This document shows positions 1 to 64,000 of a stretch of 64,000 nt of DNA, piece by piece. The position numbers and the translations under genes were made by a program. Position 1 is the first letter of the stretch. Each line of letters starts with the position of its first letter. Origin of the DNA: an uncultured Dehalococcoidia bacterium (lineage in GTDB: Bacteria; Chloroflexota; Dehalococcoidia; SHYB01); contig CAZKTO010000003.1 in assembly GCA_964555685.1 (NCBI GenBank), positions 556-64,555 on the forward strand, given 5' to 3'. A model generated the notes under the pieces. The model was not told where the DNA came from and did not search any database. It was given only the letters and a program-made list of their open reading frames with translations.

Positions 1-708
1 GGCGCCCAGGAAGAGCCGTTCTACGGGCTGGCGGCTCCGGCCCGCGGCGGAAACGACCGTGTAGCCGCCGACGACCAGCGGGGCGGAGCGCTCCCTCCGA
101 ATCGCCAGCCAGGGCTGGCCGCTCCGGCGCAGGGTGTAGGGGCTGCGCAGGGGGCGGGCCAGCACACCCTCGAGTCCCAGGGAGAGGGCCGCCTCATAGA
201 ACGCCGTGCCGATCTCCGGCTGCCAGCCCGAGAGGTGGACGGCGTTGGATGGCGCCAGGCTCTCTTGGAGCAGCCGCTTGCGCTCAATGAGGGGCGCGCG
301 GAGGCACGGCCGGTAGGCTTGATAGAGGATGTCCCAGGCCTCGAAGGCCACGGGCGTGGGCTCGCCAGGTCCGGTCCGAGGCATGAGCCGGTCCGCCACG
401 AGGCGCAGGCTGGGAGCGCCGTAGCGGTCGCGGGTCACCAGCTCGCCGTCCAGCACGACGCCATCGACGCGGACGGCTCGGGCAACGGCCTCGGCCACCT
501 CGGGGAAGGCGCCCGTGAGGTCGCGTCCGTTGCTGGCGGCGATGCGGGCCTCGCCGCCTTCGACGGAGACCAGCGCGCGGAGGCCGCCCCACAGGCCGTC
601 GAAGAGCCAGGCCGGATCGTCGAAGGGCTCGCTCGTTGGGAAGATGGGCCTGGGCCGGAGGCCCTGGGGCAGGGCGCCCAGGGCCAGGGCGAGTTGGGGC
701 GGGGGCAT
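1..708 (-). CDS. ATP-dependent DNA ligase-like protein (LigD/LigC ligase-domain family), N-terminal 236 aa; 3' end lies beyond the window edge
   Basis: My own translation of the minus strand from the ATG at 708 gives MPPPQLALALG...FDDPAWLFDGLWGGLRALVSVEGGEARIAASNGRDLTGAFPEV...VVLDGELV...FEAWDILY...LEGVLARPLRSPY...WLAIRR. These follow the order of ligase motifs I, III, IIIa, IV and V. The frame is open to position 1, so it is absent from the ORF track. Confidence 0.6.
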   Translation of the reverse strand, partial: MPPPQLALALGALPQGLRPRPIFPTSEPFDDPAWLFDGLWGGLRALVSVEGGEARIAASNGRDLTGAFPEVAEAVARAVRVDGVVLDGELVTRDRYGAPSLRLVADRLMPRTGPGEPTPVAFEAWDILYQAYRPCLRAPLIERKRLLQESLAPSNAVHLSGWQPEIGTAFYEAALSLGLEGVLARPLRSPYTLRRSGQPWLAIRRERSAPLVVGGYTVVSAAGRSRQPVERLFLGA

Positions 709-871
709 GATGGGGCGGGGCTAGTGCTGAGTCACTGTCACCCCGAGGCCGTCTGCGGCCGAGGGGTCTGGGGATGGGAAGACCTCCCCGCCCCAGATTC
801 CTCGCCTGACGGCTCGGAATGACACTTTTGCAACCAGTTCTGGACCTTGGTTGGGTGTTCGCACTATATCG

Positions 872-2185
872 TCAACCGTACGCCTCGTCCAGGAGCTCGA
901 CGACGTGGGCCACGCGGACGCGCAGGCCGTGCCGCCGCGCCCCCATCTGGAGCTGGAGCATGCAGCCGGGGTTAGCCGTGGCGATGACCTCGGGCTGGAC
1001 GGCCGCCGCGCGCTCGATCTTGCGGGCGAGGATCTGGCGCGAGAGGTCGCGGTGAACGACGTTGTACATGCCGCCCGCTCCGCAGCACATGTCCGAGGCC
1101 TCCATCTCGACCAGCGTCAACCCGGGGATGGAGCGCAGCACGGCCCGAGGCGCGTCCTTGATGCGCTGGGCGTGGGCCAGGTGGCAGGAGTCCTGGTAGG
1201 TGACGCGCGCCCGCATCTCCAGGGTTGGCGGCTGGAGCGGCAGCGCAGCCAGGTACTCGCTCACGTCGCGCACGAGGGCGCTGAAGCGACGGGCCTTTTC
1301 GGCGTAGGCAGGGTCGTCCTTCAGGAGATCGGCGTACTCCTTCATCGTCACGCCGCAGCCGGCCGCATTCACGACGACGGCCTCCACCCCGGCGCTCAGG
1401 AAGACATCGATGTTCCGGCGGGCCAGGGCGCGGGCCGTCTCCCGCTCGCCGGCGTGGGTGTGAAGCGCCCCGCAGCAGCCCTGGCCTCGAGGCACCGCCA
1501 CGTCGCAGCCGTTGCGCGCAAGCACCCGGACCGTCGCTTCGCTGACGGGCCCGTAGATGAGCGGCATGACGCAGCCCGAAAGCACTCCTACCCGCCTCAC
1601 ACCCCGACGTGCCGGGGTACCCGGCCCCTGGGCGCGCGCCACATCGCCGCGAGGGCGCCGGAAGAAGCGCCGCAGGGGGGGCAGCTGCCGGTCCAGCTCG
1701 TCCAGGAGGCCGATGGGCTTGAGGAGGTGGATCTCGCGCACGAGCCATTGGAGGCCGGTTACCTGATACAGCTTGAGGAGCCAGGCCAGGACGCGCAGGA
1801 GCCAGGGCCGGGGCAGGAGCAGGCGGAAGGCGAGCCAGCGCAGCAGCCGCTCGCGCAGGCCGCGCCGCGTGCGCGTGGCGATCTGCGCCCGTGTGGCCTC
1901 CATCACCCGGCCGAAGGGCACGCCCGAGGGGCAGACCGCCTCGCAGGCACGGCACTGGACGCAGAGTTCCATGTGCTCGACGACGCCCTCCGTGAGGCCC
2001 ACGCGCCCCTTGTGGACGGCGAGCATGAGGGCCAGGCGCCCCCGTGGCGACTCCGTCTCGAGCCCGGTGGTGACGTACGTCGGGCACGACTGGAGGCAGA
2101 GACCGCAACGGACGCACTTGTAGAGGTCGGCCTCGGCGGGGGCGTCGGGACCGGCGAAGGTGACGGGCGAGGGCGTCGCGGTCAC
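872..2185 (-). CDS. glcF: glycolate oxidase iron-sulfur subunit (GlcF-like, 2x CxxCxxCxxxCP plus CCG domains)
   Basis: It lies within ORF 872..2608. Motifs seen are CVRCGLCLQSCP and CVQCRACEAVCP. I chose the GTG at 2185 because it overlaps the glcE stop (GTGA), which removes a 141-aa Arg/Pro-rich extension that would overlap glcE. Confidence 0.85.
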   Translation of the reverse strand: MTATPSPVTFAGPDAPAEADLYKCVRCGLCLQSCPTYVTTGLETESPRGRLALMLAVHKGRVGLTEGVVEHMELCVQCRACEAVCPSGVPFGRVMEATRAQIATRTRRGLRERLLRWLAFRLLLPRPWLLRVLAWLLKLYQVTGLQWLVREIHLLKPIGLLDELDRQLPPLRRFFRRPRGDVARAQGPGTPARRGVRRVGVLSGCVMPLIYGPVSEATVRVLARNGCDVAVPRGQGCCGALHTHAGERETARALARRNIDVFLSAGVEAVVVNAAGCGVTMKEYADLLKDDPAYAEKARRFSALVRDVSEYLAALPLQPPTLEMRARVTYQDSCHLAHAQRIKDAPRAVLRSIPGLTLVEMEASDMCCGAGGMYNVVHRDLSRQILARKIERAAAVQPEVIATANPGCMLQLQMGARRHGLRVRVAHVVELLDEAYG

Positions 2186-3543
2186 AGGCCACCTACGAAC
2201 CGGCCGGGGCTCAGGATGCGTCCGGGGTCGAACTGCTCCTTGAGCCGCCGCATGATGGCGAATTCGGAGCCGGGCGTCCCCCACACGTCGATGGACATCT
2301 TGAGAGCGGGCGCGCAGCTCTCGACGACGAAGCTCCCGCCGGCGTTGGCCGCCGCCTTCCGCAGCGTGCCGGCGGCCTCGCCGAGCATCACCTCGTCGCC
2401 CCGACAGGTCGGGGCCTCCCCCCACCAGGACGCCCGGAGCACGCCCGCGGCCAGGTGGACATCCAGCGCCACCTCCAGGTGGCTGCTCTCGGCCAGGGCT
2501 TCGTGCCCGTGGACCAGCCCGCCGAGCCGCGATGCGCGGACCGACGTCCGCGTGATCATGGAGACCGGCGCCGCATCGACGTGGCCCAGCTCGACGATGG
2601 CGCGCCACAGGCTCTCGTACTCGATGGCGTCGCCGACGGCGACGGACTTGCCGCCCGCCTGGGCGAGGAGCCGATGGGCGTCCGACTTCTGCCGCTCGAC
2701 GGCCGCGGGAGCGCTCCCGAAGTCGATGGCGAGGGTATAGAGGCGGTCGCTGAAGGCCGGGACGCCGGTCTTGAGGCCGATCTTGCGCATGGCGTGGGCG
2801 TTCAGGAGGTCGAGGGCCGCGGGGCGGAGGCCCCCCTTGAGGAGGCCGTGGGCCGCATCCAGCGCCTCCCGCAGCTCCCGGAATCCGGCGAGCAGGGCGG
2901 CCCGCGCCTTGGGCGCCGGCGCCAGCTTGAACGTGGCCTCGACGATAATCCCCAGCGTGCCCAGGGAGCCGATGAAGAGCTTCGGCAGGTCGAAGCCGGC
3001 GACGTTCTTGACGACCTTGCCGCCGCCCTTGACGAGCTTGCTCTGAGCGTCCACCACGCGCAGGCCGATGAGCCGGTCCCGCGCCGTCCCGTAGGCGAGG
3101 CGGCGGGGCCCGCTGGTGTTCGCGGCGAGGATGCCGCCAATGGTGGCGCGATCGGGCCGGGGGACATCCAGGGGCAGCATCTGGCCGTGCGGGCCGAGGG
3201 CCCGGCCCAGCTCGGCCAGGGTGATGCCGGCCTCGGCGGTGACCGTGAGGTCGGCGGGCTCATACTCCAGAATCCGGGCCATGCGCCGCGTGCCGAGCAC
3301 GATATCGAGGCGCTCCGGCGGCCGGCCCAGGGCCATGGCGGTGCCGCCGCCGCGCGCCGTCACGGCCAGCCCCTCGGCCGCGGCGAGCCGGACGACCTGG
3401 GCGACCTCGTCGCGGCTGGCGGGGTGGACGGCGGCCCTGGGCACGAGGCCATCGACGGCGTACTGGGCGGCGCCTTCTCCCAGCACCACGTGCTCGGCGC
3501 CGACGGTCTCGGCGAGGGCGCGGTCAAGGGTGAGGGTGGGCAT
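2182..3543 (-). CDS. glcE: glycolate oxidase FAD-binding subunit (GlcE-like, FAD-binding PCMH domain)
   Basis: It lies within ORF 2182..3588. FAD-linked oxidase features include VTARGGGTAM. I chose the internal ATG at 3543 (MPTLTLDRAL...) so that it does not overlap the upstream gene, which ends at 3564. Confidence 0.8.
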   Translation of the reverse strand: MPTLTLDRALAETVGAEHVVLGEGAAQYAVDGLVPRAAVHPASRDEVAQVVRLAAAEGLAVTARGGGTAMALGRPPERLDIVLGTRRMARILEYEPADLTVTAEAGITLAELGRALGPHGQMLPLDVPRPDRATIGGILAANTSGPRRLAYGTARDRLIGLRVVDAQSKLVKGGGKVVKNVAGFDLPKLFIGSLGTLGIIVEATFKLAPAPKARAALLAGFRELREALDAAHGLLKGGLRPAALDLLNAHAMRKIGLKTGVPAFSDRLYTLAIDFGSAPAAVERQKSDAHRLLAQAGGKSVAVGDAIEYESLWRAIVELGHVDAAPVSMITRTSVRASRLGGLVHGHEALAESSHLEVALDVHLAAGVLRASWWGEAPTCRGDEVMLGEAAGTLRKAAANAGGSFVVESCAPALKMSIDVWGTPGSEFAIMRRLKEQFDPGRILSPGRFVGGL

Positions 3544-3563
3544 GGGCAGTGGGGGGAGGGATT

Positions 3564-3908
3564 CTAACCCACTTGGACGAAAGTCCAAACACCTTGCTGT
3601 GGTTCGCTTATGGCCGTGCCGTGTGAGCTAGCCAATGCAGCGAACTTTGCCGATAAGCGGGTGGGCGGGTTCACAAAGACGACCCTCACTGATTTATGTT
3701 CCTCGCGTTCGAGAGCTTCCAATAACGACAGAATTTCGTCCACGAACGAAGGCGTGATACCCTCGATGCCAGAGAAATCAAGGGTTACGTCTCCATCTGC
3801 TGACGCAAGCGCATCCGATAAAGCCGATGCCAAAGAGCGCGCTGACTCCCTAGTGACAAGCACTTTCTTCCCCGTCAGTTCGTATAGCTTCAGCACTTGA
3901 GGGCTCAT
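3564..3908 (-). CDS. small STAS-like protein (resembles the DUF4325 / anti-sigma-antagonist fold)
   Basis: This is a 114-aa ORF in roughly 50% GC DNA. It contains VTLDFSGIEGITPSFVDEILSLL...VRVVFVNPP, which resembles the STAS beta-alpha pattern. A GGAGG Shine-Dalgarno overlaps the upstream stop, 5 nt before the ATG at 3908. Confidence 0.7.
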   Translation of the reverse strand: MSPQVLKLYELTGKKVLVTRESARSLASALSDALASADGDVTLDFSGIEGITPSFVDEILSLLEALEREEHKSVRVVFVNPPTRLSAKFAALASSHGTAISEPQQGVWTFVQVG

Positions 3909-3917
3909 AGCTCCTCC

Positions 3918-4790
3918 TCATGTGGGAATCGAAACGTAGGCCAGCGTCCCGGGGAACAGCCGTGTACGACGAGCTCGATTGGTGGCACGTACCCCAAGCT
4001 CCAGGGTGCTCAGACCGGAGTGGATCATGAGTTGGCGATCTGGAGCTTTCATATCTTCTGCGATCCCGTAGAGACCGATCCCTCTCCTGGGATCTCCTGT
4101 TCCGCTAACACGCTCCTTTACCGCGAGCTCCAGAGCATCCCAGTCGTACCGAATCTTGGGACGAAGTTCTGGATTTCGCTCAAGCGAAGAGCGGATTCCT
4201 ATACCACCGTCGCACACACCGCAAACGAAGCGCTTTCCATATTCAAACGAGTAAAACTGGATGAATCCGTAAGCACCGATAGGAGACTCAGCATGTTGCA
4301 CGGCGTTCATCGCCAATTCAGCGAAGACCTCACTTACAATCGGTCTAATATTTGCCGCCCCAAGCCCCAGCTTGTTAAGAGAATCAAAGGCGTCGTTGGC
4401 CAGTTGCTCAACTTGTGCCTCTTTGACAAATCCTGAGAGGGGAAGAACCACCTGGGTATCCTGTGTTTCAAAGACATCGCGGTCGTCCACCTCTACCCCA
4501 CTGTTTTGAAGAATGCGGAACAGGCCAAGGGTCTTTAGGTAGACGCAGACGCCCAGGTTCATAGGAACCAGCACTCGGCATGTGCTGCCCCGGTGTTTGG
4601 CTAGCAACGGATACACCACACACCACAACACCGCTGCAGGCAGCACAAATGCGCAATCACGGAGGTCGATTTCAACTTCCGGTTCAACAAAACTTGGCGA
4701 CCTTGGATCAAATGCGTCGTATTGGCCGGAGAGTTCCCCAGCGTGCACGAACCTATTCGGCACCACTATCCGCAAAGGCTCTGTTACCAT
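3918..4790 (-). CDS. GHKL-type ATPase / RsbW-SpoIIAB-like serine kinase with an N-terminal STAS-like domain
   Basis: This is a 290-aa ORF. It has an N-box ELAMNAVQHA (aa 158-167), a G1 box DGGIGI (194-199) and a G2 box GIGLYG (237-242). The N-terminal roughly 135 aa (EIDLRDCAFVLPAAVLWCVVYPLL...RVLVPMN...YLKTLGLFRIL) look STAS-like. A GAGGGA Shine-Dalgarno lies 7 nt before the ATG at 4790. Confidence 0.75.
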   Translation of the reverse strand: MVTEPLRIVVPNRFVHAGELSGQYDAFDPRSPSFVEPEVEIDLRDCAFVLPAAVLWCVVYPLLAKHRGSTCRVLVPMNLGVCVYLKTLGLFRILQNSGVEVDDRDVFETQDTQVVLPLSGFVKEAQVEQLANDAFDSLNKLGLGAANIRPIVSEVFAELAMNAVQHAESPIGAYGFIQFYSFEYGKRFVCGVCDGGIGIRSSLERNPELRPKIRYDWDALELAVKERVSGTGDPRRGIGLYGIAEDMKAPDRQLMIHSGLSTLELGVRATNRARRTRLFPGTLAYVSIPT

Positions 4791-4817
4791 GACTTCATCC
4801 CTCAGGTTATCGCAATA

Positions 4818-6272
4818 CTACACAAACGCCCCGGGCCCCAGGTCCGGCAGGGTCTTGAGGCGCCAGCCCTCCCCGCAGCCGGAGCCCGTGGGGAAGACCT
4901 TGCACGGGTTGAAGGTCTCCGTCCCGCCAAACGACACGCGCACCTTTTCCATCGCCGCCATGTCGTCGTCCGAGAAGATCAGCTTCATGAAGCCCTTCTT
5001 CTCCAGGCCCACGCCGTGCTCGCCGGTGATGGAGCCGCCGGCCTCGACGCAGACGCGCATGATCTCGGCGCCCGCCTCCAGCACGCGCTCGCTCTGGCCG
5101 GCGATGCGCTCGTCGAAGAGGACGTTGGGGTGCAGGTTCCCATCGCCGGCGTGGAAGACGTTGGCCACCAAGAGCCCGTAGCGCTGGCCGATCTCGTTCA
5201 CCTGGCGCAGCACGGGCAGGAGCTTGGTGCGCGGGACGACGCCATCGAGGATGTAGTAGTTGGGGGCGAGACGGCCCAGCGCCCCCAGCGCTCCCTTGCG
5301 CCCGGCCCAGAGCCGCTCCCGGTCCTGGGGCGACTCCGCCGTCCGCACCTCCGTGGCGCCGAGATCGCGGCAGATGGCCTCCACGGCGGCCGCCTCCTCG
5401 GCCACCGCCTCCCTGATGCCGTCCACCTCGATCAGCAGCACGGCCCCCGCGTCTGGCGGGTAGTCGCAGCGCACCGCCTGCTCGACCGCGCCGATGGTCA
5501 CCTTGTCGATCATCTCGAGCGCGGCTGGGACGACCCCCGCGGCGATGATGGCGGAGACGGCGCGGCTGGCGTCGTCCATCTCCCGGTAGATAGCAACGAG
5601 GGTCTTGATGGCCGCGGGCAGCGGCGTGAGCTTGACGGCGATCTTGGTGGCGATGCCGCACGTCCCCTCGGAGCCCACGAAGAGGCCCGTGAGGTCGTAG
5701 CCGGGCGCGTCCTGGTGCGACCCGCCCAGCCAGACCACCTCGCCATCGGGCAGGACCACCTCCAGGCCCAGGACGTGGTTGGTCGTCACGCCGTAGGCCA
5801 GGCAGTGGGGCCCGCCGGAGTTCTCGGCCACGTTCCCGCCGATGGTGCAGGCCTTCTGGCTCGAGGGGTCCGGCACGTAGTGGAGGCCGTGGGGCTCCGC
5901 CTGCTGGCTCAGGTGCAGGTTGATGACCCCCGGCTCGACGATGGCGACACGGTCCACCGGGTCGAGCTCCAAGATGCGGGTCATGCGCGTGAGGGAGACG
6001 ACGATGCCGCCACGGATGGCGACGGCGCCACCGCTGAGGCCCGTCCCAGCGCCGCGCGGCACGATGGGGATGCCGTGCTGGTGGGCCAGGCGGACGACCT
6101 TCGCGACCTGCTCCGTGCTGGTGGGGAAGACGACGGCCTGGGGCGGCATCTTCTCGATGGAGCCATCGAACTCGAAGACGACCATGTCCTCGGGCGTCCA
6201 GAGCACGGCGCCGCGCCCCACGATGCGCTCGAGGGCGGTGATGAGGCTGGGCTTTCGGGTCTTGGCAGGCAT
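4818..6272 (-). CDS. glcD: glycolate oxidase subunit D / FAD-linked oxidase
   Basis: This 484-aa ORF has a PCMH FAD-binding domain (IVPRGAGTGLSGGAV) and a C-terminal FAD-oxidase domain (GSITGEHGVGLEK). Confidence 0.9.
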   Translation of the reverse strand: MPAKTRKPSLITALERIVGRGAVLWTPEDMVVFEFDGSIEKMPPQAVVFPTSTEQVAKVVRLAHQHGIPIVPRGAGTGLSGGAVAIRGGIVVSLTRMTRILELDPVDRVAIVEPGVINLHLSQQAEPHGLHYVPDPSSQKACTIGGNVAENSGGPHCLAYGVTTNHVLGLEVVLPDGEVVWLGGSHQDAPGYDLTGLFVGSEGTCGIATKIAVKLTPLPAAIKTLVAIYREMDDASRAVSAIIAAGVVPAALEMIDKVTIGAVEQAVRCDYPPDAGAVLLIEVDGIREAVAEEAAAVEAICRDLGATEVRTAESPQDRERLWAGRKGALGALGRLAPNYYILDGVVPRTKLLPVLRQVNEIGQRYGLLVANVFHAGDGNLHPNVLFDERIAGQSERVLEAGAEIMRVCVEAGGSITGEHGVGLEKKGFMKLIFSDDDMAAMEKVRVSFGGTETFNPCKVFPTGSGCGEGWRLKTLPDLGPGAFV

Positions 6273-6296
6273 GGAGCCCTCGCCCTCACCCCCGTT

Positions 6297-6319
6297 CCCC
6301 TCTCCGAGTCGGAGAGGGG
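6297..6319. repeat. REP-like hairpin, family B (CCCTCTCC-N-GGAGAGGG)
   Basis: The sequence cccctctccgagtcggagagggg lies in the purU-glcD intergenic region. Confidence 0.7.
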
Positions 6320-6332
6320 GACTGAAGGAGGG

Positions 6333-7196
<864 letters not shown>

Positions 7197-7233
7197 GGGG
7201 CGTCCCTTCAGACGCGCCCCATTGTACCACCGA

Positions 7234-7362
7234 GACCTCTCCCTCCTGTCCCCCTCGAAGGACTCGGGGCAAGCTCTCTCCTGAATGGAGAGGAACGATA
7301 CCCCCTCCCTCTTTAGGGAAGAGCCTGTCCTGAGCTTGCCGAAGGAGGGCCAGGGGGTTAGG
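7234..7362. repeat. composite REP-like element with an inverted copy at 56428-56508
   Basis: By-eye alignment to the reverse complement of 56428-56508 shares gacctctccctcctgtccc / tctcctgaa.ggagagg.acgataccccc.tcc.tctttagggaag / gggccagggggttagg. This copy carries two extra inserts of about 25 nt. Confidence 0.65.
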
Positions 7363-7453
7363 GCGCCGGTCGGCCCTCCCGCCGCTGCCCTTTTGCAAAC
7401 GCCCGGCCCCACGACTAAGATGACGGCGTACCTTTTCCAAAGAAGGTGACACC

Positions 7454-7951
7454 ATGAACGAGAGAGCGCGCGGCACCGTCGCCGGCATCTTCCTGCGGGA
7501 CGGCCACGGCAAGACGCCCCGGCCCGTGAGCCAGGCAAACGCGGTCCTCCAGCACGGGCTGGCGGGCGACTTCAACGGCAAGCGGCCCGAGGAGGGCTGG
7601 CGTCAGGTGCTCCTGGTGGACCGGGGCGACCTCGAAAGCCTGGGCCTGAAGCCGGGCGACCTCCGCGAGCAGATCACCGTCGATCTCCCCGGCCTGATGC
7701 TGCTGCCCGGCGGCGCAAGGCTCGAGGCCGGCGACGTGGTGCTGGAGATCACGCGCGACTGCGAGCCATGCACGCGTATCGGCCCCTTGATAGGACGGAA
7801 GGACGCCGAGGCCTTCCGGAGGACGCTCATCGGCCGGCGGGGCATGTTCGCGCGCGTAGCCGAGGTCCGGGGCGCCGCGCGCATCGCCGTCGGCGACGCC
7901 GTCCGGGTGCTCGCGCCGGCGCCGGGCTCCGCAGCTCGGCCCACGGCCTAG
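7454..7951 (+). CDS. MOSC domain protein
   Basis: This 165-aa ORF contains QVLLVDRGDLESLGL...GDVVLEITRDCEPCTRIG, a typical MOSC beta-barrel with a conserved Cys. Confidence 0.75.
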   Translation: MNERARGTVAGIFLRDGHGKTPRPVSQANAVLQHGLAGDFNGKRPEEGWRQVLLVDRGDLESLGLKPGDLREQITVDLPGLMLLPGGARLEAGDVVLEITRDCEPCTRIGPLIGRKDAEAFRRTLIGRRGMFARVAEVRGAARIAVGDAVRVLAPAPGSAARPTA

Positions 7952-7978
7952 CCGCCAACGCATCGCCAGGACGCCGGT

Positions 7979-8713
7979 ATGACATTCCGGGCCATCGCCG
8001 AGGAGAACCTCCGGGCTCGGATTGGCGGCAATCCTTACCCTGGCCGAGGGATCGTCCTGGGACTGAACGCCTCTGGGTCCCACTACATTCAGGTCTATTG
8101 GACCATGGGCAGGAGCGCCAACTCCAGGAACCGGACGATCACGGTAGAGTCCGGCGACGTCAAGCTGGCGCCGTACGTCCCGGACCCGCAGCAGGACCCG
8201 CGGCTGATTATGTACACGGCGATGACCTCGGTCGGCGACGCCCATATCGTCAGCAACGGCGATCAGACTCTGACCATCGCCCAAGGTCTACGCAAGGGAG
8301 AACCCTTTGAGTCAGCGCTGCTTACTAGAAGCCACGAGCCTGATGCTCCTCACTTCACCTCGCGCATATCCGGCATGATCGATCTCGGCGGGCGTTCCCT
8401 GGCCAAGGCCTCCCGGATCGTCGCCGATCCGACGGACCAGAGCCGCTCTGTCCATTGCCTCTACGACTACCACGGGTTCGAGCCCGGGTTCGGCGTCTGC
8501 CTGCACACCTATCGCGGCGACGGAAGTCCACTCCCCTCGTTCGACGCGGACCCCTTCGTCGTCGTCCTGGACGATGCACCGCCGGTGATCGCGGAGCGAT
8601 ACTGGAATCTCCTGAGCGCCGAGAACCGGGTGGCGCTAGCCGTGAAGGCCATCGATCGCACGAGTGGCGGGGTCACCATCGAACTGCACAGTCGTCACTT
8701 GCCACGCCTATGA
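7979..8713 (+). CDS. purO: IMP cyclohydrolase-like protein (archaeal PurO family)
   Basis: YPGRGIVLG...YWTMGRSANSRNR...IVSNGDQT...HEPDAPHFTSRISGMI parallels, from my memory of M. jannaschii PurO, YIGRFLVVG...YRVSSRSFPNR...VVSNGTHT. Confidence 0.55.
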   Translation: MTFRAIAEENLRARIGGNPYPGRGIVLGLNASGSHYIQVYWTMGRSANSRNRTITVESGDVKLAPYVPDPQQDPRLIMYTAMTSVGDAHIVSNGDQTLTIAQGLRKGEPFESALLTRSHEPDAPHFTSRISGMIDLGGRSLAKASRIVADPTDQSRSVHCLYDYHGFEPGFGVCLHTYRGDGSPLPSFDADPFVVVLDDAPPVIAERYWNLLSAENRVALAVKAIDRTSGGVTIELHSRHLPRL

Positions 8714-9852
8714 AGGTCCTCTGCATGCCCCAGGCGTTCAAGCGGACCCTCTCCGCCATGGACGCCGCACGGGCCATGGCCGAGGGCGTGCGCCGCGTCC
8801 TGCCCGGCGCCGAGATCGAGCTCCTGCCCATGGCCGACGGCGGCGACGACACCCTGGACATCCTGGTCGGCGCGACGGGCGGCGCCTACCGCTCGGCGCA
8901 GGTCCAGGACCCCTTCGGCCGGACCGTCACGGCCCAGTGGGGCGTCCTGGGCGGCGGCCGGACCGCCGTCATCGAGATGGCCCGCGCCTCGGGCCTGCGT
9001 CTGCTGGCCCCCGATGAGCTGGACCCCCGGCGCGCCTCGACGTACGGCACGGGCCAGCTGATCGGCGCCGCGCTCGACGCCGGCTACCGGACGATCATCG
9101 TCGGCGTCGGCGGGAGCGCCACCGTCGACTGCGGCACGGGGGCGGCGTCGGCGCTGGGCGTACGCTTCCTCGATGGACGCGGGCGCCAGCTGCCGCCCGG
9201 CGGGGCCGCCCTGGCCCGCCTCGCAGCCATCGACGTGAGCGCCCTGGACCCTCGCGTCCGCCAGGCCGACATCACCGTCGCCTGCGACGTCGAGATGCCC
9301 GTGTGCGGGCCGCGCGGCGCCTGGACCTTCGCCGCCCAGAAGGGCGCGACGCCGGCCGTCGCCCAGGAGCTCGCCGCCGCGCTGGAGCAGTGCTGCCGGG
9401 TCGTCCACGCCGCGCTGGGGATCGACCTGGCCCCCATGCCCTTCGCGGGCCCGGCGGGCGCCCTCGCGGGCGGGCTGCACGCCTTCTGCGGGGCCCGGCT
9501 CGCTTCCGGCGCGGGGATGGTGCTGGAGCTGACGGGGGCCGGCGCGCGCATCGGCCAGGCGGACCTGGTGATCACCGGCGAGGGCACGCTCGACTGCACG
9601 TCCTTCGCTGGCAAGGGCACCGGGGCCGTGGCCGCCCGCGCCCGCGAGGCCGGCGTCCCGGCTATCGCCGTCGTCGGCCAGACAGGGCGTGACCTGCCCG
9701 GCCCCGCATCCACGGGCTTCCGCGCGATGGAGACGCTCGTCCAGCACGCCCGCTCGCTGGAGGAGGCCATGGCCCGTCCGGCCGAGCACATCGCCACCGC
9801 CACCGCCGCCGCCGTGGCCCGCTTCCTGGGCCGCCCCCAGGCTCCGCTATAA
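8710..9852 (+). CDS. glxK: glycerate kinase
   Basis: It lies within ORF 8455..9852. The ATG at 8710 overlaps the upstream stop (ATGA). Features seen are MKVLCMPQAFKRTLSA...MADGGDDTL...ITGEGTLDCTS. Confidence 0.85.
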   Translation: MKVLCMPQAFKRTLSAMDAARAMAEGVRRVLPGAEIELLPMADGGDDTLDILVGATGGAYRSAQVQDPFGRTVTAQWGVLGGGRTAVIEMARASGLRLLAPDELDPRRASTYGTGQLIGAALDAGYRTIIVGVGGSATVDCGTGAASALGVRFLDGRGRQLPPGGAALARLAAIDVSALDPRVRQADITVACDVEMPVCGPRGAWTFAAQKGATPAVAQELAAALEQCCRVVHAALGIDLAPMPFAGPAGALAGGLHAFCGARLASGAGMVLELTGAGARIGQADLVITGEGTLDCTSFAGKGTGAVAARAREAGVPAIAVVGQTGRDLPGPASTGFRAMETLVQHARSLEEAMARPAEHIATATAAAVARFLGRPQAPL

Positions 9853-9855
9853 TCG

Positions 9856-10575
9856 ATGCGGGGTCTCCCGCCCATGGCCCAACGTACGCTCCTCCTTATC
9901 GAGGACGAAGAGACGCTGGCCCGCGCCCTCTCCTACACCTTGGGCCGCGAGGGCTACCGCGTCGTCCACGCCGCCGATGGCGCCCGGGGCCTCGCCCTGG
10001 CCCGCGAGGCGCGCCCGGACCTGGTCCTGCTCGATCTCATGCTCCCCGGTATCGATGGCCTGGAGGTCTGCCGGCGCCTGCGAAAGGAGACGCCGATCCC
10101 CATCCTCATCCTCACGGCCAAGACCGGTGAGGCCGACAAGATCGTCGGGCTCGAGCTGGGGGCCGACGACTACGTCACCAAGCCTTTCAGCACGCGGGAG
10201 CTGGTGGCGCGCGTCAAGGCCCTCCTGCGCCGCGTGGAGATGGACCAGGCCCGCGACGCCGGACGGGCGGCGCCGGAGGTCCTGCGGGCCGGCGGCCTGG
10301 AGGCGAACCTGGGGGCTCGTCAGGTCACCGTCGATGGCCGGCCCATCGCCCTGCGCCCCAAGGAGTTCGATCTCCTGACCTTTCTGATGCGGAATCGCGG
10401 CATGGTCTTCTCCCGCGAGACCCTGCTCGAGCGGGTGTGGGACTACGAGTACGGCGGCGGCACGCGCACCGTGGACGTGCACATGCGGTGGCTGCGGGAG
10501 AAGATCGAGGAGGACCCCAGCGCCCCCCGGCGCCTGGTAACGGTGCGCGGCGTGGGCTACAAGCTGGAGGCGTAA
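9856..10575 (+). CDS. OmpR/PhoB-family response regulator
   Basis: The receiver domain (LLIEDEE...LLDLMLPGIDG...TAK) is followed by a winged-helix domain (VDVHMRWLREKIE). An alternative start at 9874 (MAQRTLLLIEDE) is plausible. Confidence 0.9.
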   Translation: MRGLPPMAQRTLLLIEDEETLARALSYTLGREGYRVVHAADGARGLALAREARPDLVLLDLMLPGIDGLEVCRRLRKETPIPILILTAKTGEADKIVGLELGADDYVTKPFSTRELVARVKALLRRVEMDQARDAGRAAPEVLRAGGLEANLGARQVTVDGRPIALRPKEFDLLTFLMRNRGMVFSRETLLERVWDYEYGGGTRTVDVHMRWLREKIEEDPSAPRRLVTVRGVGYKLEA

Positions 10576-10576
10576 G

Positions 10577-12331
10577 ATGCTCCGCAGCCTCCGCTGGCGG
10601 CTGGCGGGAGGGTACCTGCTCCTGGTGGCCGCGGTGCTGGTCGCCCTGGGGCTGGTCCTGGGAGCGCAGGCCCGCCACGACGCCGCGCTGGCCCTGGATG
10701 CGCGCGTGACGGCCGAGGCTCGGGCCCTGGCCCAGGCGGCCCGCGCCGTCGTCGCCGGGGAGCGCCCCGCCGTCCAGTTGGCCGCCCTGGTGCGGGAGGC
10801 CGTGTCATCGGAGATCGCCGCCTTCGTCGCCGCCGCTAATGGCGTGGAGCTCTTCCCTTCCTTCCAGGCCCCGGCGTCCGCCGAGGCGCGCGCGCCCGAG
10901 GTGGCGGCCGCCCTGGCGGGCGGGGTCGCCCGGACCGTCCGGCGAAACCCCCAGACCGGCGTCTCGGAGCTGTACGTGGCGGTCCCGGTGGTGAGCGATG
11001 GCCGGGTGGCGGGAGCGGCCCGCGTCGCCGCCTCCCGCGACGGCCTCGGCGAGGCCGTCCAGCGGGTCTGGGTGCGTACCGGCGTCGCTGGAGCGGCGGC
11101 CCTGGTGGCGGGAGCGGCGCTCCTGCTGGTGCTAACGGCGCCCCTTCGTTCCGGGTTGCGAGAGCTGGCCGGCGTCACCGGCCGGCTCGCTGGCGGCCAG
11201 ATCTACGAGCGGGCTGAGATGCCTCCGTTCTCCGAGGCCGGTGATCTCTCCATCTCCATCAACCATATGGCCGCCAGCCTGGAGGCCCAGGTCCGCGCGG
11301 GCTATCAGGAACGCGACACCTTCGGCGTCGTCATCGATGGCATGGCCGACGGGCTGCTGCTTATCGATCAGGAGGGCGGCATCCGTCTGGCGAATCCGGC
11401 GGCCGCCCGCCTCTTCGCGGCGCAGGGGCCGGACCTGGTGGGCCGCCGGCTCATGGAGGCCGTTCGCGACCACGAGATCACGCGCATCGTGGAGCGGGCC
11501 TGGCAGGAGGGGCGCCAGCAGGTGGGCCAGGTGGAGCACGGACGCGAGCTGCGGCTGCTCCGCATCTCCGTCACGCCGCTCCTGGAGAAGGGCGGCCGCT
11601 CGGCTCTGGTGCTCTTCCAGGACCTGACGGAGGTCCAGCGCCTGGGCGCCATGCGCAGGGAGTTCGTCGCCAACGTCTCCCACGAGCTGCGCACGCCGCT
11701 CGCCTCCGTCAAGGCCGCCGCCGAGGCCCTGGAGGGCGGCGCGCTGGACGAGCCCACGGCCGCTCGCGACTTCCTCAACAGGATCATCATCGAAGTGGAC
11801 CACATGACCAACCTCGTCCAGCGGCTCCTGGACCTCTCGCGTCTCGAGACGGGCAAGGCCCAGTTCGATATCAAGTCCTTGGACGCGAAGGCGGTGGTGG
11901 CCGAGGCCGTGGAGCGCGTGCGGCCACGGGTAGAGAGCCAGGGCCTGGCCCTGATCGTCGAACTGCCCGAGGGCCTCCCCCGCGTGCGGGCCGACCGCGC
12001 CGCCCTGCACGAGGTGCTGCTCAATCTCCTGGACAACGCCATCAATTTCACGCGGGCGGGGCACATCCGAGTCTCGGCGCGCGCGGCCGATGGCGCTGTG
12101 GAGGTGGCGGTGGAGGACACGGGCTCTGGGATCCTGCCGGAGGACCTGCCCCACGTCTTCGAGCGCTTCTACAAGGCGGACCGGTCCCGGTCGAGCCCCG
12201 GCGCGGGACTGGGCCTGGCGCTGGCCAAGCACGCCGTCCAGGCGCAGGGGGGCCGCATCTGGGCGGAGAGCGCGCCCGGCCGAGGCTCCGCCTTCCGCTT
12301 CACGCTGCCCGCCGCGGACGAAGGGAGCTAG
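10577..12331 (+). CDS. sensor histidine kinase (TM-HAMP-PAS-HisKA-HATPase)
   Basis: It has an H-box SHELRTPLASV, an N-box LLNLLDNAINFT, G1 DTGSGI and G2 GAGLGLA. It starts 2 nt after the response-regulator stop. Confidence 0.9.
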   Translation: MLRSLRWRLAGGYLLLVAAVLVALGLVLGAQARHDAALALDARVTAEARALAQAARAVVAGERPAVQLAALVREAVSSEIAAFVAAANGVELFPSFQAPASAEARAPEVAAALAGGVARTVRRNPQTGVSELYVAVPVVSDGRVAGAARVAASRDGLGEAVQRVWVRTGVAGAAALVAGAALLLVLTAPLRSGLRELAGVTGRLAGGQIYERAEMPPFSEAGDLSISINHMAASLEAQVRAGYQERDTFGVVIDGMADGLLLIDQEGGIRLANPAAARLFAAQGPDLVGRRLMEAVRDHEITRIVERAWQEGRQQVGQVEHGRELRLLRISVTPLLEKGGRSALVLFQDLTEVQRLGAMRREFVANVSHELRTPLASVKAAAEALEGGALDEPTAARDFLNRIIIEVDHMTNLVQRLLDLSRLETGKAQFDIKSLDAKAVVAEAVERVRPRVESQGLALIVELPEGLPRVRADRAALHEVLLNLLDNAINFTRAGHIRVSARAADGAVEVAVEDTGSGILPEDLPHVFERFYKADRSRSSPGAGLGLALAKHAVQAQGGRIWAESAPGRGSAFRFTLPAADEGS

Positions 12332-12366
12332 CGGACGGCCCCCTCGCCGGCCCAGGGTCGTTCCAG

Positions 12367-12394
12367 TTGTACCAGGCGGCCCATCGCCTATAAT
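12367..12394 (+). promoter_or_regulatory. candidate sigma70-type promoter TTGTAC-N16-TATAAT
   Basis: ttgtac lies at 12367-12372 and tataat at 12389-12394, about 36 nt upstream of the acyl-CoA dehydrogenase ATG. An AGGAGG Shine-Dalgarno follows. Confidence 0.4.
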
Positions 12395-12429
12395 GGCGAG
12401 GGCCCGCGCCCGCACCCAGGAGGTTAGCG

Positions 12430-13614
12430 ATGGAATTCACGTTCACTCCTCAGGATGAGGCATTCCGCCAGGAGGTCCGCGACTTTATTAAGAAGGAGTG
12501 GCTGCCCGTCGCCAAACAGGAAGAGGATGATGGCGGCGGGGAGAGCGTCTTCTCCTCCAAGATGTGGCCCAAGGTCAAGGACCTGCGCAAGAAGCTGGCG
12601 GCCCGCAACTGGATCGCCATCGCCTGGCCCAAGGAGTACGGCGGCCTGGGCGCGTCGCTGATGCAGCAGGCGATCTTCAAGGAAGAGATGGCCTACTGGC
12701 GTTGCCCCGGCATCGACCCGCAGGCCTATCAGTTCGGGCCCGCCCTCATCATGCACGGGTCCGAGGAGCAGAAGAAGCGGTACCTGGGCGGCATCGCCCG
12801 CGCCGAGGTCAGCTGGTGCCAGGGGTTCTCCGAGCCCAACGCCGGCTCGGACCTGGCCTCGCTCCAGACCCGCGCCGCGCGCGACGGCGACGACTTCGTC
12901 ATCAACGGGCAGAAGATCTGGACCTCCGGCGCGCACCTGGCCGACTATATCCACCTGCTGGCCCGCACCGACCCGGAGGCCCCCAAGCACAAGGGCATCT
13001 CCTACTTCATCTTCTCGATGAAGACGCCGGGGATCACCGTAAAGCCCATCGCCCAGATGAGCGGCGCCGAGGGCTTCAACGAGGTCTACTTCGACAACGT
13101 GCGCATCCCCAAGGACTCCCTCTTCGGCGAGCTGAACCGCGGCTGGTACGTGGCCACGACGACGCTGGACTTCGAGCGCTCGAACGTCGCGGGGGCAGCC
13201 GGCGCCCAGCGCACCATCGAGGAGCTGATCCGGTTCTGCAAGGCGGCCACCCACCTTGGCAAGCGCCTGATCGACTACCCGCTGGTGAAGCACCGCCTCG
13301 CCAACTCGGCAATCGAGAACGCCGTCTCGCGCAATCTCTCGTACCGGGTGCTCTGGATGCAGGACAGGGGGATGGTGCCGAACATGGAGGCGTCCGTCGC
13401 CAAGATGTTCAGCGTGGACGCCAGCGCCACCCTGGCCTGGCGCGCCATCGACATCATGGGCCTCTTCGGGCAGCTGGACCGGGGCAACCGGTGGGCGCCC
13501 ATGAACGGCGGGCTCATGCGCGGCTACCTGAGCACCGCGTGCAAGGTGGGCGGCGGCTCCCAGGAGATCATGAAGAACATCATCGCCCAGCGCGGCCTGG
13601 GCCTGCCGAGGTAG
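12430..13614 (+). CDS. acyl-CoA dehydrogenase
   Basis: This 394-aa ORF contains WCQGFSEPNAGSDLASLQTRA, and its C-terminal GGGSQEIMKNIIAQ is typical of the ACAD family. Confidence 0.9.
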   Translation: MEFTFTPQDEAFRQEVRDFIKKEWLPVAKQEEDDGGGESVFSSKMWPKVKDLRKKLAARNWIAIAWPKEYGGLGASLMQQAIFKEEMAYWRCPGIDPQAYQFGPALIMHGSEEQKKRYLGGIARAEVSWCQGFSEPNAGSDLASLQTRAARDGDDFVINGQKIWTSGAHLADYIHLLARTDPEAPKHKGISYFIFSMKTPGITVKPIAQMSGAEGFNEVYFDNVRIPKDSLFGELNRGWYVATTTLDFERSNVAGAAGAQRTIEELIRFCKAATHLGKRLIDYPLVKHRLANSAIENAVSRNLSYRVLWMQDRGMVPNMEASVAKMFSVDASATLAWRAIDIMGLFGQLDRGNRWAPMNGGLMRGYLSTACKVGGGSQEIMKNIIAQRGLGLPR

Positions 13615-13745
13615 GGCCCGCCGACATCCGCGTTCGACCCACATAACCGTGGGGGCCTGGTTGTGCCCCCTGTGCCGGGCCTGGAAAAGAACGACCCCGG
13701 CGGGTCCTGTCCGCTCGGAGTCGCGTTGGGTTCGGGGGCGGCGAC

Positions 13746-14165
13746 CTACTTCTTGCGCGCAGGCCGGAACTTGGGCAGCGTGAGATCCTCGTTGATCCGG
13801 TCGAAGACGACCTCGAGCGGCATCCCGATGCGCAGCTCCTCGTTCTTGCAGTCCACGATGTTGCTGATCATGCGCACCCCCTCCTCCAGCTCCACCAGGA
13901 TAACCGGATAGGGGACCTTGTCCTTGAAAGCGGGGAGGGTGGGCGGGTGGACGACGATGAAGCTATAGAGGGTGCCGCGGCCGGAAACCTTGTGCCAGGT
14001 GTACTGCTCGGAGGTGCAACGCGGGCAGCCCGCGCGCGGGAAGTAGCGCAGCGTGCCGCACTGGGAGCACTTCTGGATCAGGAGCTCGCCGCGCTGGCAG
14101 CCTGCCCAGAACTCGGCGCTCTCGGCTGTAGGGACCGGCGTGGGGAACGGGGCCTGCTGGGTCAT
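13746..14165 (-). CDS. Zn-ribbon/OB-fold protein (DUF35 family)
   Basis: It contains CSQCGTLRYFPRAGCPRC followed by an OB-fold (GTLYSFIVVH). The start is the internal ATG at 14165 (MTQQAPF...). Confidence 0.75.
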   Translation of the reverse strand: MTQQAPFPTPVPTAESAEFWAGCQRGELLIQKCSQCGTLRYFPRAGCPRCTSEQYTWHKVSGRGTLYSFIVVHPPTLPAFKDKVPYPVILVELEEGVRMISNIVDCKNEELRIGMPLEVVFDRINEDLTLPKFRPARKK

Positions 14166-14212
14166 AGCCGCACCTCCTGACCACGGGCCGCCGCCTTGGA
14201 CGGGGCGGGGGT

Positions 14213-14241
14213 AGTGTAGAGCGGGTCGCCACACCTGTCAA
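14213..14241 (-). promoter_or_regulatory. candidate promoter TTGACA-N17-TACACT (minus strand) for the DUF35 gene
   Basis: The reverse complement reads ttgacaggtgtggcgacccgctctacact. The -35 element is at 14236-14241 and the -10 element at 14213-14218. Confidence 0.4.
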
Positions 14242-14268
14242 CCGGAGCCGGCGGCGGCCGCCGTAACC

Positions 14269-14298
14269 TTGACACCCCTCTCCGGTGATGGGTACACT
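14269..14298 (+). promoter_or_regulatory. candidate promoter TTGACA-N18-TACACT for rny
   Basis: ttgaca lies at 14269-14274 and tacact at 14293-14298. It sits back-to-back with the minus-strand promoter. Confidence 0.4.
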
Positions 14299-14361
14299 GG
14301 CGATAGAGCGGCCCTTTGCAGAAGGGCTTGGAGCTCGATAGAGAAAGGTAGGTAGATCGCA

Positions 14362-15879
14362 GTGCCGAACCCCATTGCCCGCGCCCTGGGAGGTCTTTGG
14401 GCGCTGGTGACCGGGGGTCCCGCGAAGCGAATCGAGGCGGCGAAGCGAACCGAGGCGGCGAACCAAGAGGCGCAACGGATCCTCCGCGAGGCGGAAGAGC
14501 GCCAAGCGGCCATTGTCAAAGAGGCCCGGGAGGAGGCGAACCGAACCCGGGCCAGCGCGCAGTCCGAGTACCGGGACCGGCGCGCCGAGGTCCAGCGCGT
14601 CGAGAGACGCCTGGCGCAGAAGGAAGACACCCTCGATAAGAAGATCGAGGGCCTGGACCGCCGGGAGCGCGAGTCCCGGGAGAAGGAAGAGAGCACCGAG
14701 CGGCTGCGCGCCGAGATCGAGGAGGTCAAGCGCCGGCACGTCACGGAACTGGAGCGCATCTCGGGCCTGTCCAAGGATGCGGCCCTGGCGCAGCTCTTCA
14801 AGAGCGTCGAGGACCAGCTCGAGCTCGAGGCCGCCAAGAAGATCCACGAGATCGACCAGCGCGTCAAGGACGAGGCCGACGAGAAGGCCCGCAAGGCCAT
14901 CGTCCTCGCCATCCAACGCCTCGCCAGCGATGTCGTTTCCGAGACCACCGTCACCGTCGTTCCACTCCCGAGCGACGACATGAAAGGCCGGCTCATCGGC
15001 CGCGAGGGGCGGAACATCCGTGCCCTCGAGCAGGCCACGGGCGTCGACCTCATCATCGACGACACGCCCGAGGCCGTCACCCTCTCCTGCTACGACCCCG
15101 TCCGGCGGGAGATCGCCCGCGTCGCAGTCACCAAGCTCTTGGTGGACGGACGCATTCACCCTGCCCGCATCGAGGACATGGTCAACAGGGCCCGGCAGGA
15201 GGTCGAGGAGGACGTGCGCAAGGCCGGCGAGCAGGCCGTCATCGAGGCCGGCGTCCTGGGCATCAGCCGCGAGATCATGGCTGTCCTGGGCCGGCTCAAG
15301 TACCGGACGAGCTACGGCCAGAACGTCCTCAAGCACAGCGTCGAGGTGGCCCACCTGGCCGGCATGATGGCCGCCGAGGTGGGCGCCAACATCCAGGTCT
15401 GCAAGGCCGGCGGGCTGCTGCACGACCTGGGCAAGGCCCTCACCCACGAGGTCGAAGGGACCCACACGGAGATCGGGGGCGAGATCGCCCGCAAGTACGG
15501 CATCAATCCGCAGGTGGCCTCGGCCATCGAGGAGCACCACGACGACGACCGGGTCAACGTGGAGGCCTTCCTCGTGGCCGCCGCCGACGCCATCAGCGGC
15601 GCCCGGCCCGGCGCCCGCCGCGATAGCGTCGAGATGTACGTCAAGCGTCTCGAGGGGATCGAGGAGGCGGCCAACAGCTTCCCCGGAGTAGAGAAGTCCT
15701 ACGCCATCCAGGCAGGCCGCGAGGTCCGCATCATGGTCAAGCCCCATGAGGTGGACGACGTCCAGGCGGCCAAGCTGGCGCACGACGTAGCCAAAAGGAT
15801 TCAGGAGACGGTCATCTACCCGGGCCAGGTGAAGGTCATCGTGGTCCGGGAGACGCGCTCCATCGAGTACGCCAAGTAA
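14362..15879 (+). CDS. rny: ribonuclease Y
   Basis: It has an N-terminal coiled coil, a KH domain (GREGRNIRALEQATGVDLIIDDTPE) and an HD domain (LLHDLGKA). The start codon is GTG. Confidence 0.92.
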   Translation: MPNPIARALGGLWALVTGGPAKRIEAAKRTEAANQEAQRILREAEERQAAIVKEAREEANRTRASAQSEYRDRRAEVQRVERRLAQKEDTLDKKIEGLDRRERESREKEESTERLRAEIEEVKRRHVTELERISGLSKDAALAQLFKSVEDQLELEAAKKIHEIDQRVKDEADEKARKAIVLAIQRLASDVVSETTVTVVPLPSDDMKGRLIGREGRNIRALEQATGVDLIIDDTPEAVTLSCYDPVRREIARVAVTKLLVDGRIHPARIEDMVNRARQEVEEDVRKAGEQAVIEAGVLGISREIMAVLGRLKYRTSYGQNVLKHSVEVAHLAGMMAAEVGANIQVCKAGGLLHDLGKALTHEVEGTHTEIGGEIARKYGINPQVASAIEEHHDDDRVNVEAFLVAAADAISGARPGARRDSVEMYVKRLEGIEEAANSFPGVEKSYAIQAGREVRIMVKPHEVDDVQAAKLAHDVAKRIQETVIYPGQVKVIVVRETRSIEYAK

Positions 15880-15910
15880 GGGCGGCCACCCGCCCCGGCC
15901 GACAAACGAA

Positions 15911-15942
15911 AGAGGCCGTCCCGGAGCTCCGGGACGGCCTCT
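15911..15942 (+). terminator. hairpin terminator after rny
   Basis: The sequence is a perfect 32-nt palindrome, agaggccgtcccgg/agct/ccgggacggcctct, followed by ttcgg. The T-tract is short. Confidence 0.5.
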
Positions 15943-15980
15943 TTCGGTGCCGCGGAGCCCGTAGCCCCCCGCGCACGTCC

Positions 15981-16009
15981 TTTCAGGCAGGCCCCGATTC
16001 CCGTATAAT
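15981..16009 (+). promoter_or_regulatory. candidate promoter (weak -35 TTTCAG, N17, TATAAT)
   Basis: tataat lies at 16004-16009, upstream of ymdB. Confidence 0.3.
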
Positions 16010-16086
16010 GCTTCGATTGGGGTCGTCGCGCTACAGTGCGCCATCGCGCTCCAGCGCAGCGGCCAAGGAAAGGGCGAACAGACTCG

Positions 16087-16854
16087 ATGCGGTTCCTGAT
16101 GATAGGCGATACGGTGGGCAAGCCGGGACGGCGGGCGGTCCAGCGGCTGGTCCCGGAGCTCCGCCGCCAGCACGACCTCGACCTGGTCATCTGCAACGCG
16201 GAGAACGCCGCCGGCGGCATCGGGCTCACGCCAGAGACGGCAGACGACCTCTTACAAGCGGGCGTGGACGTCCTCACCACCGGCAACCACGCCTGGGCCA
16301 AGAAGGAGATCCTGCCCTACCTGGATAGCGAGATGCCCATCATCCGGCCCGTCAACTATCCGCCGGGCGTCCCCGGCCGGGGCTACGTCTTTCATAAGGG
16401 CGTGCTGGTCGTCCAGGTCATCGGGCGCGTCTTCATGCAGAACGTGGACGACCCGTTCCGGACCATCGACCGCGTGCTCGCCGAGGCGGGCGGCCGCGCC
16501 CAGGTCATCATCGTGGACTGCCACGCCGAGGCCACGTCCGAGGCCAACGCCATGGGATGGTACCTGGACGGCCGGGTCAGCGCCGTCCTGGGCACCCACA
16601 CCCACATCGGCACCATCGACGCCAAGGTCCTGCCCAGGGGCACCGCCTACATCACCGACATCGGCATGGTGGGACCGCGAGACTCCGTCATCGGCAACTC
16701 GGTGCCGGAGGTCCTGGAGCGGTTCCTCACCCAGATGCACGTCCCGCTCTCTGTCGCGTCCGGGCCCGTCGAGTTCCATTCGGTGCTGGTGGACGTGGAC
16801 GAGCAGACCGGCCGCGCCCGCAGCATCACCCGAATCGACATGGAGGTCCCCTGA
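16087..16854 (+). CDS. ymdB: YmdB-type metallophosphoesterase (2',3'-cyclic-nucleotide phosphodiesterase family)
   Basis: It contains MRFLMIGDTVGKPGR...CNAENAAGGIG...TTGNH. The gene sits in the conserved position after rny. The start is the internal ATG at 16087. Confidence 0.85.
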   Translation: MRFLMIGDTVGKPGRRAVQRLVPELRRQHDLDLVICNAENAAGGIGLTPETADDLLQAGVDVLTTGNHAWAKKEILPYLDSEMPIIRPVNYPPGVPGRGYVFHKGVLVVQVIGRVFMQNVDDPFRTIDRVLAEAGGRAQVIIVDCHAEATSEANAMGWYLDGRVSAVLGTHTHIGTIDAKVLPRGTAYITDIGMVGPRDSVIGNSVPEVLERFLTQMHVPLSVASGPVEFHSVLVDVDEQTGRARSITRIDMEVP

Positions 16855-16857
16855 CCC

Positions 16858-17697
16858 ATGATCGAAGTCGATCTTCACTTGCACACCACCCGGTCCGACG
16901 GGCGCCTGACGCCGACGCAGATCGTCGAGCTGGCGGCGCGGCGCGGGCTCAAGATCATCGCCATCACCGACCACGACTCCACGGCCGGCCTGGACGAGGC
17001 CATGGAGGCCGCCAGGGCTCATCCTCCGCTCGTCATCATCCCCGGAACGGAGCTCAGCACCGACGTGGCCGGAGGCGAGATCCACATTCTGGCCTACTAC
17101 GTGGACAGGGAGAGCCCCGGGTTCCAGAAGCACCTGGCTCGGTTCCGCGCGGCCCGGTACGAGCGCGGGCGCAAGATGGTGGAGAAGCTGGCGGAGCTGG
17201 GGATGCCCCTCTCCTGGGAGCGGGTGCTGGAGATCGCGGGCGACGCCTCCGTGGGCCGCCCGCACGTGGCGCGAGCCCTCGTCGAGCGGGGCTACGTGCC
17301 CACCACCCAGGAGGCCTTCGACCGGTATCTGGGCCGGAACGGCCCCGCCTACGTGGAGCGGGAGAAGCTGACGCCCCAGGAGGCCATCGCCTTCGCCCTG
17401 GAGTATGGGGCGCTGCCGGTGCTGGCCCACCCCGGGTACGTGAACGGCCTCGAGGCGACGCTCCCCGCCCTCAAGAAGGCCGGTCTGGTGGGCATGGAGG
17501 TCTACTACGGCGCCTATCCGGACGGCGAGATGGGCTCCCTCCTGGCCCTGGCCCAGCGGTACGATCTCATCCCGTGCGGCGGGAGCGACTATCACGCCAA
17601 CGGCCACGAGGGGGAGGTGGAGCCTGGCGCCGTGGGTCCGCCCCTCTCGACGGTCCAGCGCCTTGTGGCCCTGAAGGCCCAGGGCGCTCGCCGGTAG
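16858..17697 (+). CDS. PHP-domain phosphoesterase
   Basis: It contains DLHLHTTRSDG...AITDHDS...GGSDYH. Confidence 0.8.
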   Translation: MIEVDLHLHTTRSDGRLTPTQIVELAARRGLKIIAITDHDSTAGLDEAMEAARAHPPLVIIPGTELSTDVAGGEIHILAYYVDRESPGFQKHLARFRAARYERGRKMVEKLAELGMPLSWERVLEIAGDASVGRPHVARALVERGYVPTTQEAFDRYLGRNGPAYVEREKLTPQEAIAFALEYGALPVLAHPGYVNGLEATLPALKKAGLVGMEVYYGAYPDGEMGSLLALAQRYDLIPCGGSDYHANGHEGEVEPGAVGPPLSTVQRLVALKAQGARR

Positions 17698-17712
17698 GTC
17701 CGGCCCCCGGCC

Positions 17713-18165
17713 ATGGAGCTCGACGCGCGGGGCATCGAGACGGTCATTCCGCACCGGCCGCCGTTCCTGCTGATCGACCGGATCGTGGAGTTGGAGCCGG
17801 GGGTACGCGCCGTAGGGCTCAAGACCTTCGCCCCCACGGAGCCCTTCTTCCAGGGCCACTTCCCGGGCAATCCCATCGTCCCGGGCGTGCTCCAGATCGA
17901 GGCCCTGGCCCAGGTCGGCTGCGTGGCCATCCTCTCGGTTCCCGATAACCGGGGCAAGCTCGTCTACTTCGCCGCCATCGACGGCGTCCGGTTCAAGCGG
18001 CCGGTGCGCCCCGGCGACGAGCTCCGGCTCGAGGTACATCTGGTCAAATCGCGCGGGCGCATCGGCAAGGGCGCGGCCCGGGCCACTACGGGCGGGCAGC
18101 TGGTCGTCGAGGGCGAGCTCACCTTTGCCGTGGTCGATCCCCCCACGGCGGGTCCGGGCGGCTGA
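17713..18165 (+). CDS. fabZ: 3-hydroxyacyl-ACP dehydratase
   Basis: It contains [13 protein letters not shown]...[23 protein letters not shown]. Confidence 0.92.
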
Positions 18166-18240
18166 ACGATGGTTCTCCGTGGGGCCCCTAGCGGCCTGGC
18201 CGACGCTTCAAGCCCCGCCGACGGCCGGGAGGTCTCCTAG

Positions 18241-18951
18241 ATGGCTGTCACGGTCCTCCTCGTCATCGCCTCCTACCTCGTGGGCTCCATTCCCACGGCC
18301 TACCTCGCCGTCCGGCTGGTAAAGCGCGCGGATATTCGGCGGTTCGGCAGCGGCTCCGTTTCGAGCTCCAACGTCGGCCAGGTGCTGGGCCGGTGGCCCG
18401 GGGTGATCGTGGGGTGCGCCGACATGCTCAAAGGCGCCGGCTGCGTGTGGATGGCCGCCGCCCTGGACCGGGACTTGGCGGAGCGGCTGGCGGCCGGCCT
18501 CGCCGCGGTGGCGGGCCACAACTGGTCCATCTTTCTCCGGTTCGATGGCGGCCGGGGGCTCGCGACGACGGTGGGCGTGCTCCTGGCCACGGTGCCGATG
18601 CAGCTCCTGCTCTTTATCATCATCGCCCTCCTGGGATTCACCGTGACCGGCAACGTCCCCCTGTGGCTCGGGGTCTCGACCGCGCTGCTCCCCTTCTGGG
18701 GCTACGCCCTCCAAGACGGGGCCGCCGTCGTGTGGGCCGATGGCGTGCTGGTGGTGATGGTCTTTCTGAAGCGGCTGGCGACGAACCTGGAGCGCCTGCC
18801 GGAGCGGGGGAAGGGCAGCGTGCTGCTCTGGCGCCTGCTCTACGACCGGGACACGCCAGAGCGGGAGGCGTGGGTCCATCGTCGCGCCGACGCCCCCAGC
18901 GCGCCCGCGGAGCCCGGAGGAGGCCCCGTGCAGGGGCCACAGGGGCCCTAG
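18241..18951 (+). CDS. plsY: glycerol-3-phosphate acyltransferase PlsY
   Basis: It contains YLVGSIPTAYL...GSGSVSSSNV...AGHNWSIFL and is multi-TM. Confidence 0.85.
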   Translation: MAVTVLLVIASYLVGSIPTAYLAVRLVKRADIRRFGSGSVSSSNVGQVLGRWPGVIVGCADMLKGAGCVWMAAALDRDLAERLAAGLAAVAGHNWSIFLRFDGGRGLATTVGVLLATVPMQLLLFIIIALLGFTVTGNVPLWLGVSTALLPFWGYALQDGAAVVWADGVLVVMVFLKRLATNLERLPERGKGSVLLWRLLYDRDTPEREAWVHRRADAPSAPAEPGGGPVQGPQGP

Positions 18952-18968
18952 CCCGTCTGGAGCGACCG

Positions 18969-19499
18969 ATGCAGTGCGCCACCCATCCGCAGATCGAGAC
19001 GCACGTGTCATGCCAGAAGTGCGGCAAGGCGATCTGCTTCCGCTGCATGGTGGAGACGCCGGTGGGCTACCGTTGTTCCACGTGCGCGCCGCGCCGCGTC
19101 AATGCGTTGCTCACCCTCTCGGGCGAGCAGCTGGCGCGAGCCGTCGCCGCGGGGATTGGCGTGGCGTTCCTGGGAGGCGCCGGCTGGGGGCTGATCAAGC
19201 GGAGCGAGATCCTCTTCGGCCTCTTGGCCATCCTGGCAGCGCTGGGCATCGGCTACCTCATCGGCGAGGCGGTGAGGGCCGCGGCGGGGCGTAAGCCCGC
19301 CCGGAGCCTGCCGTGGATCGCCGGGGCCTGCGCCGCCTTGAGCTTCCTCATCGGCAACGTCCTGTTCTGGCTCCTGTGGACGGACGTCTCCGTGAGCACA
19401 GCCCTCAGGCAATGGGACAACTTCGACGTGCGGGGCTCTACCTGGAACATCCTCTCCATGCTGCTGTCCGTCGCCATGGCGGCGTTCCGGTTCCGATAG
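18969..19499 (+). CDS. B-box/zinc-ribbon membrane protein (hypothetical)
   Basis: This is the internal ATG of ORF 18393..19499. The product starts MQCATHPQIETHVSCQKCGKAICFRCMVETPVGYRCSTCAP and is followed by 3-4 hydrophobic helices. Confidence 0.65.
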   Translation: MQCATHPQIETHVSCQKCGKAICFRCMVETPVGYRCSTCAPRRVNALLTLSGEQLARAVAAGIGVAFLGGAGWGLIKRSEILFGLLAILAALGIGYLIGEAVRAAAGRKPARSLPWIAGACAALSFLIGNVLFWLLWTDVSVSTALRQWDNFDVRGSTWNILSMLLSVAMAAFRFR

Positions 19500-19523
19500 G
19501 CAAGCGCCGCGTCCTCTTCGGGC

Positions 19524-19778
19524 TGTACTCGTCCAGATACATGCGTGACACCCGACTGTGTGCCCGTTCAGAAGGGTCCGGAATACATCCCTCAGAGTGT
19601 AGGACCCGGCTGCGACTCATTTATCCCTCGGCTCCGGTCACCCTCACAACAGCAGCGAAGTCAAGGTCTGCAACCCCGAAGGGGCGCCGCCTGAAGGGCG
19701 GCGGGCCTTGACGAGCTGCTACCATTCCGCGAACCGGAGCCGAGGAGCAAAGTGTCACTAATCTACTGGACGAGTACA
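19524..19778. ncRNA. candidate structured RNA/element (about 255 nt, nested perfect helices); family unknown, strand uncertain (minus slightly favoured)
   Basis: The perfect Watson-Crick complementary pairs are:
- 19524-36 with 19766-78 (13 bp)
- 19545-51 with 19752-58 (7 bp)
- 19574-79 with 19602-07 (6 bp)
- 19626-38 with 19733-45 (13 bp)
- 19651-56 with 19715-20 (6 bp)
- 19660-66 with 19706-12 (7 bp)
- 19685-91 with 19697-703 (7 bp)
- 19674-77 with 19681-84 (4 bp)
No credible ORF lies in this region. Confidence 0.45.
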
Positions 19779-19783
19779 CGGGC

Positions 19784-19812
19784 TTCCCATGCGCGGGGGC
19801 GTCGGCTACAAT
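19784..19812 (+). promoter_or_regulatory. candidate promoter TTCCCA-N17-TACAAT for the TPP-enzyme gene
   Basis: tacaat lies at 19807-19812, 54 nt upstream of the ATG at 19866. Confidence 0.35.
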
Positions 19813-19865
19813 AGCGCCGCTCTGTCCATCTTCAGAACGTCCCACCCAAGAAAGCGAGGCGCGCC

Positions 19866-21524
19866 ATGCCCCCGGTGACCGGCGGCCGGCTCATCGCCCG
19901 GGCCCTCAAGAACGAGGGCGTCGAGCACATCTTCACCCTGAACGGCGGCCACATCTACAACATCTATGAAGGGTGCGCCGACGAGGGGATCAAGATCATC
20001 GACGTCCGGCACGAGCAGGTGGCGGGCCACGCCGCCGAGGGGTGGGCCAAGGTCACCCGCAAGCCCGGCGTCGCCGTCGTCACTGCGGGCCCCGGCGTGA
20101 CCGACACGGTGACGGCCATCGCCAACGCCTACCAGGCCCCCAGCCCCATGCTCGTCATCGGCGGGAACGCCTCCCTGCGGGAGTGGCTCTCGGGCGGTCT
20201 CCAGGAGTTCGATAGCGTCTCCGTGCTGCGCCCCATCACCAAGTGGGCCCAGCAGTGCGCCCAGACCACGCGCCTGCCGTGGTTCGTGGCCACGGCCTTC
20301 CGGCAGGCGACCACCGGCAGGATGGGCCCGGCCTACCTGGAGGTGCCCATGGACATCCTCCACGGCAAGGCCGAGATGGACCAGGTGGAGTTCCCCACCA
20401 AGTACCGGACCGAGGCCAAGGCTCCCGGAGACCCCGAGATGGTGAAGGAAGCCGCCAAGGTCCTGCGCAACTCCAAGCGGCCCGTGGTCATGGCCGGGAG
20501 CGACGTCTGGTGGAGCGACGGCGCTGAGACGCTGCGCGCCTTCGTGGAGACGATCCGGGCGCCGGTCTTTCTCAACGGCATGGGCCGGGGCAGCATCCCG
20601 CCCGATCATCCCAATGTCGGCTCCATGGCTCGCCGCTTCGCCCTCACCCAGGCGGACGCGGTATTCCTCATCGGCACGCCCATCGACTTCCGCCTGAGCT
20701 ACGGGAAGCCGACCCTCATCAACGCGGATGCGAAGGTGGTCCAGATCATGATGGACGCGGGCGAGATCGGCCGAAACCGCGCCATCGAAGTGGGCATCGC
20801 GGGGAACGCGAAGCTCATCATGCAGCAGATCATGGACGCGCTGCCCGGCGCCGGCTTCGAGCCCACCGACGACTGGCTGGAGAAGGTCCGGGCCGAGGAG
20901 GCAGGTTTCCGCGCCAGCGATGAGGAGATGATCAAGAACAACCGGACGCCCATTCACCCGATGCGTCTGGTGGGCGAGATCCGCAACTTTCTGGACAAGG
21001 ACGCCACCGTCGTCGGCGATGGGGGCGACATCGTCACGTTCGGCGCGCGGGTCATCGGGATCCACAAGCCCGGCCACTGGCTGGACCCGGGCCAGTTCGG
21101 TTGCCTCGGCGTGGGGACTGGCTTCGGCATGGCGGCGCAGCTGGCCCGGCCCGGCAAGCAGGTCCTGATCTTGAACGGCGATGGCGGCTTCGGCCTCAAC
21201 GGCATGGACATGGAGACGATGGTGCGGTTCAAGCTGCCCGTCGTCTCGGTGGTGGCCAACAACGGCGGCTGGGCCCAGACGATCCACGGCGTGACGAAGA
21301 TGTACGGCCGCGCCCTGGGCTGCCAGCTCTCGCAGGAGACCCGGTACGACAAGATGGTTGAGGCGATGGGCGGGCACGGCGAGCTGGTGGAGCGACCGGA
21401 GCAGATCCGGCCGGCGCTGGAGCGGGCCTTCGCCTCGGGGCTGCCGGCCTGCCTGAATGTCATCACGGACCCCGCCGCGAGCTACGGCGAGATGCCGGGC
21501 CGCTCTCAGAAGCGCATCTCCTGA
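19866..21524 (+). CDS. thiamine-diphosphate-dependent enzyme (acetolactate synthase / oxalyl-CoA decarboxylase family)
   Basis: This 552-aa ORF has an N-terminal Pyr domain (RHEQVAGHAAEGWAKVT..PGVAVVTAGPG) and a TPP motif (LNGDGGFGLNGMDMET...VVANNGGW). Confidence 0.85.
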   Translation: MPPVTGGRLIARALKNEGVEHIFTLNGGHIYNIYEGCADEGIKIIDVRHEQVAGHAAEGWAKVTRKPGVAVVTAGPGVTDTVTAIANAYQAPSPMLVIGGNASLREWLSGGLQEFDSVSVLRPITKWAQQCAQTTRLPWFVATAFRQATTGRMGPAYLEVPMDILHGKAEMDQVEFPTKYRTEAKAPGDPEMVKEAAKVLRNSKRPVVMAGSDVWWSDGAETLRAFVETIRAPVFLNGMGRGSIPPDHPNVGSMARRFALTQADAVFLIGTPIDFRLSYGKPTLINADAKVVQIMMDAGEIGRNRAIEVGIAGNAKLIMQQIMDALPGAGFEPTDDWLEKVRAEEAGFRASDEEMIKNNRTPIHPMRLVGEIRNFLDKDATVVGDGGDIVTFGARVIGIHKPGHWLDPGQFGCLGVGTGFGMAAQLARPGKQVLILNGDGGFGLNGMDMETMVRFKLPVVSVVANNGGWAQTIHGVTKMYGRALGCQLSQETRYDKMVEAMGGHGELVERPEQIRPALERAFASGLPACLNVITDPAASYGEMPGRSQKRIS

Positions 21525-21557
21525 TACCCTCCGTTTGCGTCATCGTTCCCTCACCCA

Positions 21558-21601
21558 CCCCGGCCTGTCGGGGCCACCCCCTCTCCGATCCGGAGAGGGG
21601 G
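21558..21601. repeat. adjacent REP hairpins (family A variant plus family B)
   Basis: The two hairpins are ccccggcctgtcgggg (21558-73) and ccccctctccgatccggagaggggg (21577-601). Confidence 0.65.
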
Positions 21602-21711
21602 TAGGGGGAGAAGGCGGCAAGCGCCCTCCGGGTTACGGGCCGGCCGGGTCCTGCCCCTCCCACAGGGAGAGGGACCGGGTAAGGGAAAAACCGCCGCTTC
21701 GGCAACGCTCG

Positions 21712-22527
21712 ATGCCCTACGCGCAACTGAGTGACGCCCGCATCTACTACGAGACGGATGGCTCCGGCCACGCCGTCGTCTTCATCCACGGCCTCAGCCT
21801 GGACCGGCGCCTGTGGGACGGCCAAGTGGGGCCTCTCTCTCGGTCGTACATGATGGTCCGGTACGACCTGCGCGGCCACGGGCTTTCGGAGGCGCCCCGG
21901 ACGGGCTACTCGCTCCCGCACTACGCCCGGGAGCTCCGCGAGCTCGTAGACTGCCTGGGGCTGCGCCGCCCGTCCCTGGTGGGCCTCTCCATGGGCGGCA
22001 ACGTCGCCATCGAGTACGCTCTCACCTACCCGGACCGGCTGGAGACCCTCACCCTCGTTGACTCGGGGCTCATGGGCTTCGAGGACACGGGTGCCTTCAC
22101 GCGCACCATGGAGAAGCGCAAGGCCCTGGTGCGGCGCGAGGGCGTGGGCGAGAAGTTCGTGCGCGCATTCATGATGAGCGTCCTCTTCAAGCGGGTGCGG
22201 CGGGACCCGGCGAAGCGCCAGCTCGCCCGGTCGATGGTAGCGGCCTGGTCGGGCGCCAGCTGGCTCGATACCGCCGTCTACCCCAAGCCGGAGCGCAGTC
22301 AGGCCGAGCGCGTCCATGCGATCAAGGCGCCGACGCTGGTCCTGGTGGGCGAGCACGACGACCGGCGCTTCCACCACATCGCCGACCTCCTGGCGTCGCG
22401 CATCCCGGTGGTGCGCAAGCACGTCGTCCCGGACGCGGGCCACCTGCCGCCCATGGAGAGCCCGGAGGCGCTCAACGATGCGCTGCTGGACTTCCTGGGC
22501 GGGGCCGTGGGCAAGGCGCTGGCCTGA
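21712..22527 (+). CDS. alpha/beta hydrolase
   Basis: The start is the internal ATG at 21712 (MPYAQLSDARIYYETDGSG). It contains FIHGLSLDRRLW and the nucleophile elbow GLSMGG. The upstream part of the ORF-track entry is REP sequence. Confidence 0.85.
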   Translation: MPYAQLSDARIYYETDGSGHAVVFIHGLSLDRRLWDGQVGPLSRSYMMVRYDLRGHGLSEAPRTGYSLPHYARELRELVDCLGLRRPSLVGLSMGGNVAIEYALTYPDRLETLTLVDSGLMGFEDTGAFTRTMEKRKALVRREGVGEKFVRAFMMSVLFKRVRRDPAKRQLARSMVAAWSGASWLDTAVYPKPERSQAERVHAIKAPTLVLVGEHDDRRFHHIADLLASRIPVVRKHVVPDAGHLPPMESPEALNDALLDFLGGAVGKALA

Positions 22528-22547
22528 CGGCAGGTTGAGGCAAGGAC

Positions 22548-23714
22548 ATGGCGAGGGTGGGCAGCGGCCGCCGACGACTGATGGGGTGGCGGGGATTCGC
22601 CGCGCTGATGCTGGCGTTCCTGGCCGCCCTGCTCGTGTGGTCCACGGTAACCCCGCAGGGCCGCACCGCGTTCCGGGCCGCCCTCTTCGTCCCCAGCCTC
22701 ATCCCCAACTCCCCGATACGACCGATCACCTGGTTCACGCGAGACCCCCAGCGCCTCGAGGTGACCTTCTCGGATGGCACCGAGAGATGGGTCGGCGACC
22801 TCTGGCTGCCAGGGACGAGTCCGCCGCACCCCGGCATCATCGTGGCCCTGGGCGTGACGCCGGCTGGACGGGACGACCCTCGGGTCAAGCATCTGGGCGA
22901 CGGCCTGGCCCGCATGGGCCTGGCGACGCTGATCCCCGTGAGTCAGAACCTGGTCGAAAAGCGGGTCACGCCGAGGGAGGTGGACTTCCTGGTGGCGGCC
23001 TTTCAGTACCTGGCGGCGCGGGAGGAGGTGGACCGGGGCCGCGTGGGCTTCCTGGGCGTGTGCGTCGGATCGTCCCTCTCGCTGCTCGCCGCCCAGGACG
23101 TGCGCATCCGCGACCGCGTGGCGTTCGTCAACTGGTTCGGCGGCTACTACTGGCTGGACGAGCTCATCGCCTCAACGGTCACACGGAGCTACGAGGATGA
23201 GGGCCGCATCGTCGCCTGGCAGCCGGACCGGCTGACGAGGGAGGTGGTGCGGCTGCACATCCTGGACCTCATCGGTGACACGGCCGAGCGCCAGCTCGTG
23301 CGCCGCAGCGCCCTGGAGGGCGCTCCCATGGCGGAGGAGGAGCGATCGCGCCTCTCCGCCGCCGCATCGGTCGTCCACAGGCTCCTCGTGGCGGGCGGCC
23401 TGGAGGAGGCCCGCGGCCTCATCGGCCAGCTCCCCGCCGAGGCCCGAGACCGGATGCGGGCCCTCTCGCCTGCCACCAACCTGGCCGCGACCAAGACCCG
23501 CCTCTACCTGATGGACGATAGCTCCGACCGGCTGGTCCCGTTCGTGCACACGCGGGCCCTGGCCAGCGACCTGCAGGGCGCCTACGAGCGCCATAGCAAG
23601 TTCAGCATCTTCAGCCACGTGGACCTGGACCGCCTGGCAAACCCGATCAAATCGGCGCCGCAGCTCTGGGGCCTCTACCGCCACGTGAACGCGGTCTTTC
23701 AGAGCGTGCGCTAG
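22548..23714 (+). CDS. membrane-anchored dienelactone-hydrolase-like alpha/beta hydrolase (hypothetical)
   Basis: This 388-aa ORF has an N-terminal TM segment and a GxCxG elbow (LGVCVGSS). Confidence 0.6.
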   Translation: MARVGSGRRRLMGWRGFAALMLAFLAALLVWSTVTPQGRTAFRAALFVPSLIPNSPIRPITWFTRDPQRLEVTFSDGTERWVGDLWLPGTSPPHPGIIVALGVTPAGRDDPRVKHLGDGLARMGLATLIPVSQNLVEKRVTPREVDFLVAAFQYLAAREEVDRGRVGFLGVCVGSSLSLLAAQDVRIRDRVAFVNWFGGYYWLDELIASTVTRSYEDEGRIVAWQPDRLTREVVRLHILDLIGDTAERQLVRRSALEGAPMAEEERSRLSAAASVVHRLLVAGGLEEARGLIGQLPAEARDRMRALSPATNLAATKTRLYLMDDSSDRLVPFVHTRALASDLQGAYERHSKFSIFSHVDLDRLANPIKSAPQLWGLYRHVNAVFQSVR

Positions 23715-23973
23715 CCGCCGCCCAGCGCCTGTCGACGGAAGCGGGACGCGACGCCGCGCACGAGCGGCAAGTCACGCCAGCCGCCGACGGAAAAACCTGG
23801 CCCGCTCGCGTGACACCGTCCTCCGCGGGACGACCGTCAGCGAGATAGCGAATCAGCGGACGCGTCCCGCCATGAAGCGCAGGACCGGAGCGTCCGCCGG
23901 CGTCGTCAGGTATCGTCGCAGCGGCTAACCGGCCGTCAGACGAGCCGGCTAGCGCGGGACCGGGAGCGGCCTG

Positions 23974-24174
23974 CTAGGTCTTCTTCAGCAGGGGCAGGCC
24001 GGTCCGGTTGTTCTCGACGACCTTGTACCCCGCGGGCAGGGCGTTGATCGCGTTGGTAGCAGCCTTCCCCGCGAAGTAGTAGATGGTCTGCTTCTGACCA
24101 CCCTTCAGCGTCACGCTCTTGGAATGGAGGATGTAGGTCTTGCCGGACTTCTTGCTGACCGTGCTGTATGCCAT
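23974..24174 (-). CDS. small basic hypothetical protein (66 aa)
   Basis: The product is MAYSTVSKKSGKTYILHSKSVTLKGGQKQTIYYFAGK.... It has a G-rich Shine-Dalgarno (agaggggggg) and a good upstream promoter, and local GC is lower. Confidence 0.6.
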   Translation of the reverse strand: MAYSTVSKKSGKTYILHSKSVTLKGGQKQTIYYFAGKAATNAINALPAGYKVVENNRTGLPLLKKT

Positions 24175-24229
24175 GGGCCCCCCTCTGCGCTTTTGATGCG
24201 AGTCTCAAATAAGACTTGAATCGCTATCA

Positions 24230-24258
24230 TTCTTACCACACCTGTCCACACCTGTCAA
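24230..24258 (-). promoter_or_regulatory. candidate promoter TTGACA-N17-TAAGAA(T) with a tandem 10-bp repeat in the spacer
   Basis: The reverse complement reads ttgacaggtgtggacaggtgtggtaagaat. The -35 element is at 24253-58. The repeat ccacacctgt occurs twice at 24236-24255. Confidence 0.4.
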
Positions 24259-24301
24259 TACGGAGGCACGCCTTTTTGGAAAGGACTTCGTTGGCGGTGC
24301 G

Positions 24302-25582
24302 CTACAACAGAAGGCGGACGGGACTCTCCAGAAGGGTGCGCACCTCAGCCAGGAAGGCCGCGGCCTGGGCGCCATCGGCCACGCGATGATCGATGGACAG
24401 GGTGAGGCGCATGACATCAGCCACGGCCACCTGGCCGTCCTTGACGACGGCATCCTTCAGGACGGAGCCGACGGCCAGGGCGGCCGCCTGGGGCGGTGTG
24501 ATGATGGCGCTGAAGCTCTCGACGCCGAACATGCCCAGATTGGTCACGGTAAAGGTCGCGCTGCTGTACTCCTGGGCAGTCATGTGGCCGGCGCGGGCCC
24601 GCTCCACGAGGCTCTTGCTCTCGCGGGCGATCTCGGCGAGGCCCTTGCGGTCGCAGTCGAGGATGGCGGGCGCGACGAGGCCGGCGTCCAGCGCGATAGC
24701 CATGCCGATGTTCACCTGTTTGTGGACCTGGATGCCGCCCTCGGTGAAGCTGGCGTTGAACATCGGGTGCTTCAGGATGGCCTCGGCGCACGCCTTGATC
24801 ACCATGTCGTTGATGCTGATTCGGACGCCGTCCTCCAGGGCCTCATTCAGCTGCTGGCGGACCTGGATGGCCTGCGACATCGCGACGGCGACGGTGAGGT
24901 AGAAGTGGGGGACCTCCTGCTTGCTGCGGCTCATGCTCCGGGCGATGGCCTGGCGCATGCGGGTGAGCGGCACGAGCTGGCCAAGGGCGATCGGCGGAGC
25001 GGCAGGCGGCGCATGCCCGGGCGCGGCGGCCGGGGCCTGAGCAGCCGCCGCGGGTGGTGCGGGCACTGCTTTGGCCGCTCCCTCAGCGAAGGCGATGACG
25101 TCCTGGCGGGTGATGCGTCCGCCAGGGCCCGTACCGGCGACATGGGCGAGGTCGATCTTCCGGGCCTCGGCCTCGCGACGCGCCAGGGGCGACGCCTTGG
25201 TCCGGTCGCCGGGTCCCCGGGGCGGCCCCAACGAGTCGGGGCGCTCCGCACCAGCCTTGGCCGGCGCCCCTGCGCTGGTTGGAACGGGACCTGCCGCAGC
25301 CGGAGCCGCGGGCGCCCCCGCCGGCGCGTCGGGGACCTTCTCGCCGGGCGCGCCGATGATCCCAATGACCTGCCCCACGGGGACCGTGGTCCCTTCCTTT
25401 ATATAGACCTTGCGCAGCACGCCCGAGTCGTAGGCCTCGATCTCCACGACGGCCTTGTCCGTCTCGATCTCGGCCAGAGGCTCGCCCTTGGTGACCGGGT
25501 CGCCCTCGGCCTTGATCCAGCGGACGACGGTCCCCTCTTTCATGTCGAAGCCCATCTGGGGCATGATGATCTCGGTCGGCAC
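24302..25582 (-). CDS. dihydrolipoamide acyltransferase (E2) of a 2-oxoacid dehydrogenase complex
   Basis: It has a lipoyl domain (EIETDKAVVEIEA), a PSBD domain and a catalytic DHRVADG motif. The start codon is GTG. Confidence 0.9.
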   Translation of the reverse strand: MPTEIIMPQMGFDMKEGTVVRWIKAEGDPVTKGEPLAEIETDKAVVEIEAYDSGVLRKVYIKEGTTVPVGQVIGIIGAPGEKVPDAPAGAPAAPAAAGPVPTSAGAPAKAGAERPDSLGPPRGPGDRTKASPLARREAEARKIDLAHVAGTGPGGRITRQDVIAFAEGAAKAVPAPPAAAAQAPAAAPGHAPPAAPPIALGQLVPLTRMRQAIARSMSRSKQEVPHFYLTVAVAMSQAIQVRQQLNEALEDGVRISINDMVIKACAEAILKHPMFNASFTEGGIQVHKQVNIGMAIALDAGLVAPAILDCDRKGLAEIARESKSLVERARAGHMTAQEYSSATFTVTNLGMFGVESFSAIITPPQAAALAVGSVLKDAVVKDGQVAVADVMRLTLSIDHRVADGAQAAAFLAEVRTLLESPVRLLL

Positions 25583-25655
25583 GGCCGAAGGCTCCTTTCG
25601 GCGTCAGGCGCGCGGCGCGCGGGGGCCTCGTCGGTATCGAGAATCCGGCTCGCGT

Positions 25656-26627
25656 CTAGAACAGGGACTTGACGGCGTCCACGACCCTGCGCGGTCCGGG
25701 GATGGCGGCCTGCTCCAGCTCGCGGTTGTAGGGCATGGGCACCTCTTCGCCGGCCACGCGGACCACGGGCGCGTCCAGGTAGTCGAAGGCCTGCTCCATG
25801 ATGGAGCAGGCCACCTCGGCGCCGAAGCCGCCGGTCTTCCAGCCCTCCTCGACGACCACGGCCCGGCTGGTCTTGGTCACCGACTCGACGACGGTGTCCA
25901 TGTCCAGGGGGCGCAGCGAGCGCAGGTCCACCACCTCGGCTTCAATGCCCTCCTTGGCCAGCTCCTCGGCGGCGCGCAGGGCCACGTGGACCATCCGCAG
26001 GTAGGCCACGATGGTCACGTCCTTCCCAGGCCGCTTCACGTCGGCCACGCCAATGGGCACCGTGTACGGCTCGTCCGGCACCTGGCCCTTCATCGGGTAG
26101 ATGAGGGAGTGCTCCACGTAGATGACCGGGTTGGGGTCCTGGAGTGCGCTGCGGAGGAGGCCGCGCGCGTCGTAGGGCGTCGCGGGGGTCACGACCTTGA
26201 GCCCGGGGACCTGGGCGTACCAGCCCTCCAGGCTCTGGGAGTGGCTGGCGGCGAGCTGGTTGCCGCCTCCGCTGACGGTCCGGATGACGATGGGCACGTT
26301 GACCTGGCCGCCGGACATATAGAGCATCTTGGCGGCGTTGTTGATGATCTGGTCGGAGGCCAGGAGGCTGAAGTTGATGGTCATGAGCTCGATGACGGGG
26401 CGCAGGCCGCCCATGGCGGAGCCGATGCCCGAGCCCACCAGGACCGATTCGGCGATGGGCGAGTCCTTGACCCGCTCCTCGCCGAACTCGGCCATGAGGC
26501 CCTTGGTCACGCCGTAGGCGCCGCCGTAGGCGCCGATGTCCTCGCCCATGAGATAGACGCGGTCGTCGGCCAGGAGGGCCTCGCGCAGGGTCTGGCGGAT
26601 GGCTTCACGGTAGGTGAGCTCGGGCAT
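25656..26627 (-). CDS. 2-oxoacid dehydrogenase E1 beta subunit
   Basis: This 323-aa ORF shows the transketolase-like Pyr and C-terminal domain pattern (MGEDIGAYGGAYGVTKGL). Confidence 0.9.
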   Translation of the reverse strand: MPELTYREAIRQTLREALLADDRVYLMGEDIGAYGGAYGVTKGLMAEFGEERVKDSPIAESVLVGSGIGSAMGGLRPVIELMTINFSLLASDQIINNAAKMLYMSGGQVNVPIVIRTVSGGGNQLAASHSQSLEGWYAQVPGLKVVTPATPYDARGLLRSALQDPNPVIYVEHSLIYPMKGQVPDEPYTVPIGVADVKRPGKDVTIVAYLRMVHVALRAAEELAKEGIEAEVVDLRSLRPLDMDTVVESVTKTSRAVVVEEGWKTGGFGAEVACSIMEQAFDYLDAPVVRVAGEEVPMPYNRELEQAAIPGPRRVVDAVKSLF

Positions 26628-26636
26628 GGGCGGACC

Positions 26637-27620
26637 TCACTCCCGGTAGACGTCGTCGAACATGGACTGAACGGACGGGTTGGGGCTCTGGTCGGCGAAG
26701 GAGACCGCCTCGTTGATCTCCTGCTCGACGCTGGCCTCGATCTCGCCGATACGCTGCTCCGTGGCGGCGCCGCTCTGCAGGAGCTCGCGCCGGAAGAGGA
26801 CGATGGGGTCGCGGCGCTTCCATCGCTCCTCCTCCTCCTTGTGGCGGTAGCTGACTGGGTCAGACATGGAGTGGCCGCGGAAGCGGTAGGTCATGGCCTC
26901 CAGGAAGAAAGGGCCCTTGCCGGAGCGGGCGTGGCTGATGGCGCGCAGCGCCGCCTCGCGGACGGCCAGCACGTCCATGCCGTCCACCTCCTCGCTCTGC
27001 ATGCCGAAGGCCTCGCCCAGGCGCCAGATAGCCTTGCCGGGGTGGACCCGCTCGATGCGAGTGCCCATAGCGAAGCCGTTGTTCTCGAGGAGGAAGACCA
27101 CGGGCAGCTTCCAGAGGGCGGCGAGGTTGAAGGACTCGTGGAACTCGCCCTGCTGCACGGCGCCGTCGCCGAAGATGCAGAGGCAGACGCGGCCCTCCTT
27201 GCGCATCTTGCTGGCCAGGGCCAAGCCCGTGGCGATGGGCATCATGGCGCCCACGATGGCGTAGCCGCCCAGGAACCCCTTGGATGCGTCGAAGAGGTGC
27301 ATGGAGCCGCCCTTGCCCTTGCTGGTGCCGGTCGCCCTGCCGAACAGCTCCGCCATGAGCCGCCGGGTGTCCAGCCCGCGGGCGATGGCGTGGCCGTGGT
27401 CGCGGTAGTGGGTGACGATGTAGTCCTTAGCCTCGAGGGGCGGGATGGCGCCGGCGGCCACGGCCTCCTCGCCGATATAGAGATGGAGGAAGCCGCCGAT
27501 CTTGGCGCGCCCGTACATCTCGGCCGCCTTCTCCTCAAAGCGGCGGATGAGCGCCATCGTTCGGTAGAGGTCCAATGCCAGGGGCGTCGGGACCGCCAGC
27601 TGTTTCAGTGTCATGGCCAT
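26637..27620 (-). CDS. 2-oxoacid dehydrogenase E1 alpha subunit
   Basis: It has a TPP-binding region (CIFGDGAVQQGEFHESFN) and YRFRGHSMSDP. I preferred the ATG at 27620 (MAMTLKQ) because a GGAGG lies 9 nt upstream. The track starts the ORF at 27635. Confidence 0.85.
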   Translation of the reverse strand: MAMTLKQLAVPTPLALDLYRTMALIRRFEEKAAEMYGRAKIGGFLHLYIGEEAVAAGAIPPLEAKDYIVTHYRDHGHAIARGLDTRRLMAELFGRATGTSKGKGGSMHLFDASKGFLGGYAIVGAMMPIATGLALASKMRKEGRVCLCIFGDGAVQQGEFHESFNLAALWKLPVVFLLENNGFAMGTRIERVHPGKAIWRLGEAFGMQSEEVDGMDVLAVREAALRAISHARSGKGPFFLEAMTYRFRGHSMSDPVSYRHKEEEERWKRRDPIVLFRRELLQSGAATEQRIGEIEASVEQEINEAVSFADQSPNPSVQSMFDDVYRE

Positions 27621-27651
27621 CCTCAGGCCTCCCATCGGCGCGGAACACCCG

Positions 27652-29043
27652 CTAGATGTTCAGCGATTCCCCAAAGACTCCCAGACCGGCCTCCATCAAG
27701 GCCTCGGACATGGTCGGATGGGCGTGCACCGTCCTCCCCACCTCCAGCGCCGTCCCCTCGAGCATGCGCGCCACCGAGAGCTCGGCGAGGAGCTCCGTAA
27801 CATCGTGCCCCACCAGGTGCGCGCCCAGGAGCTCGCCGGACCTGGCGCTGGCGACGAGCTTGACGAAGCCCTCGGCGGCGCCCAGGGCCACGGCCTTGCC
27901 GTTGGCGCTGAACGGGAACTTGCCCACCTTCACCTCGTGGCCCTGCTGCCGGGCGGCCCTCTCCGTGAGCCCCATGCTGGCCACCTGCGGCTGGCAGTAG
28001 GTGGCGCGCGGCATATCCTGATAAGCGAGGGGCGGCGGCTGGCGGCCGGCGATGGCCTCGGCCGCCGTGACGCCCTGGGCCGAGGCGACGTGGGCCAGGA
28101 GCAGCTTGCCCGTCACATCGCCGATGGCGTAGAGGCCCGGGACGTTGGTGGCCATGCGGCCGTCCACCTTGATGAAGCCCCGGTCCGTGGCGACGCCCAG
28201 CGCCTCGAGGCCGATGCCCTCGCTATTGGGCTGGACGCCGACGCCCAGGAGCACCGTGTCGCACTCGACGACAGGGCCCTCCTGGGCCGGGCCCAGGGTC
28301 AACCGTATGCGGCCGTTGGACCGGGCGGCCCCCTCCACGGCGAACCCGGCCTTGACGGTGACGCCGGCGCGGGTGAAGGAGCGCTCGAGGATCTGGCTCG
28401 CCTCCTCGTCCTCGTTGGGAACGAGGTGCGGCAGCATCTCAATGATGGTGACCTTGGAGCCGTAGGCGCGGTAGAAGTAGGCGAACTCGCAGCCCACGGC
28501 GCCGCCGCCGACGATGGCGATGGAGCCGGGCGGCTGGCGCAGCGCCAGGGCCTCGCGGCTGGTGATGACGCCCTTCCCGTCGGCCTTGAGGGCCGGCAGG
28601 TCCTTGGCGCGAGCGCCGGTGGCGACGATGACGTTCTTGGCGCGGAGGCGGCGGCCATCGGAGTCGATGACCACCTCGGTGGAGCTGGCGAGACGGCCCG
28701 TGCCCGAGACGAGCTCGATCTTGTTCTTCTTCAGGATGAACTTGATGCCCTTGACCATCCGGTCCACGACCTGGCGACTGCGGTCGATGGCGGCGCCCAT
28801 GTCGTACCGGAGGTTGTCGTAGGCGATGCCGTACTGGCCGGCGTTGCGGACGAGGTCCAGGACCTCGGCGTTGCGCAGGAGGGCCTTGGAGGGGATGCAG
28901 CCCCAGTTGAGGCAGACGCCGCCGACCTCCTCGCGCTCGACGACGGCGGCGGCGAGGCCCAGCTGCGCCGCGCGTATGGCGGCTGTGTAGCCGCCGGGCC
29001 CGCCGCCGAGGACGACCACGTCGAAGTCGCTAACGTTAGACAC
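27652..29043 (-). CDS. lpd: dihydrolipoyl dehydrogenase (E3)
   Basis: It contains FDVVVLGGGPGGY and the redox-active CLNWGCIPSK. I chose the GTG at 29043, which overlaps the lipA stop by 8 nt. Confidence 0.88.
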   Translation of the reverse strand: MSNVSDFDVVVLGGGPGGYTAAIRAAQLGLAAAVVEREEVGGVCLNWGCIPSKALLRNAEVLDLVRNAGQYGIAYDNLRYDMGAAIDRSRQVVDRMVKGIKFILKKNKIELVSGTGRLASSTEVVIDSDGRRLRAKNVIVATGARAKDLPALKADGKGVITSREALALRQPPGSIAIVGGGAVGCEFAYFYRAYGSKVTIIEMLPHLVPNEDEEASQILERSFTRAGVTVKAGFAVEGAARSNGRIRLTLGPAQEGPVVECDTVLLGVGVQPNSEGIGLEALGVATDRGFIKVDGRMATNVPGLYAIGDVTGKLLLAHVASAQGVTAAEAIAGRQPPPLAYQDMPRATYCQPQVASMGLTERAARQQGHEVKVGKFPFSANGKAVALGAAEGFVKLVASARSGELLGAHLVGHDVTELLAELSVARMLEGTALEVGRTVHAHPTMSEALMEAGLGVFGESLNI

Positions 29044-29944
29044 GGGACGCCGCCTCTGCGGTGGCGCCCGGCGGGGCCGGCGCGACGTGCTCATGGGCGT
29101 GATAGGAGCTGCGGACCAGGGGGCCGGACTCGACGTGGCGGAAGCCCATGGCCAGGCCCGCCCGCTTGAGCTCGGAGAACTCCTCCGGGGTATAGAAACG
29201 GTCGATGGGGATGTGCCGGGCCGAGGGCCGCAGGTACTGGCCGACGGTCAGCACGTTCACCTCGGCCTCCCGCAGATCGGCCATCGTCTCCAGGATCTCG
29301 TCCGTAGTCTCGCCCATCCCCACGATGATGCCAGACTTGGTAGTGATATCGGGACGCCACTCCTTGACCTGGGCGAGGAGCTCGATGGAGCGGCGGTAGC
29401 CGCCCTTGGGCCGGACGCGGGGGAAGAGGCGCTGAACGCTTTCGATGTTGTGATTGAGGACGTCGGGCGAGGCGTCCACGACGGCGCGCAGGGCCTCCCG
29501 CACGCCCATGAAGTCGGGGATAAGGACTTCGACGGCGCAGCCGGGGGCGCGGGCGCGGAGCTGCCGGATGGTGGCGGCGAAGACGGAGGCGCCGCCATCG
29601 GCCAGGTCGTCCCGGTTGACGGAGGTGACGACGGCGTGCTTGAGGTCCAGGGTGCGGACGGCGTCCGCAACGCGCCCAGGCTCGGCGAGGTCGAGGCCCT
29701 TGGGCCGGCCGGGGGTGACGGCGCAGTAGGCGCAGGCGCGGGTGCAGATATCGCCCAGGATGAGGAAGGTGGCGGTGCCGTACTCCCAGCACTCGCCCAT
29801 GTTGGGGCAGTGGGCCTCCTCGCAGATGGTGTGGAGGCCCTGCTCCCGCATAAGGCCCTTGAGGCGCAGATAGTTGGGGCCGCCGGGTGCGCGCACCTTG
29901 AACCAGGGCGGCAGCCGGCGCTCAGCGACGCCACCAGAATTCAT
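29036..29944 (-). CDS. lipA: lipoyl synthase
   Basis: It contains CEEAHCPNMGECW and the radical-SAM motif CTRACAYC. I preferred the ATG at 29944 (MNSGGVAERRLPPWFKV) over the TTG at 29986. Confidence 0.9.
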   Translation of the reverse strand: MNSGGVAERRLPPWFKVRAPGGPNYLRLKGLMREQGLHTICEEAHCPNMGECWEYGTATFLILGDICTRACAYCAVTPGRPKGLDLAEPGRVADAVRTLDLKHAVVTSVNRDDLADGGASVFAATIRQLRARAPGCAVEVLIPDFMGVREALRAVVDASPDVLNHNIESVQRLFPRVRPKGGYRRSIELLAQVKEWRPDITTKSGIIVGMGETTDEILETMADLREAEVNVLTVGQYLRPSARHIPIDRFYTPEEFSELKRAGLAMGFRHVESGPLVRSSYHAHEHVAPAPPGATAEAASRV

Positions 29945-30034
29945 CCCGCACCCGACCCTGAAAGACGCTGAAGCATAACCTATCAATTATAGCATGGCCC
30001 CTTCTGTTGGGGCCCGTGGCTGCCCGCACCCAGA

Positions 30035-30050
30035 CCCCGACTTGTCGGGG
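30035..30050. repeat. REP-like hairpin, family A (CCCCGAC-N2-GTCGGGG)
   Basis: The sequence ccccgacttgtcgggg lies between lipA and thyX. Confidence 0.65.
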
Positions 30051-30087
30051 CGGGCGTCTCTCCCTCACCGCCACAGCTACCCTCAAG

Positions 30088-31509
30088 TCACTCCACCGGA
30101 TCGCGCAGGCGGATGTACTGGACAAGCAGTGGATGGACGCGGCGCACCTCCGCCAGCGCCTGGATGGCCACCTCGCGGATGGTGAAGTGGGCCTGCTTGG
30201 CGCTCCGAAGCTTCAGCAGGTGGTAGCACTCGCGGAGGTTCATCTTGGCCAGCAGGCGTACAAGATGCGCATGCGTCACCACGTAGGCGGCGACGGCAGG
30301 CGAGCGCTCGGCGATGCGGCGGTGGGCCTCGGCGGAGGCGGCCATGGCGGTATGAAAGTCGGGCTTGGCGCCGGCCTCCGCCACGACGGGCGGAACGACG
30401 TAGCCGTGCCGCACCGTGAGCATCTGCGGGATGGAGGTCTGCATACGGTGGCGCCGGTACTCTCGATAGGCCCCGTAGTCCAGCGAGAGATCGAAGAGAT
30501 AGTCGGGCATCTCCGTCTCGCGCAGGGGCGCGTCGAAGGGGCCCAGGCCGGCCAGGGCCCGCTCGACGACGGCCTGCCGCTCCCGGCCGTCCATAGCCTC
30601 GGCCCGCGCTCGCGCCTCGGCGTAGGGCCGGTCCAAGACGCGGTAGAGCAGCGCCGCCACCAGGCGCACCTCGCCGTCGGCGTCGCACTGGACGAGCGTG
30701 GCGGAGACGGCGCCGGGCCCGCCAGCCACAGAGCTTTCGCCCGCCGTGGCGGGCCGGGCCAGGCGCATCATCTCGCGGGCGCGGACGAGGTAGTCGCTGC
30801 GGTCCGCGTACTTGATCAGCGTCGGCGCGATGACCCGCCCCTCGTCCTTGAGATGCTGGCCGATCTCTCGGCACTCGGCCAGCTCGGACGAGAGGAGCTT
30901 GGTGATGGCGTGCTCCAGCGCCCGGGCGTTGATGGTGACGCCAACGTTCGTGAGCGTGGCGGCAGGGAGCACGAAGCGGCAGTGGTCGGTGGCGATGCGC
31001 CGGATGCGGAGGTTGTATGCCCCATCCTTCTCGCCCTCGCGCCTGGGGTTCTGCGTCCTGAGGTAGGCGATGGTCCGTTCGATGAGGCGGTGGTAGGTAT
31101 CGAAGAGCTGGTCACAGGTATCTACAAACAGGCGCTGGAGGGCAGGGTGCTCGTCTAGCTCGCTGGGCACATGGTAGCTGCCGCGGTCGAGCACCTGGTA
31201 GCGCGACGACTTTTCGGTGTAGGAGGCGAGGCGATTGTCCTCCAGCTCGTCGGCGGCGATGCGGGAGACGTTCTCGACGGCCATGTGGAGGACGGCGTGC
31301 TCAGCGACGGAGGCGTGGCCGTAGCCCACCACCCACTTCTCGTTGAAATCGGCGGCCTTGGCCTCGGAGACGACCTTAGCGATCTCGTCGAAGGGCTCCG
31401 GACTGCGGGAGGTCATGGCGAAGGTGACCGCGATCTGCTCCTGGGAGAGGGCGCGCGGGTCCAGGGGGTAGACGCGCATCTGCCGGGTGGGAGTCTTGGC
31501 CGTGGTCAT
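30088..31509 (-). CDS. thyX: FAD-dependent thymidylate synthase, double-length (two ThyX-like halves)
   Basis: The start is the internal ATG at 31509 (MTTAKTPTRQMRVYPL). The N-half contains GHASVAEHAVLHM...SYTEKSSRY. The C-half contains YREYRRHRMQTS. Confidence 0.8.
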   Translation of the reverse strand: MTTAKTPTRQMRVYPLDPRALSQEQIAVTFAMTSRSPEPFDEIAKVVSEAKAADFNEKWVVGYGHASVAEHAVLHMAVENVSRIAADELEDNRLASYTEKSSRYQVLDRGSYHVPSELDEHPALQRLFVDTCDQLFDTYHRLIERTIAYLRTQNPRREGEKDGAYNLRIRRIATDHCRFVLPAATLTNVGVTINARALEHAITKLLSSELAECREIGQHLKDEGRVIAPTLIKYADRSDYLVRAREMMRLARPATAGESSVAGGPGAVSATLVQCDADGEVRLVAALLYRVLDRPYAEARARAEAMDGRERQAVVERALAGLGPFDAPLRETEMPDYLFDLSLDYGAYREYRRHRMQTSIPQMLTVRHGYVVPPVVAEAGAKPDFHTAMAASAEAHRRIAERSPAVAAYVVTHAHLVRLLAKMNLRECYHLLKLRSAKQAHFTIREVAIQALAEVRRVHPLLVQYIRLRDPVE

Positions 31510-31544
31510 AGCGTCGGTACGGCGCCCGTGGGTTGGGGCGGCGG

Positions 31545-31657
31545 CCCCGACCTGTCGGGGCGGGGTACGCCGCCGGGCCCGGTCGCGACCGTACCATCGC
31601 ATGCTAGGCGCGGTGCCACCGGGCGTCAAGCGGAGCATCGGCCCCGACACGTCGGGG
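31545..31657. repeat. two family-A REP hairpins upstream of thyX
   Basis: The two copies are ccccgacctgtcgggg (31545-60) and ccccgacacgtcgggg (31642-57). Confidence 0.65.
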
Positions 31658-31740
31658 CGCGCGGGGGCGCGAGGCGCCATGCCCCTGCACATTTGGTCAT
31701 GTCTGGCTCTCTTGACATCCTGCAACAACGGCATACGGCC

Positions 31741-32100
31741 CTACCGCTCGCCGCCCAGCTTTTTCTCCAAATACGCCTTCAGGGCAACGGCGTTGTTGTA
31801 CCGGACGTCCTTGGCGCCGAACAGCAGGGTGACATCGGCGGAGTGCGCGGCCTCAAGGAGGGTGGCCCAGACGGCCGGGTCCCTATCCAGCTCGGCGAAG
31901 TACCGGCGACGGAACTCCTCCCAGCGGGCGGGGTTGTGACCGAACCACGTCCGCAGCCCCAGCGAGGGTGCGACATCCCGGACCCAACGGTCGATCCTCG
32001 CCTGCTCTTTGGAGAGCCCTCGGGGCCAGAGCCCGTCGACGAGCAGGCGGAGGCCCTCCGAAGGCTCCAGACGGTCGTAGACGCGTCTCACGCGGATCAT
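31741..32100 (-). CDS. DUF488 (YeaO-like) protein
   Basis: It contains MIRVRRVYD...GLRLLVDGLWPRGLSKE...WFGHNPARWEEFRRRY. Confidence 0.75.
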   Translation of the reverse strand: MIRVRRVYDRLEPSEGLRLLVDGLWPRGLSKEQARIDRWVRDVAPSLGLRTWFGHNPARWEEFRRRYFAELDRDPAVWATLLEAAHSADVTLLFGAKDVRYNNAVALKAYLEKKLGGER

Positions 32101-33515
32101 GGCCCTGCCCCAAAGCCGCCCCTTGCGCCCAGCGCCCCATCCAGCACATCCAGGGCGAAGTCAAGCTGGCGGCGGGTGATGGTGAGCGGCGGCGAGATGG
32201 AGAGGACGTTGCCCGCAGGGCCGCTGGTGATCATGATGACGCCCCGCGCGAGAGCCCTCCGCATCACGCTAGCCGCAGCCGCCGGATGCGGCTCCTTGGA
32301 CCGCCGGTCGCGCACGAGCTCGATGCCTGCCATGAGCCCCAGGCCGCGCACGTCGCCGATGACGCGGTGGCGTTCCATCATCGCCCCGCACCGGCGCAGG
32401 AGGTGGGCCCCCATCCTGCGGGCCCGCTCGGGAGCGCGGCGCCGCTCCAGCTCGCCGATGGATGCCAGCGCCGCGGCGCAGCCCACCGGGTGCCCCATGA
32501 ACGTGCTCGAGTGGGGGGCCTCCGGCCCTCGGTGCGCCCACGCGCCCATGACCTCGGCCCGCGCGATGCACGCGGCGATGGGCATGCCGCCGGCCATCCC
32601 CTTGCCCACGCAAAGGATGTCCGGCACGACCCCTTCGCGCTGGACAGCGAACCACGCGCCGGTGCGCCCGAAGCCGGTGAAGATCTCGTCGGCGATGAGC
32701 AGCACGCCCCGCTCGTCGCAGATATCGCGCAGGCGCGCGAGATATCCCGGCGGCGGGACGATCTCGCCCCCGCGGCCCTGCACCGGCTCGATGACGACGG
32801 CGCCGATGGGGCCGGCGCCTCTCGGCGGCCGGTCAAGGGCGCGCTCCACGGGTTCGAGGCAGGCGATGTCGCAGGAGGGATACGTGAGACCCAGCGGGCA
32901 GCGATAACAATAAGGATAGGGCGCGCTGGCCACCCGGCGGTTGAGCTGCGGCTCGAAGGGCTCGCGGAACCGGGGCCACTGGGTGACGGCCAGGGCGCCG
33001 TAGCTCTGGCCGTGAAAGCCGCCGGTGAAGGCGAGGACGCCGTGGCGTCCGGTGGCGCGCACCGCCGTCTTGAGCGCCAGCTCCACCGCCTCCGAGCCGC
33101 TGGAGCAGAGGATGACCTGGTTGCGCCGGCCGGGAGCGAGCCTCGCCAGGCGCCGGGCCAGGCCGGCGCGGCGCGCATCTGGGTGAACGTCGCCCAGGCC
33201 GTGCAGGAGCGCGCCGGCCTGCCGCCGGACCGCCGCCACGACCCGCGGGTCCCCGTGGCCAAGGTTCGCCACGCCAAAGCCGCCCGTGAGATCGATGTAG
33301 ACGTTGCCATCGGCGTCGAGCACGTTAGCGCCGCGGGCCCGCTCCCACACGATGGGCGTATCGCCGGCGCACATGGTGGAGACGCCGGGGGACTCATAGC
33401 GAGCGAGCTGGCGGGCCAACCGGCGCGACGCGGGGCCCGGCGGCGGCACGACGATGCGCGGGAGGATGCGACCAAAGGCACGCGTCGCGGGCGGCGCGGC
33501 TGGAGGGGGCGGCAT
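32097..33515 (-). CDS. class-III (PLP) aminotransferase, GABA/acetylornithine aminotransferase-like
   Basis: It contains LIADEIFTGFGRTG and SSGSEAVE. The start is the ATG at 33515. Its stop overlaps the DUF488 start (ATGA). Confidence 0.85.
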   Translation of the reverse strand: MPPPPAAPPATRAFGRILPRIVVPPPGPASRRLARQLARYESPGVSTMCAGDTPIVWERARGANVLDADGNVYIDLTGGFGVANLGHGDPRVVAAVRRQAGALLHGLGDVHPDARRAGLARRLARLAPGRRNQVILCSSGSEAVELALKTAVRATGRHGVLAFTGGFHGQSYGALAVTQWPRFREPFEPQLNRRVASAPYPYCYRCPLGLTYPSCDIACLEPVERALDRPPRGAGPIGAVVIEPVQGRGGEIVPPPGYLARLRDICDERGVLLIADEIFTGFGRTGAWFAVQREGVVPDILCVGKGMAGGMPIAACIARAEVMGAWAHRGPEAPHSSTFMGHPVGCAAALASIGELERRRAPERARRMGAHLLRRCGAMMERHRVIGDVRGLGLMAGIELVRDRRSKEPHPAAAASVMRRALARGVIMITSGPAGNVLSISPPLTITRRQLDFALDVLDGALGARGGFGAGP

Positions 33516-33622
33516 GGCGGCCTCGGCTCTTGGCGGGTTGCTTGCATTATACCGGCGGCCCGCCCTCGCCAAGGTCGTGGTAGAATCGCGCCGGCTCGAG
33601 AGTCTCGACCCGGGAGACGCCC

Positions 33623-34321
33623 ATGACCAACTATCTCCTCGTCCACGGCGCGGCCCACGGGGCCTGGTGCTGGGGCCCCATGGTCCCGCTTCTCAAGAAG
33701 GACCGGCGCACCGGCGAGGTGCTGGCCATCGACCTCGTGGGCCACGGCCAGCGCGTCCAGGAGAGGCCGCACGAGCGCATCACCCGCGAGGACTATATCC
33801 AGGACGTGGTCCAGGCCCTCGAGGGGCGCGGGCTGAAGGACGTGGTGCTGGTGGGCCACTCGAACGCCGGCACCATCATCCCCCAGGCGGCGACGCGGGT
33901 CCGCGAGCGCATCAAGCGCCTGGTCTTCGTCTCGGCGGCCATCCCGCCCGAAGGGAAGACCATCCAGCAGATGTTCGCCGAGCTGAAGTACTCGCCCTTC
34001 CGCCAGGGCGCATCGCAGGAGGAGAACTACCGGCGCATGTTCTGCAACGATATGGACGAGGCCACGACCCAGTGGCTCATCAAGCAGATCACGCCCGAGC
34101 CAGCCGGGGCCCTGGCGGAGCCGGTCCGCCGGCCGGGCTTTCCGAAGGACCTGCCCACGAGCTACGTGGTGCTGCTTCGGGACCGAGCCCTCACGCCCGA
34201 GGTCCAGCGGACGATGGCCGCCAACATCGGCCAGCCGGAGCTCGTCGACCTCGACGCGGGGCACGACGCCATGGTCTCGCGGCCCAAGGAGCTGGCCGAG
34301 ATCCTCCTGCGCTACGCGTGA
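33623..34321 (+). CDS. alpha/beta hydrolase (methylesterase/SABP2-like)
   Basis: It contains YLLVHGAAHGAWCW and the elbow VGHSNAG. Confidence 0.8.
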   Translation: MTNYLLVHGAAHGAWCWGPMVPLLKKDRRTGEVLAIDLVGHGQRVQERPHERITREDYIQDVVQALEGRGLKDVVLVGHSNAGTIIPQAATRVRERIKRLVFVSAAIPPEGKTIQQMFAELKYSPFRQGASQEENYRRMFCNDMDEATTQWLIKQITPEPAGALAEPVRRPGFPKDLPTSYVVLLRDRALTPEVQRTMAANIGQPELVDLDAGHDAMVSRPKELAEILLRYA

Positions 34322-34426
34322 CGGAGGCCAGCGAGCGCACCCTGCCTCAGATGCTATAGTAGTTCGCAGCGGCCGCGCGGGCCACGCTGGCCCGGACGAG
34401 CGGACCGCGAGCACCCGGGGGCAAGG

Positions 34427-35419
34427 ATGAAATACCGCAGGCTGCATCGCACAGACCTCACCCTCTCCGAGGTCGGGTTCGGCGTCTGGACCGTCGCGAC
34501 GAACTGGTGGAGCGTCATCGACGAGGCCCAAGGGGTCCGGCTCCTGCGCAAGGCCTTCGACCTGGGCGTCACGTTCTACGACACGGCCGACACGTACGGC
34601 AACGGCGCTGGCGAGACGATCCTCGCCAAGGCGTTCCAGGGCCGGCGCCACGAGATCGTCATTGGCACCAAGTTCGGCTACGACTGGTACGCCCAGACGG
34701 GCCCGCGCACAGGCCACAAGGAGCTCCCGCAGGACTGGTCGCCGGCCTTTATTCGCAAGGCGTGCGAGCAGAGCCTCCGGCGCCTGGGGACCGACTACGT
34801 CGACCTCTACCAGCTCCACAACCCGCGCATCGGCGCCATTCGCGACGACGCCATCTTCGACACCATCGAGCAGCTGCGCCGCGAGGGGAAGGTCCGCTAC
34901 CACGGTTCGGCGCTGGGCCCGGACATCGGATGGTTCGATGAGGGACAGGCCGCCATGCGCGAGCGCCACGTTCACTCGGTGCAGATCATCCACAGCATCC
35001 TGGAGCAGGAGCCGTCCCGGCGCTTCTTCCCCATCGCCGGCGAGACGGACACGGGCCTCCTCTCGCGCGTCCCCCACGCCAGCGGGCTCCTGGATGGCAC
35101 GGTCAACGAGCAGACCGTCTTCCCAGCCAGCGACCACCGCTCGCACCGCAAGAAGGCCTGGCTGGACGAGTCGCTGAAGAAGCTGCGCGAGATCGCGTTC
35201 TTGACCCAAGACTACGACATGACGATCGGCCAGGCCGCCATCCAGTTCTGCCTGGCGGAGCGGCGCATCGTCACCGTCCTGCCGAACCTCACCAACGAGC
35301 CACAGCTCGTCGAGTTCTGCGCCGCGCCCGGCCGGTCCGCCATCGCCGCCAGCGACGTCGAGCGTCTGTACAAACTTTTCGACAATAATTTCAATGTAGC
35401 GCCTGCGGCGGCAGACTAA
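34427..35419 (+). CDS. aldo/keto reductase
   Basis: It contains [17 protein letters not shown] and LYQLHNP. Confidence 0.88.
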
Positions 35420-35723
35420 GCGCGCCGCTGAACTGTTACCGTAATCACCTACTCTAAATACCGTGCTGCTAGCGGTTTGCTAGCGCCGATTTTCAGTGGC
35501 CGGACGTGGGTAGCAGATCCCGCCACGCCCCCTCAGGGGACCGGCCTCACAGCCTCGCCCCCGCGGCAGCGCGCAAGACGCCGCGTTGTCCGGCTCAACC
35601 CCCCCGCGGGGCCGGACGTCCGCCCCGAGCGCCGGCGGATGCTCCATGGGCGCGGCGCGCCATTCCACCGCGCAGCCCTCGCCTCCGTGCCAGGCCTCGC
35701 ACAACAGAAGGGGCGCCCCGCGC

Positions 35724-35757
35724 AAAAAACCGAGGGAGACCCCATGGTCTCCCTCGG
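35724..35757 (-). terminator. rho-independent terminator (minus strand)
   Basis: The reverse complement reads ccgagggagacc-atgg-ggtctccctcgg followed by tttttt: a 12-bp GC-rich stem, a 4-nt loop and a T6 tract. Confidence 0.75.
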
Positions 35758-35790
35758 TGCCGGTAGAATCCGCCTAAGGCGGACTAGTCG

Positions 35791-35829
35791 CTACCTCTTG
35801 GGCTTGGGCTTACCAGCTGGCTTCTTCAT
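35791..35829 (-). CDS. candidate micro-ORF MKKPAGKPKPKR (12 aa)
   Basis: A GAAAGGAG Shine-Dalgarno lies 10-13 nt upstream (a GTG at 35832 is also possible). The ORF lies between a promoter and a terminator. Confidence 0.25.
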   Translation of the reverse strand: MKKPAGKPKPKR

Positions 35830-35882
35830 CACCAGTTGAAGCTCCTTTCTCAGACGGCAGCGGGACTGTCTCTACTTGCGTG

Positions 35883-35909
35883 TTACTTCTTTGGCTTCTT
35901 GGGCGCCAT
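35883..35909 (-). CDS. candidate micro-ORF MAPKKPKK (8 aa)
   Basis: A G-rich Shine-Dalgarno (aaagggggga) lies 5-6 nt before the ATG at 35909, about 20 nt downstream of a TACAAT -10 box. Confidence 0.25.
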   Translation of the reverse strand: MAPKKPKK

Positions 35910-35929
35910 CTTGGTCCCCCCTTTACAGG

Positions 35930-35957
35930 ATTGTAGAGCGGGAGTGGCAGTCGTCAA
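35930..35957 (-). promoter_or_regulatory. candidate promoter P2, TTGACG-N16-TACAAT (minus strand)
   Basis: The -35 element is the reverse complement of 35952-57 and the -10 element is the reverse complement of 35930-35. Confidence 0.45.
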
Positions 35958-36119
35958 TCGGTCTGCCTCGCTGTCCTGGCCTGGGACCGGGGGTCTCGAT
36001 CCAGGATGGCGCGCTAGCCCGATAAGCCAGTCATCATCAGGCGGTGCTGATAACACGCGTTGCACCTTCCTCGTTACGATGCCGCTACGTTGTAGTGACA
36101 TCATTTCTTACTCGAATCG

Positions 36120-36148
36120 ATTGTGATGGGCCCTAGACAAATTGTCAA
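36120..36148 (-). promoter_or_regulatory. candidate promoter P1, TTGACA-N17-CACAAT (minus strand)
   Basis: The reverse complement reads ttgacaatttgtctagggcccatcacaat. Confidence 0.45.
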
Positions 36149-36270
36149 TACCTCTGCGGGCGAATTTCGGGCCAATTTTGAAAACTCGTGGCGCTGGGCT
36201 GGGCGGCCCGCACCGCGCGGGCGGGGCGAGCGCCCGCGGGCGGCGGGCCAGTCCCCTGCGGCCCAGCCCC

Positions 36271-36300
36271 GTGGCACGGCCCGTGGCCCGTGCGTATAAT
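36271..36300 (+). promoter_or_regulatory. candidate promoter GTGGCA-N18-TATAAT for the CoA-transferase pair
   Basis: tataat lies at 36295-36300. It is downstream of the ATG at 36188 in the track, which argues against that long start. Confidence 0.3.
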
Positions 36301-36415
36301 TGGCGCACTTGGCGGCGCTCCTCGTCCGTCGCGCTCCCCGGCCTTCGAACGAGACACGAGGGCAGGCCGGTGCGTTGATGGATGCAGCGGGGCGCCGCCC
36401 GCGGGAGACGAGCCC

Positions 36416-37627
36416 TTGGCCGAGCAAGCCCTGGCCGGCGTCCGAGTCCTGGACCTGACCCAGGCTATCGCCGGCCCCTACTGCGCCAAGCTCCTCGCCG
36501 ACTACGGCGCCGACGTCATCAAGATCGAGCGGCCGGGCCTCGGCGATCGCGCGCGGCGGATGGGGCCCTTCCATCGCGACCGCGTCCACCCGGAGCGTAG
36601 CGGGCTGTTCTGGCACCTCAACAGCAACAAGCGCAGCGTCACCCTCAACCTCAAGAGCGCCACGGGCAGGAGGATCTTCCTCGAGCTCCTGGACGGCGCC
36701 GGCGTCGTGGTCGAGAGCTTCGCGCCGCGGGTCATGCCGTCGCTGGGGCTGGACTACGAAACGCTGAGCGCCCGCCGGTCCTCTCTCGTCATGACCTCGA
36801 TCTCCAACTTCGGACAGACGGGCCCCTACCGGGACTACAAGAGCGCCGAGATCGTCACCTACGCCATGGCCGGCCCCATGCACGGCACCGGCCTCCCGGA
36901 GCGGGAGCCCCTCAAGCTGGGCGAGAATGTGATCCAGTACCAGGTTGGCAGCGCCGCGGCGGCCGCCACCGCCATCGCCCTGTGGGAGGCCGAGGTCTCG
37001 GGCCGGGGCGACCATCTGGACGTGTCGCTCTTCCGCGCCCAGGCCTCCTCCCAGGACCGGCGCACCACCATGCTCATCGGCTTCCAGTACACGGGCGAGA
37101 CGATGGACCGGAAGCCGGCGGGCGTGAGCCCGGGCGTGGGCGTCCGCCCCTGCGCCGATGGCTACGTCAACATCATGGGTGCGACGCTGCGCTTCCCCAC
37201 CCTGCTCAAGATGATGGGGCAGACGGAGCTCTTGGACGACCCGCGGTTCAAGGACGACATGGCCCGCGCCCAGCCCGGCGCCTCCGAGGAGTTCGATACC
37301 TACTATATTCCTTATCTTATGCAGTACACCAAGCGGCAGCTCTTCGCCATGGCCCAGGCCCACCACCTGCCGTCGGGGCCCCTCTACGACTCGTCGGACC
37401 TCCTCTCCGATCCGCACTTCCGCGAGCGGGGGTTCTGGCCATCGGTGGAGCACCCGGGCGCCGGCCCCGTCGAGCAGCCGGGGCGGCCGTTCGTCATGGG
37501 CGAGACGCCGTGGCGGCTCCAGCGCCGGGCCCCCGGCCTGGGCGAGCACACGGAGGACGTCCTCTCGGGCATCCTCGGCTACTCGCGGCGGGACCTAGTC
37601 CGGCTCAGGCAGCTGGGCGTCGTGTAG
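36416..37627 (+). CDS. family III (CaiB/BaiF) CoA-transferase, subunit 1
   Basis: It contains LAGVRVLDLTQAIAGPYCAKLLADYGADVIKIE and NFGQTGPY. I chose the TTG at 36416 (GGGAG lies 8 nt upstream). The ATG at 36188 would add 76 Arg/Gly/Pro-rich residues. The start is uncertain. Confidence 0.8.
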   Translation: MAEQALAGVRVLDLTQAIAGPYCAKLLADYGADVIKIERPGLGDRARRMGPFHRDRVHPERSGLFWHLNSNKRSVTLNLKSATGRRIFLELLDGAGVVVESFAPRVMPSLGLDYETLSARRSSLVMTSISNFGQTGPYRDYKSAEIVTYAMAGPMHGTGLPEREPLKLGENVIQYQVGSAAAAATAIALWEAEVSGRGDHLDVSLFRAQASSQDRRTTMLIGFQYTGETMDRKPAGVSPGVGVRPCADGYVNIMGATLRFPTLLKMMGQTELLDDPRFKDDMARAQPGASEEFDTYYIPYLMQYTKRQLFAMAQAHHLPSGPLYDSSDLLSDPHFRERGFWPSVEHPGAGPVEQPGRPFVMGETPWRLQRRAPGLGEHTEDVLSGILGYSRRDLVRLRQLGVV

Positions 37628-37638
37628 GAGGCGGGACG

Positions 37639-38937
37639 ATGCCGTTGCCGCTTTCGGGCATTCGAGTGCTGGATCTGACAGCCGTGTGGGCCGGCCCGCA
37701 CGCCACCATGATCCTCGCCGACTGGGGCGCTGAGGTCATCCGCGTCGAGTCGACCCAGGTCTTCCAGACGACCACGCGCGGGCACATGGTCAAGGTGCCC
37801 AAGCAGATGCCGAAGATGCGGAAGGGCTGGGGCTCGTGCTACCCGGACTGGGACCCGGGCGAGCGGCCATGGAACCGCTACCCGATCTTTCAGAGCCACG
37901 CCCGCAACAAGCTGAGCATGACCGCCGACCTGCGCCGGCCCGAGGGCCTGGCCGTCTTCCACCGGCTCCTCGCCGTCTCGGACGTCTTCATCGAGAACAA
38001 CGTGCCGGAGACCATCGAGAAGCTGCACCTGACCTACGAGGAGCTGGTCAAGATCAAGCCGGACCTGATCCAGCTCCGCATGCCGGCCTATGGACTTAGC
38101 GGACCGTACAAGAACTACCGGTCGTTCGGCGTGCAGCTGGAGGGGACCGCCGGCCACACGTGGGTGCGGGGCTACACGGACATGGACGCCTCCTCGCGGG
38201 ACGACGCCTACTACGGCGACGCCGCCGCCGGCGTGAACGGCGCCTTCGCGGTGGTCATGGCCCTGCGCCACCGGCTGCGGACCGGCAAGGGCCAGCTCAT
38301 CGAGCTCGCTCAATGCGAGACCTTCGCGCCGTACATGGGCGAGTCCATCATGGACTTCGTCATGAACGGCCGCGTCCACAGCACCCTGGGCAACCGCCAT
38401 CCATCCAATGCGCCCCAGGGGGTCTATCGTTGCAGCGGCCAGGACCGGTGGGTTACCATTGCCGTCAGGACGGACGGCGAGTGGCAGGGGCTCTGCCGGG
38501 CGCTCGGCAATCCGGTTTGGGCATCCGACCCCCGGTTCGCCACGGGCCTCGGGCGGTGGAGTCACCAGGACGCGCTGGACCCGCTCATCGAGGCGTGGAC
38601 GCGCCAGCGCAGCGGCCGGGAGGCGATGGGGCTGCTCCAGGCGCAGGGGGTGCCGGCGGGCCCGGTGATGGACGAGCGCGACCTCTTCGCCGACCCACAG
38701 ATCAACGGCCAGAGCTATTTCAAGCGCCTGACCCACGCCGACGCGGGCACGCACCTCTACCCCGGCCTCATGTGGTCTGCCCGGAACACGCCCAACGAGG
38801 TCCGGACGCCCCCGTGCCGCCTCGGCGAGCATAACCCATACGTCTACCGCGAGCTCCTGGCCATCCCACCCGGCGAGTACGCGAGGATGGAGGAGACGGG
38901 GCATATCGGCGAGGTGTACGCGAGCCACCTGCCCTAG
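37639..38937 (+). CDS. family III CoA-transferase-like, subunit 2
   Basis: The ATG at 37639 follows an AGGAGG. It contains LSGIRVLDLTAVWAGPHATMILADWGAEVIRVES. A long insert follows the Rossmann strand. Confidence 0.8.
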   Translation: MPLPLSGIRVLDLTAVWAGPHATMILADWGAEVIRVESTQVFQTTTRGHMVKVPKQMPKMRKGWGSCYPDWDPGERPWNRYPIFQSHARNKLSMTADLRRPEGLAVFHRLLAVSDVFIENNVPETIEKLHLTYEELVKIKPDLIQLRMPAYGLSGPYKNYRSFGVQLEGTAGHTWVRGYTDMDASSRDDAYYGDAAAGVNGAFAVVMALRHRLRTGKGQLIELAQCETFAPYMGESIMDFVMNGRVHSTLGNRHPSNAPQGVYRCSGQDRWVTIAVRTDGEWQGLCRALGNPVWASDPRFATGLGRWSHQDALDPLIEAWTRQRSGREAMGLLQAQGVPAGPVMDERDLFADPQINGQSYFKRLTHADAGTHLYPGLMWSARNTPNEVRTPPCRLGEHNPYVYRELLAIPPGEYARMEETGHIGEVYASHLP

Positions 38938-38954
38938 CGGCGCGGAGGGACGCT

Positions 38955-38970
38955 CCCCGACAAGTCGGGG
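38955..38970. repeat. REP-like hairpin, family A
   Basis: The sequence is ccccgacaagtcgggg. Confidence 0.6.
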
Positions 38971-38984
38971 ACGAGGAGGAGGCC

Positions 38985-39380
38985 ATGGCCAAACGGTACG
39001 AACAGGAGATCGAAGAGATCGTCCGCAAGGCCGGGAACCTGCGGCCCCGGACGACCCTGCGCCAGCGGCTCGCTAAGGCCCTGGGGCGGGTGGGCCTGCG
39101 CCCGTCCGCACGGGCCGGCGGGGCCCTCGCGCGGGTAACGCCGCCCATGGTCGGAGGGTCGGGCGCACTGGTGCTGCTGGTGGCCCTGATCCTTCGGTCG
39201 GCGCCCATCGCCTTCGCCGGCCTCGGGTTGCTGCTGGCCGCCTACCTGCTCGCCATCAGCCGCGGCCGGGGAACCTTCCACGAGATGACGGGCTACGACA
39301 AAGCCTGGCGGGGCCGGCCGATCGGCGGGCCGCCGGCTGGCGGCGGCCGCGCCAAGCGCTGGTTCGGCCGGAGGCGCTAG
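38985..39380 (+). CDS. hypothetical membrane protein (131 aa)
   Basis: It has a GAGGAGGAGG Shine-Dalgarno, a charged N-terminus, two hydrophobic helices and a basic tail. Confidence 0.55.
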   Translation: MAKRYEQEIEEIVRKAGNLRPRTTLRQRLAKALGRVGLRPSARAGGALARVTPPMVGGSGALVLLVALILRSAPIAFAGLGLLLAAYLLAISRGRGTFHEMTGYDKAWRGRPIGGPPAGGGRAKRWFGRRR

Positions 39381-39394
39381 CAGTCAGCCGGGGG

Positions 39395-39685
39395 CTACTC
39401 CACTACCTGCTCGATGCGCTGGATCGCCGCGTCCAGCGTGGCGCGCTGAGCGTCCGAGCGAGCGGTGGCGTAGGCCTTGCGCAGCCGCGACACGACGCCG
39501 AGGCAGAAGGCCCTCCACTCCTCGTACGTCCGGCCCACCGGCACCGCGACGCCTGATCGCTCGATCTTCTTCTGCGACTCCTGGGCATGCTTCCGGCGCG
39601 GGTCGGCCAGTTCCAGCATGTCGGCCAGGTGCACCAGCCCCTCGACGAAGTGCTCTCCGTCCTCGAACGTCTCGCCACGCGCCAT
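39395..39685 (-). CDS. hypothetical protein (96 aa)
   Basis: The ORF has plausible composition. I recognise no family. Confidence 0.45.
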   Translation of the reverse strand: MARGETFEDGEHFVEGLVHLADMLELADPRRKHAQESQKKIERSGVAVPVGRTYEEWRAFCLGVVSRLRKAYATARSDAQRATLDAAIQRIEQVVE

Positions 39686-39913
39686 CGGGTAGGCTCCTTC
39701 GGGTCACCCCCAGTCTACCAGGCCAGGGCAACGGACGACCCCGGCCTCAGGCCCGCGCGGCGCGGAGCATCCCGAAGGGCCGGCGGACGGGCAGCGCCAG
39801 CAAGCGCCCCCGCGCCACGTCGATGGCCAGCGGGCTGTTCCCGCCGCCTTTTTGTTGCCTCCGCTCTCACCCCTCGGCTATCATGGCTGCACCCAACCGC
39901 CAGGAGCGTGTCC

Positions 39914-41356
39914 ATGGGCTTGCGCTCGCCGAAGCAGTACGTGGAGAGCCTGCGCGACGGCCGCGCCGTCTACTACCGCGGCCAGCGGGTCCCGGACGTG
40001 ACCGCCCACCCCTTCTTCCGCGTCGCCGTCGACCACGCGGCCATCGACTACGAGCTGGCCGAGGACCCCAAGCACCGCGCCCTCGCCGTCGTCGCGGACC
40101 CGGAGACGGGCGAGCCCATCAGCCGCCTCTATCTCCCCCCGCGCAGCGCCGGCGACCTGCTCCAGCGGGCCGAGCTCATCGCCCTCGCCACCCGCACGGG
40201 CAGGACGATGGTCACCCTCATCAAGGAGATCGGGACGGACGCCCTCTTCGCGCTCCACATCGTCGCCCAGCGCATGGACGACACGCTCAAGACGTCCTAC
40301 CTGGACCGCGTGCGCGCGTTCTACCGCCACTGCGCCTCGAACGACCTGGCCGTCGCCGTGGCCCAGACGGACGCCAAGGGCGACCGGTCGCTGCGCCCCT
40401 CGGAGCAGGAGCACCCGGACTACTACCTGCGCGTCGTCGCTCGCAGGAAGGACGGCATCGTCGTCCGGGGCGCCAAGGTGCACACCTCCGTCTCGGTGAA
40501 CTCCAACGAGCTCATCGTGCTCCCGACGCGCAACTTCGACGAGGCGGAACGGGACTACGCCGTCGCCTTCGCCGTACCGATGAACGCGCCCGGGCTGAAG
40601 CTGGTCACCAGCGCCTACACGCAGGAGCGCGAGTCGGAGTTCCAGTACCCCCTCAGCGCCAGGCACCGGATGCTGGAGACGGTGACGATCTTCGACGACG
40701 TCTTCGTCCCCTGGGAGCGCGTCTTCCTCGATGGCGAGCACCAGTTCGCCGGCGCCCTAGCCCTGGGCTTCGTGGACTTCCACCGGTTCACGGCGGTCTC
40801 CTACAAGCAGCCGCTCCTCGATCTGTTGGTCGGCTCGGCGCTGCTCATGGCCGACTACAATGGCGTCTCGCGGGCGGGGCATGTGCGCGACAAGATCACG
40901 TCCATGATCGCCTACGTGGAGACGGTGAAGGGGCTGCTGCGGGCGGCGGCCCTGCACTGCAAGAGCGAGCCGCCGGGACTCGCCGTACCCAACCGGATGT
41001 ACACCAACGTGGCCAAGCTCCAGTTCGCCGCGGGGTACCACACAGCCCTGGCCCACGTGCAGGACATCACGGGCGGGCTGCTGGTGACGGCGCCCTCGGA
41101 GGAGGACCTGGCGAACCCGGAGACGCGGGACCGCCTGCTGCGCTACCTGGGCGGGCGCAAGGGCGTCTCGGCCACGGACCGGATACGGGCGGTCAATATG
41201 ATCGCGGACCTGACGACGGGCGAGTTCGGCGGCTACCACGCGGTGCTGGCGATCCACGCCGAGGGCTCCATCGAGGCGGAGAAGCTGGCCATCGCCCGCG
41301 AGTACGATACGAAGGCGGCCATCGCCTACGCGAAAGAGATGGCCGGAATCAAATAG
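39914..41356 (+). CDS. HpaB / 4-hydroxybutyryl-CoA dehydratase (AbfD) superfamily protein
   Basis: The start is the internal ATG at 39914 (MGLRSPKQYVESLRDGRAVYYRGQRV). The product is 480 aa, and its C-terminal GGYHAVLAIHAEGSIEAEK is typical of the family. Confidence 0.75.
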   Translation: MGLRSPKQYVESLRDGRAVYYRGQRVPDVTAHPFFRVAVDHAAIDYELAEDPKHRALAVVADPETGEPISRLYLPPRSAGDLLQRAELIALATRTGRTMVTLIKEIGTDALFALHIVAQRMDDTLKTSYLDRVRAFYRHCASNDLAVAVAQTDAKGDRSLRPSEQEHPDYYLRVVARRKDGIVVRGAKVHTSVSVNSNELIVLPTRNFDEAERDYAVAFAVPMNAPGLKLVTSAYTQERESEFQYPLSARHRMLETVTIFDDVFVPWERVFLDGEHQFAGALALGFVDFHRFTAVSYKQPLLDLLVGSALLMADYNGVSRAGHVRDKITSMIAYVETVKGLLRAAALHCKSEPPGLAVPNRMYTNVAKLQFAAGYHTALAHVQDITGGLLVTAPSEEDLANPETRDRLLRYLGGRKGVSATDRIRAVNMIADLTTGEFGGYHAVLAIHAEGSIEAEKLAIAREYDTKAAIAYAKEMAGIK

Positions 41357-41370
41357 CGGGAGGGCCGCCG

Positions 41371-41559
41371 ATGCGGAAGGACCTGATGGAGATCCTGGCC
41401 TGCCCCATGTGCAAGGGCGAACTGACGCTGGCCATCGAGCGGGAGGCCGGGGGCGAGATCGTCGCGGGGAGCCTGCGCTGCGCCCGCTGCAACGAGGTCT
41501 ACCCCATCGAGGACGGGATCCCAAACCTGCTGCCGCCGGAGTTGCGGAAGGCGGATTAG
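41371..41559 (+). CDS. Trm112-like zinc-ribbon protein
   Basis: It contains LACPMCKGEL...LRCARCNEVYPIEDGIPNLL. Confidence 0.75.
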   Translation: MRKDLMEILACPMCKGELTLAIEREAGGEIVAGSLRCARCNEVYPIEDGIPNLLPPELRKAD

Positions 41560-41566
41560 GGAGCGT

Positions 41567-42487
41567 CTACCGCCCCCTGCTCACCAGCGGCCGGACCTCC
41601 TTGGCGATGATCTCCGGGAAGTCCCGCGTCCGGTCCGGCGGGCCCGCGGGGGCGAAGATGAAGTGCGTCACGCCAGCCTCCCGGAACTGCTGGATGCGCT
41701 CGGCGCACTGCTGCGGCGTCCCCACGATGGGGTAGCGGTGGACGATCTTGCTGAAGTCCTGGGCATAGTTGGTCCCCAGCGCCTTGGCCGCCATCTCCGC
41801 CGCCGCCTCGTAGGCCGGGGCGATGGACGTGAAGACGTAGAGCGTCCGCTCGATCTTGGCCGGGTCGCGGCCCGCGGCCACGGCCATCTCCTCGATCCTC
41901 TGCCAGTCTTCCCGGTACATCTCCGGCGTGTACATATAGGGCATCCAGCCATCGGCGTAGAGGGCCGTGCGCTTCAGCGACCCGCGACGCCCGCCCACGA
42001 GCATCGGCGGGTGCGGCTTCTGGACCGGGTGCGGCTCCAGCGTCACGTCCTCGAGTTGCCAAAACCGGCCTTTGAACGTGACGTTCGTCTCCGTCCAGAG
42101 GCGCCGGATGAGCTGCATCGCCTCGCTGGCGCGGGCGCCGCGCTCCTCCCGACGCACACCCATGGCCTGGAACTCCTGGGGGAACTCGCCGCCGACGCCC
42201 ACGCCCAGGGACGCCCGGCCATTGGAGAGGTGATCGAGGGTCGTCACGGCCTTGCTCACCAGCACCGGATGCTTGAGAGGCAGGAGCAGGATGGAGGTGC
42301 CCAGGCGCACCCGCTTCGTCGTCGAGGCGGCGGCGGCCAGGACCATCAGGCCATCGAGCATCGGGTGCCGCCAGACGACGTGCTCGCCGGTCCAGAGCGA
42401 GTCGAAGCCCAGGGCCTCCAGACGGCGGGCGTCCTCACCCACCGAGGCCCCTCGGCCTATGGTCATGCCGAACTTCAGGTCAGACAC
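41567..42487 (-). CDS. LLM-class (luciferase-like) flavin/F420-dependent oxidoreductase
   Basis: It contains LKFGMTIG...GFDSLWTGEH...RVRLGTSILLLPLKHP. I preferred the GTG at 42487 (GAGGAG lies 6 nt upstream) over the ATG at 42508. Confidence 0.8.
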   Translation of the reverse strand: MSDLKFGMTIGRGASVGEDARRLEALGFDSLWTGEHVVWRHPMLDGLMVLAAAASTTKRVRLGTSILLLPLKHPVLVSKAVTTLDHLSNGRASLGVGVGGEFPQEFQAMGVRREERGARASEAMQLIRRLWTETNVTFKGRFWQLEDVTLEPHPVQKPHPPMLVGGRRGSLKRTALYADGWMPYMYTPEMYREDWQRIEEMAVAAGRDPAKIERTLYVFTSIAPAYEAAAEMAAKALGTNYAQDFSKIVHRYPIVGTPQQCAERIQQFREAGVTHFIFAPAGPPDRTRDFPEIIAKEVRPLVSRGR

Positions 42488-42516
42488 GGGTGTCTCCTCA
42501 GCCCTCATCCCCTTCG

Positions 42517-42540
42517 CCCCCTCTCCGGCCCGGAGAGGGG
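42517..42540. repeat. REP-like hairpin, family B
   Basis: The sequence is ccccctctccggcccggagagggg. Confidence 0.65.
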
Positions 42541-42550
42541 TGGGAGAGGG

Positions 42551-43315
42551 TCACTGCGCCGTATAGCCGCCGTCCACCGTCAGCACCACGCCGGTGACGA
42601 AGCCTGCCTCGTCGGAGGCCAGGTAGAGCACCGCCTGGGCGATATCCTCCGGCGTCGCCACACGCCCCAGGGGGATTCGCTGGCTCAACAGGGCGAAGAG
42701 CGAGTCCGGGTCATCGGCGCGCATGGCCTCTGTCATGGCCGTGCGCGTGAACCCCGGCGCGACGGCGTTGACGCGGATCTTGTCGGCGGCGTAGTCGATC
42801 GCTAGCTGGCGCGTGAGCATGATGACCGCACCCTTGGAGGCGGCGTAGACGCTTTGGCGGGGCTGACCAAAGAGGCCGGAGATGGAGGCGGTGTTCACGA
42901 TGGAGCCGCCGCCGGTCCGCAGCATCTCGCGGATGACGTGCTTGGCCACAAAGAAGACGCCGCGGACGTTCACGTCCATCACGCGGTCGTACTCGGGCAT
43001 GGTCAGCTCATGGAGCTTGAGGACGGACTCGAGGCCCAGGACGCCGGCGTTGTTGAAGAGGATATCTATCCGGCCGAAGCGCACCATGACGGTCCCTACG
43101 GCCGCCTCGATGGAGGGCTCGCGGGTCACGTCCATGGGGACGAAGAGGGCCTGGCCGCCCGCGTCCTCGATGGTGCGCGCGGCCTGAACGCCCCGCGCCT
43201 CGTCCCGGTCGGCCAGAGCGACGCGGGCGCCCTCCTTCGCGAAGAGCAGCGCGGCGGCCCGGCCGATGCCCGAGGCGGCGCCGGTGATGAGGGCGGCCTT
43301 GTTCTGGAGACGCAT
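42551..43315 (-). CDS. short-chain dehydrogenase/reductase
   Basis: The start is the internal ATG at 43315 (MRLQNKAALITGAASGIG). It contains YAASKGA. Confidence 0.88.
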   Translation of the reverse strand: MRLQNKAALITGAASGIGRAAALLFAKEGARVALADRDEARGVQAARTIEDAGGQALFVPMDVTREPSIEAAVGTVMVRFGRIDILFNNAGVLGLESVLKLHELTMPEYDRVMDVNVRGVFFVAKHVIREMLRTGGGSIVNTASISGLFGQPRQSVYAASKGAVIMLTRQLAIDYAADKIRVNAVAPGFTRTAMTEAMRADDPDSLFALLSQRIPLGRVATPEDIAQAVLYLASDEAGFVTGVVLTVDGGYTAQ

Positions 43316-43503
43316 GCTGACCTCCCATCGGGGTACGGGCCGGACACCCCGGCCTGTCGGAGCACCGGTCGCCCGCGCTGCCCCACGAACCTGTAGGCAA
43401 CGGAAGCGGCGCCATGATACCATAGGTGGCCGTCGCGGCCCAGGACGCCGGGTCCAGCGCCGCGCCGGCGCCAGCCCAGCCGTTGTCAGGACCAATCGCC
43501 ACC

Positions 43504-44346
43504 ATGAAGATCGGAGCCCACGTCTCGTCCGCGGGCAGCATCGACCGGGCCGTCGACCGGGCCGCCGAGATCGGCGCCGAGGCCGTGCAGATGTTCCTTT
43601 CGGGGCCGACGAGCTGGCGCGTCAAGGACCACCCCCAGAAGGACCGCGAGGCCTACAAGCGCAAGGCCCGCGAGACGGGGATCGGCCCCACCTTCTTCCA
43701 CGGCATCTACCTCATCAACCTGGGCTCGCCGAACCCGGAGCTGATCGAGAAGGGTGTTGGCTCGCTCGTCGCCTACCAGAGCGCGGCGGCCACCATCGAC
43801 TGCGCCGGCACGATCTTTCACATCGGCAGCCACAAGGGCCAGGGCTTCGAGACGGTGCTGCCACAGGTGGTCCGGGCGCTCCACCGGGTCCTCGAGGGCA
43901 CGCCCCCGGGCCCCTGGCTCATCATCGAGAACAGCGCCGGCATGGGGCAGTCCATCGGCGCGAGCTTCGCCGAGATCGGGCAGGTCATCAAGGCCGTGGG
44001 CAGCGACCGAGTGAAGGTCTGCCTGGACACGCAGCATAGCTTCGCCAACGGCTACAACGTCGCCACGAAGGGTGGGCTGGAGGCGGCTATGGCCGAGTTC
44101 GAGCGGGAGATCGGCCTGGGCCGTCTCGTGGCCGTCCACGCCAACGACTCCAAGTGCCCCCTCATGGGCGGCCTTGACCGTCATGAGAACATAGGCGAAG
44201 GGCACATCGGACGCGAGGGGTTCGAGGTGATCATGGCGCATCCGGCCTTCCTGGATGTGCCATTCATCCTGGAGGTGCCAGGGTTCGAGAACGAAGGGGC
44301 CGACAAGAAGAACGTCGACATCTTGAAGGCGATGCGCGGGGGATAG
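43504..44346 (+). CDS. nfo: deoxyribonuclease IV (endonuclease IV)
   Basis: The start is the internal ATG at 43504 (MKIGAHVS...). It contains HGIYLINLGS and CLDTQH. Confidence 0.88.
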   Translation: MKIGAHVSSAGSIDRAVDRAAEIGAEAVQMFLSGPTSWRVKDHPQKDREAYKRKARETGIGPTFFHGIYLINLGSPNPELIEKGVGSLVAYQSAAATIDCAGTIFHIGSHKGQGFETVLPQVVRALHRVLEGTPPGPWLIIENSAGMGQSIGASFAEIGQVIKAVGSDRVKVCLDTQHSFANGYNVATKGGLEAAMAEFEREIGLGRLVAVHANDSKCPLMGGLDRHENIGEGHIGREGFEVIMAHPAFLDVPFILEVPGFENEGADKKNVDILKAMRGG

Positions 44347-44349
44347 CGG

Positions 44350-44541
44350 GTGGGGATGCAACGGAAGCGAGGCGCCGATAGCCCGTTCACGCGCCGGCAG
44401 CAGATCATCAACCTCGTCGTCTCGCTGGTCGTCGCGTTCGCCGTCATGGCGGTCACCGGGAATGTGGTTTGGGGGTTCGTCACGTTCATGCTCGCGGGCG
44501 TGGCCGTGAACGTGGTGATGATGGCCCGCCAGAGAAAGTAG
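44350..44541 (+). CDS. small membrane protein (hypothetical)
   Basis: This 61-63 aa ORF has two hydrophobic helices and is packed tightly between nfo and the GYD gene. Confidence 0.45.
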   Translation: MGMQRKRGADSPFTRRQQIINLVVSLVVAFAVMAVTGNVVWGFVTFMLAGVAVNVVMMARQRK

Positions 44542-44551
44542 GAGCCGGGGG

Positions 44552-44839
44552 ATGCCCCTCTTCGTCGCGCTGGGCAAGCTCACCGAGGGAGGCGCCACCT
44601 ATCTGCGGGACCTGGCGCTGCGGCACCGGCACGCCGTGGCCAACGTCGAGCGCGGCGGCGGCAAGGTCGTCGCGTCCTACGCCCTCCTGGGCCCCTACGA
44701 CTTCCTGGTGATCCTCGATTGCCCCGACGAGAGGGTGGCGATGAAGATCCTGGCCAAGGAGTCCTCGCACGGGAACGTGCGCTACGAGACGATGACGGCG
44801 CTCCCCATTGAGGAGTTCGCCAAGCTAGTGCAGGAGTAG
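44552..44839 (+). CDS. GYD-domain protein
   Basis: It contains LLGPYDFLVILDCPDE and is 95 aa long. Confidence 0.7.
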   Translation: MPLFVALGKLTEGGATYLRDLALRHRHAVANVERGGGKVVASYALLGPYDFLVILDCPDERVAMKILAKESSHGNVRYETMTALPIEEFAKLVQE

Positions 44840-44880
44840 AACGCGGCCGCGCATCCGGGCCGCATGCCTGAGGAGCGGAG

Positions 44881-45786
44881 ATGACGCTACGAGAGAAGTT
44901 GGGTGGAATGAGCCTGTTCGATGCGGCGCGGGCCGCCGGCGTGAAGTTCACCCGGGAGGCGCTGCCGGAGAGCCGGTTCGTGAGCGCGCACGGGATGCGG
45001 TTCCACTACCTGGACTGGGGCAGTCAAGGCAAGCCCAAGATGCTCCTTCTTCACGGCGGCGCCCAGACGGCCCACATGTGGGACTTCTTCGCCCTCGCCA
45101 TGCGCGACAGCTACCACATCGCAGCCCTGGACCAGCGCGGCCACGGCGACTCGTCCTGGGCCGAGGACGGCGACTACGCGACGGAGGCCCATGTGAAGGA
45201 CATCGCCGCCGTCACCGACGCCATCGGCTTCGATCATTTCTTGCTGCTGGGCCTCTCCATGGGCGGACGGAACTCGTACAGCTTCACGGCCCGGCACCCA
45301 GAGAAGGTGCACGCGCTGACCATCGTGGACGTGGGGCCGGAGGTCGAGGTGGAGGGCCGCAAGCACATCCAGGAGTTTCTGGAGGACACGGATGTCTTCG
45401 AGTCGTTCGACTGGCTGGTGGAGCGGGTAAAGCTCTATAACCCGCGCCGGCCGGAGGCGCAGATCCGCGGCAGTCTCGTCAACAACCTGAAGCGTATGCC
45501 GGACGGGCGCTGGACCTGGAAGCACGACCGGCGGCGCGGCATCCGCCGGGACCGGGGCGGCGAGATCACCGAGGACGCCTGGCGCGACGTGCAGTCCATC
45601 CGCTGCCCCACGCTCATCGTCCGCGGCGCCGAGAGCGATATCTTCTCGCCCCGTACCGCCAGGAAGATGCTGGAGATGGTCCCGGGCAGCCGGCTCGCCG
45701 AGGTCCCCAAGGCCGGCCACCTCGTCCCCGGCGATAACCCCACCGGCTTCGAGCAGGCCGTCCGCTCCTTCCTCGCCTCCCTCTAG
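44881..45786 (+). CDS. alpha/beta hydrolase
   Basis: It contains LLLHGGAQTAHMW, GLSMGG and KAGH. Confidence 0.85.
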   Translation: MTLREKLGGMSLFDAARAAGVKFTREALPESRFVSAHGMRFHYLDWGSQGKPKMLLLHGGAQTAHMWDFFALAMRDSYHIAALDQRGHGDSSWAEDGDYATEAHVKDIAAVTDAIGFDHFLLLGLSMGGRNSYSFTARHPEKVHALTIVDVGPEVEVEGRKHIQEFLEDTDVFESFDWLVERVKLYNPRRPEAQIRGSLVNNLKRMPDGRWTWKHDRRRGIRRDRGGEITEDAWRDVQSIRCPTLIVRGAESDIFSPRTARKMLEMVPGSRLAEVPKAGHLVPGDNPTGFEQAVRSFLASL

Positions 45787-45810
45787 CCATGTATCGCTCT
45801 CAAGAAAACT

Positions 45811-45978
45811 GGGGAAAGCCTCTTTTGCAAAAGAGGCTTTCCCCGGGCCCCCTTCCAGAAAACTCTAGAGGTGGAGTAGCGGGGGTGGGCTCCAAGGGGA
45901 GCCCACCCCCGCTACTCCACGCCTAAAGTTCCTTGGGAGAGGTCTGGAGAGAGCCTTTCTGTCAAGAAAGGTCTCTCC
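45811..45978. repeat. array of three long hairpins
   Basis: The three hairpins are 45811-45844 (16-bp stem), 45871-45920 (23-bp stem, loop aagg) and 45946-45978 (about 13-bp stem with one bulge). Confidence 0.7.
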
Positions 45979-46019
45979 AATGTCCTTGGAAACGACGCGC
46001 GGCCAGAGGGAGACGAGCG

Positions 46020-47153
46020 ATGGCGCATCAAGGGTTGGTGGTGCTGGACAGCGACATGCACGTGCTGGAGCCGGACGATCTGTGGCTCCGGTACATGGAC
46101 GCGCCGTTCCGCGACCAGGCGCCGCGCCGCGCGCCCCTGGGCCACGACGGCCCTCTGACCTGGCAGTGCCAGGGCAGGTTCCTCCCGGCCTACGCAGACC
46201 ACCCGGTGCGCCGCCAGCAGAACCGCGCCCGGTCCGAGCGCGCTCGCCAGAAAGGCGACCGCTACGCCGAGGCGCGCGCCCGCAGCTATGACGCCCGCTC
46301 CCAGCTCGCTGCCATGGATATCGAGGGGATCGACGTCGCCGTGGCCTTCCGCACCCTGGGCAGCCACGTCATCGCCATCGACGGGATGGACGCGGAGCTG
46401 GCGGCGGCCTGCTGCCGCGCCTTCAACCGCTGGCTGGCCGACTACTGCGCCACGGACCCGTATCGTCTGCGCGGGACCGCCATCGTGCCGATGCAGGACG
46501 CGCGCAAGGCCGTCGAGGAGGCGCGGTACGCCGTCGGCGAGCTCAAGATGTGCGCCATCGTCCTGCCCTCAAACCCGGTCGACGGCCGGCAGCTCTACGA
46601 CCCCGCCTACGACCCCCTCTGGTCAGCCATCGAGGAGATGGGCGTTGCGGTGGCCTTCCACGGCGTCCACGCCGCCTACCAGGAGCACATCGCCAACCGA
46701 TACCTGGAGAATCTGACGCTGGCCCACGCCTCGTCGCACCCCATGGAGGCGATGCTGGCCATGGGCGCCATGATCTGCGGCGGCGTCCTTCAGCGCTTCC
46801 CCAGGCTCCGGGCCGGGTTCCTGGAAGGGACGTGCGCGTGGGCGCCCTGGTGGCTCTGGCGGCTGGACGAGGAGTGGGAGAGGTTCGGGCCCGGCGAGCG
46901 GACGCAGCTCACGGGTAGGCCCAGCGACTACTTCCGCCGCCAGTGCTACGTCTCCGTCGACCCCGGCGAGCGGCTTGTGAAGCAGGTCATCGACGTGCTG
47001 GGCGACGAGAACCTGGTGATCTCGACCGACTGGCCCCACGACGACTCGGCCTACCCCAACGCCATCGCCTCGTTCCTGCGGATCGAGGGGCTGACGGTGG
47101 ACTCGCGGCGGAAGATACTGTGGGACAACTGCGCGCGGCTGTACGGGGTGTGA
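46020..47153 (+). CDS. amidohydrolase-2 family metal-dependent hydrolase (ACMSD-like)
   Basis: The start is the internal ATG at 46020 (MAHQGLVVLDSDMHVLEP). It contains STDWPHDD. A paralogue ends at 63728. Confidence 0.8.
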   Translation: MAHQGLVVLDSDMHVLEPDDLWLRYMDAPFRDQAPRRAPLGHDGPLTWQCQGRFLPAYADHPVRRQQNRARSERARQKGDRYAEARARSYDARSQLAAMDIEGIDVAVAFRTLGSHVIAIDGMDAELAAACCRAFNRWLADYCATDPYRLRGTAIVPMQDARKAVEEARYAVGELKMCAIVLPSNPVDGRQLYDPAYDPLWSAIEEMGVAVAFHGVHAAYQEHIANRYLENLTLAHASSHPMEAMLAMGAMICGGVLQRFPRLRAGFLEGTCAWAPWWLWRLDEEWERFGPGERTQLTGRPSDYFRRQCYVSVDPGERLVKQVIDVLGDENLVISTDWPHDDSAYPNAIASFLRIEGLTVDSRRKILWDNCARLYGV

Positions 47154-47162
47154 AGGAGCCCC

Positions 47163-48221
47163 CTACCCCACCGGCCCCTCGCCGCGAACCCAGCGGGCGA
47201 GGTCGTTGAAGGTGACGGCGACGAAGATGCCCATGAGGATGGCGAAGCCCGCCAGATGCACCAGGGCCTCCTTCTGCGGCGGGATGCGCTTGCCCCGGCG
47301 CACCACCTCGATAGCCAGGAAGAAGAGCCGCCCGCCGTCCAGGGCCGGGATGGGCAGGATATTGAAGATGGCCAGGTTCAGGCTCAGGAGCGCGGCGAAC
47401 AGGACCACCGCCCGGATCCCGATGCCGGCCACCTCGCCGGTCACGCGCGCGATGCCCACTGGCCCCAGGGCGTCGTCCTGCGGACTGCGCCCGCCCTCGA
47501 ACCAGCTGGCGATGCCGTTCTTCATCAGGATCAGGACGTCGACGGTCTCGCGCCCGGCCTTGGGGACCGCCTCCCAGAACGGATAGGAGCGGCTGACCCT
47601 TCGCGCATTCTGGAGATTGTATGCGATGCCCACGTTCCCCTCGCCGGGAGGGGGATTCCAGCGTGGCGTGACCTTGAGCGTCAGGCGCTCGCCTCCACGC
47701 TCCACGATGGTCGTCGTCTCGCCACCCAGGTGGAGCTGGTACTGGCGGCGGAGGTCCCCGCTGCTTTCGATCCTGCGCCCGCTGACCTCCCGGATGACGT
47801 CGCCCGGCTGAACGCCCGCCGCGGCGGCCGGCGAGCCCGGCGCCACATCCATGATGGTCACATCGCCCACGGTTACCTTCTCCGGCGTCATGAACAGGAT
47901 GACGAAGAGGACGACGGCGAGGGCCGCGTTCATGAACGCGCCGGCGCCCAGCACGATGGCCCGCTTCCAGGCCGCCTGCGCCGCCAGGCTCCGCGGGTCC
48001 GAGGGGTCCTCCTCGCCCAGCATCTTCACGAAGCCGCCCAGCGGGATGGCGTTGATGGAGTAGAGCGTGTCCCCCTTCCGGAAGCCCCACAGCCGAGGCG
48101 GCAGGCCGACGCCGAACTCCAGCACCTTCACGCCGGCCAGCTTGGCCGTGGTGAAGTGCCCCAGCTCGTGGATGATGACGAGCGGAAGCAAGATGGCGAG
48201 AAAGGCGAGGAGCGTCGTCAT
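47163..48221 (-). CDS. rseP: RIP metalloprotease (site-2 protease, M50)
   Basis: It has the HELGHF motif, a PDZ segment and is multi-TM. Confidence 0.9.
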   Translation of the reverse strand: MTTLLAFLAILLPLVIIHELGHFTTAKLAGVKVLEFGVGLPPRLWGFRKGDTLYSINAIPLGGFVKMLGEEDPSDPRSLAAQAAWKRAIVLGAGAFMNAALAVVLFVILFMTPEKVTVGDVTIMDVAPGSPAAAAGVQPGDVIREVSGRRIESSGDLRRQYQLHLGGETTTIVERGGERLTLKVTPRWNPPPGEGNVGIAYNLQNARRVSRSYPFWEAVPKAGRETVDVLILMKNGIASWFEGGRSPQDDALGPVGIARVTGEVAGIGIRAVVLFAALLSLNLAIFNILPIPALDGGRLFFLAIEVVRRGKRIPPQKEALVHLAGFAILMGIFVAVTFNDLARWVRGEGPVG

Positions 48222-48239
48222 GAGGGTCCGGGGCGCCGG

Positions 48240-49367
48240 CTAGTCCGGCACCTGTTTCGCCACGAACTCGCGCGCCCAGGCGTCAGCGTCCAGCACGTCC
48301 TCCAGCGAGGGGTACTGGACCGACCGGTGGGCGCCCAGGGCCGCCTCGACGAGCTTGGGGATCTCGCCGAACCCTACCTGGTACGTCAGGAACATCCCCA
48401 CGGCCACCTCGTCGGCGGCGGCCAGCACCGCCGGGAAGGTGCCGCCTCGCCTGCCGGCCTCCAGGGCCAGCCGGAAGCACGGATAGCGCCCCATATCCAT
48501 AGGCTCGAAGGTGAGCTTCCCCACCTCGATGAGATTCAGCCGAGGCAGCGAAGGATTCGGCCACCGCTCGGGATAGGAGAGGGAGTACTGGATGGGCAGG
48601 CGCATGTCGGGCGGACCCAGCTGGGCCTTCACCGAGCCATCGGCCAGCTCGACCATCGAGTGGATAATGCTCTGGGGGTGGATCACCACCTCGATGCGGT
48701 CCATGGGGACGCCGAAGAGCCAGTTGGCCTCGATGACCTCGAACCCTTTATTCATCAGTGTCGCCGAGTCGATGGTGATCTTGCGCCCCATGCGCCACGT
48801 CGGGTGATTGAGGGCCTCGCCCTGGGTGACGGCCGCGATCTCGTGGATGGGCCGGGCGCGGAAGGGGCCGCCGGATGCGGTAAGGATGATGCGCTGGATC
48901 TCCTTGCTCTCGCCGCGCATGCACTGCCACATGGCGCTGGGCTCGCTGTCCACGGGCAGGATCTCGACGCCGTTGCGCTGGGCCTGGGCGGTGACGATGT
49001 TGCCCGCCATGATGATGACCTCTTTGTTGGCCAGCGCGATGGCCTTGCGGGCGTTGATGGCGGCCAGCGTCGGCATCAGGCCCATGCGCCCGACGGTGGC
49101 GACCATGATGACGTCCACCTCCGGATGGACCGCCATCTCCTCCATGGTGGTATAGCGCCAGCCGTTGGGGACCAGGAGCTCGTCGCCGACGCCCCTGGTG
49201 TAGTAGACCATCTGGGGCTTGAACTCGGCGACCTGTTTGGAGAGCAACTCGATATTCGAACCCGCGGCGAGGCCCAGGACCTGGAAGCGATCGGGGAAGG
49301 AGCGGACGATGTCGAGGGTCTGGCGGCCGATGGAGCCCGTGGAACCGAGGATGGCGATGCGCTTCAT
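48240..49367 (-). CDS. dxr: 1-deoxy-D-xylulose 5-phosphate reductoisomerase
   Basis: The start is the internal ATG at 49367 (MKRIAILGSTGSIGRQTL), which overlaps the cdsA stop (ATGA). Confidence 0.92.
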   Translation of the reverse strand: MKRIAILGSTGSIGRQTLDIVRSFPDRFQVLGLAAGSNIELLSKQVAEFKPQMVYYTRGVGDELLVPNGWRYTTMEEMAVHPEVDVIMVATVGRMGLMPTLAAINARKAIALANKEVIIMAGNIVTAQAQRNGVEILPVDSEPSAMWQCMRGESKEIQRIILTASGGPFRARPIHEIAAVTQGEALNHPTWRMGRKITIDSATLMNKGFEVIEANWLFGVPMDRIEVVIHPQSIIHSMVELADGSVKAQLGPPDMRLPIQYSLSYPERWPNPSLPRLNLIEVGKLTFEPMDMGRYPCFRLALEAGRRGGTFPAVLAAADEVAVGMFLTYQVGFGEIPKLVEAALGAHRSVQYPSLEDVLDADAWAREFVAKQVPD

Positions 49368-50239
49368 GGTGCACTCAGCCCTTCCGTTACGAAGTAGTAT
49401 AGCACGACGATTGCCGGAATCAGGCTGTCCAGACGGTCCAGCACGCCGCCGTGCCCGGGGATGAGCCCGCTGGAGTCCTTCACCCCGGCCATCCGCTTGA
49501 TCATCGAGAGGGAGAGGTCGCCGAACTGGGAGGCGACGGCCAGGAGGAACCCGAGCAGCACGCCCTGGCCGGCGTTGATCTCGAGATCGAAGCCAGCGGT
49601 GACGGCCCAGCCGGCGACCATGCCCGTGGCGATGCCGGCGATGGAGCCCTCCCACGTCTTCCGGGGGCTGATGGTCGGCGCCATGGGGTGACGGCCCACC
49701 AGGCGGCCGATGACGTAGGCGCTGGTATCCACGGCGAAGGTGAGGATGACGGCCGTCAACAGCCACTCGCGCCCCTCCACCAGCGCCCGGATGCGGACGG
49801 CGTGGCTCAGGGTCCAGCCGATGAGGAAGACGCCGGCCAGCGTCCAGACCCAATCGGCCAGGAGCCGCTCCTTGGGCGGCGTGAGGAGCAGAAGGAAGAG
49901 GGGCACGATGATGGTCCCGGTGATGAGGGCGCCCTGGAAGTTGAAATCGACGACGGCCTCGACGACGAAGAGGACGCCAGCGACGATGCCCAGGAGAAGG
50001 GTGGGCGTGGCGCCAGCCCGGACGGTCATCCGGTGGAACTCGTAGACGCCGACGCAGGCCGCCGCCGAGACCAGGGCCGCCGTGGCGGGCACGCCGAACC
50101 ACACCATGGCAATGATGAGCGGCGTGAAGACGGCCCCGGAGGTGACGCGGGAGCGGATGTTGGACGATGGACCGGCGGGCGCACCGCCCGGGACGCCGTG
50201 GCCGGCCGGTACGGGTCGTCCGGTCACGGGCTGGGCCAC
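49364..50239 (-). CDS. cdsA: phosphatidate cytidylyltransferase
   Basis: It is multi-TM and has the C-terminal signature SMIKRMAGVKDSSGLIPGHGGVLDRLDS. I chose the GTG at 50239 (GGAGGAG lies 8 nt upstream). Confidence 0.88.
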   Translation of the reverse strand: MAQPVTGRPVPAGHGVPGGAPAGPSSNIRSRVTSGAVFTPLIIAMVWFGVPATAALVSAAACVGVYEFHRMTVRAGATPTLLLGIVAGVLFVVEAVVDFNFQGALITGTIIVPLFLLLLTPPKERLLADWVWTLAGVFLIGWTLSHAVRIRALVEGREWLLTAVILTFAVDTSAYVIGRLVGRHPMAPTISPRKTWEGSIAGIATGMVAGWAVTAGFDLEINAGQGVLLGFLLAVASQFGDLSLSMIKRMAGVKDSSGLIPGHGGVLDRLDSLIPAIVVLYYFVTEGLSAP

Positions 50240-50244
50240 GGGTG

Positions 50245-50988
50245 CTACTCCTCCGACGCCAGCCCGCCGAAGCGCCGCTGCCGCTGGGCGTAGGCCGCCA
50301 GGGCCTGCCGGACCTCGTCCTCGCCGAAGTCCGGCCAGCACGCGCTGGTAGCGTAGTACTCAGCGTAGGCCGTCTGCCAGAGGAGGAGGTTGCTGAGGCG
50401 CATCTCCCCGCCGGTGCGGATCACCAGGTCCGGGTCCGGAACGCCCGCCGTGTCCAGAAAGGAGGCGAAGGCCTCCTCCGTCGCCTCCTCCGGTCTGACG
50501 CCCGCGGCCAGCATCCGGCGCACCGCCGCGACGATCTCCGCCCGGCCGCCGTAGTCCAGGGCGACGCAGAGGGTGAAGCGGCGGTTGTCCTTGGTGAGAT
50601 CCACGGCATGCTGGACCGCCTGCCGCAGGGCCGGGGCCAGGCGGTCGCTCCGGCCGATGTGGATCAGACGCACGCCGCTCTCATGGAGGCTCTGGAGCTC
50701 GCGGCGGACCACCTCGCCCAGGAGGCGCCAGAGGCCGCTCACCTCCTCGCGCGGCCGTGACCAGTTCTCCGTGGAGAAGGCGTAGAGGGTGAGATAGGTC
50801 ACGCCGTGGTCCGCGAAGGCCTGGATAACCCGGCGGGCGTTGCGGGCGCCGGCGCGGTGCCCGGCGAGCCGGAGCAGGCCACGGCTCCGGGCCCACCGGC
50901 CGTTCCCATCCATGATGACGGCTACGTGGCAGGGGACACGGACGGCCTGGGTGTCCGGGACGGGAGCGGGGCGCGTCTGGTTGGTCAT
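50245..50988 (-). CDS. uppS: isoprenyl transferase (undecaprenyl-diphosphate synthase)
   Basis: It contains HVAVIMDGNGRWA and RTGGEMRLSNLLLWQ. Confidence 0.92.
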   Translation of the reverse strand: MTNQTRPAPVPDTQAVRVPCHVAVIMDGNGRWARSRGLLRLAGHRAGARNARRVIQAFADHGVTYLTLYAFSTENWSRPREEVSGLWRLLGEVVRRELQSLHESGVRLIHIGRSDRLAPALRQAVQHAVDLTKDNRRFTLCVALDYGGRAEIVAAVRRMLAAGVRPEEATEEAFASFLDTAGVPDPDLVIRTGGEMRLSNLLLWQTAYAEYYATSACWPDFGEDEVRQALAAYAQRQRRFGGLASEE

Positions 50989-51008
50989 GGGCGAGGCCCG
51001 GAGGCGGC

Positions 51009-51566
51009 CTAGACCTCCATCAGCTCGGCCTCTTTCTTGGCCCCGAGCCTGTCGGCCTGCTCCACCGAGCTGTCCGTGAGCTTCTGCAGACGCTCCTGAG
51101 CGCGCCGCTGCTCGTCCTGCGAGATCTGCTTACTCTTCTCGGCGTCCCGGAGCGCCTCGATACCCTCGCGCCGGACGTTGCGGATGGCGATCTTCCCATC
51201 CTCGACGCGGCGGCCAACCACCTTGACGAGCTCCCGGCGGCGCTCCTCGTTCAGGGGCGGGATGGGCAGGCGGATGACGGCGCCATCGCTGGCGGGGTTG
51301 AGGCCCAGGTCAGACTTGAGGATCGCCTTCTCGATCTGGCTGGTGGCCTGCTTATCCCAGGGCTGGATGGTGATGAGCCGGGCCTCGGGGACGGAGATGG
51401 TGGCGAGCTGGTTGAGCGGCATGGGCGTGCCGTAGTAGTCCACTAACAGGTGCTCGACCAGGCTGGACCTGGCGCGGCCCGTGCGGATGGAGGCCAGGTC
51501 CTTCTCCAGGACCTCGAGGCTCTTCTTCATCTTGGCTTCGGACTGGCGCAGGGTCTCCTCGATCAT
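51009..51566 (-). CDS. frr: ribosome recycling factor
   Basis: The start is the internal ATG at 51566 ([16 protein letters not shown]...). The product is 185 aa. Confidence 0.92.
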
Positions 51567-52342
51567 GACCGTTGCTCCGCCACCGGCTCGGCGGTGGGCT
51601 TTCGCTCCAATTTGACGGACGGCTGCGACGAGACGAGGGTGCCGAACTCCTCGCTCAGCAGCACCTTCTCCAGGCAGCGTGGGTCCCGCAGATCGAAGAC
51701 GATAATGGGCAGGGAGTTGTCCATGCACATGGAGAGCGCCGTCGAATCCATGACCTCGAGGCGCAGGTTGAGGGCGTCCAGGTAGGAGAGGCGAAGGAAC
51801 TTGCGTGCGTCGGGGCGCTTGCGGGGATCGGCGTCGTAGACGCCGTCGACGCCGTTCTTCGCCATCAACAGCACGCCCGCCCCGATCTCGACGGACCGGA
51901 GCGCGGCGGCGGTATCGGTGGTCATGTAGGGGTTGCCGGTGCCCGCGGCGAAGATGACGACGCGGCCCAGCTCCAGGTGCCGCATGGCCCGGCGCTGGAT
52001 GAAGGGCTCGGCGACGTTGGTAATGGGGATGGCCGTCTGGGTCCGGGTGACGACGCCGAGCTTCTCGAGGGCGTCCTGGAGGGCCAGGGCGTTGATAACG
52101 GTGGCCAGCATGCCGGCGTAGTCAGCGGTGGTGCGGTCCATGCCGGCCTGAGCGGCCTCGGCCCCGCGCCAGAGGTTGCCCCCGCCGACGACGACCGCGA
52201 TCTCGACGCCGAGCTGGCGGGCGCGCTTGATATGATTCGCGACGTACCGGAGCGTCGGTAGGTCGATCCCCGACGGGCCCTCGCCACGCAGGGCCTCGCC
52301 GCTGAGCTTCAGGACCGCCCGTTTGTACCGGAGTTGCTGCAT
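51563..52342 (-). CDS. pyrH: UMP kinase
   Basis: The start is the internal ATG at 52342 ([18 protein letters not shown]). Confidence 0.92.
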
Positions 52343-52445
52343 GGCGCTCCTCAGGCCGGAGAGGCCGCGGATGCCCGGGCTAACGGATTCTCCTCGCGGC
52401 CATGGACCACGCCGGGGGACCCGCCCGCCGGTGGCAGGCTCGCGC

Positions 52446-52961
52446 CTATTTGCCCAGCTCGAAGCGGCTGATCCTCCGGACCCGGATGTTCTCCCCCAGC
52501 TTGGCGATGGCCTCGGCGACGAGATCCTTGATGGTCTTGGAGGGGTCACGTATGGAGGGCTGGTGCATCAGGCTGGTCTCGGCCAGGCTGCCATCCGGGC
52601 TCTCGGGCAGGTCGTCCACGCCGATGTAGCGGGGGTTCATGGCCGCCACCTGGAGGGCGATCTCGTGGGCCAGGTTCTTGAAGACGTCCGTGCGCGCTAC
52701 GAAATCCGTCTCGCAGTTGAGCTCGACGAGGACGCCGATGCGGCCTCCCTGGTGGACGTAGGTCTCGATGAGGCCCTGGGAGGCCTTGGCGCCGGCCTTC
52801 CTCTCGGCCAGGGCCATGCCCTTGGCGATGCCCTTCTTGCGCAGGGCCTCGATGGCGGCCTCAATGTCGCCCTGGGCCTCGTCGAGGGCGCGCTTGCACT
52901 CCATGACGCCAGCGCCGGTGCGCGAGCGCACCGTCTTGACGGTCTCCGCAGTGACGACCAC
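52446..52961 (-). CDS. tsf: elongation factor Ts (short form)
   Basis: The start codon is GTG. It contains [19 protein letters not shown] and [10 protein letters not shown]. Confidence 0.9.
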
Positions 52962-52996
52962 GGGTGCGAGCTCCTGGAAGGTTGGTGGCCGGGGTT

Positions 52997-53797
52997 CTAG
53001 GACTCAGCCGCAGCCGCCACCACTTCCTGCGAGGCCGCCGCCTCGTCCGCCTTCTGCTGCTCCATCTGGCGTGTCGCGCGCATGGCGTTACCCTCGAGGA
53101 CGGCGTCGGCCATCTTGCTGGTGATGAGGCGCACCGAGCGAATGGCGTCGTCGTTGCCGGGGATAGGATAGTCGATGAGGTTGGGATCGCAGTCGGTGTC
53201 GTTGATGGCGACGATGGGGACGCCCACGCGGCGGGCCTCGGCGACGGCGATCCGCTCCTTGCCGGGGTCGACGATAAAGACGACGTCCGGGATGCGCCGC
53301 ATCTCCTTGATGCCGCCCATCATGCGGTTGAGCTTGATGACGAGCTCCTCGCGCTTGAGGCCCTCGTGCTTGGTCACAAGGGTGGACTGGCCGGTGTCGC
53401 GCTGGCGCTCCCACTCGATGAGCTGGTCGATGCGCTGCCGGATGGTGGCGAAATTGGTGAGGGTGCCGCCCAGCCAGCGCTGGTTGACGTAGCACATGCC
53501 GCAGCGCTTGGCCTCCTGCTCGATGGCCTCGGCCGCCTGCTTCTTGGTCCCGACGAAGAGGACCGTCTTGCCCTCGGCGGCGAGGTCGCGCACGTAGTGG
53601 AAGGCCCGCGCGAGCATGCCGAGGGTCTGCTGCAGGTCGATGATGTGGATGCCGTTGCGCTGGGTGAAGATGTACTGCTTCATCTTGGGGTTCCACCGGC
53701 GCGTCTTGTGGCCGAAGTGGACCCCCGTCTCCAGCAGCAGCTTCATGCTGACGACTTCGTCCTCGCCCTGCTTGGGCTCCGCGACTTGCTGGGTCAT
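52997..53797 (-). CDS. rpsB: 30S ribosomal protein S2
   Basis: It contains [20 protein letters not shown] chose the ATG at 53797 (MTQQVAEPK...). Confidence 0.92.
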
Positions 53798-53938
53798 AGG
53801 CCTGCGTTTCCCTCCGATTCGGGCAACATGCAACGAAAGCGATGGCGCGCGTGCATCGGTCAGTGTACCATAGCGGCAAACTTGAGGGCAACCAGAGGGA
53901 TGCCAGGCCGGCCCAGCGGCGACTCCCGGAGGCCCGTC

Positions 53939-54304
53939 ATGCTCAAGACGCAAGGCTTCACCCATCTCCATCTCGCGGTCAAGGATATCCAGCGGTCCCT
54001 GAAGTTCTACACCGAGACGCTGGGGATGCAGGTCCAGTTCTGGGAGGGGCGCTCGATGGTCTTCCTGCACACGCCGGGCTCCCGGGACCTGCTGACGCTG
54101 CGCCAGGCGAGGAGGGGCGAGGCCGTGGGCATGGGCGGCGGCTTGGGCCACTTCGGCTTCCGGCTCAAGGACAAGGCCGGTCTGGATGCGGCGGTGAAGG
54201 AGGTCGTGGCCGCGGGCGGCAAGCTGCTAGGCAGAGGCGAGCACGCGCCCGGCCTCCCGTACGCCTACCTCTCCGACCCGGACGGGTATGTGATCGAGCT
54301 GTAA
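53939..54304 (+). CDS. VOC/glyoxalase-family protein
   Basis: The start is the internal ATG at 53939 ([24 protein letters not shown]). It contains DPDGYVIEL. Confidence 0.8.
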
Positions 54305-54315
54305 AGCGCCTTTCC

Positions 54316-54903
54316 ATGCCTGAGACCAACGTACAGCGGTGCTGGGCTGGGTCCGACGACCAGCTCATGCTGCGCTACCACGACGAGGAGTGGGGCGTGC
54401 CGCTGCACGACGACCGCAAACACTTCGAGTTCCTGGTCCTCGATGGCTTCCAGGCGGGGCTCTCCTGGCGCACCATCCTCCACAAACGAGAGAACTTCCG
54501 TCGAGCGTTCCACGACTTCGACGTTGCGCGCATCGCCCGGTACCGGGACAAGGACGTCCAGCGGCTGCTCAGCGATCCAGGCATCGTCCGCAACCGGCAG
54601 AAAGTCCAGGCGGCGATCGTCAACGCCCAACGCTTCTTAGAGGTCCAAAAAGAGTTGGGCGCCTTTGATCGCTACATCTGGCAATTCACAAACTTCAAGA
54701 CGCTGCGGAACCCAAAAGGGATCGCCAGCTGGCAGGACGTCCCAGCGACGAGCCCGGAGTCGGACGCCATGTCGCGCGACCTGACGAAGCGCGGCTTCAA
54801 GTTCGTCGGCAGCACGATCTGCTACGCGTACATGCAGGCGGCAGGCATGGTGAACGACCACCTTAACGGGTGCTTTCGCGCGCCGCGGAAGCACCGATCC
54901 TAA
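54316..54903 (+). CDS. tag: DNA-3-methyladenine glycosylase I
   Basis: It contains YHDEEWGVPLHDDRKHFEFLVLDGFQAGLSW. Confidence 0.9.
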   Translation: MPETNVQRCWAGSDDQLMLRYHDEEWGVPLHDDRKHFEFLVLDGFQAGLSWRTILHKRENFRRAFHDFDVARIARYRDKDVQRLLSDPGIVRNRQKVQAAIVNAQRFLEVQKELGAFDRYIWQFTNFKTLRNPKGIASWQDVPATSPESDAMSRDLTKRGFKFVGSTICYAYMQAAGMVNDHLNGCFRAPRKHRS

Positions 54904-54987
54904 GCGTCGCTACGGTGCATTCTATAGGACATGCTGAAGCCAATTCCGTCTCCATCGACCGGCTTTTTCTGAAGACACCGCCTCCGT

Positions 54988-55017
54988 TTGACACCCTCCC
55001 TCCCCCTCCCCCATACT
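54988..55017 (+). promoter_or_regulatory. candidate promoter TTGACA-N18-CATACT
   Basis: It lies 40 nt upstream of the ATG at 55057. The hairpin ctgcccgc...gcgggcag lies in the short leader. Confidence 0.3.
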
Positions 55018-55056
55018 CCCCCTGCCCGCTGACCTGACGGCGGGCAGGTCTGGCCC

Positions 55057-56337
55057 ATGCGCCGCAACGCCCAGCCCCAGCGCCTCTCCCCCCGCGAGGC
55101 CGTGCGCGCCCTGCCGCCGCGGGGCCGTGTCCTCTTCCCGCCGGCCTGCGGCGCCACCCTCTCGCTCCTCGACGCCATCCGGGACGAGCGCGGGCGGTTC
55201 GAGGAGCTGCACCTGTACACTGGCCTCATCTTCGTCGAGCACCCGCTCCTCCAGTGCCTGGGCGAGAACCTCAAACTCACCACCTGGCACGTGGCCGGGC
55301 CCACCCAGAAGCTCGCCGACGAGGGCCGCATCGACTACCTGCCGCTGCGCCTCTCCCAGGTGCCCGCCACCTTCGCGCCCGAGGGCCCCATCCCCGCCGG
55401 CGCCGTGCTCATCCAGGTCTCGCCGCCCGACGCCCACGGCTACGTCAGCCTCGGCGTGGCCGTGAGCTGCGTCATCGACGTGGCCCGGCGCGCCCCCCTC
55501 GTCATCGCCGAGGTCAACCAGCAGACGCCCCGGACCCTCGGCAACTCCTTCCTCCATATCTCGGAGGTCGACTACCTCGTCGACGCCGACTACCCCGTCG
55601 TCCAGCACCGGCAGGCCAAGATCGGCGAGCTGGAGCGGACCATCGCCGGGCACGTCGCCGGGCTCATCCCTGACGGCGCGACGATCCAGATGGGTATCGG
55701 CGCCATCCCCGAGGCCCTGATGTTCCTGCTCGATGACAAGCGGGACCTGGGCGTCCACTCCGGGATGATCTCGGACGGCTTCGTCCCGCTCATCGAGAAG
55801 GGGGTCATCACGGGCGCCCGCAAGTCTATCGACCGGCACAAGGTCGTCACGGGCGAGGTCATGGGCGGGCCCGACCTCTACCGGTTCGTTCACGATAACC
55901 CGCTCATCCACTGCGACTCGGTGGCCTACACGCACAACCCGATGGTGGTCCGGCAGCTCGATAATTTCGTCTCCATCAACTCGGCGGTGGAGATCGATCT
56001 GGCGGGCCAGGTGAACTCGGAGACGGTGGGCGGGCGGCAGATCAGCGGGCTGGGCGGCCAGTTCGACTTCATCGAGGGGGTGCTGCACTCGAAGAGCGGC
56101 CTCTCGGTCTTCGCCATGCCCTCGACGGCGGCCCAGGGGAAGCTCTCGCGCATCGTGGCGCGCCTCTCGCCGGGCGCCGCCGTCAGCACACCGCGCTACT
56201 GCACGGACGTGGTGGTGACCGAGTACGGCGTGGCGTCGCTCAAGGGCAAGACGATGCGCCAGCGGGCCGAGGCGCTCATCGCCATCGCCCACCCCAGCTT
56301 CCGCAGCGAGATCGAGCGGTCGCTCGCCAGGCCGTGA
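55057..56337 (+). CDS. acetyl-CoA hydrolase/transferase family protein (4-hydroxybutyrate / succinyl CoA-transferase-like)
   Basis: It contains QMGIGAIPEAL, INSAVEIDLAGQVNSE and SGLGGQFDF. Confidence 0.85.
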   Translation: MRRNAQPQRLSPREAVRALPPRGRVLFPPACGATLSLLDAIRDERGRFEELHLYTGLIFVEHPLLQCLGENLKLTTWHVAGPTQKLADEGRIDYLPLRLSQVPATFAPEGPIPAGAVLIQVSPPDAHGYVSLGVAVSCVIDVARRAPLVIAEVNQQTPRTLGNSFLHISEVDYLVDADYPVVQHRQAKIGELERTIAGHVAGLIPDGATIQMGIGAIPEALMFLLDDKRDLGVHSGMISDGFVPLIEKGVITGARKSIDRHKVVTGEVMGGPDLYRFVHDNPLIHCDSVAYTHNPMVVRQLDNFVSINSAVEIDLAGQVNSETVGGRQISGLGGQFDFIEGVLHSKSGLSVFAMPSTAAQGKLSRIVARLSPGAAVSTPRYCTDVVVTEYGVASLKGKTMRQRAEALIAIAHPSFRSEIERSLARP

Positions 56338-56427
56338 CGACCCGTCCCTTCCCTCTACCATGGGGGACGGCAGGTAATTACAGAGCCGAGCATTGAGATC
56401 TAAACCAGGGTGCCGGAGAGCCCCGGA

Positions 56428-56643
56428 CCTAACCCCCTGGCCCCCTTCCCTAAAGAGGAAGGGGGTATCGTCCCTCTCCCTTCAGGAGAGGGACAGGAGG
56501 GAGAGGTCCAGAGCGCCAGGTCGTTTAGGAACTTATGCATTCATCTGTAGCGCGATAGATTGGAGGAGGGCATCACCCCCACTCCAACGCTCCCCCATCA
56601 AGGGGAGCGAGGCATGAATCCCTTCCCCCTGGCAGGGGGAAGG
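56428..56643. repeat. cluster of REP-like hairpins (composite element plus two further hairpins)
   Basis: 56428-56508 is an inverted copy of 7234-7362. Further hairpins lie at 56589-56608 (gctcccc/ggggagc) and 56621-56643 (ccttccccc/gggggaagg). Confidence 0.65.
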
Positions 56644-56679
56644 CCAGGATGGGGGGCCTCCCTCCGCAAGGACCACGCC

Positions 56680-59145
56680 ATGGCCAGCTCCACGCCAGTC
56701 CCTGGAGCGCTCGCCCCTTACCGCGTCCTCGAGTTCGCCAGCCGGCGCGCCGCCTACTGCGGCAAGCTGCTGGCGGGCCTGGGCGCCGACGTCGTCCTCA
56801 TCGAGCCGTACCCCGACTCGTCGGGGTACCCGGGCGACGCCAGCCGCATGACGCCGCCCTTCGCCGGCGGCCTGCCCGGGCCAGAGCGCAGCCTCTTCTT
56901 CGCCTACATGAACGCCGGCAAGCGCGGCGTGACCCTCGACCTGCGCACCGATGCGGGGCAGCGCCGGCTCCTGGCCCTCGCCCGCGACGCCGACGCCGTC
57001 GTCGACCCCTTCGATCCCGGCTACCTGGACGGCCTGGGCGTGGGCTACGCTGCCCTTTCAAGAGAGAACCCGGGGCTCGTGCTGACGTCCGTAACGGGCT
57101 TCGGACAGACGGGCCCGCACCGCAACCTCAAGACGAGCGACATCGTCGCCTACGCCATGGGCGGGCTCATGTCTCTGAACGGCTACGCCGAGACGCCGCC
57201 GCTGGAGCCCGCCGGCGAGCCCGCCCATATCCTCGGCGGCCTGAACGCCGCCTGCGCCACCGCCATGGCCCTCTACGACCGGGCGTTCACCGGCCGCGGG
57301 CGGCACGTGGACATCTCGCTCCAGGAGTCCGTCGTCCAGCTCACCAACTGGACGGGCGTGGGCGTCTACCTCTATGACAAGCAGCTGCGGACGCGGGCGT
57401 CGGTCCCGCCGGGCTCGACGCCCATCGGCAACTTCCCCTGCCAGGACGGCTACATCTCGATCCAGATCGCGCGGCCGGCCCACTGGGAGACGCTGGCGGC
57501 GTGGATGGCCGAGGCGGCGGGCATCCAGGAGGCGCTGGACCCGGCGCTCCGCGGGCCGGCCATGCGCCGCCTGGCGAAGGTCGAGGCCATCAACGGCTGG
57601 ATGCGCAGCCTGTGCGGCCGCTACACCAAGCGCCAGTTCGTCGAGGAGGCGCAGCGCAGGCGCCTGCCCGCCGCGCCGGTATCCGACCCAAAGGACCTGG
57701 CCACCGACCCGCAGCTCGAGTCCCGCCGGTACTGGACGCAGAGCGAGGTCGCCGGGAGGCCCGTCCAGACGCCGGGAGCGCCCTTCCGCATGTCGCGCAC
57801 GCCGTGGCGGGCTGGACAGCGAGCCCCGCGGGCCGGGGAGGACGACTCCGGACTCGCTCCGAGAGGGGTCCCGGGCGGCGCGGGGTCCCGGCCCGCGCAC
57901 GGGCGCCCATACGCCTTCGCGGGCGTCCGCGTCGTCGAGCTCTCGACGGGTATCGGCGGGCCCTACCTGGCGCGCATCCTGGCGCACCACGGCGCCGAGG
58001 TCATCAAGGTCGAGACGACGGCCCGGCCCGAGAACATCCGGATGTTCGTGCCCTCCTACGACCCCAAGACCCCGCCCATGACGGACATGCACCCGGGCCT
58101 GCACGAGTGGCACGCGGGCAAGCTGCACCTGGGGCTGGACCTGGGCAAGCCCGATGGGCCGGGCGTGCTGCGGCGGCTCCTCGCCGTGAGCGACGCGCTC
58201 CTCATCAACTACAGCGCCGGCGCCGTCGAGAAGATGGGCCTCTCGCCCGAGGCGGTGCGCGCCGTGAACCCAAACCTCATCTGGCTGGGGATGTTCGGCT
58301 ACGGCGACTCGGGCCCCTACCGCGACTACTTGGCGTGGGGCCCCCAAATCGAGGCGACGGCCGGCATCGCACACCTCACGGCCGTGCCCGGCGGGCTGCC
58401 CTCCCGCGGCGTCTTCTATCCGGACTACATCGCGGCCTTCTGCGGGCTGCTCGCCCTCGCGGCGGCCCTCGATCACCGGGCCCGCACCGGCCAGGCCCAG
58501 GCCATCGACCTCTCCATGCTGGAGGCAACCGTCTCGACCATGGGGCCCATCGTCCTGGACCAGACGGTGAACGGACGGACGCAGCAGCCCCTGGGAAACC
58601 GGTCGCTGGACGCCGCGCCCCACGGCTGCTACCCCTGCGCGGGATACCCCGACTTGTCGGGTCCGGACCGCTGGATCGCCATCGCCGTCGAGTCGGACGA
58701 GCAGTGGCGGGCCCTCTGCCGCGCCATGGGCCAGCCGGCCTTGGCGGACGACGGGCGCTTCCGCGACCTGGCCTCGCGGCTCACGAACCGGGACGCCCTC
58801 GACGCCGCCGTCGCGGCATGGACGAAGGCCCGGGCCCCGCGGGACGCCATGGATACTCTTCAGCAGGCGGGCGTTCCGGCGGGCGTGGTGCAGACGGTGG
58901 CCGATCTCGTCGAGCGGGACGAGCACCTGAAGTCCCGCGGCTACCTTATGGAGATGGAGCACCCGAAGCGCGGCCACGTCTACGGCACCGGCCTGGCCAT
59001 CCGCCTGGGCGAGCCGCCGAAGAGCGCCCGCCGGACCGGCGTGAACGTGGGCCACGATAACGCCTATCTTCTCGCCGAGGTCCTGGCCCTGCCCGCCGGC
59101 GAGATCGGGCGGCTCGAGGCCGCGGGGGTCGTCGAGCGGCAGTAG
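56680..59145 (+). CDS. fused tandem family III CoA-transferase (two CaiB/BaiF modules, 821 aa)
   Basis: The start is the internal ATG at 56680. Module 1 contains YRVLEFASRRAAYCGKLLAGLGADVVLIE and GFGQTGPH. Module 2, from about aa 415, contains FAGVRVVELSTGIGGPYLARILAHHGAEVIKVE. Confidence 0.85.
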   Translation: MASSTPVPGALAPYRVLEFASRRAAYCGKLLAGLGADVVLIEPYPDSSGYPGDASRMTPPFAGGLPGPERSLFFAYMNAGKRGVTLDLRTDAGQRRLLALARDADAVVDPFDPGYLDGLGVGYAALSRENPGLVLTSVTGFGQTGPHRNLKTSDIVAYAMGGLMSLNGYAETPPLEPAGEPAHILGGLNAACATAMALYDRAFTGRGRHVDISLQESVVQLTNWTGVGVYLYDKQLRTRASVPPGSTPIGNFPCQDGYISIQIARPAHWETLAAWMAEAAGIQEALDPALRGPAMRRLAKVEAINGWMRSLCGRYTKRQFVEEAQRRRLPAAPVSDPKDLATDPQLESRRYWTQSEVAGRPVQTPGAPFRMSRTPWRAGQRAPRAGEDDSGLAPRGVPGGAGSRPAHGRPYAFAGVRVVELSTGIGGPYLARILAHHGAEVIKVETTARPENIRMFVPSYDPKTPPMTDMHPGLHEWHAGKLHLGLDLGKPDGPGVLRRLLAVSDALLINYSAGAVEKMGLSPEAVRAVNPNLIWLGMFGYGDSGPYRDYLAWGPQIEATAGIAHLTAVPGGLPSRGVFYPDYIAAFCGLLALAAALDHRARTGQAQAIDLSMLEATVSTMGPIVLDQTVNGRTQQPLGNRSLDAAPHGCYPCAGYPDLSGPDRWIAIAVESDEQWRALCRAMGQPALADDGRFRDLASRLTNRDALDAAVAAWTKARAPRDAMDTLQQAGVPAGVVQTVADLVERDEHLKSRGYLMEMEHPKRGHVYGTGLAIRLGEPPKSARRTGVNVGHDNAYLLAEVLALPAGEIGRLEAAGVVERQ

Positions 59146-59162
59146 CAGCATGAGGCGCTGGC
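59133..59162 (+). repeat. 30-bp perfect direct repeat, left copy
   Basis: cgagcggcagtagcagcatgaggcgctggc is identical to 59713-59742. This copy contains the CoA-transferase stop codon. Confidence 0.9.
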
Positions 59163-59233
59163 GTTGTCTGGACCGGACAGCGATCGCTGGTATGATGCGC
59201 GCGTGGGGTATGATGACCTCAAGGGGGTCAGCC

Positions 59234-59446
59234 GTGGATCAAACTGAGATCATCTTCGCCGTCGCCGAGTCGCCAGAGGGCGGTTACGAGGCTCGTGCCC
59301 TGGGTCACTCCATCTACACCCAAGCCGAGACCTTTGACGAACTGAAGGAAATGGTGAGGGACGCCGTGCGCTGCCACTTCAACGAGGGCACGGGACCGCG
59401 GGTCATCAGGCTGCACTTGGTAAAGGAAGAGGTCATCCCTGCTTGA
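59234..59446 (+). CDS. hicB: HicB-like antitoxin (UPF0150 fold, no obvious DNA-binding domain)
   Basis: The start is the GTG at 59234 (AAGGGGG Shine-Dalgarno). The product starts VDQTEIIFAVAESPEGGYEARALGHSIYTQAETFDELKEMVRDAV. Confidence 0.7.
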   Translation: MDQTEIIFAVAESPEGGYEARALGHSIYTQAETFDELKEMVRDAVRCHFNEGTGPRVIRLHLVKEEVIPA

Positions 59447-59691
59447 GGCTTCCGCGGGACGTAGCCGGAGCCGATCTGGCGGGGCGTCTCCGTCGCTTCG
59501 GGTATGCGATCACACGGCAGACGGGAAGCCACCTGCGGCTAACGTCGGCAGCGAGGGGAGCCGAGCACCACATCTCGATCCCGCTTCATAGGCCGCTCAA
59601 GGTCGGCACGCTCAGCGCCATCATCTCCGACGTCGCCTCCTACCTCGAGTTGGAGCGGGATACCCTGGTGGACGACCTGTTCAAAAGGTGA
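59443..59691 (+). CDS. hicA: HicA-family mRNA-interferase toxin
   Basis: The TTG start overlaps the hicB stop. It contains FGYAITRQTGSHLRLTS...HHISIPLHRPLKVGTL. Confidence 0.7.
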   Translation: MRLPRDVAGADLAGRLRRFGYAITRQTGSHLRLTSAARGAEHHISIPLHRPLKVGTLSAIISDVASYLELERDTLVDDLFKR

Positions 59692-59712
59692 GGTCGAGCC
59701 CGGCGGCGAGAG

Positions 59713-59742
59713 CGAGCGGCAGTAGCAGCATGAGGCGCTGGC
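59713..59742 (+). repeat. 30-bp perfect direct repeat, right copy
   Basis: It is identical to 59133-59162. Confidence 0.9.
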
Positions 59743-59771
59743 CCGCGCAAGTCCCTGGCAGGAGGCTCATC

Positions 59772-60542
59772 ATGGCCCGCTTCGAAGAGTACGCCAACAA
59801 GTACCCCGACATCCGCATGGAGCGCCGCGACGGCATCCTTCAGATCACCTTCCACACGGACGGCGGCTCGCTCAAGTGGAGCCCCCGCGTCCACCGGGGC
59901 CTCGGCGACGCCTTCGCCGACATCGCCGCCGATCGTGAGAACCGCGTGCTCATCATGACCGGCGCCGGCGACGACTTCCTCACCCAGTCCGTCTACCCGG
60001 GCCGCCAGATGCTGCCCCGCGACTGGGACGGGATCTACTGGGAAGGGAAGCGCCTCCTCACCAACCTCCTGGAGATCGACGCGCTCATCATCGGCGCCGT
60101 CAACGGGCCCGCCACCATCCACGCCGAGATCCCCGTGCTCTCCGACATCGTGCTCGCCGCCGAGGGAGCCGTCTTCCAGGATGCCATCCACTTCCCTGGC
60201 GGCGCCGTCCCCGGCGACGGCGTCCACGTCGTCTGGCCGCTGCTCCTGGGCGCCAACCGGGGCCGCTACTTCTTGCTGACCGGGCAGAAGCTGACGGCCC
60301 GGGAGGCCCTCGCCCTCGGCGTCGTGAGCGAGGTCCTGCCCCGCGACCGGCTGCTCCCGCGGGCCTGGGAGCTGGCCGAGCAGGTCGCCGCTAAGCCAAC
60401 GCTGACGCTGCGCTACACCCGCATCTGCTTCACGCTGCACCTGAAACGCATGATGCAGGATATGCTGGGCTACGGCATCGCCCTCGAGGGGCTCGGCGTG
60501 CTGGACGCCCGAGGACCGGGCGGGCAGCAGACGCAGGCGTAG
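59772..60542 (+). CDS. enoyl-CoA hydratase/isomerase (crotonase) family protein
   Basis: The start is the internal ATG at 59772 (GGAGG Shine-Dalgarno). It contains VLIMTGAGDDF and IGAVNGPA. Confidence 0.85.
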   Translation: MARFEEYANKYPDIRMERRDGILQITFHTDGGSLKWSPRVHRGLGDAFADIAADRENRVLIMTGAGDDFLTQSVYPGRQMLPRDWDGIYWEGKRLLTNLLEIDALIIGAVNGPATIHAEIPVLSDIVLAAEGAVFQDAIHFPGGAVPGDGVHVVWPLLLGANRGRYFLLTGQKLTAREALALGVVSEVLPRDRLLPRAWELAEQVAAKPTLTLRYTRICFTLHLKRMMQDMLGYGIALEGLGVLDARGPGGQQTQA

Positions 60543-60582
60543 CGAGGAAAGGTCCAAGGCCCTGCACGGGAAGGGGACGGCA

Positions 60583-61427
60583 GTGAGCGACAAGACCAGC
60601 TCCGTTCGGCGCCTGGAACGCTTTTACGGCGAGATGACCTCTGTGGATGCCGTCCTGCGGGGCCTGGGGAAGGACGGCGCTTCGGGCAAGGTCGCCGCCG
60701 CCGACCTGTACACCCGCTCCCTGGACGTCCAGAATCTGGGCGGCTTCGAGATGCTGGAGCGAACCGCCGCGCTGGCGGCCGAAAGTGCGGCGCTGGATGG
60801 CACGAGCCAGGTGCTGGACGTCGGGTGTGGCGTGGGCGGGCCAGGTCGCTATCTGGCCGACCGCTTCGGGTGCACCGTCACCGGGATCGACCTGCTACCG
60901 GAGCGCATCCAGGTCGCCGCGGCCCTCACCAAGATGGTGGGCCTCACCAAGCGGGTAGCCTACCGCCAGGCCGACGCCACGGACCTGCCCTTCTCCGACG
61001 CGGCCTTCGACCAGGCATGGATGCTGGACGCCAGCGTTCACGTGGCGGACAAGGGCGCTCTGTTTCGCCAGTTGGCGCGGGTCCTGAAGCCGCAGGGGCT
61101 CCTGGTGATGCATGACCACATTGGCCCGTTGCCCCCGGCCATGCGGCCGGTTACCCGCCGCGCGCCGTACATCGCGCCGTCGTTGCCGCAGATGCTGCGC
61201 TACATCGAGAGGGGGTCGGCTTTCGGCTCCTTCTCTGGCGCGACACGACCCAAAGCGTACGCGAGTGGTTCGAGGCGCGGCGACCAGGGCTGCCCAAGCC
61301 GCCCGAGGACGCCACGCGCGCCGACCTCCGGCGCCACCAGCGGAGGCTCGCCTCTTTCACGGCCTACACTGCGGCTCTCGAGCAGGGGATGCGCACAGGT
61401 ATCCTGATCGCGAGCCGGATGGCGTAG
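60583..61427 (+). pseudogene. class I SAM-dependent methyltransferase with a 1-nt frameshift in a G5 run (or a sequencing error)
   Basis: It contains LDVGCGVGGPGRYLA. After 61215 the annotated frame becomes Ser/Arg/Pro-rich. The frame one G later reads GVGFRLLLWRDTTQSVREWFEARRPGLP...ILIASRMA* and ends at 61427. Confidence 0.6.
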
Positions 61428-61668
61428 GGGCGACCGGATCGCCGCCCGTCCCCCAAGGCTCGGGGCTCTTTGCAGCGGCCAACTCTTCCCCAGACAAGCT
61501 GACTACGCAACATCTGCCCGACTCCCGGCGTTCTCATTCTTGCCTCTTGCCTAAGGTTAGCCTGTGCTCCAGGGGGTCAGCGGGCAAGGGCGAAGGTCGC
61601 CGAAAAAGTTTTGCCTTTTATCCAACATGTGGACCTCTTGGCAGGTTCAGGTATGCCGCCGGTCCTCG

Positions 61669-61697
61669 TTGACAGAGGCCCCGGGCGTACCTAGACT
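61669..61697 (+). promoter_or_regulatory. candidate promoter TTGACA-N17-TAGACT
   Basis: It lies 28 nt upstream of the ATG at 61725. A GGGAGG Shine-Dalgarno follows. Confidence 0.45.
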
Positions 61698-61724
61698 CGG
61701 CGCAGCAAACCAGGGAGGCGCATC

Positions 61725-62633
61725 ATGGGCGTGCTCGATGGCAAGGCGGCGGTCGTCACGGGCGGCGCGGGGCTGCTCGGCTCCGAGTTCAGCAAGGCGC
61801 TGGCGGCCGAGGGCGCCCGCGTGGTGATCAACGATACGAACGCCGACGCCGCCCACGCCCTCGCCAAGTCCATCGCCGCCACCGGAGGCAAGGCGACGGC
61901 CTTCGTCGAGTCGGTGGACTCCTTCGAGCGGGCGGGCCGCATCATCCAGGCCTGCCTCGACCGCTACGGCCGCATCGATACGCTGGTCAACTGCGCCCAC
62001 CGGACGCTGACGAAGCCCATCTGGGAGCTCTCGCAGGAGGAGCTGGAGACGACCCTGCGCGTGCATCTCGTGGGGCACTTCGGGTGCGCGCGCCACGCCG
62101 CCGCGGCGATGAAGAAGCAGGGCAGCGGCAGCATCATCACCATGACCTCGCGGGCGCTGAACGGGCACGCGGGCCTCTCGACGTACGCGGCGGCCAAGGG
62201 CGGCATCATGTCCGCCACGCTGAGCTGGGCCCTCGAGCTGGCGCCCTACGGCGTCCGCGTCAACGCCGTCAACCCGGCGGCAGTGCGGCCGGGCGATGGC
62301 CCGCCGGTCCGGCACATGCAGTGGTTCTGGGACTTCACCATCGAGCGGATGAGCTGGTACGCGCCCGTGCCGGGCCCGGCGACCGTCGCCCCCCTGGTCG
62401 TCTATCTCGCCAGCGACGCCGCGAAGAGCGTGACGGGCCAGGTGATCTTCCTCTCGGGCGACACGCTGGCGCTCCTGCGGCACCCGCGGGAGGAGCGCTT
62501 CGCCTTCAAGCCCGACGGCTGGACCTTCGATGACCTCCAGCGCTACTTCCGCGAGACCGTCGGCGCGGCGCTGGAGATGCCCGGCATGGGCGTCCCGCAC
62601 TACAAGTGGTACGACGGGGTGGGGAAGGGCTAA
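61725..62633 (+). CDS. short-chain dehydrogenase/reductase
   Basis: It contains VVTGGAGLLG and YAAAKGG. The product is 302 aa. Confidence 0.88.
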   Translation: MGVLDGKAAVVTGGAGLLGSEFSKALAAEGARVVINDTNADAAHALAKSIAATGGKATAFVESVDSFERAGRIIQACLDRYGRIDTLVNCAHRTLTKPIWELSQEELETTLRVHLVGHFGCARHAAAAMKKQGSGSIITMTSRALNGHAGLSTYAAAKGGIMSATLSWALELAPYGVRVNAVNPAAVRPGDGPPVRHMQWFWDFTIERMSWYAPVPGPATVAPLVVYLASDAAKSVTGQVIFLSGDTLALLRHPREERFAFKPDGWTFDDLQRYFRETVGAALEMPGMGVPHYKWYDGVGKG

Positions 62634-62651
62634 GCGGCCTCCCGCCACACG

Positions 62652-63605
62652 TCATCGCGAGGCCCCGACGCGTCGGGCGCCGGGTGGGTGAACACGCGCC
62701 GCCTCGATCTCCAGGCTGATGTCCAGCGCCCGGGCCGAGTGGGTCAGCGCGCCCACGGAAATGAAGTCCACGCCCGTCTCGGCGATCTGGCGCACGCGCC
62801 CCAGGGTCACGCCGCCGGAGGCCTCGGTCTTGCACCGGCCTTTGGCCAATCGCACCGCCTGGCGCATCTCGTCGAGGCCCATGTTGTCCAGCAGGATCAC
62901 GCCGGGGCCAGCGCCGATGGCCTCTCGCGCCTCCTCGGCCGTCGTCACCTCGATCTCGATGATCATGCCAGCCGGGGCCTTCGCCCGCGCCCGCCGGACG
63001 ATTTCGGCCAGCGACAACCCCCGCGCCCGGAGCACGGCGATGTGGTTGTCCTTGATGAGCACGGCGTCGCTGAGACCCATGCGATGGTTGCGCCCGCCGC
63101 CCGTGGCGACGGCGTACCTCTCCAGGCGGCGCAGGCCGGGCGTCGTCTTCCGCGTGTCGAGGATCTGGGCCTTCGTCCCCTGGACCGCGCGCACGTAGCG
63201 GGCCGTGAGCGTCGCGATGCCGCTCATCCGCTGGAGGAAGTTCAGGGCCGCCCGCTCGCCGGCGAGGAGCGCGGCGAGGCTGCCATCCACCGTCGCGATG
63301 CGCTGGCCCCGGCGGACGCGCTGGCCGTCGGACGCGAGCGACGTGAACCGGACCGGGGCGCCGGCCTCGCGGAAGACGGCCTGGGCCACAGGCAGGCCGG
63401 CCAGCACCCCCGGCGCCTTGACGAGGATGTGGCCCCGGCCCCGGAGACCTGGGTCGATGAGGGCCCGCGTCGTCACGTCCTCGCGGGCGCCGTCCTCGTC
63501 CAGGGCCCGCCGCACGAGCTCGTCCACACCGGCCAGGAGGCGCGCCGCCGCAGCGTCCTCGCTCGTACGCGAGTTGGCCAGACCGGGCGACCGTGTTCTA
63601 GACAT
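62652..63605 (-). CDS. nadC: nicotinate-nucleotide diphosphorylase (quinolinate phosphoribosyltransferase)
   Basis: The start is the internal ATG at 63605. It contains ILDTRKTTPGLR, GGGRNHRMGL and IKDNHI. Confidence 0.9.
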   Translation of the reverse strand: MSRTRSPGLANSRTSEDAAAARLLAGVDELVRRALDEDGAREDVTTRALIDPGLRGRGHILVKAPGVLAGLPVAQAVFREAGAPVRFTSLASDGQRVRRGQRIATVDGSLAALLAGERAALNFLQRMSGIATLTARYVRAVQGTKAQILDTRKTTPGLRRLERYAVATGGGRNHRMGLSDAVLIKDNHIAVLRARGLSLAEIVRRARAKAPAGMIIEIEVTTAEEAREAIGAGPGVILLDNMGLDEMRQAVRLAKGRCKTEASGGVTLGRVRQIAETGVDFISVGALTHSARALDISLEIEAARVHPPGARRVGASR

Positions 63606-63727
63606 GAGACCGCATCGCCTCCAAAGGACAAGGGTACCCTGGGCGGAACCATGACAACAAGATAGAGGTACGGCGCGCCGTGCCCCTGCCCATGGCGCCC
63701 GTCTCACCGCTCGCGGGCCCCGTGCGG

Positions 63728-64000
63728 CTACCTTTGTCCGGCGGTCACCGGCTCGCAGCGATAGAGCCGCGCCGAGTTGTCCCAGAGGATCTTGCGCTTG
63801 ACCTCGGCGCTCAAGCCGGGCTGATCAAGGAAGCTGGAGACGGCGTTCGGGAACTTGGCGTCCGGGTGCGGGTAGTCGGTGGAGAAGACGATGCGGTCGT
63901 CGCCCAGCCAGTCGACGACGTACTTGACCAGCTCCTCATCGGGCTCCGTGGAGATGGAGCATTGGCGCCGGAAGTAGTCGCTGGGCCTCGTCTTCAGTCC
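63728..64000 (-). CDS. amidohydrolase-2 family protein, C-terminal 90 aa (5' end beyond window)
   Basis: My own translation gives ...RPSDYFRRQCSISTEPDEELVKYVVDWLGDDRIVFSTDYPHPDAKFPNAV...KILWDNSARLY...*. It parallels the C-terminus of the 46020-47153 gene. Confidence 0.75.
   Translation of the reverse strand, partial: GLKTRPSDYFRRQCSISTEPDEELVKYVVDWLGDDRIVFSTDYPHPDAKFPNAVSSFLDQPGLSAEVKRKILWDNSARLYRCEPVTAGQR

Follow-up and report, generated by a model that had tools for sequence, protein, structure and literature searches.

Layout and composition of the cassette

The window, i.e., the whole 64-kb stretch of DNA analysed, carries two intact, co-oriented genes (hereafter A and B) between glcD and glcE, as seen from the list of its open reading frames. 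They occupy a cassette of 1.27 kb (positions 3544-4817), which, like all the genes and signals described below, reads on the minus strand. Upstream of the insert lies glcD (4818-6272; Pfam FAD_binding_4 and FAD-oxidase_C), the TAG stop codon of which (4820-4818) is followed by a 27-nt leader (4791-4817) that forms the AT-rich upstream edge of the insert and contains the Shine-Dalgarno sequence of A (GAGGGA, 4803-4798). Gene A, the K gene of the pair (3918-4790; 290 aa), encodes a protein of the VapK/CapK-type STAS-GHKL architecture, with a STAS-like N-terminal domain (residues 1-125, 4416-4790) delimited by Foldseek and the alignment with VapK, and a GHKL kinase domain of the Bergerat fold (residues 126-290, 3921-4415) delimited by Foldseek and motifs. 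Its TGA stop codon (3920-3918) is separated by a 9-nt spacer (3909-3917) from gene B, the S gene (3564-3908; 114 aa, STAS/DUF4325). The Shine-Dalgarno sequence of B (GGAGGA, 3917-3912) directly abuts the stop codon of A, an arrangement that is expected to favour translational coupling. Between the TAG stop codon of B (3566-3564) and the ATG of glcE at position 3543 there are 20 nt (3544-3563) of GC-rich, host-like composition, which probably represent the ancestral glcD-glcE spacer. Downstream of the insert are glcE (2182-3543; Pfam FAD_binding_4 and FAD-oxidase_C) and, after it, glcF (about 872-2200; Pfam CCG/Fe-S). The three spacer lengths agree exactly with those given in the preliminary description of this DNA, which also assigned a separate Shine-Dalgarno sequence to each gene.

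The GC content of the cassette is 53.8% against 69.4% (sd 2.2) for non-overlapping 1274-nt windows (z = -7.1) and is the global minimum of the window, and its tetranucleotide deviation (0.67 against 0.37±0.04) is the largest in the window. GC3 is 0.55 in A and 0.56 in B as against 0.96 in glcD and 0.94 in glcE. In glcD it stays at 0.96 up to the last 25 codons and in glcE it is 0.88-1.00 from the first 25 codons, so that the compositional edge coincides with the gene boundaries. The hand counts of GC reported earlier could be reproduced (46.7% for 3721-3780, 48.3% for 4201-4260 and 71.7% for 4861-4920), and GC, tetranucleotides and GC3 edges together confirm that the segment is compositionally foreign and precisely intergenic, as had been proposed. 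The accompanying premise that glcDEF is normally contiguous also stands, as glcD and glcE adjoin in 60 of 65 other loci and none of 80 glcE loci has a homologue of A or B, in a comparison of the empty site that is made with distant glc operons, the best metagenomic GlcE relatives being about 40% identical.

Within about 10 kb of the cassette, the window has no gene for a sigma factor, a PP2C phosphatase, an integrase or a transposase, and searches for terminal inverted or direct repeats and for a target-site duplication around it returned only short chance matches, which bears out what had been said of the pair's surroundings. A scan with a sigma-70-type consensus, which leaves an internal promoter possible, revealed no promoter of this type in the cassette, and no convincing terminator was seen in it. 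The sole terminator-like hairpin nearby (4842-4830) lies inside the coding end of glcD, and matches of this kind are no commoner than in shuffled sequence. A search of the window against Rfam found no RNA family.

Genes A and B and their characterised relatives

The AF2 model of A (pLDDT 90.4) consists of an N-terminal beta-alpha-beta domain and a C-terminal domain of the Bergerat fold. Its first structural element is a beta-strand (residues 6-9), and no HTH precedes the STAS-like domain either by Pfam or in the model. The top Foldseek matches of the N-terminal domain (model pLDDT 87) in the PDB are mostly STAS domains, with TM values of 0.5-0.56 and E values of 0.17-1. Alignment of this domain with B using hhalign is not significant (probability 1.2%), only an LD-x-x-x-x-x-x-P-S/A motif being aligned, and the assignment of the N-terminal domain as STAS thus rests on its fold and on homology to VapK. 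The C-terminal domain matches the catalytic domains of histidine kinases, CheA P4 and SpoIIAB (TM to target 0.6-0.65). It has an N box (E158-x3-N162, with N162 at nt 4307-4305), a G1 box (D194-G-G-I-G198) and a G2 box (G230-T-G...R236-G-I-G-L-Y-G242), and the residues of these ATP-binding motifs are invariant across homologues from different phyla. The model, the Foldseek matches and the conservation of the motifs are in keeping with the earlier assignment of A as a STAS-like N-terminal domain joined to a GHKL domain with N, G1 and G2 boxes.

Using the A profile, hhalign pairs residues 35-284 of A with residues 41-284 of VapK (probability 96%, E 2e-9, 222 columns, identity about 23%), and BLASTP aligns the two proteins with an E value of 8e-6. 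Common to both is a region with the motif CxF[VL]RPxAV (C46-x-F48-V-L-P-x-A-V in A and C52-R-F54-L-R-P-N-A-V in VapK), in which F48 of A (nt 4649-4647) is aligned with the ssDNA-site residue F54 of VapK. In a set of 18 sequences F48 does not vary, and in a set of 54 it is conserved to at least 90%. A sequence search of the PDB with the A profile gave no match, and NCBIfam yielded nothing meaningful for A or B. The DISARM protein DrmA was considered and rejected as an identity for A, as only positions 33-255 of its 1750-position PADLOC model match (E 3.5e-10) and there is neither a helicase domain nor any DISARM partner, be it DrmB, DrmC or a methylase. We predict that A is a VapK/CapK-type serine kinase in which a STAS-like domain is fused to a GHKL domain.

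The earlier identification of B as a small STAS/DUF4325 protein is confirmed by Pfam matches to STAS_2 (6.6e-7) and DUF4325 (2.2e-6), both past the cut-offs; no HTH or wHTH was matched in it by Pfam. B is acidic (pI 5.1) and its candidate phospho-acceptor is Ser54 (nt 3749-3747), which lies in the motif T-P53-S54-F-x-D57-E and is kept in 50 of 51 sequences (98%); R20, P53, D57 and W108 are invariant. In STAS partners of the SpoIIAA/RsbV type, the phosphorylatable Ser is located at the start of helix 2. The match of B to VapS is weak (hhalign E 1e-4, probability 56%; E 0.3 for the B profile against PDB identifier 9z7o_A) and covers the N-terminal half only, pairing residues 6-63 of B with residues 3-58 of VapS and leaving the C-terminal halves unaligned, including the VapC-inhibiting helix region of VapS (residues 94-116). 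Ser48 of VapS falls on Pro53 of B, one residue before Ser54, so that the two acceptor positions are not in exact register. B is presumably the phospho-acceptor partner of A.

The CapK/CapS and VapK/VapS/VapC systems were described by Chambers et al. (EMBO J 2026; PMC13373217). CapK and VapK phosphorylate a conserved Ser of the STAS partner, and an aromatic residue of their STAS domain (W68 in CapK, F54 in VapK) is required for ssDNA-dependent function (PMC13373217). VapS, an experimentally shown antitoxin, has as its phospho-acceptor a Ser/Thr of helix 2 that is absolutely conserved, and inhibits VapC through its C-terminal helix 94-116 (PMC13373217). The protection that VapKSC gives against phage requires VapK, VapS and VapC alike. 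As to their genomic setting, 36% of vapKSC operons are found at most 10 kb from an anti-phage immune gene, and capKS immediately precedes immune operons, among them Bub, CBASS and Thoeris (PMC13373217). TA-like operons that combine a DUF4325 protein with a VapC-type PIN toxin have also been described (PMC5499597). Given the homology of A to VapK and the STAS domain of B with its Ser54, the pair is, as judged from sequence, a member of the CapK/CapS and VapK/VapS/VapC superfamily without the toxin or DNA-binding output of these systems. The statement that the architecture has no described relative hence no longer holds, as A is a full-length homologue of VapK (PMC13373217).

The pair resembles VapKSC in several respects: A, like VapK, comprises STAS and GHKL domains in about 290 aa without an HTH, B (114 aa) and VapS (116 aa) are single domains of the STAS/DUF4325 type with a conserved Ser in the same loop, and the gene order is K then S. 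However, the glc cassette has no VapC/PIN gene, glcE beginning 20 nt past B, the identity of the K proteins is about 23% and the S match is marginal, and the subfamily of the pair is found among housekeeping genes whereas 36% of vapKSC operons have an immune gene nearby. With CapKS, the pair shares a GHKL kinase with a STAS domain and a STAS partner gene immediately downstream, and ssDNA activation through an aromatic residue of the STAS domain is a feature of CapK. Unlike A, CapK has an N-terminal HTH, and CapS is a repressor with a C-terminal wHTH, whereas the acidic B has no DNA-binding domain; capKS is also located upstream of immune operons, whereas the A-B pair lies between glcD and glcE. 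SpoIIAB/SpoIIAA and RsbW/RsbV likewise combine a Ser kinase of the Bergerat fold with a STAS partner, with fold matches to PDB identifiers 1th8, 1tid and 1l0o. Their kinases, however, lack the fused STAS domain of A, they need a sigma factor of their own and a PP2C phosphatase, both of which are missing near the cassette, and they belong to chromosomal regulons rather than to mobile cassettes. The resemblance to RsbW/RsbV pointed out in the preliminary description thus stands as a distant analogy and not as family membership, the match of A to HATPase_c_2 (E 0.18, 12.2 bits) being below the Pfam cut-off of 27.4.

Occurrence and exchange of the pair in other genomes

Homologues of A form 659 clusters at 90% identity, with 78 representatives at E <= 1e-30, and the carriers are MAGs labelled Chloroflexota, Planctomycetota, Deltaproteobacteria and Acidobacteria, along with some labelled archaea. 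B directly follows A in 64 of 65 loci, the lone exception being at a contig end, and the two are thus a strict pair elsewhere too. They are typically spaced by 2-12 nt or overlap in an ATGA. Both genes are under purifying selection (dN/dS 0.1-0.2), and hundreds of intact two-gene copies have equal lengths. The GC content of the cassette is more than 3 points under that of its flanks in 56 of the 65 loci, and the largest excess over the flanks is +0.4 (locus L059). Of 54 loci, 41 have an upstream neighbour that reads in the same direction as the cassette, and the distance to the upstream neighbour is at most 50 nt in 24.

The 105 immediate neighbours in the 65 loci are housekeeping genes. The host operons and genes include those for methylmalonyl-CoA mutase (MCM) subunits, hyuA/hyuB, coaBC, purS and gyrA, and further sites are a GlnRS/GluRS-type tRNA synthetase gene, polA and trpE. 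The suggestion that the pair is an operon hitch-hiker can thus be extended to the whole subfamily with its co-oriented housekeeping neighbours. In a comparison of 60 loci, neither the sequence before A nor that after B showed any conservation. The 25 commonest Pfam families among the 105 neighbours do not include PIN; this list extends down to families matched by one neighbour and so leaves a lone PIN neighbour possible. There is also no PIN gene among the small low-GC ORFs checked in the window. Neither a sigma factor nor a PP2C recurs among the 105 neighbours. A retropepsin-like 121-aa gene that adjoins the cassette was considered as a third component and rejected, since it is confined to one context.

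The defence-type setting that had been suggested for the pair was not recovered. PADLOC found no defence system at the cassette, B matching nothing, and around the homologues it made few matches, most of them generic; these neighbourhoods are made up of housekeeping genes and are not defence islands. No member of the subfamily was found in IMG/VR viral contigs. With no association with defence genes and no viral copies, a defence role has no support from context.

Plasmids and prophages carry more remote homologues of A, the partners of which are DUF4325 or DUF4325-wHTH proteins; on a Janibacter plasmid the partner combines DUF4325 with MarR. Among such pairs are genes 0004/0003 of Streptococcus phage Javan172, Fhv_0046/0047 of Francisella phage KIRK and a pair on Alicyclobacillus pAACI02, in which the gene for a kinase-like protein of about 290-307 aa precedes that for a DUF4325 protein of about 102-114 aa, without a PIN toxin or wHTH, as in the glc cassette. 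They differ in being 25-30% identical to A and in residing on mobile elements beside integrase, repressor or IS elements, in contrast to the pair's own subfamily, which is seen in chromosomal housekeeping operons. No plasmid match was obtained with a fragment of VapS as query, and the literature search for DUF4325 returned incidental mentions only.

A shared insertion site between the MCM subunit genes allowed the cassette to be compared with its flanks. The flanks are 84-94% identical, whereas identity is 51-87% for A and B, the alleles of which form at least three groups, and depending on the pair compared the dS of the cassette is lower or far higher than that of the flanks. These values indicate that the exchange of alleles at this site is independent of the flanks. 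As a source of the low GC, ancient residence under codon selection was considered and is countered by the GC3 of 0.55 against 0.95 for the genome together with the discordant dS values, which favour recent import and exchange instead. The composition and divergence data thus favour a recently and horizontally acquired two-gene module. Decay is seen in some copies: L032 is interrupted by an insertion of the IS256 family, and L033, L052, L058, L060 and L063 contain frameshifts or a stop.

Proposed function and alternatives

We consider it fairly likely that the cassette is a horizontally acquired, promoter-less pair of a STAS-GHKL kinase and its STAS substrate, i.e., an effector-less relative of CapKS and VapKSC. 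The pair would be transcribed by read-through of the glcDEF mRNA. By homology, albeit at 23% identity, ssDNA arising from DNA damage or phage replication may switch A on, and active A may then phosphorylate B on Ser54, which in turn would switch the binding partner of B. As the cassette lacks both a VapC toxin and a DNA-binding domain, the output would be a protein encoded elsewhere, by the host or an invader, or the kinase itself once freed from B. The subfamily as a whole appears to consist of accessory modules of the conflict type that reside in housekeeping operons, the cassette at a given site being replaced by recombination through the conserved flanks.

A bolder version, which we put forward only tentatively, is that the effector-less K-S pair suffices on its own as a conflict or stress module of an undescribed kind, in which either the ssDNA-sensing kinase is the effector and the STAS protein its antidote, or the STAS protein switches a core process of the host whose genes lie elsewhere; such a module would be a promoter-less cassette inserted without scars between co-transcribed housekeeping genes, even between those for the two subunits of a single enzyme, and exchanged via its flanks without a recombinase of its own.

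It is rather unlikely, though worth weighing, that the pair is a two-gene toxin-antitoxin or abortive-infection module with A as the effector, where B would be a pseudo-substrate that is shed on a trigger such as ssDNA, upon which A would phosphorylate essential host or phage proteins and arrest growth. No separate effector gene was seen in the 65 loci, and the strict pairing, fixed order and coupling-type spacing are in line with such a module, as is the inactivation of A specifically, with B intact, in about 6 of the 65 loci. Conflict genes typically show allele turnover of the kind observed here at a fixed site, and K-S pairs stand beside the integrase or repressor in the temperate phages Javan172, KIRK and Phishy, the usual place of exclusion genes. 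The occurrence of DUF4325 with VapC-type PIN toxins (PMC5499597) and the antitoxin role of VapS (PMC13373217) point the same way. In the characterised relatives, however, the kinase acts on the STAS protein only, SpoIIAB, RsbW, CapK and VapK all phosphorylating their cognate STAS partner, and the neighbourhoods of the pair are not enriched in defence genes.

An inactive relic or a purely selfish passenger, vapKSC-like but with its toxin lost and kept because deletion inside an operon is risky, is improbable. It would account for a cassette with no effector or visible promoter, for the location inside essential or metabolic operons, where imprecise deletion is costly, and for the decaying copies. 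Against it stand the purifying selection on both genes, the catalytic residues that are invariant and the acceptor Ser that is nearly so across phyla, and the many intact copies of equal lengths. Moreover, since no VapC was seen beside copies of the subfamily in the list of neighbour Pfam families, the two-gene state appears to be the norm and not a product of decay.

Classical partner switching of the RsbW/RsbV or SpoIIAB/SpoIIAA type, with A as the anti-sigma factor of a sigma factor encoded elsewhere, we regard as very improbable. The C-terminal fold of A does match SpoIIAB, the STAS protein B has its conserved Ser, and several homologues bear the JGI label 'anti-sigma regulatory factor (Ser/Thr protein kinase)'. 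However, A scores well short of the HATPase_c_2 threshold and has an extra N-terminal STAS domain that is absent from anti-sigma factors, aligning instead over its full length with VapK, and no sigma factor or PP2C is near the cassette or recurs around its homologues. The pair also moves between phyla as a unit, which would hardly be expected if it needed one particular sigma factor of its host. A native, vertically inherited regulator of glycolate oxidase, coupling for example glc expression or activity to stress, as the co-orientation and tight packing between glcD and glcE might suggest, can practically be dismissed given the GC3 contrast with its razor-sharp edges, the absence of the pair from other glcE loci, the usual adjacency of glcD and glcE, and the presence of the same cassette in unrelated operons elsewhere.

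CapKS and VapKSC present a GHKL kinase and its STAS substrate as a sensor of DNA damage that is portable and can be connected to various outputs. If the reading of the glc cassette as their effector-less relative is correct, a sensor-type pair occurs here without a wired output and is yet conserved, under purifying selection and widespread. The target of A or B, once found, would define either a new class of output or a kinase that is an effector in its own right. The kinase-STAS logic is already known; what is new here is the effector-less variant of the pair and its unusual habit of riding in operons. Accessory genes of fast turnover are expected in islands near integrases and not inside glcDEF, MCM or hydantoinase operons, and cassettes inside core operons escape searches for defence islands by guilt by association. 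These cassettes also demonstrate that exchangeable foreign genes can reside in core operons. As a separate observation, the cassette was found three times between both subunit genes of one enzyme, and these insertions include methylmalonyl-CoA mutase and hydantoinase.

A compositionally foreign cassette between glcD and glcE

The junction between glcD (4818-6272, minus strand) and glcE (minus strand, ATG at 3543), which like glcF were assigned by Pfam, is occupied by a segment (3544-4817) with two intact ORFs, both on the minus strand: gene A (3918-4790; 290 aa), encoding a STAS-like and GHKL kinase-type protein, and gene B (3564-3908; 114 aa), encoding a STAS/DUF4325 protein. The spacers glcD-A, A-B and B-glcE measure 27, 9 and 20 nt, and the Shine-Dalgarno sequences are GAGGGA (4803-4798) for A and GGAGGA (3917-3912), which abuts the A stop, for B. 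The two-gene layout given in the preliminary description is thus correct, as is its remark that partner genes are missing: sigma factor, PP2C phosphatase, integrase and transposase genes are absent from about 10 kb around the cassette. We found no repeats bordering the insert and no promoter-like or convincing terminator-like site within it.

The cassette is foreign in origin, in agreement with the horizontal acquisition proposed earlier. Its GC content is 53.8% against 69.4±2.2% in equal-sized windows (z = -7.1), lower than anywhere else in the 64 kb, where its tetranucleotide deviation is also the largest; the hand counts of GC on which the proposal drew, two inside the cassette and one in its flank, were reproduced (46.7%, 48.3% and 71.7%). 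GC3 is 0.55 in A and 0.56 in B, whereas that of glcD stays at 0.96 to its last 25 codons and that of glcE is 0.88-1.00 starting at its first 25 codons, so that the compositional edges coincide with gene boundaries.

Relationship of the pair to CapKS and VapKSC

The sole Pfam match of A, to HATPase_c_2, is sub-threshold (E 0.18). Its AlphaFold2 model draws on 54 homologues, has confident scores (pLDDT 90.4, pTM 0.90) and consists of two domains. The C-terminal half resembles the catalytic domains of histidine kinases, the P4 domain of CheA and SpoIIAB, an anti-sigma kinase, and the GHKL N box (E158, N162), G1 box (D194-x-G-x-G198) and G2 box (G230...R236-G-I-G-L-x-G242) are invariant among homologues. 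The N-terminal 125 residues modelled alone reach a pLDDT of 87, and most of their best PDB matches are STAS domains, with modest scores (TM 0.5-0.56, E 0.17-1). B, an acidic protein (pI 5.1), matches STAS_2 (6.6e-7) and DUF4325 (2.2e-6), both over the Pfam cut-offs. R20, D44, P53, D57 and W108 of B are invariant, and Ser54, in the loop/helix start where STAS antagonists get phosphorylated, is kept in 50 of 51 sequences. These fold and Pfam matches bear out the architectures initially read from the sequence.

Two characterized kinase-STAS systems provide a comparison. CapK, an HTH-STAS-GHKL kinase activated by ssDNA via Trp68, phosphorylates Ser54 of CapS, a STAS-wHTH repressor, whereupon the adjacent immune operon is de-repressed (Chambers et al., EMBO J 2026, PMC13373217). 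VapK is a STAS-GHKL kinase that requires Phe54 for function, VapS a 116-aa STAS antitoxin with phospho-Ser48, and VapC a PIN toxin; the VapK and VapS sequences were taken from the supplementary AlphaFold files of the same paper (PMC13373217). The A-family profile could be aligned with VapK over 222 columns (A 35-284, VapK 41-284; probability 96%, E 2e-9), and pairwise BLASTP of A against VapK gives an E of 8e-6. The segment C46-A-F48-V-L-P-A-A-V of A superposes on C52-R-F54-L-R-P-N-A-V of VapK. A thus conserves the residue on which the ssDNA response depends, and F48 does not vary within the family. In a search of the B profile against the PDB, 'Escherichia VapS' (PDB identifier 9z7o) is the sole STAS protein among weak matches (E 0.3). 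Using hhalign, the N-terminal half of B aligns with VapS (E 1e-4, probability 56%), with VapS Ser48 placed on Pro53, the neighbour of the putative acceptor Ser54. The C-terminal half of VapS bears the VapC-inhibiting helix, whereas that of B does not align there.

The pair therefore falls within the CapK/VapK and CapS/VapS superfamily but fits neither of the two named systems. It falls outside VapKSC on the toxin, since a PIN toxin gene is part of that system, whereas none follows B; PIN genes are likewise missing among the families listed for 105 immediate neighbours at 65 related loci. It falls outside CapKS on three counts, viz., the HTH of the kinase, which A lacks, the wHTH of the STAS protein, which B lacks, and the position upstream of an immune operon, which the pair does not share.

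Links between these families come from homologues of A at a greater distance (25-30% identity). Next to the homologue on a Janibacter plasmid comes a DUF4325-MarR/wHTH protein of CapS architecture, whereas those of an Alicyclobacillus plasmid and Streptococcus prophage Javan172 are each followed by a plain DUF4325 protein. Gp32 of Gordonia phage Phishy has a Pfam STAS match and a weaker HATPase_c match, and Francisella phage KIRK encodes a 293-aa and 112-aa DUF4325 pair between its repressor and integrase genes. A scan of IMG/VR viral contigs yielded no member of A's own subfamily. As early as 2017, one PIN group had been noted to be 'transcriptionally coupled to DUF4325 genes' (PMC5499597). 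A more distant branch (E 1e-33; 290 + 111 aa, metagenomic locus L151 4527-7942) lies in a mobile element, next to a divergent LexA-DNA-binding-type repressor, a GmrSD-like (GmrSD_C/Excalibur) protein, HTH_17 excisionase-like genes and a DUF3987 primase.

We hypothesize, with somewhat more confidence than doubt, that the pair is an effector-less VapK/CapK-type kinase-STAS module. A and B would be expressed by read-through from glcDEF; ssDNA arising from DNA damage or phage replication would activate A, which would phosphorylate B at Ser54 and thereby alter its binding partners. B brings neither a DNA-binding domain nor a cis-encoded toxin partner. Two candidates for the output deserve serious consideration: a target encoded elsewhere, or A itself as the effector with B as its antidote, a variant that we consider less probable than not. 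The resemblance to RsbW/RsbV pointed out earlier does not extend to the module: the fused STAS of A, the lack of sigma factor and PP2C genes within about 10 kb and the sub-threshold HMM score speak against it, and a classical anti-sigma module is unlikely in spite of the SpoIIAB-like fold of A.

Residence in housekeeping operons and exchange at fixed sites

Homologues of A form 659 clusters in a 90%-identity collection, most of them 283-290 aa long and about 60% identical, and a 50%-identity library holds 2687 representatives at E ≤ 1e-3 and 78 at E ≤ 1e-30. Residues 38-273 of A also match positions 33-255 of the 1750-position PADLOC model of DrmA (DISARM; E 3.5e-10), and some DrmA helicases may carry an A-like STAS-GHKL module at the N-terminus; the best 150 representatives of the 50%-identity library include no long fusion proteins, and none of the A-DrmA type is seen among the top 150 of the family. 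A scan of species-representative genomes yielded 65 A loci, whose MAG labels, subject to caution about binning, are Chloroflexota/Dehalococcoidia, SAR202, Planctomycetota, 'Deltaproteobacteria', Acidobacteria and, in two cases, archaeal. B directly follows A in 64 of them, the exception being a contig end, usually with a gap of 2-12 nt or an ATGA overlap. Cassette GC lies more than 3 points below the flanks in 56 of the 65 loci (mean 7 points) and 3 points above them in none, the largest excess being +0.4 (L059).

In other genomes too, the cassette is co-oriented and tightly packed amid housekeeping genes, which upholds the earlier view of an operon hitch-hiker. Ten loci have it between the genes for the large and B12-binding small subunits of methylmalonyl-CoA mutase (MCM), and two between hydantoinase A and B. 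In at least five it separates a cysteine-desulfurase-type aminotransferase operon from a DUF255 thioredoxin gene, and in four it comes after coaX-coaBC. Elsewhere it follows purS, gyrA or genes for a GlnRS/GluRS-type tRNA synthetase, an ABC permease or a CoA-transferase, or directly precedes polA, trpE or a gene for a class II tRNA synthetase (Asp/Lys/Asn-type). Three sites, the glcD/glcE junction included, separate subunit genes of one enzyme. By our own crude gene calls, 41 of 54 loci have a co-oriented upstream neighbour, and in 24 of these 54 it is at most 50 nt away. PADLOC matches among the 105 neighbours are few and mostly generic (cysteine desulfurase to DndA/SspA, PolA to an RT model). 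Loci L041 (5362-5988), L053 and L062, which are of the cysteine-desulfurase/DUF255 type, have a conserved 208-aa ORF with native GC3 (0.88-0.91) and no Pfam match at a distance of 3-41 nt upstream of A.

A native glc regulator would suit the location in the window and is unlikely: glc genes are involved at none of the other A loci, glcD and glcE are adjacent in 60 of 65 metagenomic glcD-glcE loci, and 80 glcE loci have no A or B homologue. Three metagenomic contigs carry another gene between glcD and glcE (L071 2665-3813, L085 2680-3708, L148 2664-3794; 340-380 aa, native GC3 0.83-0.85), with ClpC-like Clp_N repeats recognized by eye at its start; the junction thus tolerates other inserts.

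At the MCM site, compared across ten genomes, the flanking genes are 84-94% identical and A and B 51-87%, in three or more allele groups. The divergence of A covaries with that of B (Spearman 0.75), and neither is correlated with flank divergence. dS disagrees with the flanks in both directions, being 0.37-0.45 in the cassette and 0.8-0.9 in the flanks for L050 and L055, and 0.7 and 1.15-1.29 for L040 and L043; across allele groups, the cassette shows saturated dS and a dN of 0.3-0.4, compared with a flank dN of 0.05. Simple vertical descent is a poor fit to such discordance, and these comparisons indicate that the cassette is replaced at a fixed site by recombination through conserved flanks. 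A retropepsin-like gene (121-128 aa; Pfam gag-asp_proteas, 6.6e-7) of intermediate GC3 (0.62-0.71) adjoins the cassette between the MCM subunit genes in L040 (5608-5973), L043 (5604-5969 and 7219-7602, one on each side), L046, L050 and L055, and is a candidate second hitch-hiker or accessory component.

A relic is unlikely; dN/dS of 0.1-0.2 in unsaturated pairs reveals purifying selection on both A and B. About six of the 65 A copies are disrupted, as is typical of accessory genes, by an insertion with a 414-aa IS256/Mutator-family transposase (L032 6780-8024; Pfam E 9e-58) or by frameshifts, truncation or a stop (L033, L052, L058, L060, L063). The suggestion of an undescribed system holds in part: the sensor logic of kinase and STAS protein was already described in 2026, but it is new that the effector-less two-gene form makes up a large, conserved family, that it resides systematically in housekeeping operons, including between subunit genes, and that it is exchanged at fixed sites without any recombinase.

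Other features of the window

An 82-aa HicA toxin (59443-59691, plus strand; Pfam E 1e-8) is preceded and overlapped by a 98-aa ORF with no Pfam match, and the unit (59150-59691, plus strand; GC3 0.74-0.80 against about 0.93 in host genes) is probably an imported hicAB-type TA pair. Adjacent small ORFs of 121 aa (GC3 0.72) and 85 aa (GC3 0.53) with no Pfam match (54265-54894, minus strand) form another compositionally foreign two-gene unit. Three ORFs, also with no Pfam match, may be further horizontally acquired genes: 16252-18039 (minus strand; 595 aa, GC3 0.72), 37579-38928 (minus strand; 449 aa, GC3 0.67) and 42854-43396 (plus strand; 180 aa, GC3 0.73). The Dxr (DXP reductoisomerase) ORF (48240-50102, minus strand; GC3 0.75) has Pfam domains only from residue 249, which suggests either an N-terminal extension of about 240 aa in the longest ORF or a mis-set start.

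Follow-up and report, generated by a model that had tools for sequence, protein, structure and literature searches.

A hairpin-rich 255-bp element from a Dehalococcoidia genome: a probable MITE of an IS481-like insertion sequence, positioned 5 bp upstream of a predicted host promoter

The insertion sequences (ISs) of the IS481 family are about 1-1.3 kb in size, have TGT...ACA termini and produce a short target duplication; IS481 itself uses a short palindrome as its target. The yeast retrotransposons Ty3 and Tf1 have integrases of the rve fold that pick their sites via the transcription machinery or promoter-bound factors and not by sequence. Among the MITEs of bacteria, the Correia and RUP elements are examples, and a further one is MITEAba12 (PMC6382973). 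Insertion that keeps a constant distance and orientation upstream of sigmaA/sigma70 promoters is described for TnGBS and ISLre2/ISKra4, which have Mutator-like transposases, in the sections consulted of Guerillot et al. 2014 (PMC3942029). According to the same sections, TnGBS/ISLre2 insert 15-17 bp upstream of the -35 box, and their orientation is linked to asymmetry between the two terminal repeats; the term IS481 has 0 occurrences in PMC3942029. ISAjo2-related elements of the IS1202 family insert in one orientation, with 5 bp separating them from the XerC side of dif/pdif sites, as stated in the part of PMC10132070 consulted. In the literature searched (ISfinder/TnPedia and subscription journals being outside its scope), we found neither an IS481-like element nor a MITE of one whose insertion is described as directed to promoters, and the excerpts consulted of PMC9208149 and PMC12859917 contain no description of promoter-directed IS481-like insertion.

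The window analysed here is a stretch of 64,000 nt from an uncultured Dehalococcoidia bacterium, in which an earlier note had proposed a candidate novel structured RNA within an ORF-free gap. The gap itself was confirmed. On its upstream side lies a host gene on the plus strand (18393..19499 in the ORF list, 368 aa, no Pfam families), whose stop codon is 24 nt from the element. The element occupies 255 bp (19524..19778, plus strand), its left end being 19524 and its right end, on the promoter side, 19778, and it is flanked by two copies of the 5-bp target-site duplication CGGGC (19519..19523 and 19779..19783), both of which are apparent in the sequence and in the alignment with a second copy described below. 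Each end consists of two boxes. The left terminal repeat begins with box 1, TGTACTCGTCCAG (19524..19536), the perfect complement of 19766-78, followed 8 nt inward by box 2, GTGACAC (19545..19551), whereas the right terminal repeat has box 1, CTGGACGAGTACA (19766..19778), and box 2, GTGTCAC (19752..19758), located 7 nt inward of box 1. The interior between the boxes (19552..19751) is rich in hairpins and holds a perfect inner inverted repeat of 13 bp (19626-38/19733-45) as well as tip hairpins at 19674-84 and 19685-703. A promoter scan of 19300-20000 returned a single sigma70-like site (0.1 expected), TTCCCA-17-TACAAT, at 19784..19812 on the plus strand. This predicted promoter comprises a -35 hexamer TTCCCA (19784-89), a 17-nt spacer and a -10 hexamer TACAAT (19807-12); it starts 5 nt past the right end of the element and therefore lies outside it, as had been stated earlier for the TACAAT promoter. 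It precedes the gene of a thiamine-diphosphate enzyme (19866..21524, plus strand, 552 aa) that matches the Pfam families TPP_enzyme_N, TPP_enzyme_M and TPP_enzyme_C with E values of 1e-37 to 1e-30. Taken together with the results below, positions 19524-19778 are very probably a MITE derived from an IS481-like insertion sequence that landed 5 bp upstream of a host promoter.

The 3.03-Mb, 170-contig draft genome of the same bacterium contains a second copy of the element (G000:C2:70240-70494), which is 100% identical over exactly 255 nt according to BLAST. In the alignment of the two copies, the identity begins with TGTAC and ends with GTACA, i.e., at the 13-bp inverted termini, and the flanks are otherwise unrelated. 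The 5-bp direct duplications differ between the copies, CGGGC in the window and CGCCG at the second site. The fallback suggestion of the earlier note, a MITE-like reading of the 13-bp terminal inverted repeats, was correct, and the near-identical copies that the note had named as evidence against its RNA reading were indeed seen in the genome. The 13-mer terminus occurs in this genome exactly at the four MITE ends and at one extra position on contig C60; the latter is located inside a coding region, lacks the rest of the repeat and was dismissed as a chance match.

An empty site was found among Logan contigs from four metagenome runs that were aligned to 19200-20200. A contig of 151 nt from run X7 joins position 19519 to position 19780, skipping 260 nt (255 + 5); five letters at the joint fit either side, and 72 nt are present on the shorter side. 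This is a single contig of depth 2 that is ~93% identical to the flanks and differs from the window at 10 positions, and its source is therefore a relative. The same run also carries the MITE itself with 4 substitutions, next to a different left-hand sequence and at ~5x the depth of the flanks. Synteny points the same way. Of 14 same-family genomes, 10 have the two genes that flank the element next to each other, 96-188 nt apart; the intergenic gap here is 366 nt, which leaves 106 nt after subtraction of 260. For the surroundings of the second copy, the divergent pair of SBP and enoyl-CoA hydratase genes was seen in only one of 11 orthologue loci (G006), where the spacing is ~234 nt against 550-260 = 290 nt at the C2 copy, a weak comparison.

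The target duplications and the empty site identify the element as an insertion, and the complete identity of its two copies points to a recent event and not to a function kept over a long time. Identical copies, target duplications and the empty site together establish its mobility. The 255 bp contain no transposase gene, and a tblastn search with the family transposase finds nothing inside. The element also displays the other characteristics by which a MITE is recognized, namely terminal inverted repeats, duplications that differ between copies, occurrence at multiple sites, ends shared with an insertion sequence and an empty site. It should be noted that the assembly of this genome contains no more than two copies, a low number for a MITE.

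The likely parent of the element was identified through its right end. The last 24-39 nt match in 24 of 400 other genomes of the class, often ~110-140 nt away from a contig end, as is seen with collapsed repeats. One of these matches, in a complete genome (L038), forms the right end of an insertion sequence of 1068 bp with a MITE-like left end that consists of TGTACTCGTCCAGA, 7 nt and GTGACACC. The transposase of this IS (328 aa, ORF 501-1487) has HTH_32/HTH_28 and rve domains (Pfam) and scores 165.1 bits on the NCBIfam IS481 model vs 55 on the IS3 model. A metagenome contig (L227) contains a high-GC IS of 1073 bp, the first 30 nt of which are identical to those of the MITE; its transposase (332 aa, ORF 102-1097) has HTH_28/HTH_32 and rve/rve_3 domains (Pfam) and an IS481 score of 206.7 bits vs 98 for IS3, with 282 of the 284 positions of the IS481 model covered. 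The IS481 model is the best for both transposases by more than 100 bits, and both scores lie under the curated cut-off of that model (NF033577, 224 bits). Each of the two ISs has a single open frame that encodes a helix-turn-helix (HTH) region and an rve DDE core, with no frameshift, and each begins with the left box 1 of the MITE; in both, the frame closes ahead of the right repeat.

To collect further ends, the right end was searched with an exact 27-nt query in one genome per species, which gave at least 118 stretches; the 80 loci gathered with the exact 27-mer represent only the conserved-end part of the lineage. Among the matches listed, the right 27 nt of the MITE agree at 27 of 27 positions with the consensus derived from 118 right ends of ISs and MITEs, GTGTCACTAATcTACTGGACGAGTACA. 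Box 2 of the left end is conserved in the 14 left ends, and the spacer between the two boxes is likewise constant among the matches listed, being 8 nt in 14 of 14 left ends and 7 nt in the 118 right ends, the same as in the MITE. For 33 elements both ends were present in the fetched DNA, including 21 full-length copies (1050-1152 bp), which have TGT/TGA...ACA termini, and 12 short ones (200-679 bp). Short elements of 200-339 bp with these ends were also seen in other genomes. A perfect 5-bp duplication borders 11 of the 33 elements (7 of the 21 full-length and 4 of the 12 short), with a chance expectation of ~1 in 1024 for each; two more match at 4 of 5 bases, and the remaining 20 at 3 or fewer. 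We attribute, without proof, the absent duplications in these 20 elements to recombination between copies or to decay. Since full-length IS481-like elements carry the same ends, the closing helix of 13 + 7 bp is a two-box terminal repeat, and the MITE is, as judged from its sequence, a non-coding derivative of an IS481-like insertion sequence.

No cognate transposase is present in the assembled part of the bacterium's own genome (170 contigs, 93.6% complete). This genome contains a degenerate distant transposase copy with unrelated ends on contig C37 and two C-terminal relics from another IS481-like lineage on contigs C5 and C28. The draft is incomplete, so that a multi-copy IS may simply be missing from the assembly. 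The nearest plasmid-borne relatives of the transposase are found in Thermus and Meiothermus, where proteins with 47% identity are annotated only as 'integrase core domain-containing protein'; the ends of these plasmid elements are unlike those of the MITE.

The most interesting feature of the element is its fixed 5-bp distance to the -35 box, which recurs across the lineage. The phyla represented among the matches listed include Chloroflexota (Dehalococcoidia), Acidobacteriota, Gemmatimonadota, Latescibacterota, Omnitrophota and others. The 50 right flanks from relatives of the class read as 5 variable bases, TTGACA, a 17-nt spacer, TG and TATAAT. In 79 distinct flanks among the matches listed, the bases T, T, G, A, C and A occupy positions +6 to +11 in 75, 68, 65, 43, 53 and 35 cases, respectively. 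We predicted promoters by consensus, requiring at least 4 of 6 matches in the -35 hexamer, at least 4 of 6 in the -10 hexamer and a spacer of 16-18 nt; sites were de-duplicated by exact flank, so that a few orthologous insertions in related genomes may count twice. Among the matches listed, the 118 distinct right ends have TT at +6/+7 in 100 cases, TTG in 84 and a predicted promoter in 62, whereas the corresponding numbers for the 14 left ends are 2, 1 and 0. When the register was shifted by 1-7 bases, 0-5 promoter matches were obtained vs 62 in register for the right ends listed, and the background over all positions of the same loci is 1537/523904, or 0.29%. The elements therefore stand in a fixed 5-bp register to predicted promoters and in one orientation. 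Survivorship, with harmful insertions being lost, could contribute to the enrichment; it leaves the single-base register unexplained. In four cases, a tRNA gene with the same strand direction has its first base 43-46 nt past the right end. The window copy reads CGGGC|TTCCCA-17-TACAAT and lies 88 nt before the TPP-enzyme gene, and the C2 copy reads CGCCG|TTGACA-17-TAGACT, 73 nt before the enoyl-CoA hydratase gene. Elements of this kind would thereby mark real promoters in uncultivated bacteria that lack transcription-start data.

The secondary structure that first drew attention to this locus is genuine. The nested perfect helices reported earlier, i.e., the 13-bp closing helix, the 7-bp pair 19545-51/19752-58 and the 13-bp arm, were all recovered as inverted repeats, and the side hairpin and both tip hairpins are seen in minimum-free-energy folds. 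The proposed folding of both strands revealed a stability far beyond that of shuffled sequences: a 276-nt stretch folds with -128.7 kcal/mol on the plus strand vs -96.8 +/- 5.3 for 200 dinucleotide shuffles (z -6.0) and with -134.9 vs -105.7 +/- 5.5 on the minus strand (z -5.3), and 0 of 200 shuffles fold as well as the native sequence on either strand. The interior (19552-19751) folded alone has a z score of -4.8 (50 mononucleotide shuffles). In four sister MITEs from other genomes, the interiors are unrelated and equally hairpin-rich, with z scores from -4.3 to -10.7 (30 mononucleotide shuffles each), which indicates that strong folding is typical of this class of elements and does not point to one conserved RNA. 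An Rfam scan of the whole window gave 0 matches at gathering score to any family, including RNase P, SRP, tmRNA, 6S RNA and riboswitches; a permissive scan of 19400-19900 returned as its only sub-threshold match mir-15 (20.3 bits vs a gathering score of 57.3), a chance hit. All 14 same-family genomes and all 400 other genomes of the class lack the interior, a 25-mer from it has 0 matches in the metagenome collection, and the interior has no similarity to the interior of the full-length ISs or to the rest of its own genome. Among the 4 substitutions of the X7 variant, two fall on unpaired positions, one gives a G-U pair on the plus strand only, one breaks a pair and none is compensatory.

These data bear on two readings in which the fold itself has a function. 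If the element were a stand-alone novel structured non-coding RNA gene, as the earlier note preferred, a transcript of one strand would have the nested helices as its functional fold, which fits with the very stable folds on both strands, with an interior that is structured even without the termini and with the position in an ORF-free gap. However, it belongs to no Rfam family, and its supposed closing helix of 13 + 7 bp is the terminal repeat common to 118 right and 14 left IS ends among the matches listed. The two identical copies with inverted termini and 5-bp duplications, together with the site that is empty in a relative, mark it as an insertion. The conservation or covariation in relatives that had been put forward as a check did not appear either: the interior is missing from the same-family, class (0/400) and metagenome sequences searched, the single variant has no compensatory change, and the unrelated interiors of the sister MITEs are just as hairpin-rich. 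The RNA-gene reading is already largely refuted by these observations, and we give it hardly any credence. Alternatively, a MITE may have been co-opted, its hairpin stack acting as a transcription barrier or insulator that separates the upstream gene from the TPP-enzyme promoter, or as an RNA-stabilizing 3' structure for the upstream mRNA. The element is indeed co-directional with both neighbouring genes, 24 nt past the upstream stop codon and just before the next promoter, and the finding that 5 of 5 sister MITEs examined are hairpin-rich despite their unrelated interiors could reflect selection for structure. On the other hand, no T-tract follows any plus-strand hairpin and a terminator scan finds no terminator on that strand, the C2 copy lies between divergent genes where there is no upstream read-through to block, the site is empty in a relative, and the two fully identical copies point to a recent insertion. 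We therefore consider co-option improbable. For a MITE, the hairpin-rich interior would be filler without sequence-specific function that might at most block read-through from the upstream gene.

Two other readings concern the promoter. That the element brings its own outward promoter, with TTGACA and TATAAT forming part of the mobile unit and being donated to the downstream gene, could be supposed from the constant presence of a promoter beyond the right end at a fixed distance. Yet the identity of the two copies stops at the terminus, past which the 5 nt, the -35 hexamers (TTCCCA vs TTGACA), the spacers and the -10 hexamers all differ, and the spacers are unrelated across all 118 sites among the matches listed. 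Moreover, 11 of 33 elements have the 5 nt before the -35 box repeated at their left end, so that these bases represent target DNA, and the MITE-less contig retains positions 19780-19852, promoter included. Since this contig keeps the promoter and the copies share nothing past the terminus, the promoter belongs to the host; the empty-site contig already refutes an element-borne promoter, to which we assign practically no probability. The other reading explains the register by direct readout of TTGAC by the transposase combined with purifying selection, without any role of RNA polymerase. It agrees with the TTG triplet being the strongest signal (T 75, T 68 and G 65 of the 79 flanks among the matches listed), with the N-terminal HTH domains of the transposase and with a weak preference for C at +5 (46/79, among the matches listed), which suggests some sequence readout. 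It is at odds with the behaviour of the -10 box, as 14 of the 18 right ends without TT among the matches listed still have a -10 hexamer with at least 4 of 6 matches at the proper distance (background 7.4%), with the occurrence of TGn before the best -10 in 45 of 118 right ends among the matches listed, and with the difference in the -35 hexamer between the two copies in the same genome, the window copy having only 4 of 6 positions of the consensus. Direct readout plus selection thus appears rather unlikely. The persistence of the -10 signal where the -35 box is poor speaks for a promoter that is recognized while in complex with RNA polymerase, a model that we prefer over pure TTGAC readout and rate as having at best an even chance of being correct.

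In the most probable account of its movement, the MITE has kept only what a transposase needs, i.e., two bipartite ends, each with a 13-nt terminal box and a GTGACAC box, and was presumably moved in trans by a single-ORF HTH + rve (DDE) transposase of the kind encoded by its full-length relatives. This IS481-like transposase presumably binds the two-box ends, and the two outer helices of such elements would accordingly be transposase-binding sites. The difference between box spacers of 8 and 7 nt may set the orientation. As in the autonomous relatives, the landing had a single orientation, the right end coming to lie precisely 5 bp upstream of the -35 hexamer of a predicted sigma70-type host promoter, and the insertion generated the 5-bp target duplication. 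The transpososome may sense the whole promoter, most simply by contacting the holoenzyme of RNA polymerase, or its sigma region 4, where it is bound at the -35 box, and not merely read TTGACA. The 5 duplicated bases would correspond to positions -40 to -36, so that the strand-transfer sites would abut the DNA held by sigma region 4. In the geometry of promoters, this is the zone where class II activators and the C-terminal domain of the alpha subunit bind. We tentatively propose, as a possibility that falls short of even probability, that this IS481-like lineage, whose transposase has the fold of retroviral integrases, docks on the holoenzyme through sigma region 4 at the -35 element and inserts both its own copies and its MITEs exactly 5 bp upstream of promoters that are active.

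If this is true, the lineage would constitute a second, independently evolved promoter-homing system in bacteria and a prokaryotic counterpart of Ty3/Tf1 targeting, and its landing would follow a natural 'safe-harbour' rule that leaves the host promoter intact. Docking on RNA polymerase, if true, would also provide a tractable model of an integrase-fold enzyme that reads the transcription machinery. In genome annotation, intergenic elements of this kind that fold strongly are to be classed as MITEs and not as RNA genes.

In comparison with the IS481 family (type element IS481 of Bordetella pertussis; NF033577), the full-length relatives of the MITE are similar in their size of 1061-1152 bp with one ORF of ~330 aa, in the N-terminal HTH and rve (DDE) core, in the TGT...ACA termini and in the short duplication of 5 bp. 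They differ in that their scores of 206.7 and 165.1 bits are under the 224-bit cut-off and in that the target of the present lineage is a position relative to a promoter. Like bacterial MITEs in general, the element is short, codes for no protein, has terminal inverted repeats and target duplications, takes its ends from an autonomous IS and is predicted to fold strongly; unlike them, it inherits a promoter-adjacent landing site. The catalytic fold (rve) is shared with Ty3/Tf1, which are eukaryotic and RNA-mediated and rely on other host factors, whereas tethering of the present lineage is only inferred. With the ISAjo2-type elements, as far as the consulted part of PMC10132070 describes them, it shares a directional insertion at a distance of 5 bp from where a host DNA-binding protein sits; those elements differ in that they use dif/pdif sites and not promoters, are 1.5 kb long and belong to another family.

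The closest parallel is with TnGBS/ISLre2/ISKra4, which are also DDE transposons inserted in a defined orientation beside sigma70-type promoters (here at 62 of 118 right ends among the matches listed and at 0 of 14 left ends). As far as the sections consulted of PMC3942029 go, TnGBS/ISLre2 likewise have asymmetric ends, represented here by box spacers of 8 and 7 nt, and differ in distance, which is 5 bp from the -35 box in the present lineage vs 15-17 bp. The transposase is rve/IS481-like according to Pfam and NCBIfam and not Mutator-like (p-MULT). The present lineage thus works like the Mutator-like promoter-targeting elements without being one of them: its precise rule, combining the right end, 5 bp and the -35 box, holds across phyla, and its transposase superfamily differs from that of the published promoter-homing elements found, TnGBS/ISLre2/ISKra4. 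As regards its kind, the element in the window is an ordinary MITE rather than a new RNA, and the landing rule of its family is worth following up.

Contigs of the metagenome runs X3, X4 and X7 were uneven in depth over window 19744-19777 and 19506-19573, the two end regions of the 255-bp MITE (window 19524-19778): the summed depth peaks at 155 on the terminal repeats and is 2-10 in the flanks, so sediment and groundwater metagenomes contain many further elements with such ends. Beyond window 19785, the loose contig ends of the same runs have the sequence GCAA..., which would make up TTGCAA hexamers at other insertion sites.

Repeated use of one promoter is suggested by the stretch L099 (G179:C1:380828-383854), where two right ends of the MITE family lie in tandem on the minus strand, at 1487 and 1527, with a spacing of 40 nt, and the outer one is followed by CCGCC|TTTGAA-17-TATAAT. 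It looks as if a later element inserted at an already occupied promoter, leaving the stump of an earlier one.

The draft genome of the window (G000) also contains relics of an IS481-like lineage other than that of the MITE, namely two C-terminal transposase stubs (C5:42373-42501, L237, and C28:26705-26881, L236) and a degenerate, frame-broken copy (C37:5538-6473, L234/L235/L238). Both stubs demonstrate 51% amino acid identity to the transposase of the full-length IS on the metagenome contig L227, and each is followed by the end ...GTCCGATATCTCCTGACCCAGTAC; the ends of all three relics differ from those of the MITE.

In the stretch L169, a permuted tmRNA called by ARAGORN at 164-632 overlaps three tRNA genes (Ala, Arg and Trp) and is almost certainly a false call.

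On L227 (33-62), the full-length IS begins with TGTACT, six bases that resemble a -10 box, and a TTGACT hexamer precedes its left terminus by 18 nt. Going by this single case, the -35 box for transposase expression may sometimes come from flanking DNA. A relative at 47% identity is found on the Allomeiothermus silvanus plasmid NC_014213.1 (118715-120369, L240), where the annotated integrase-core ORF reads through TTGACC and TTGCCC hexamers (approximately 1280-1320 of L240) and stops afterwards.
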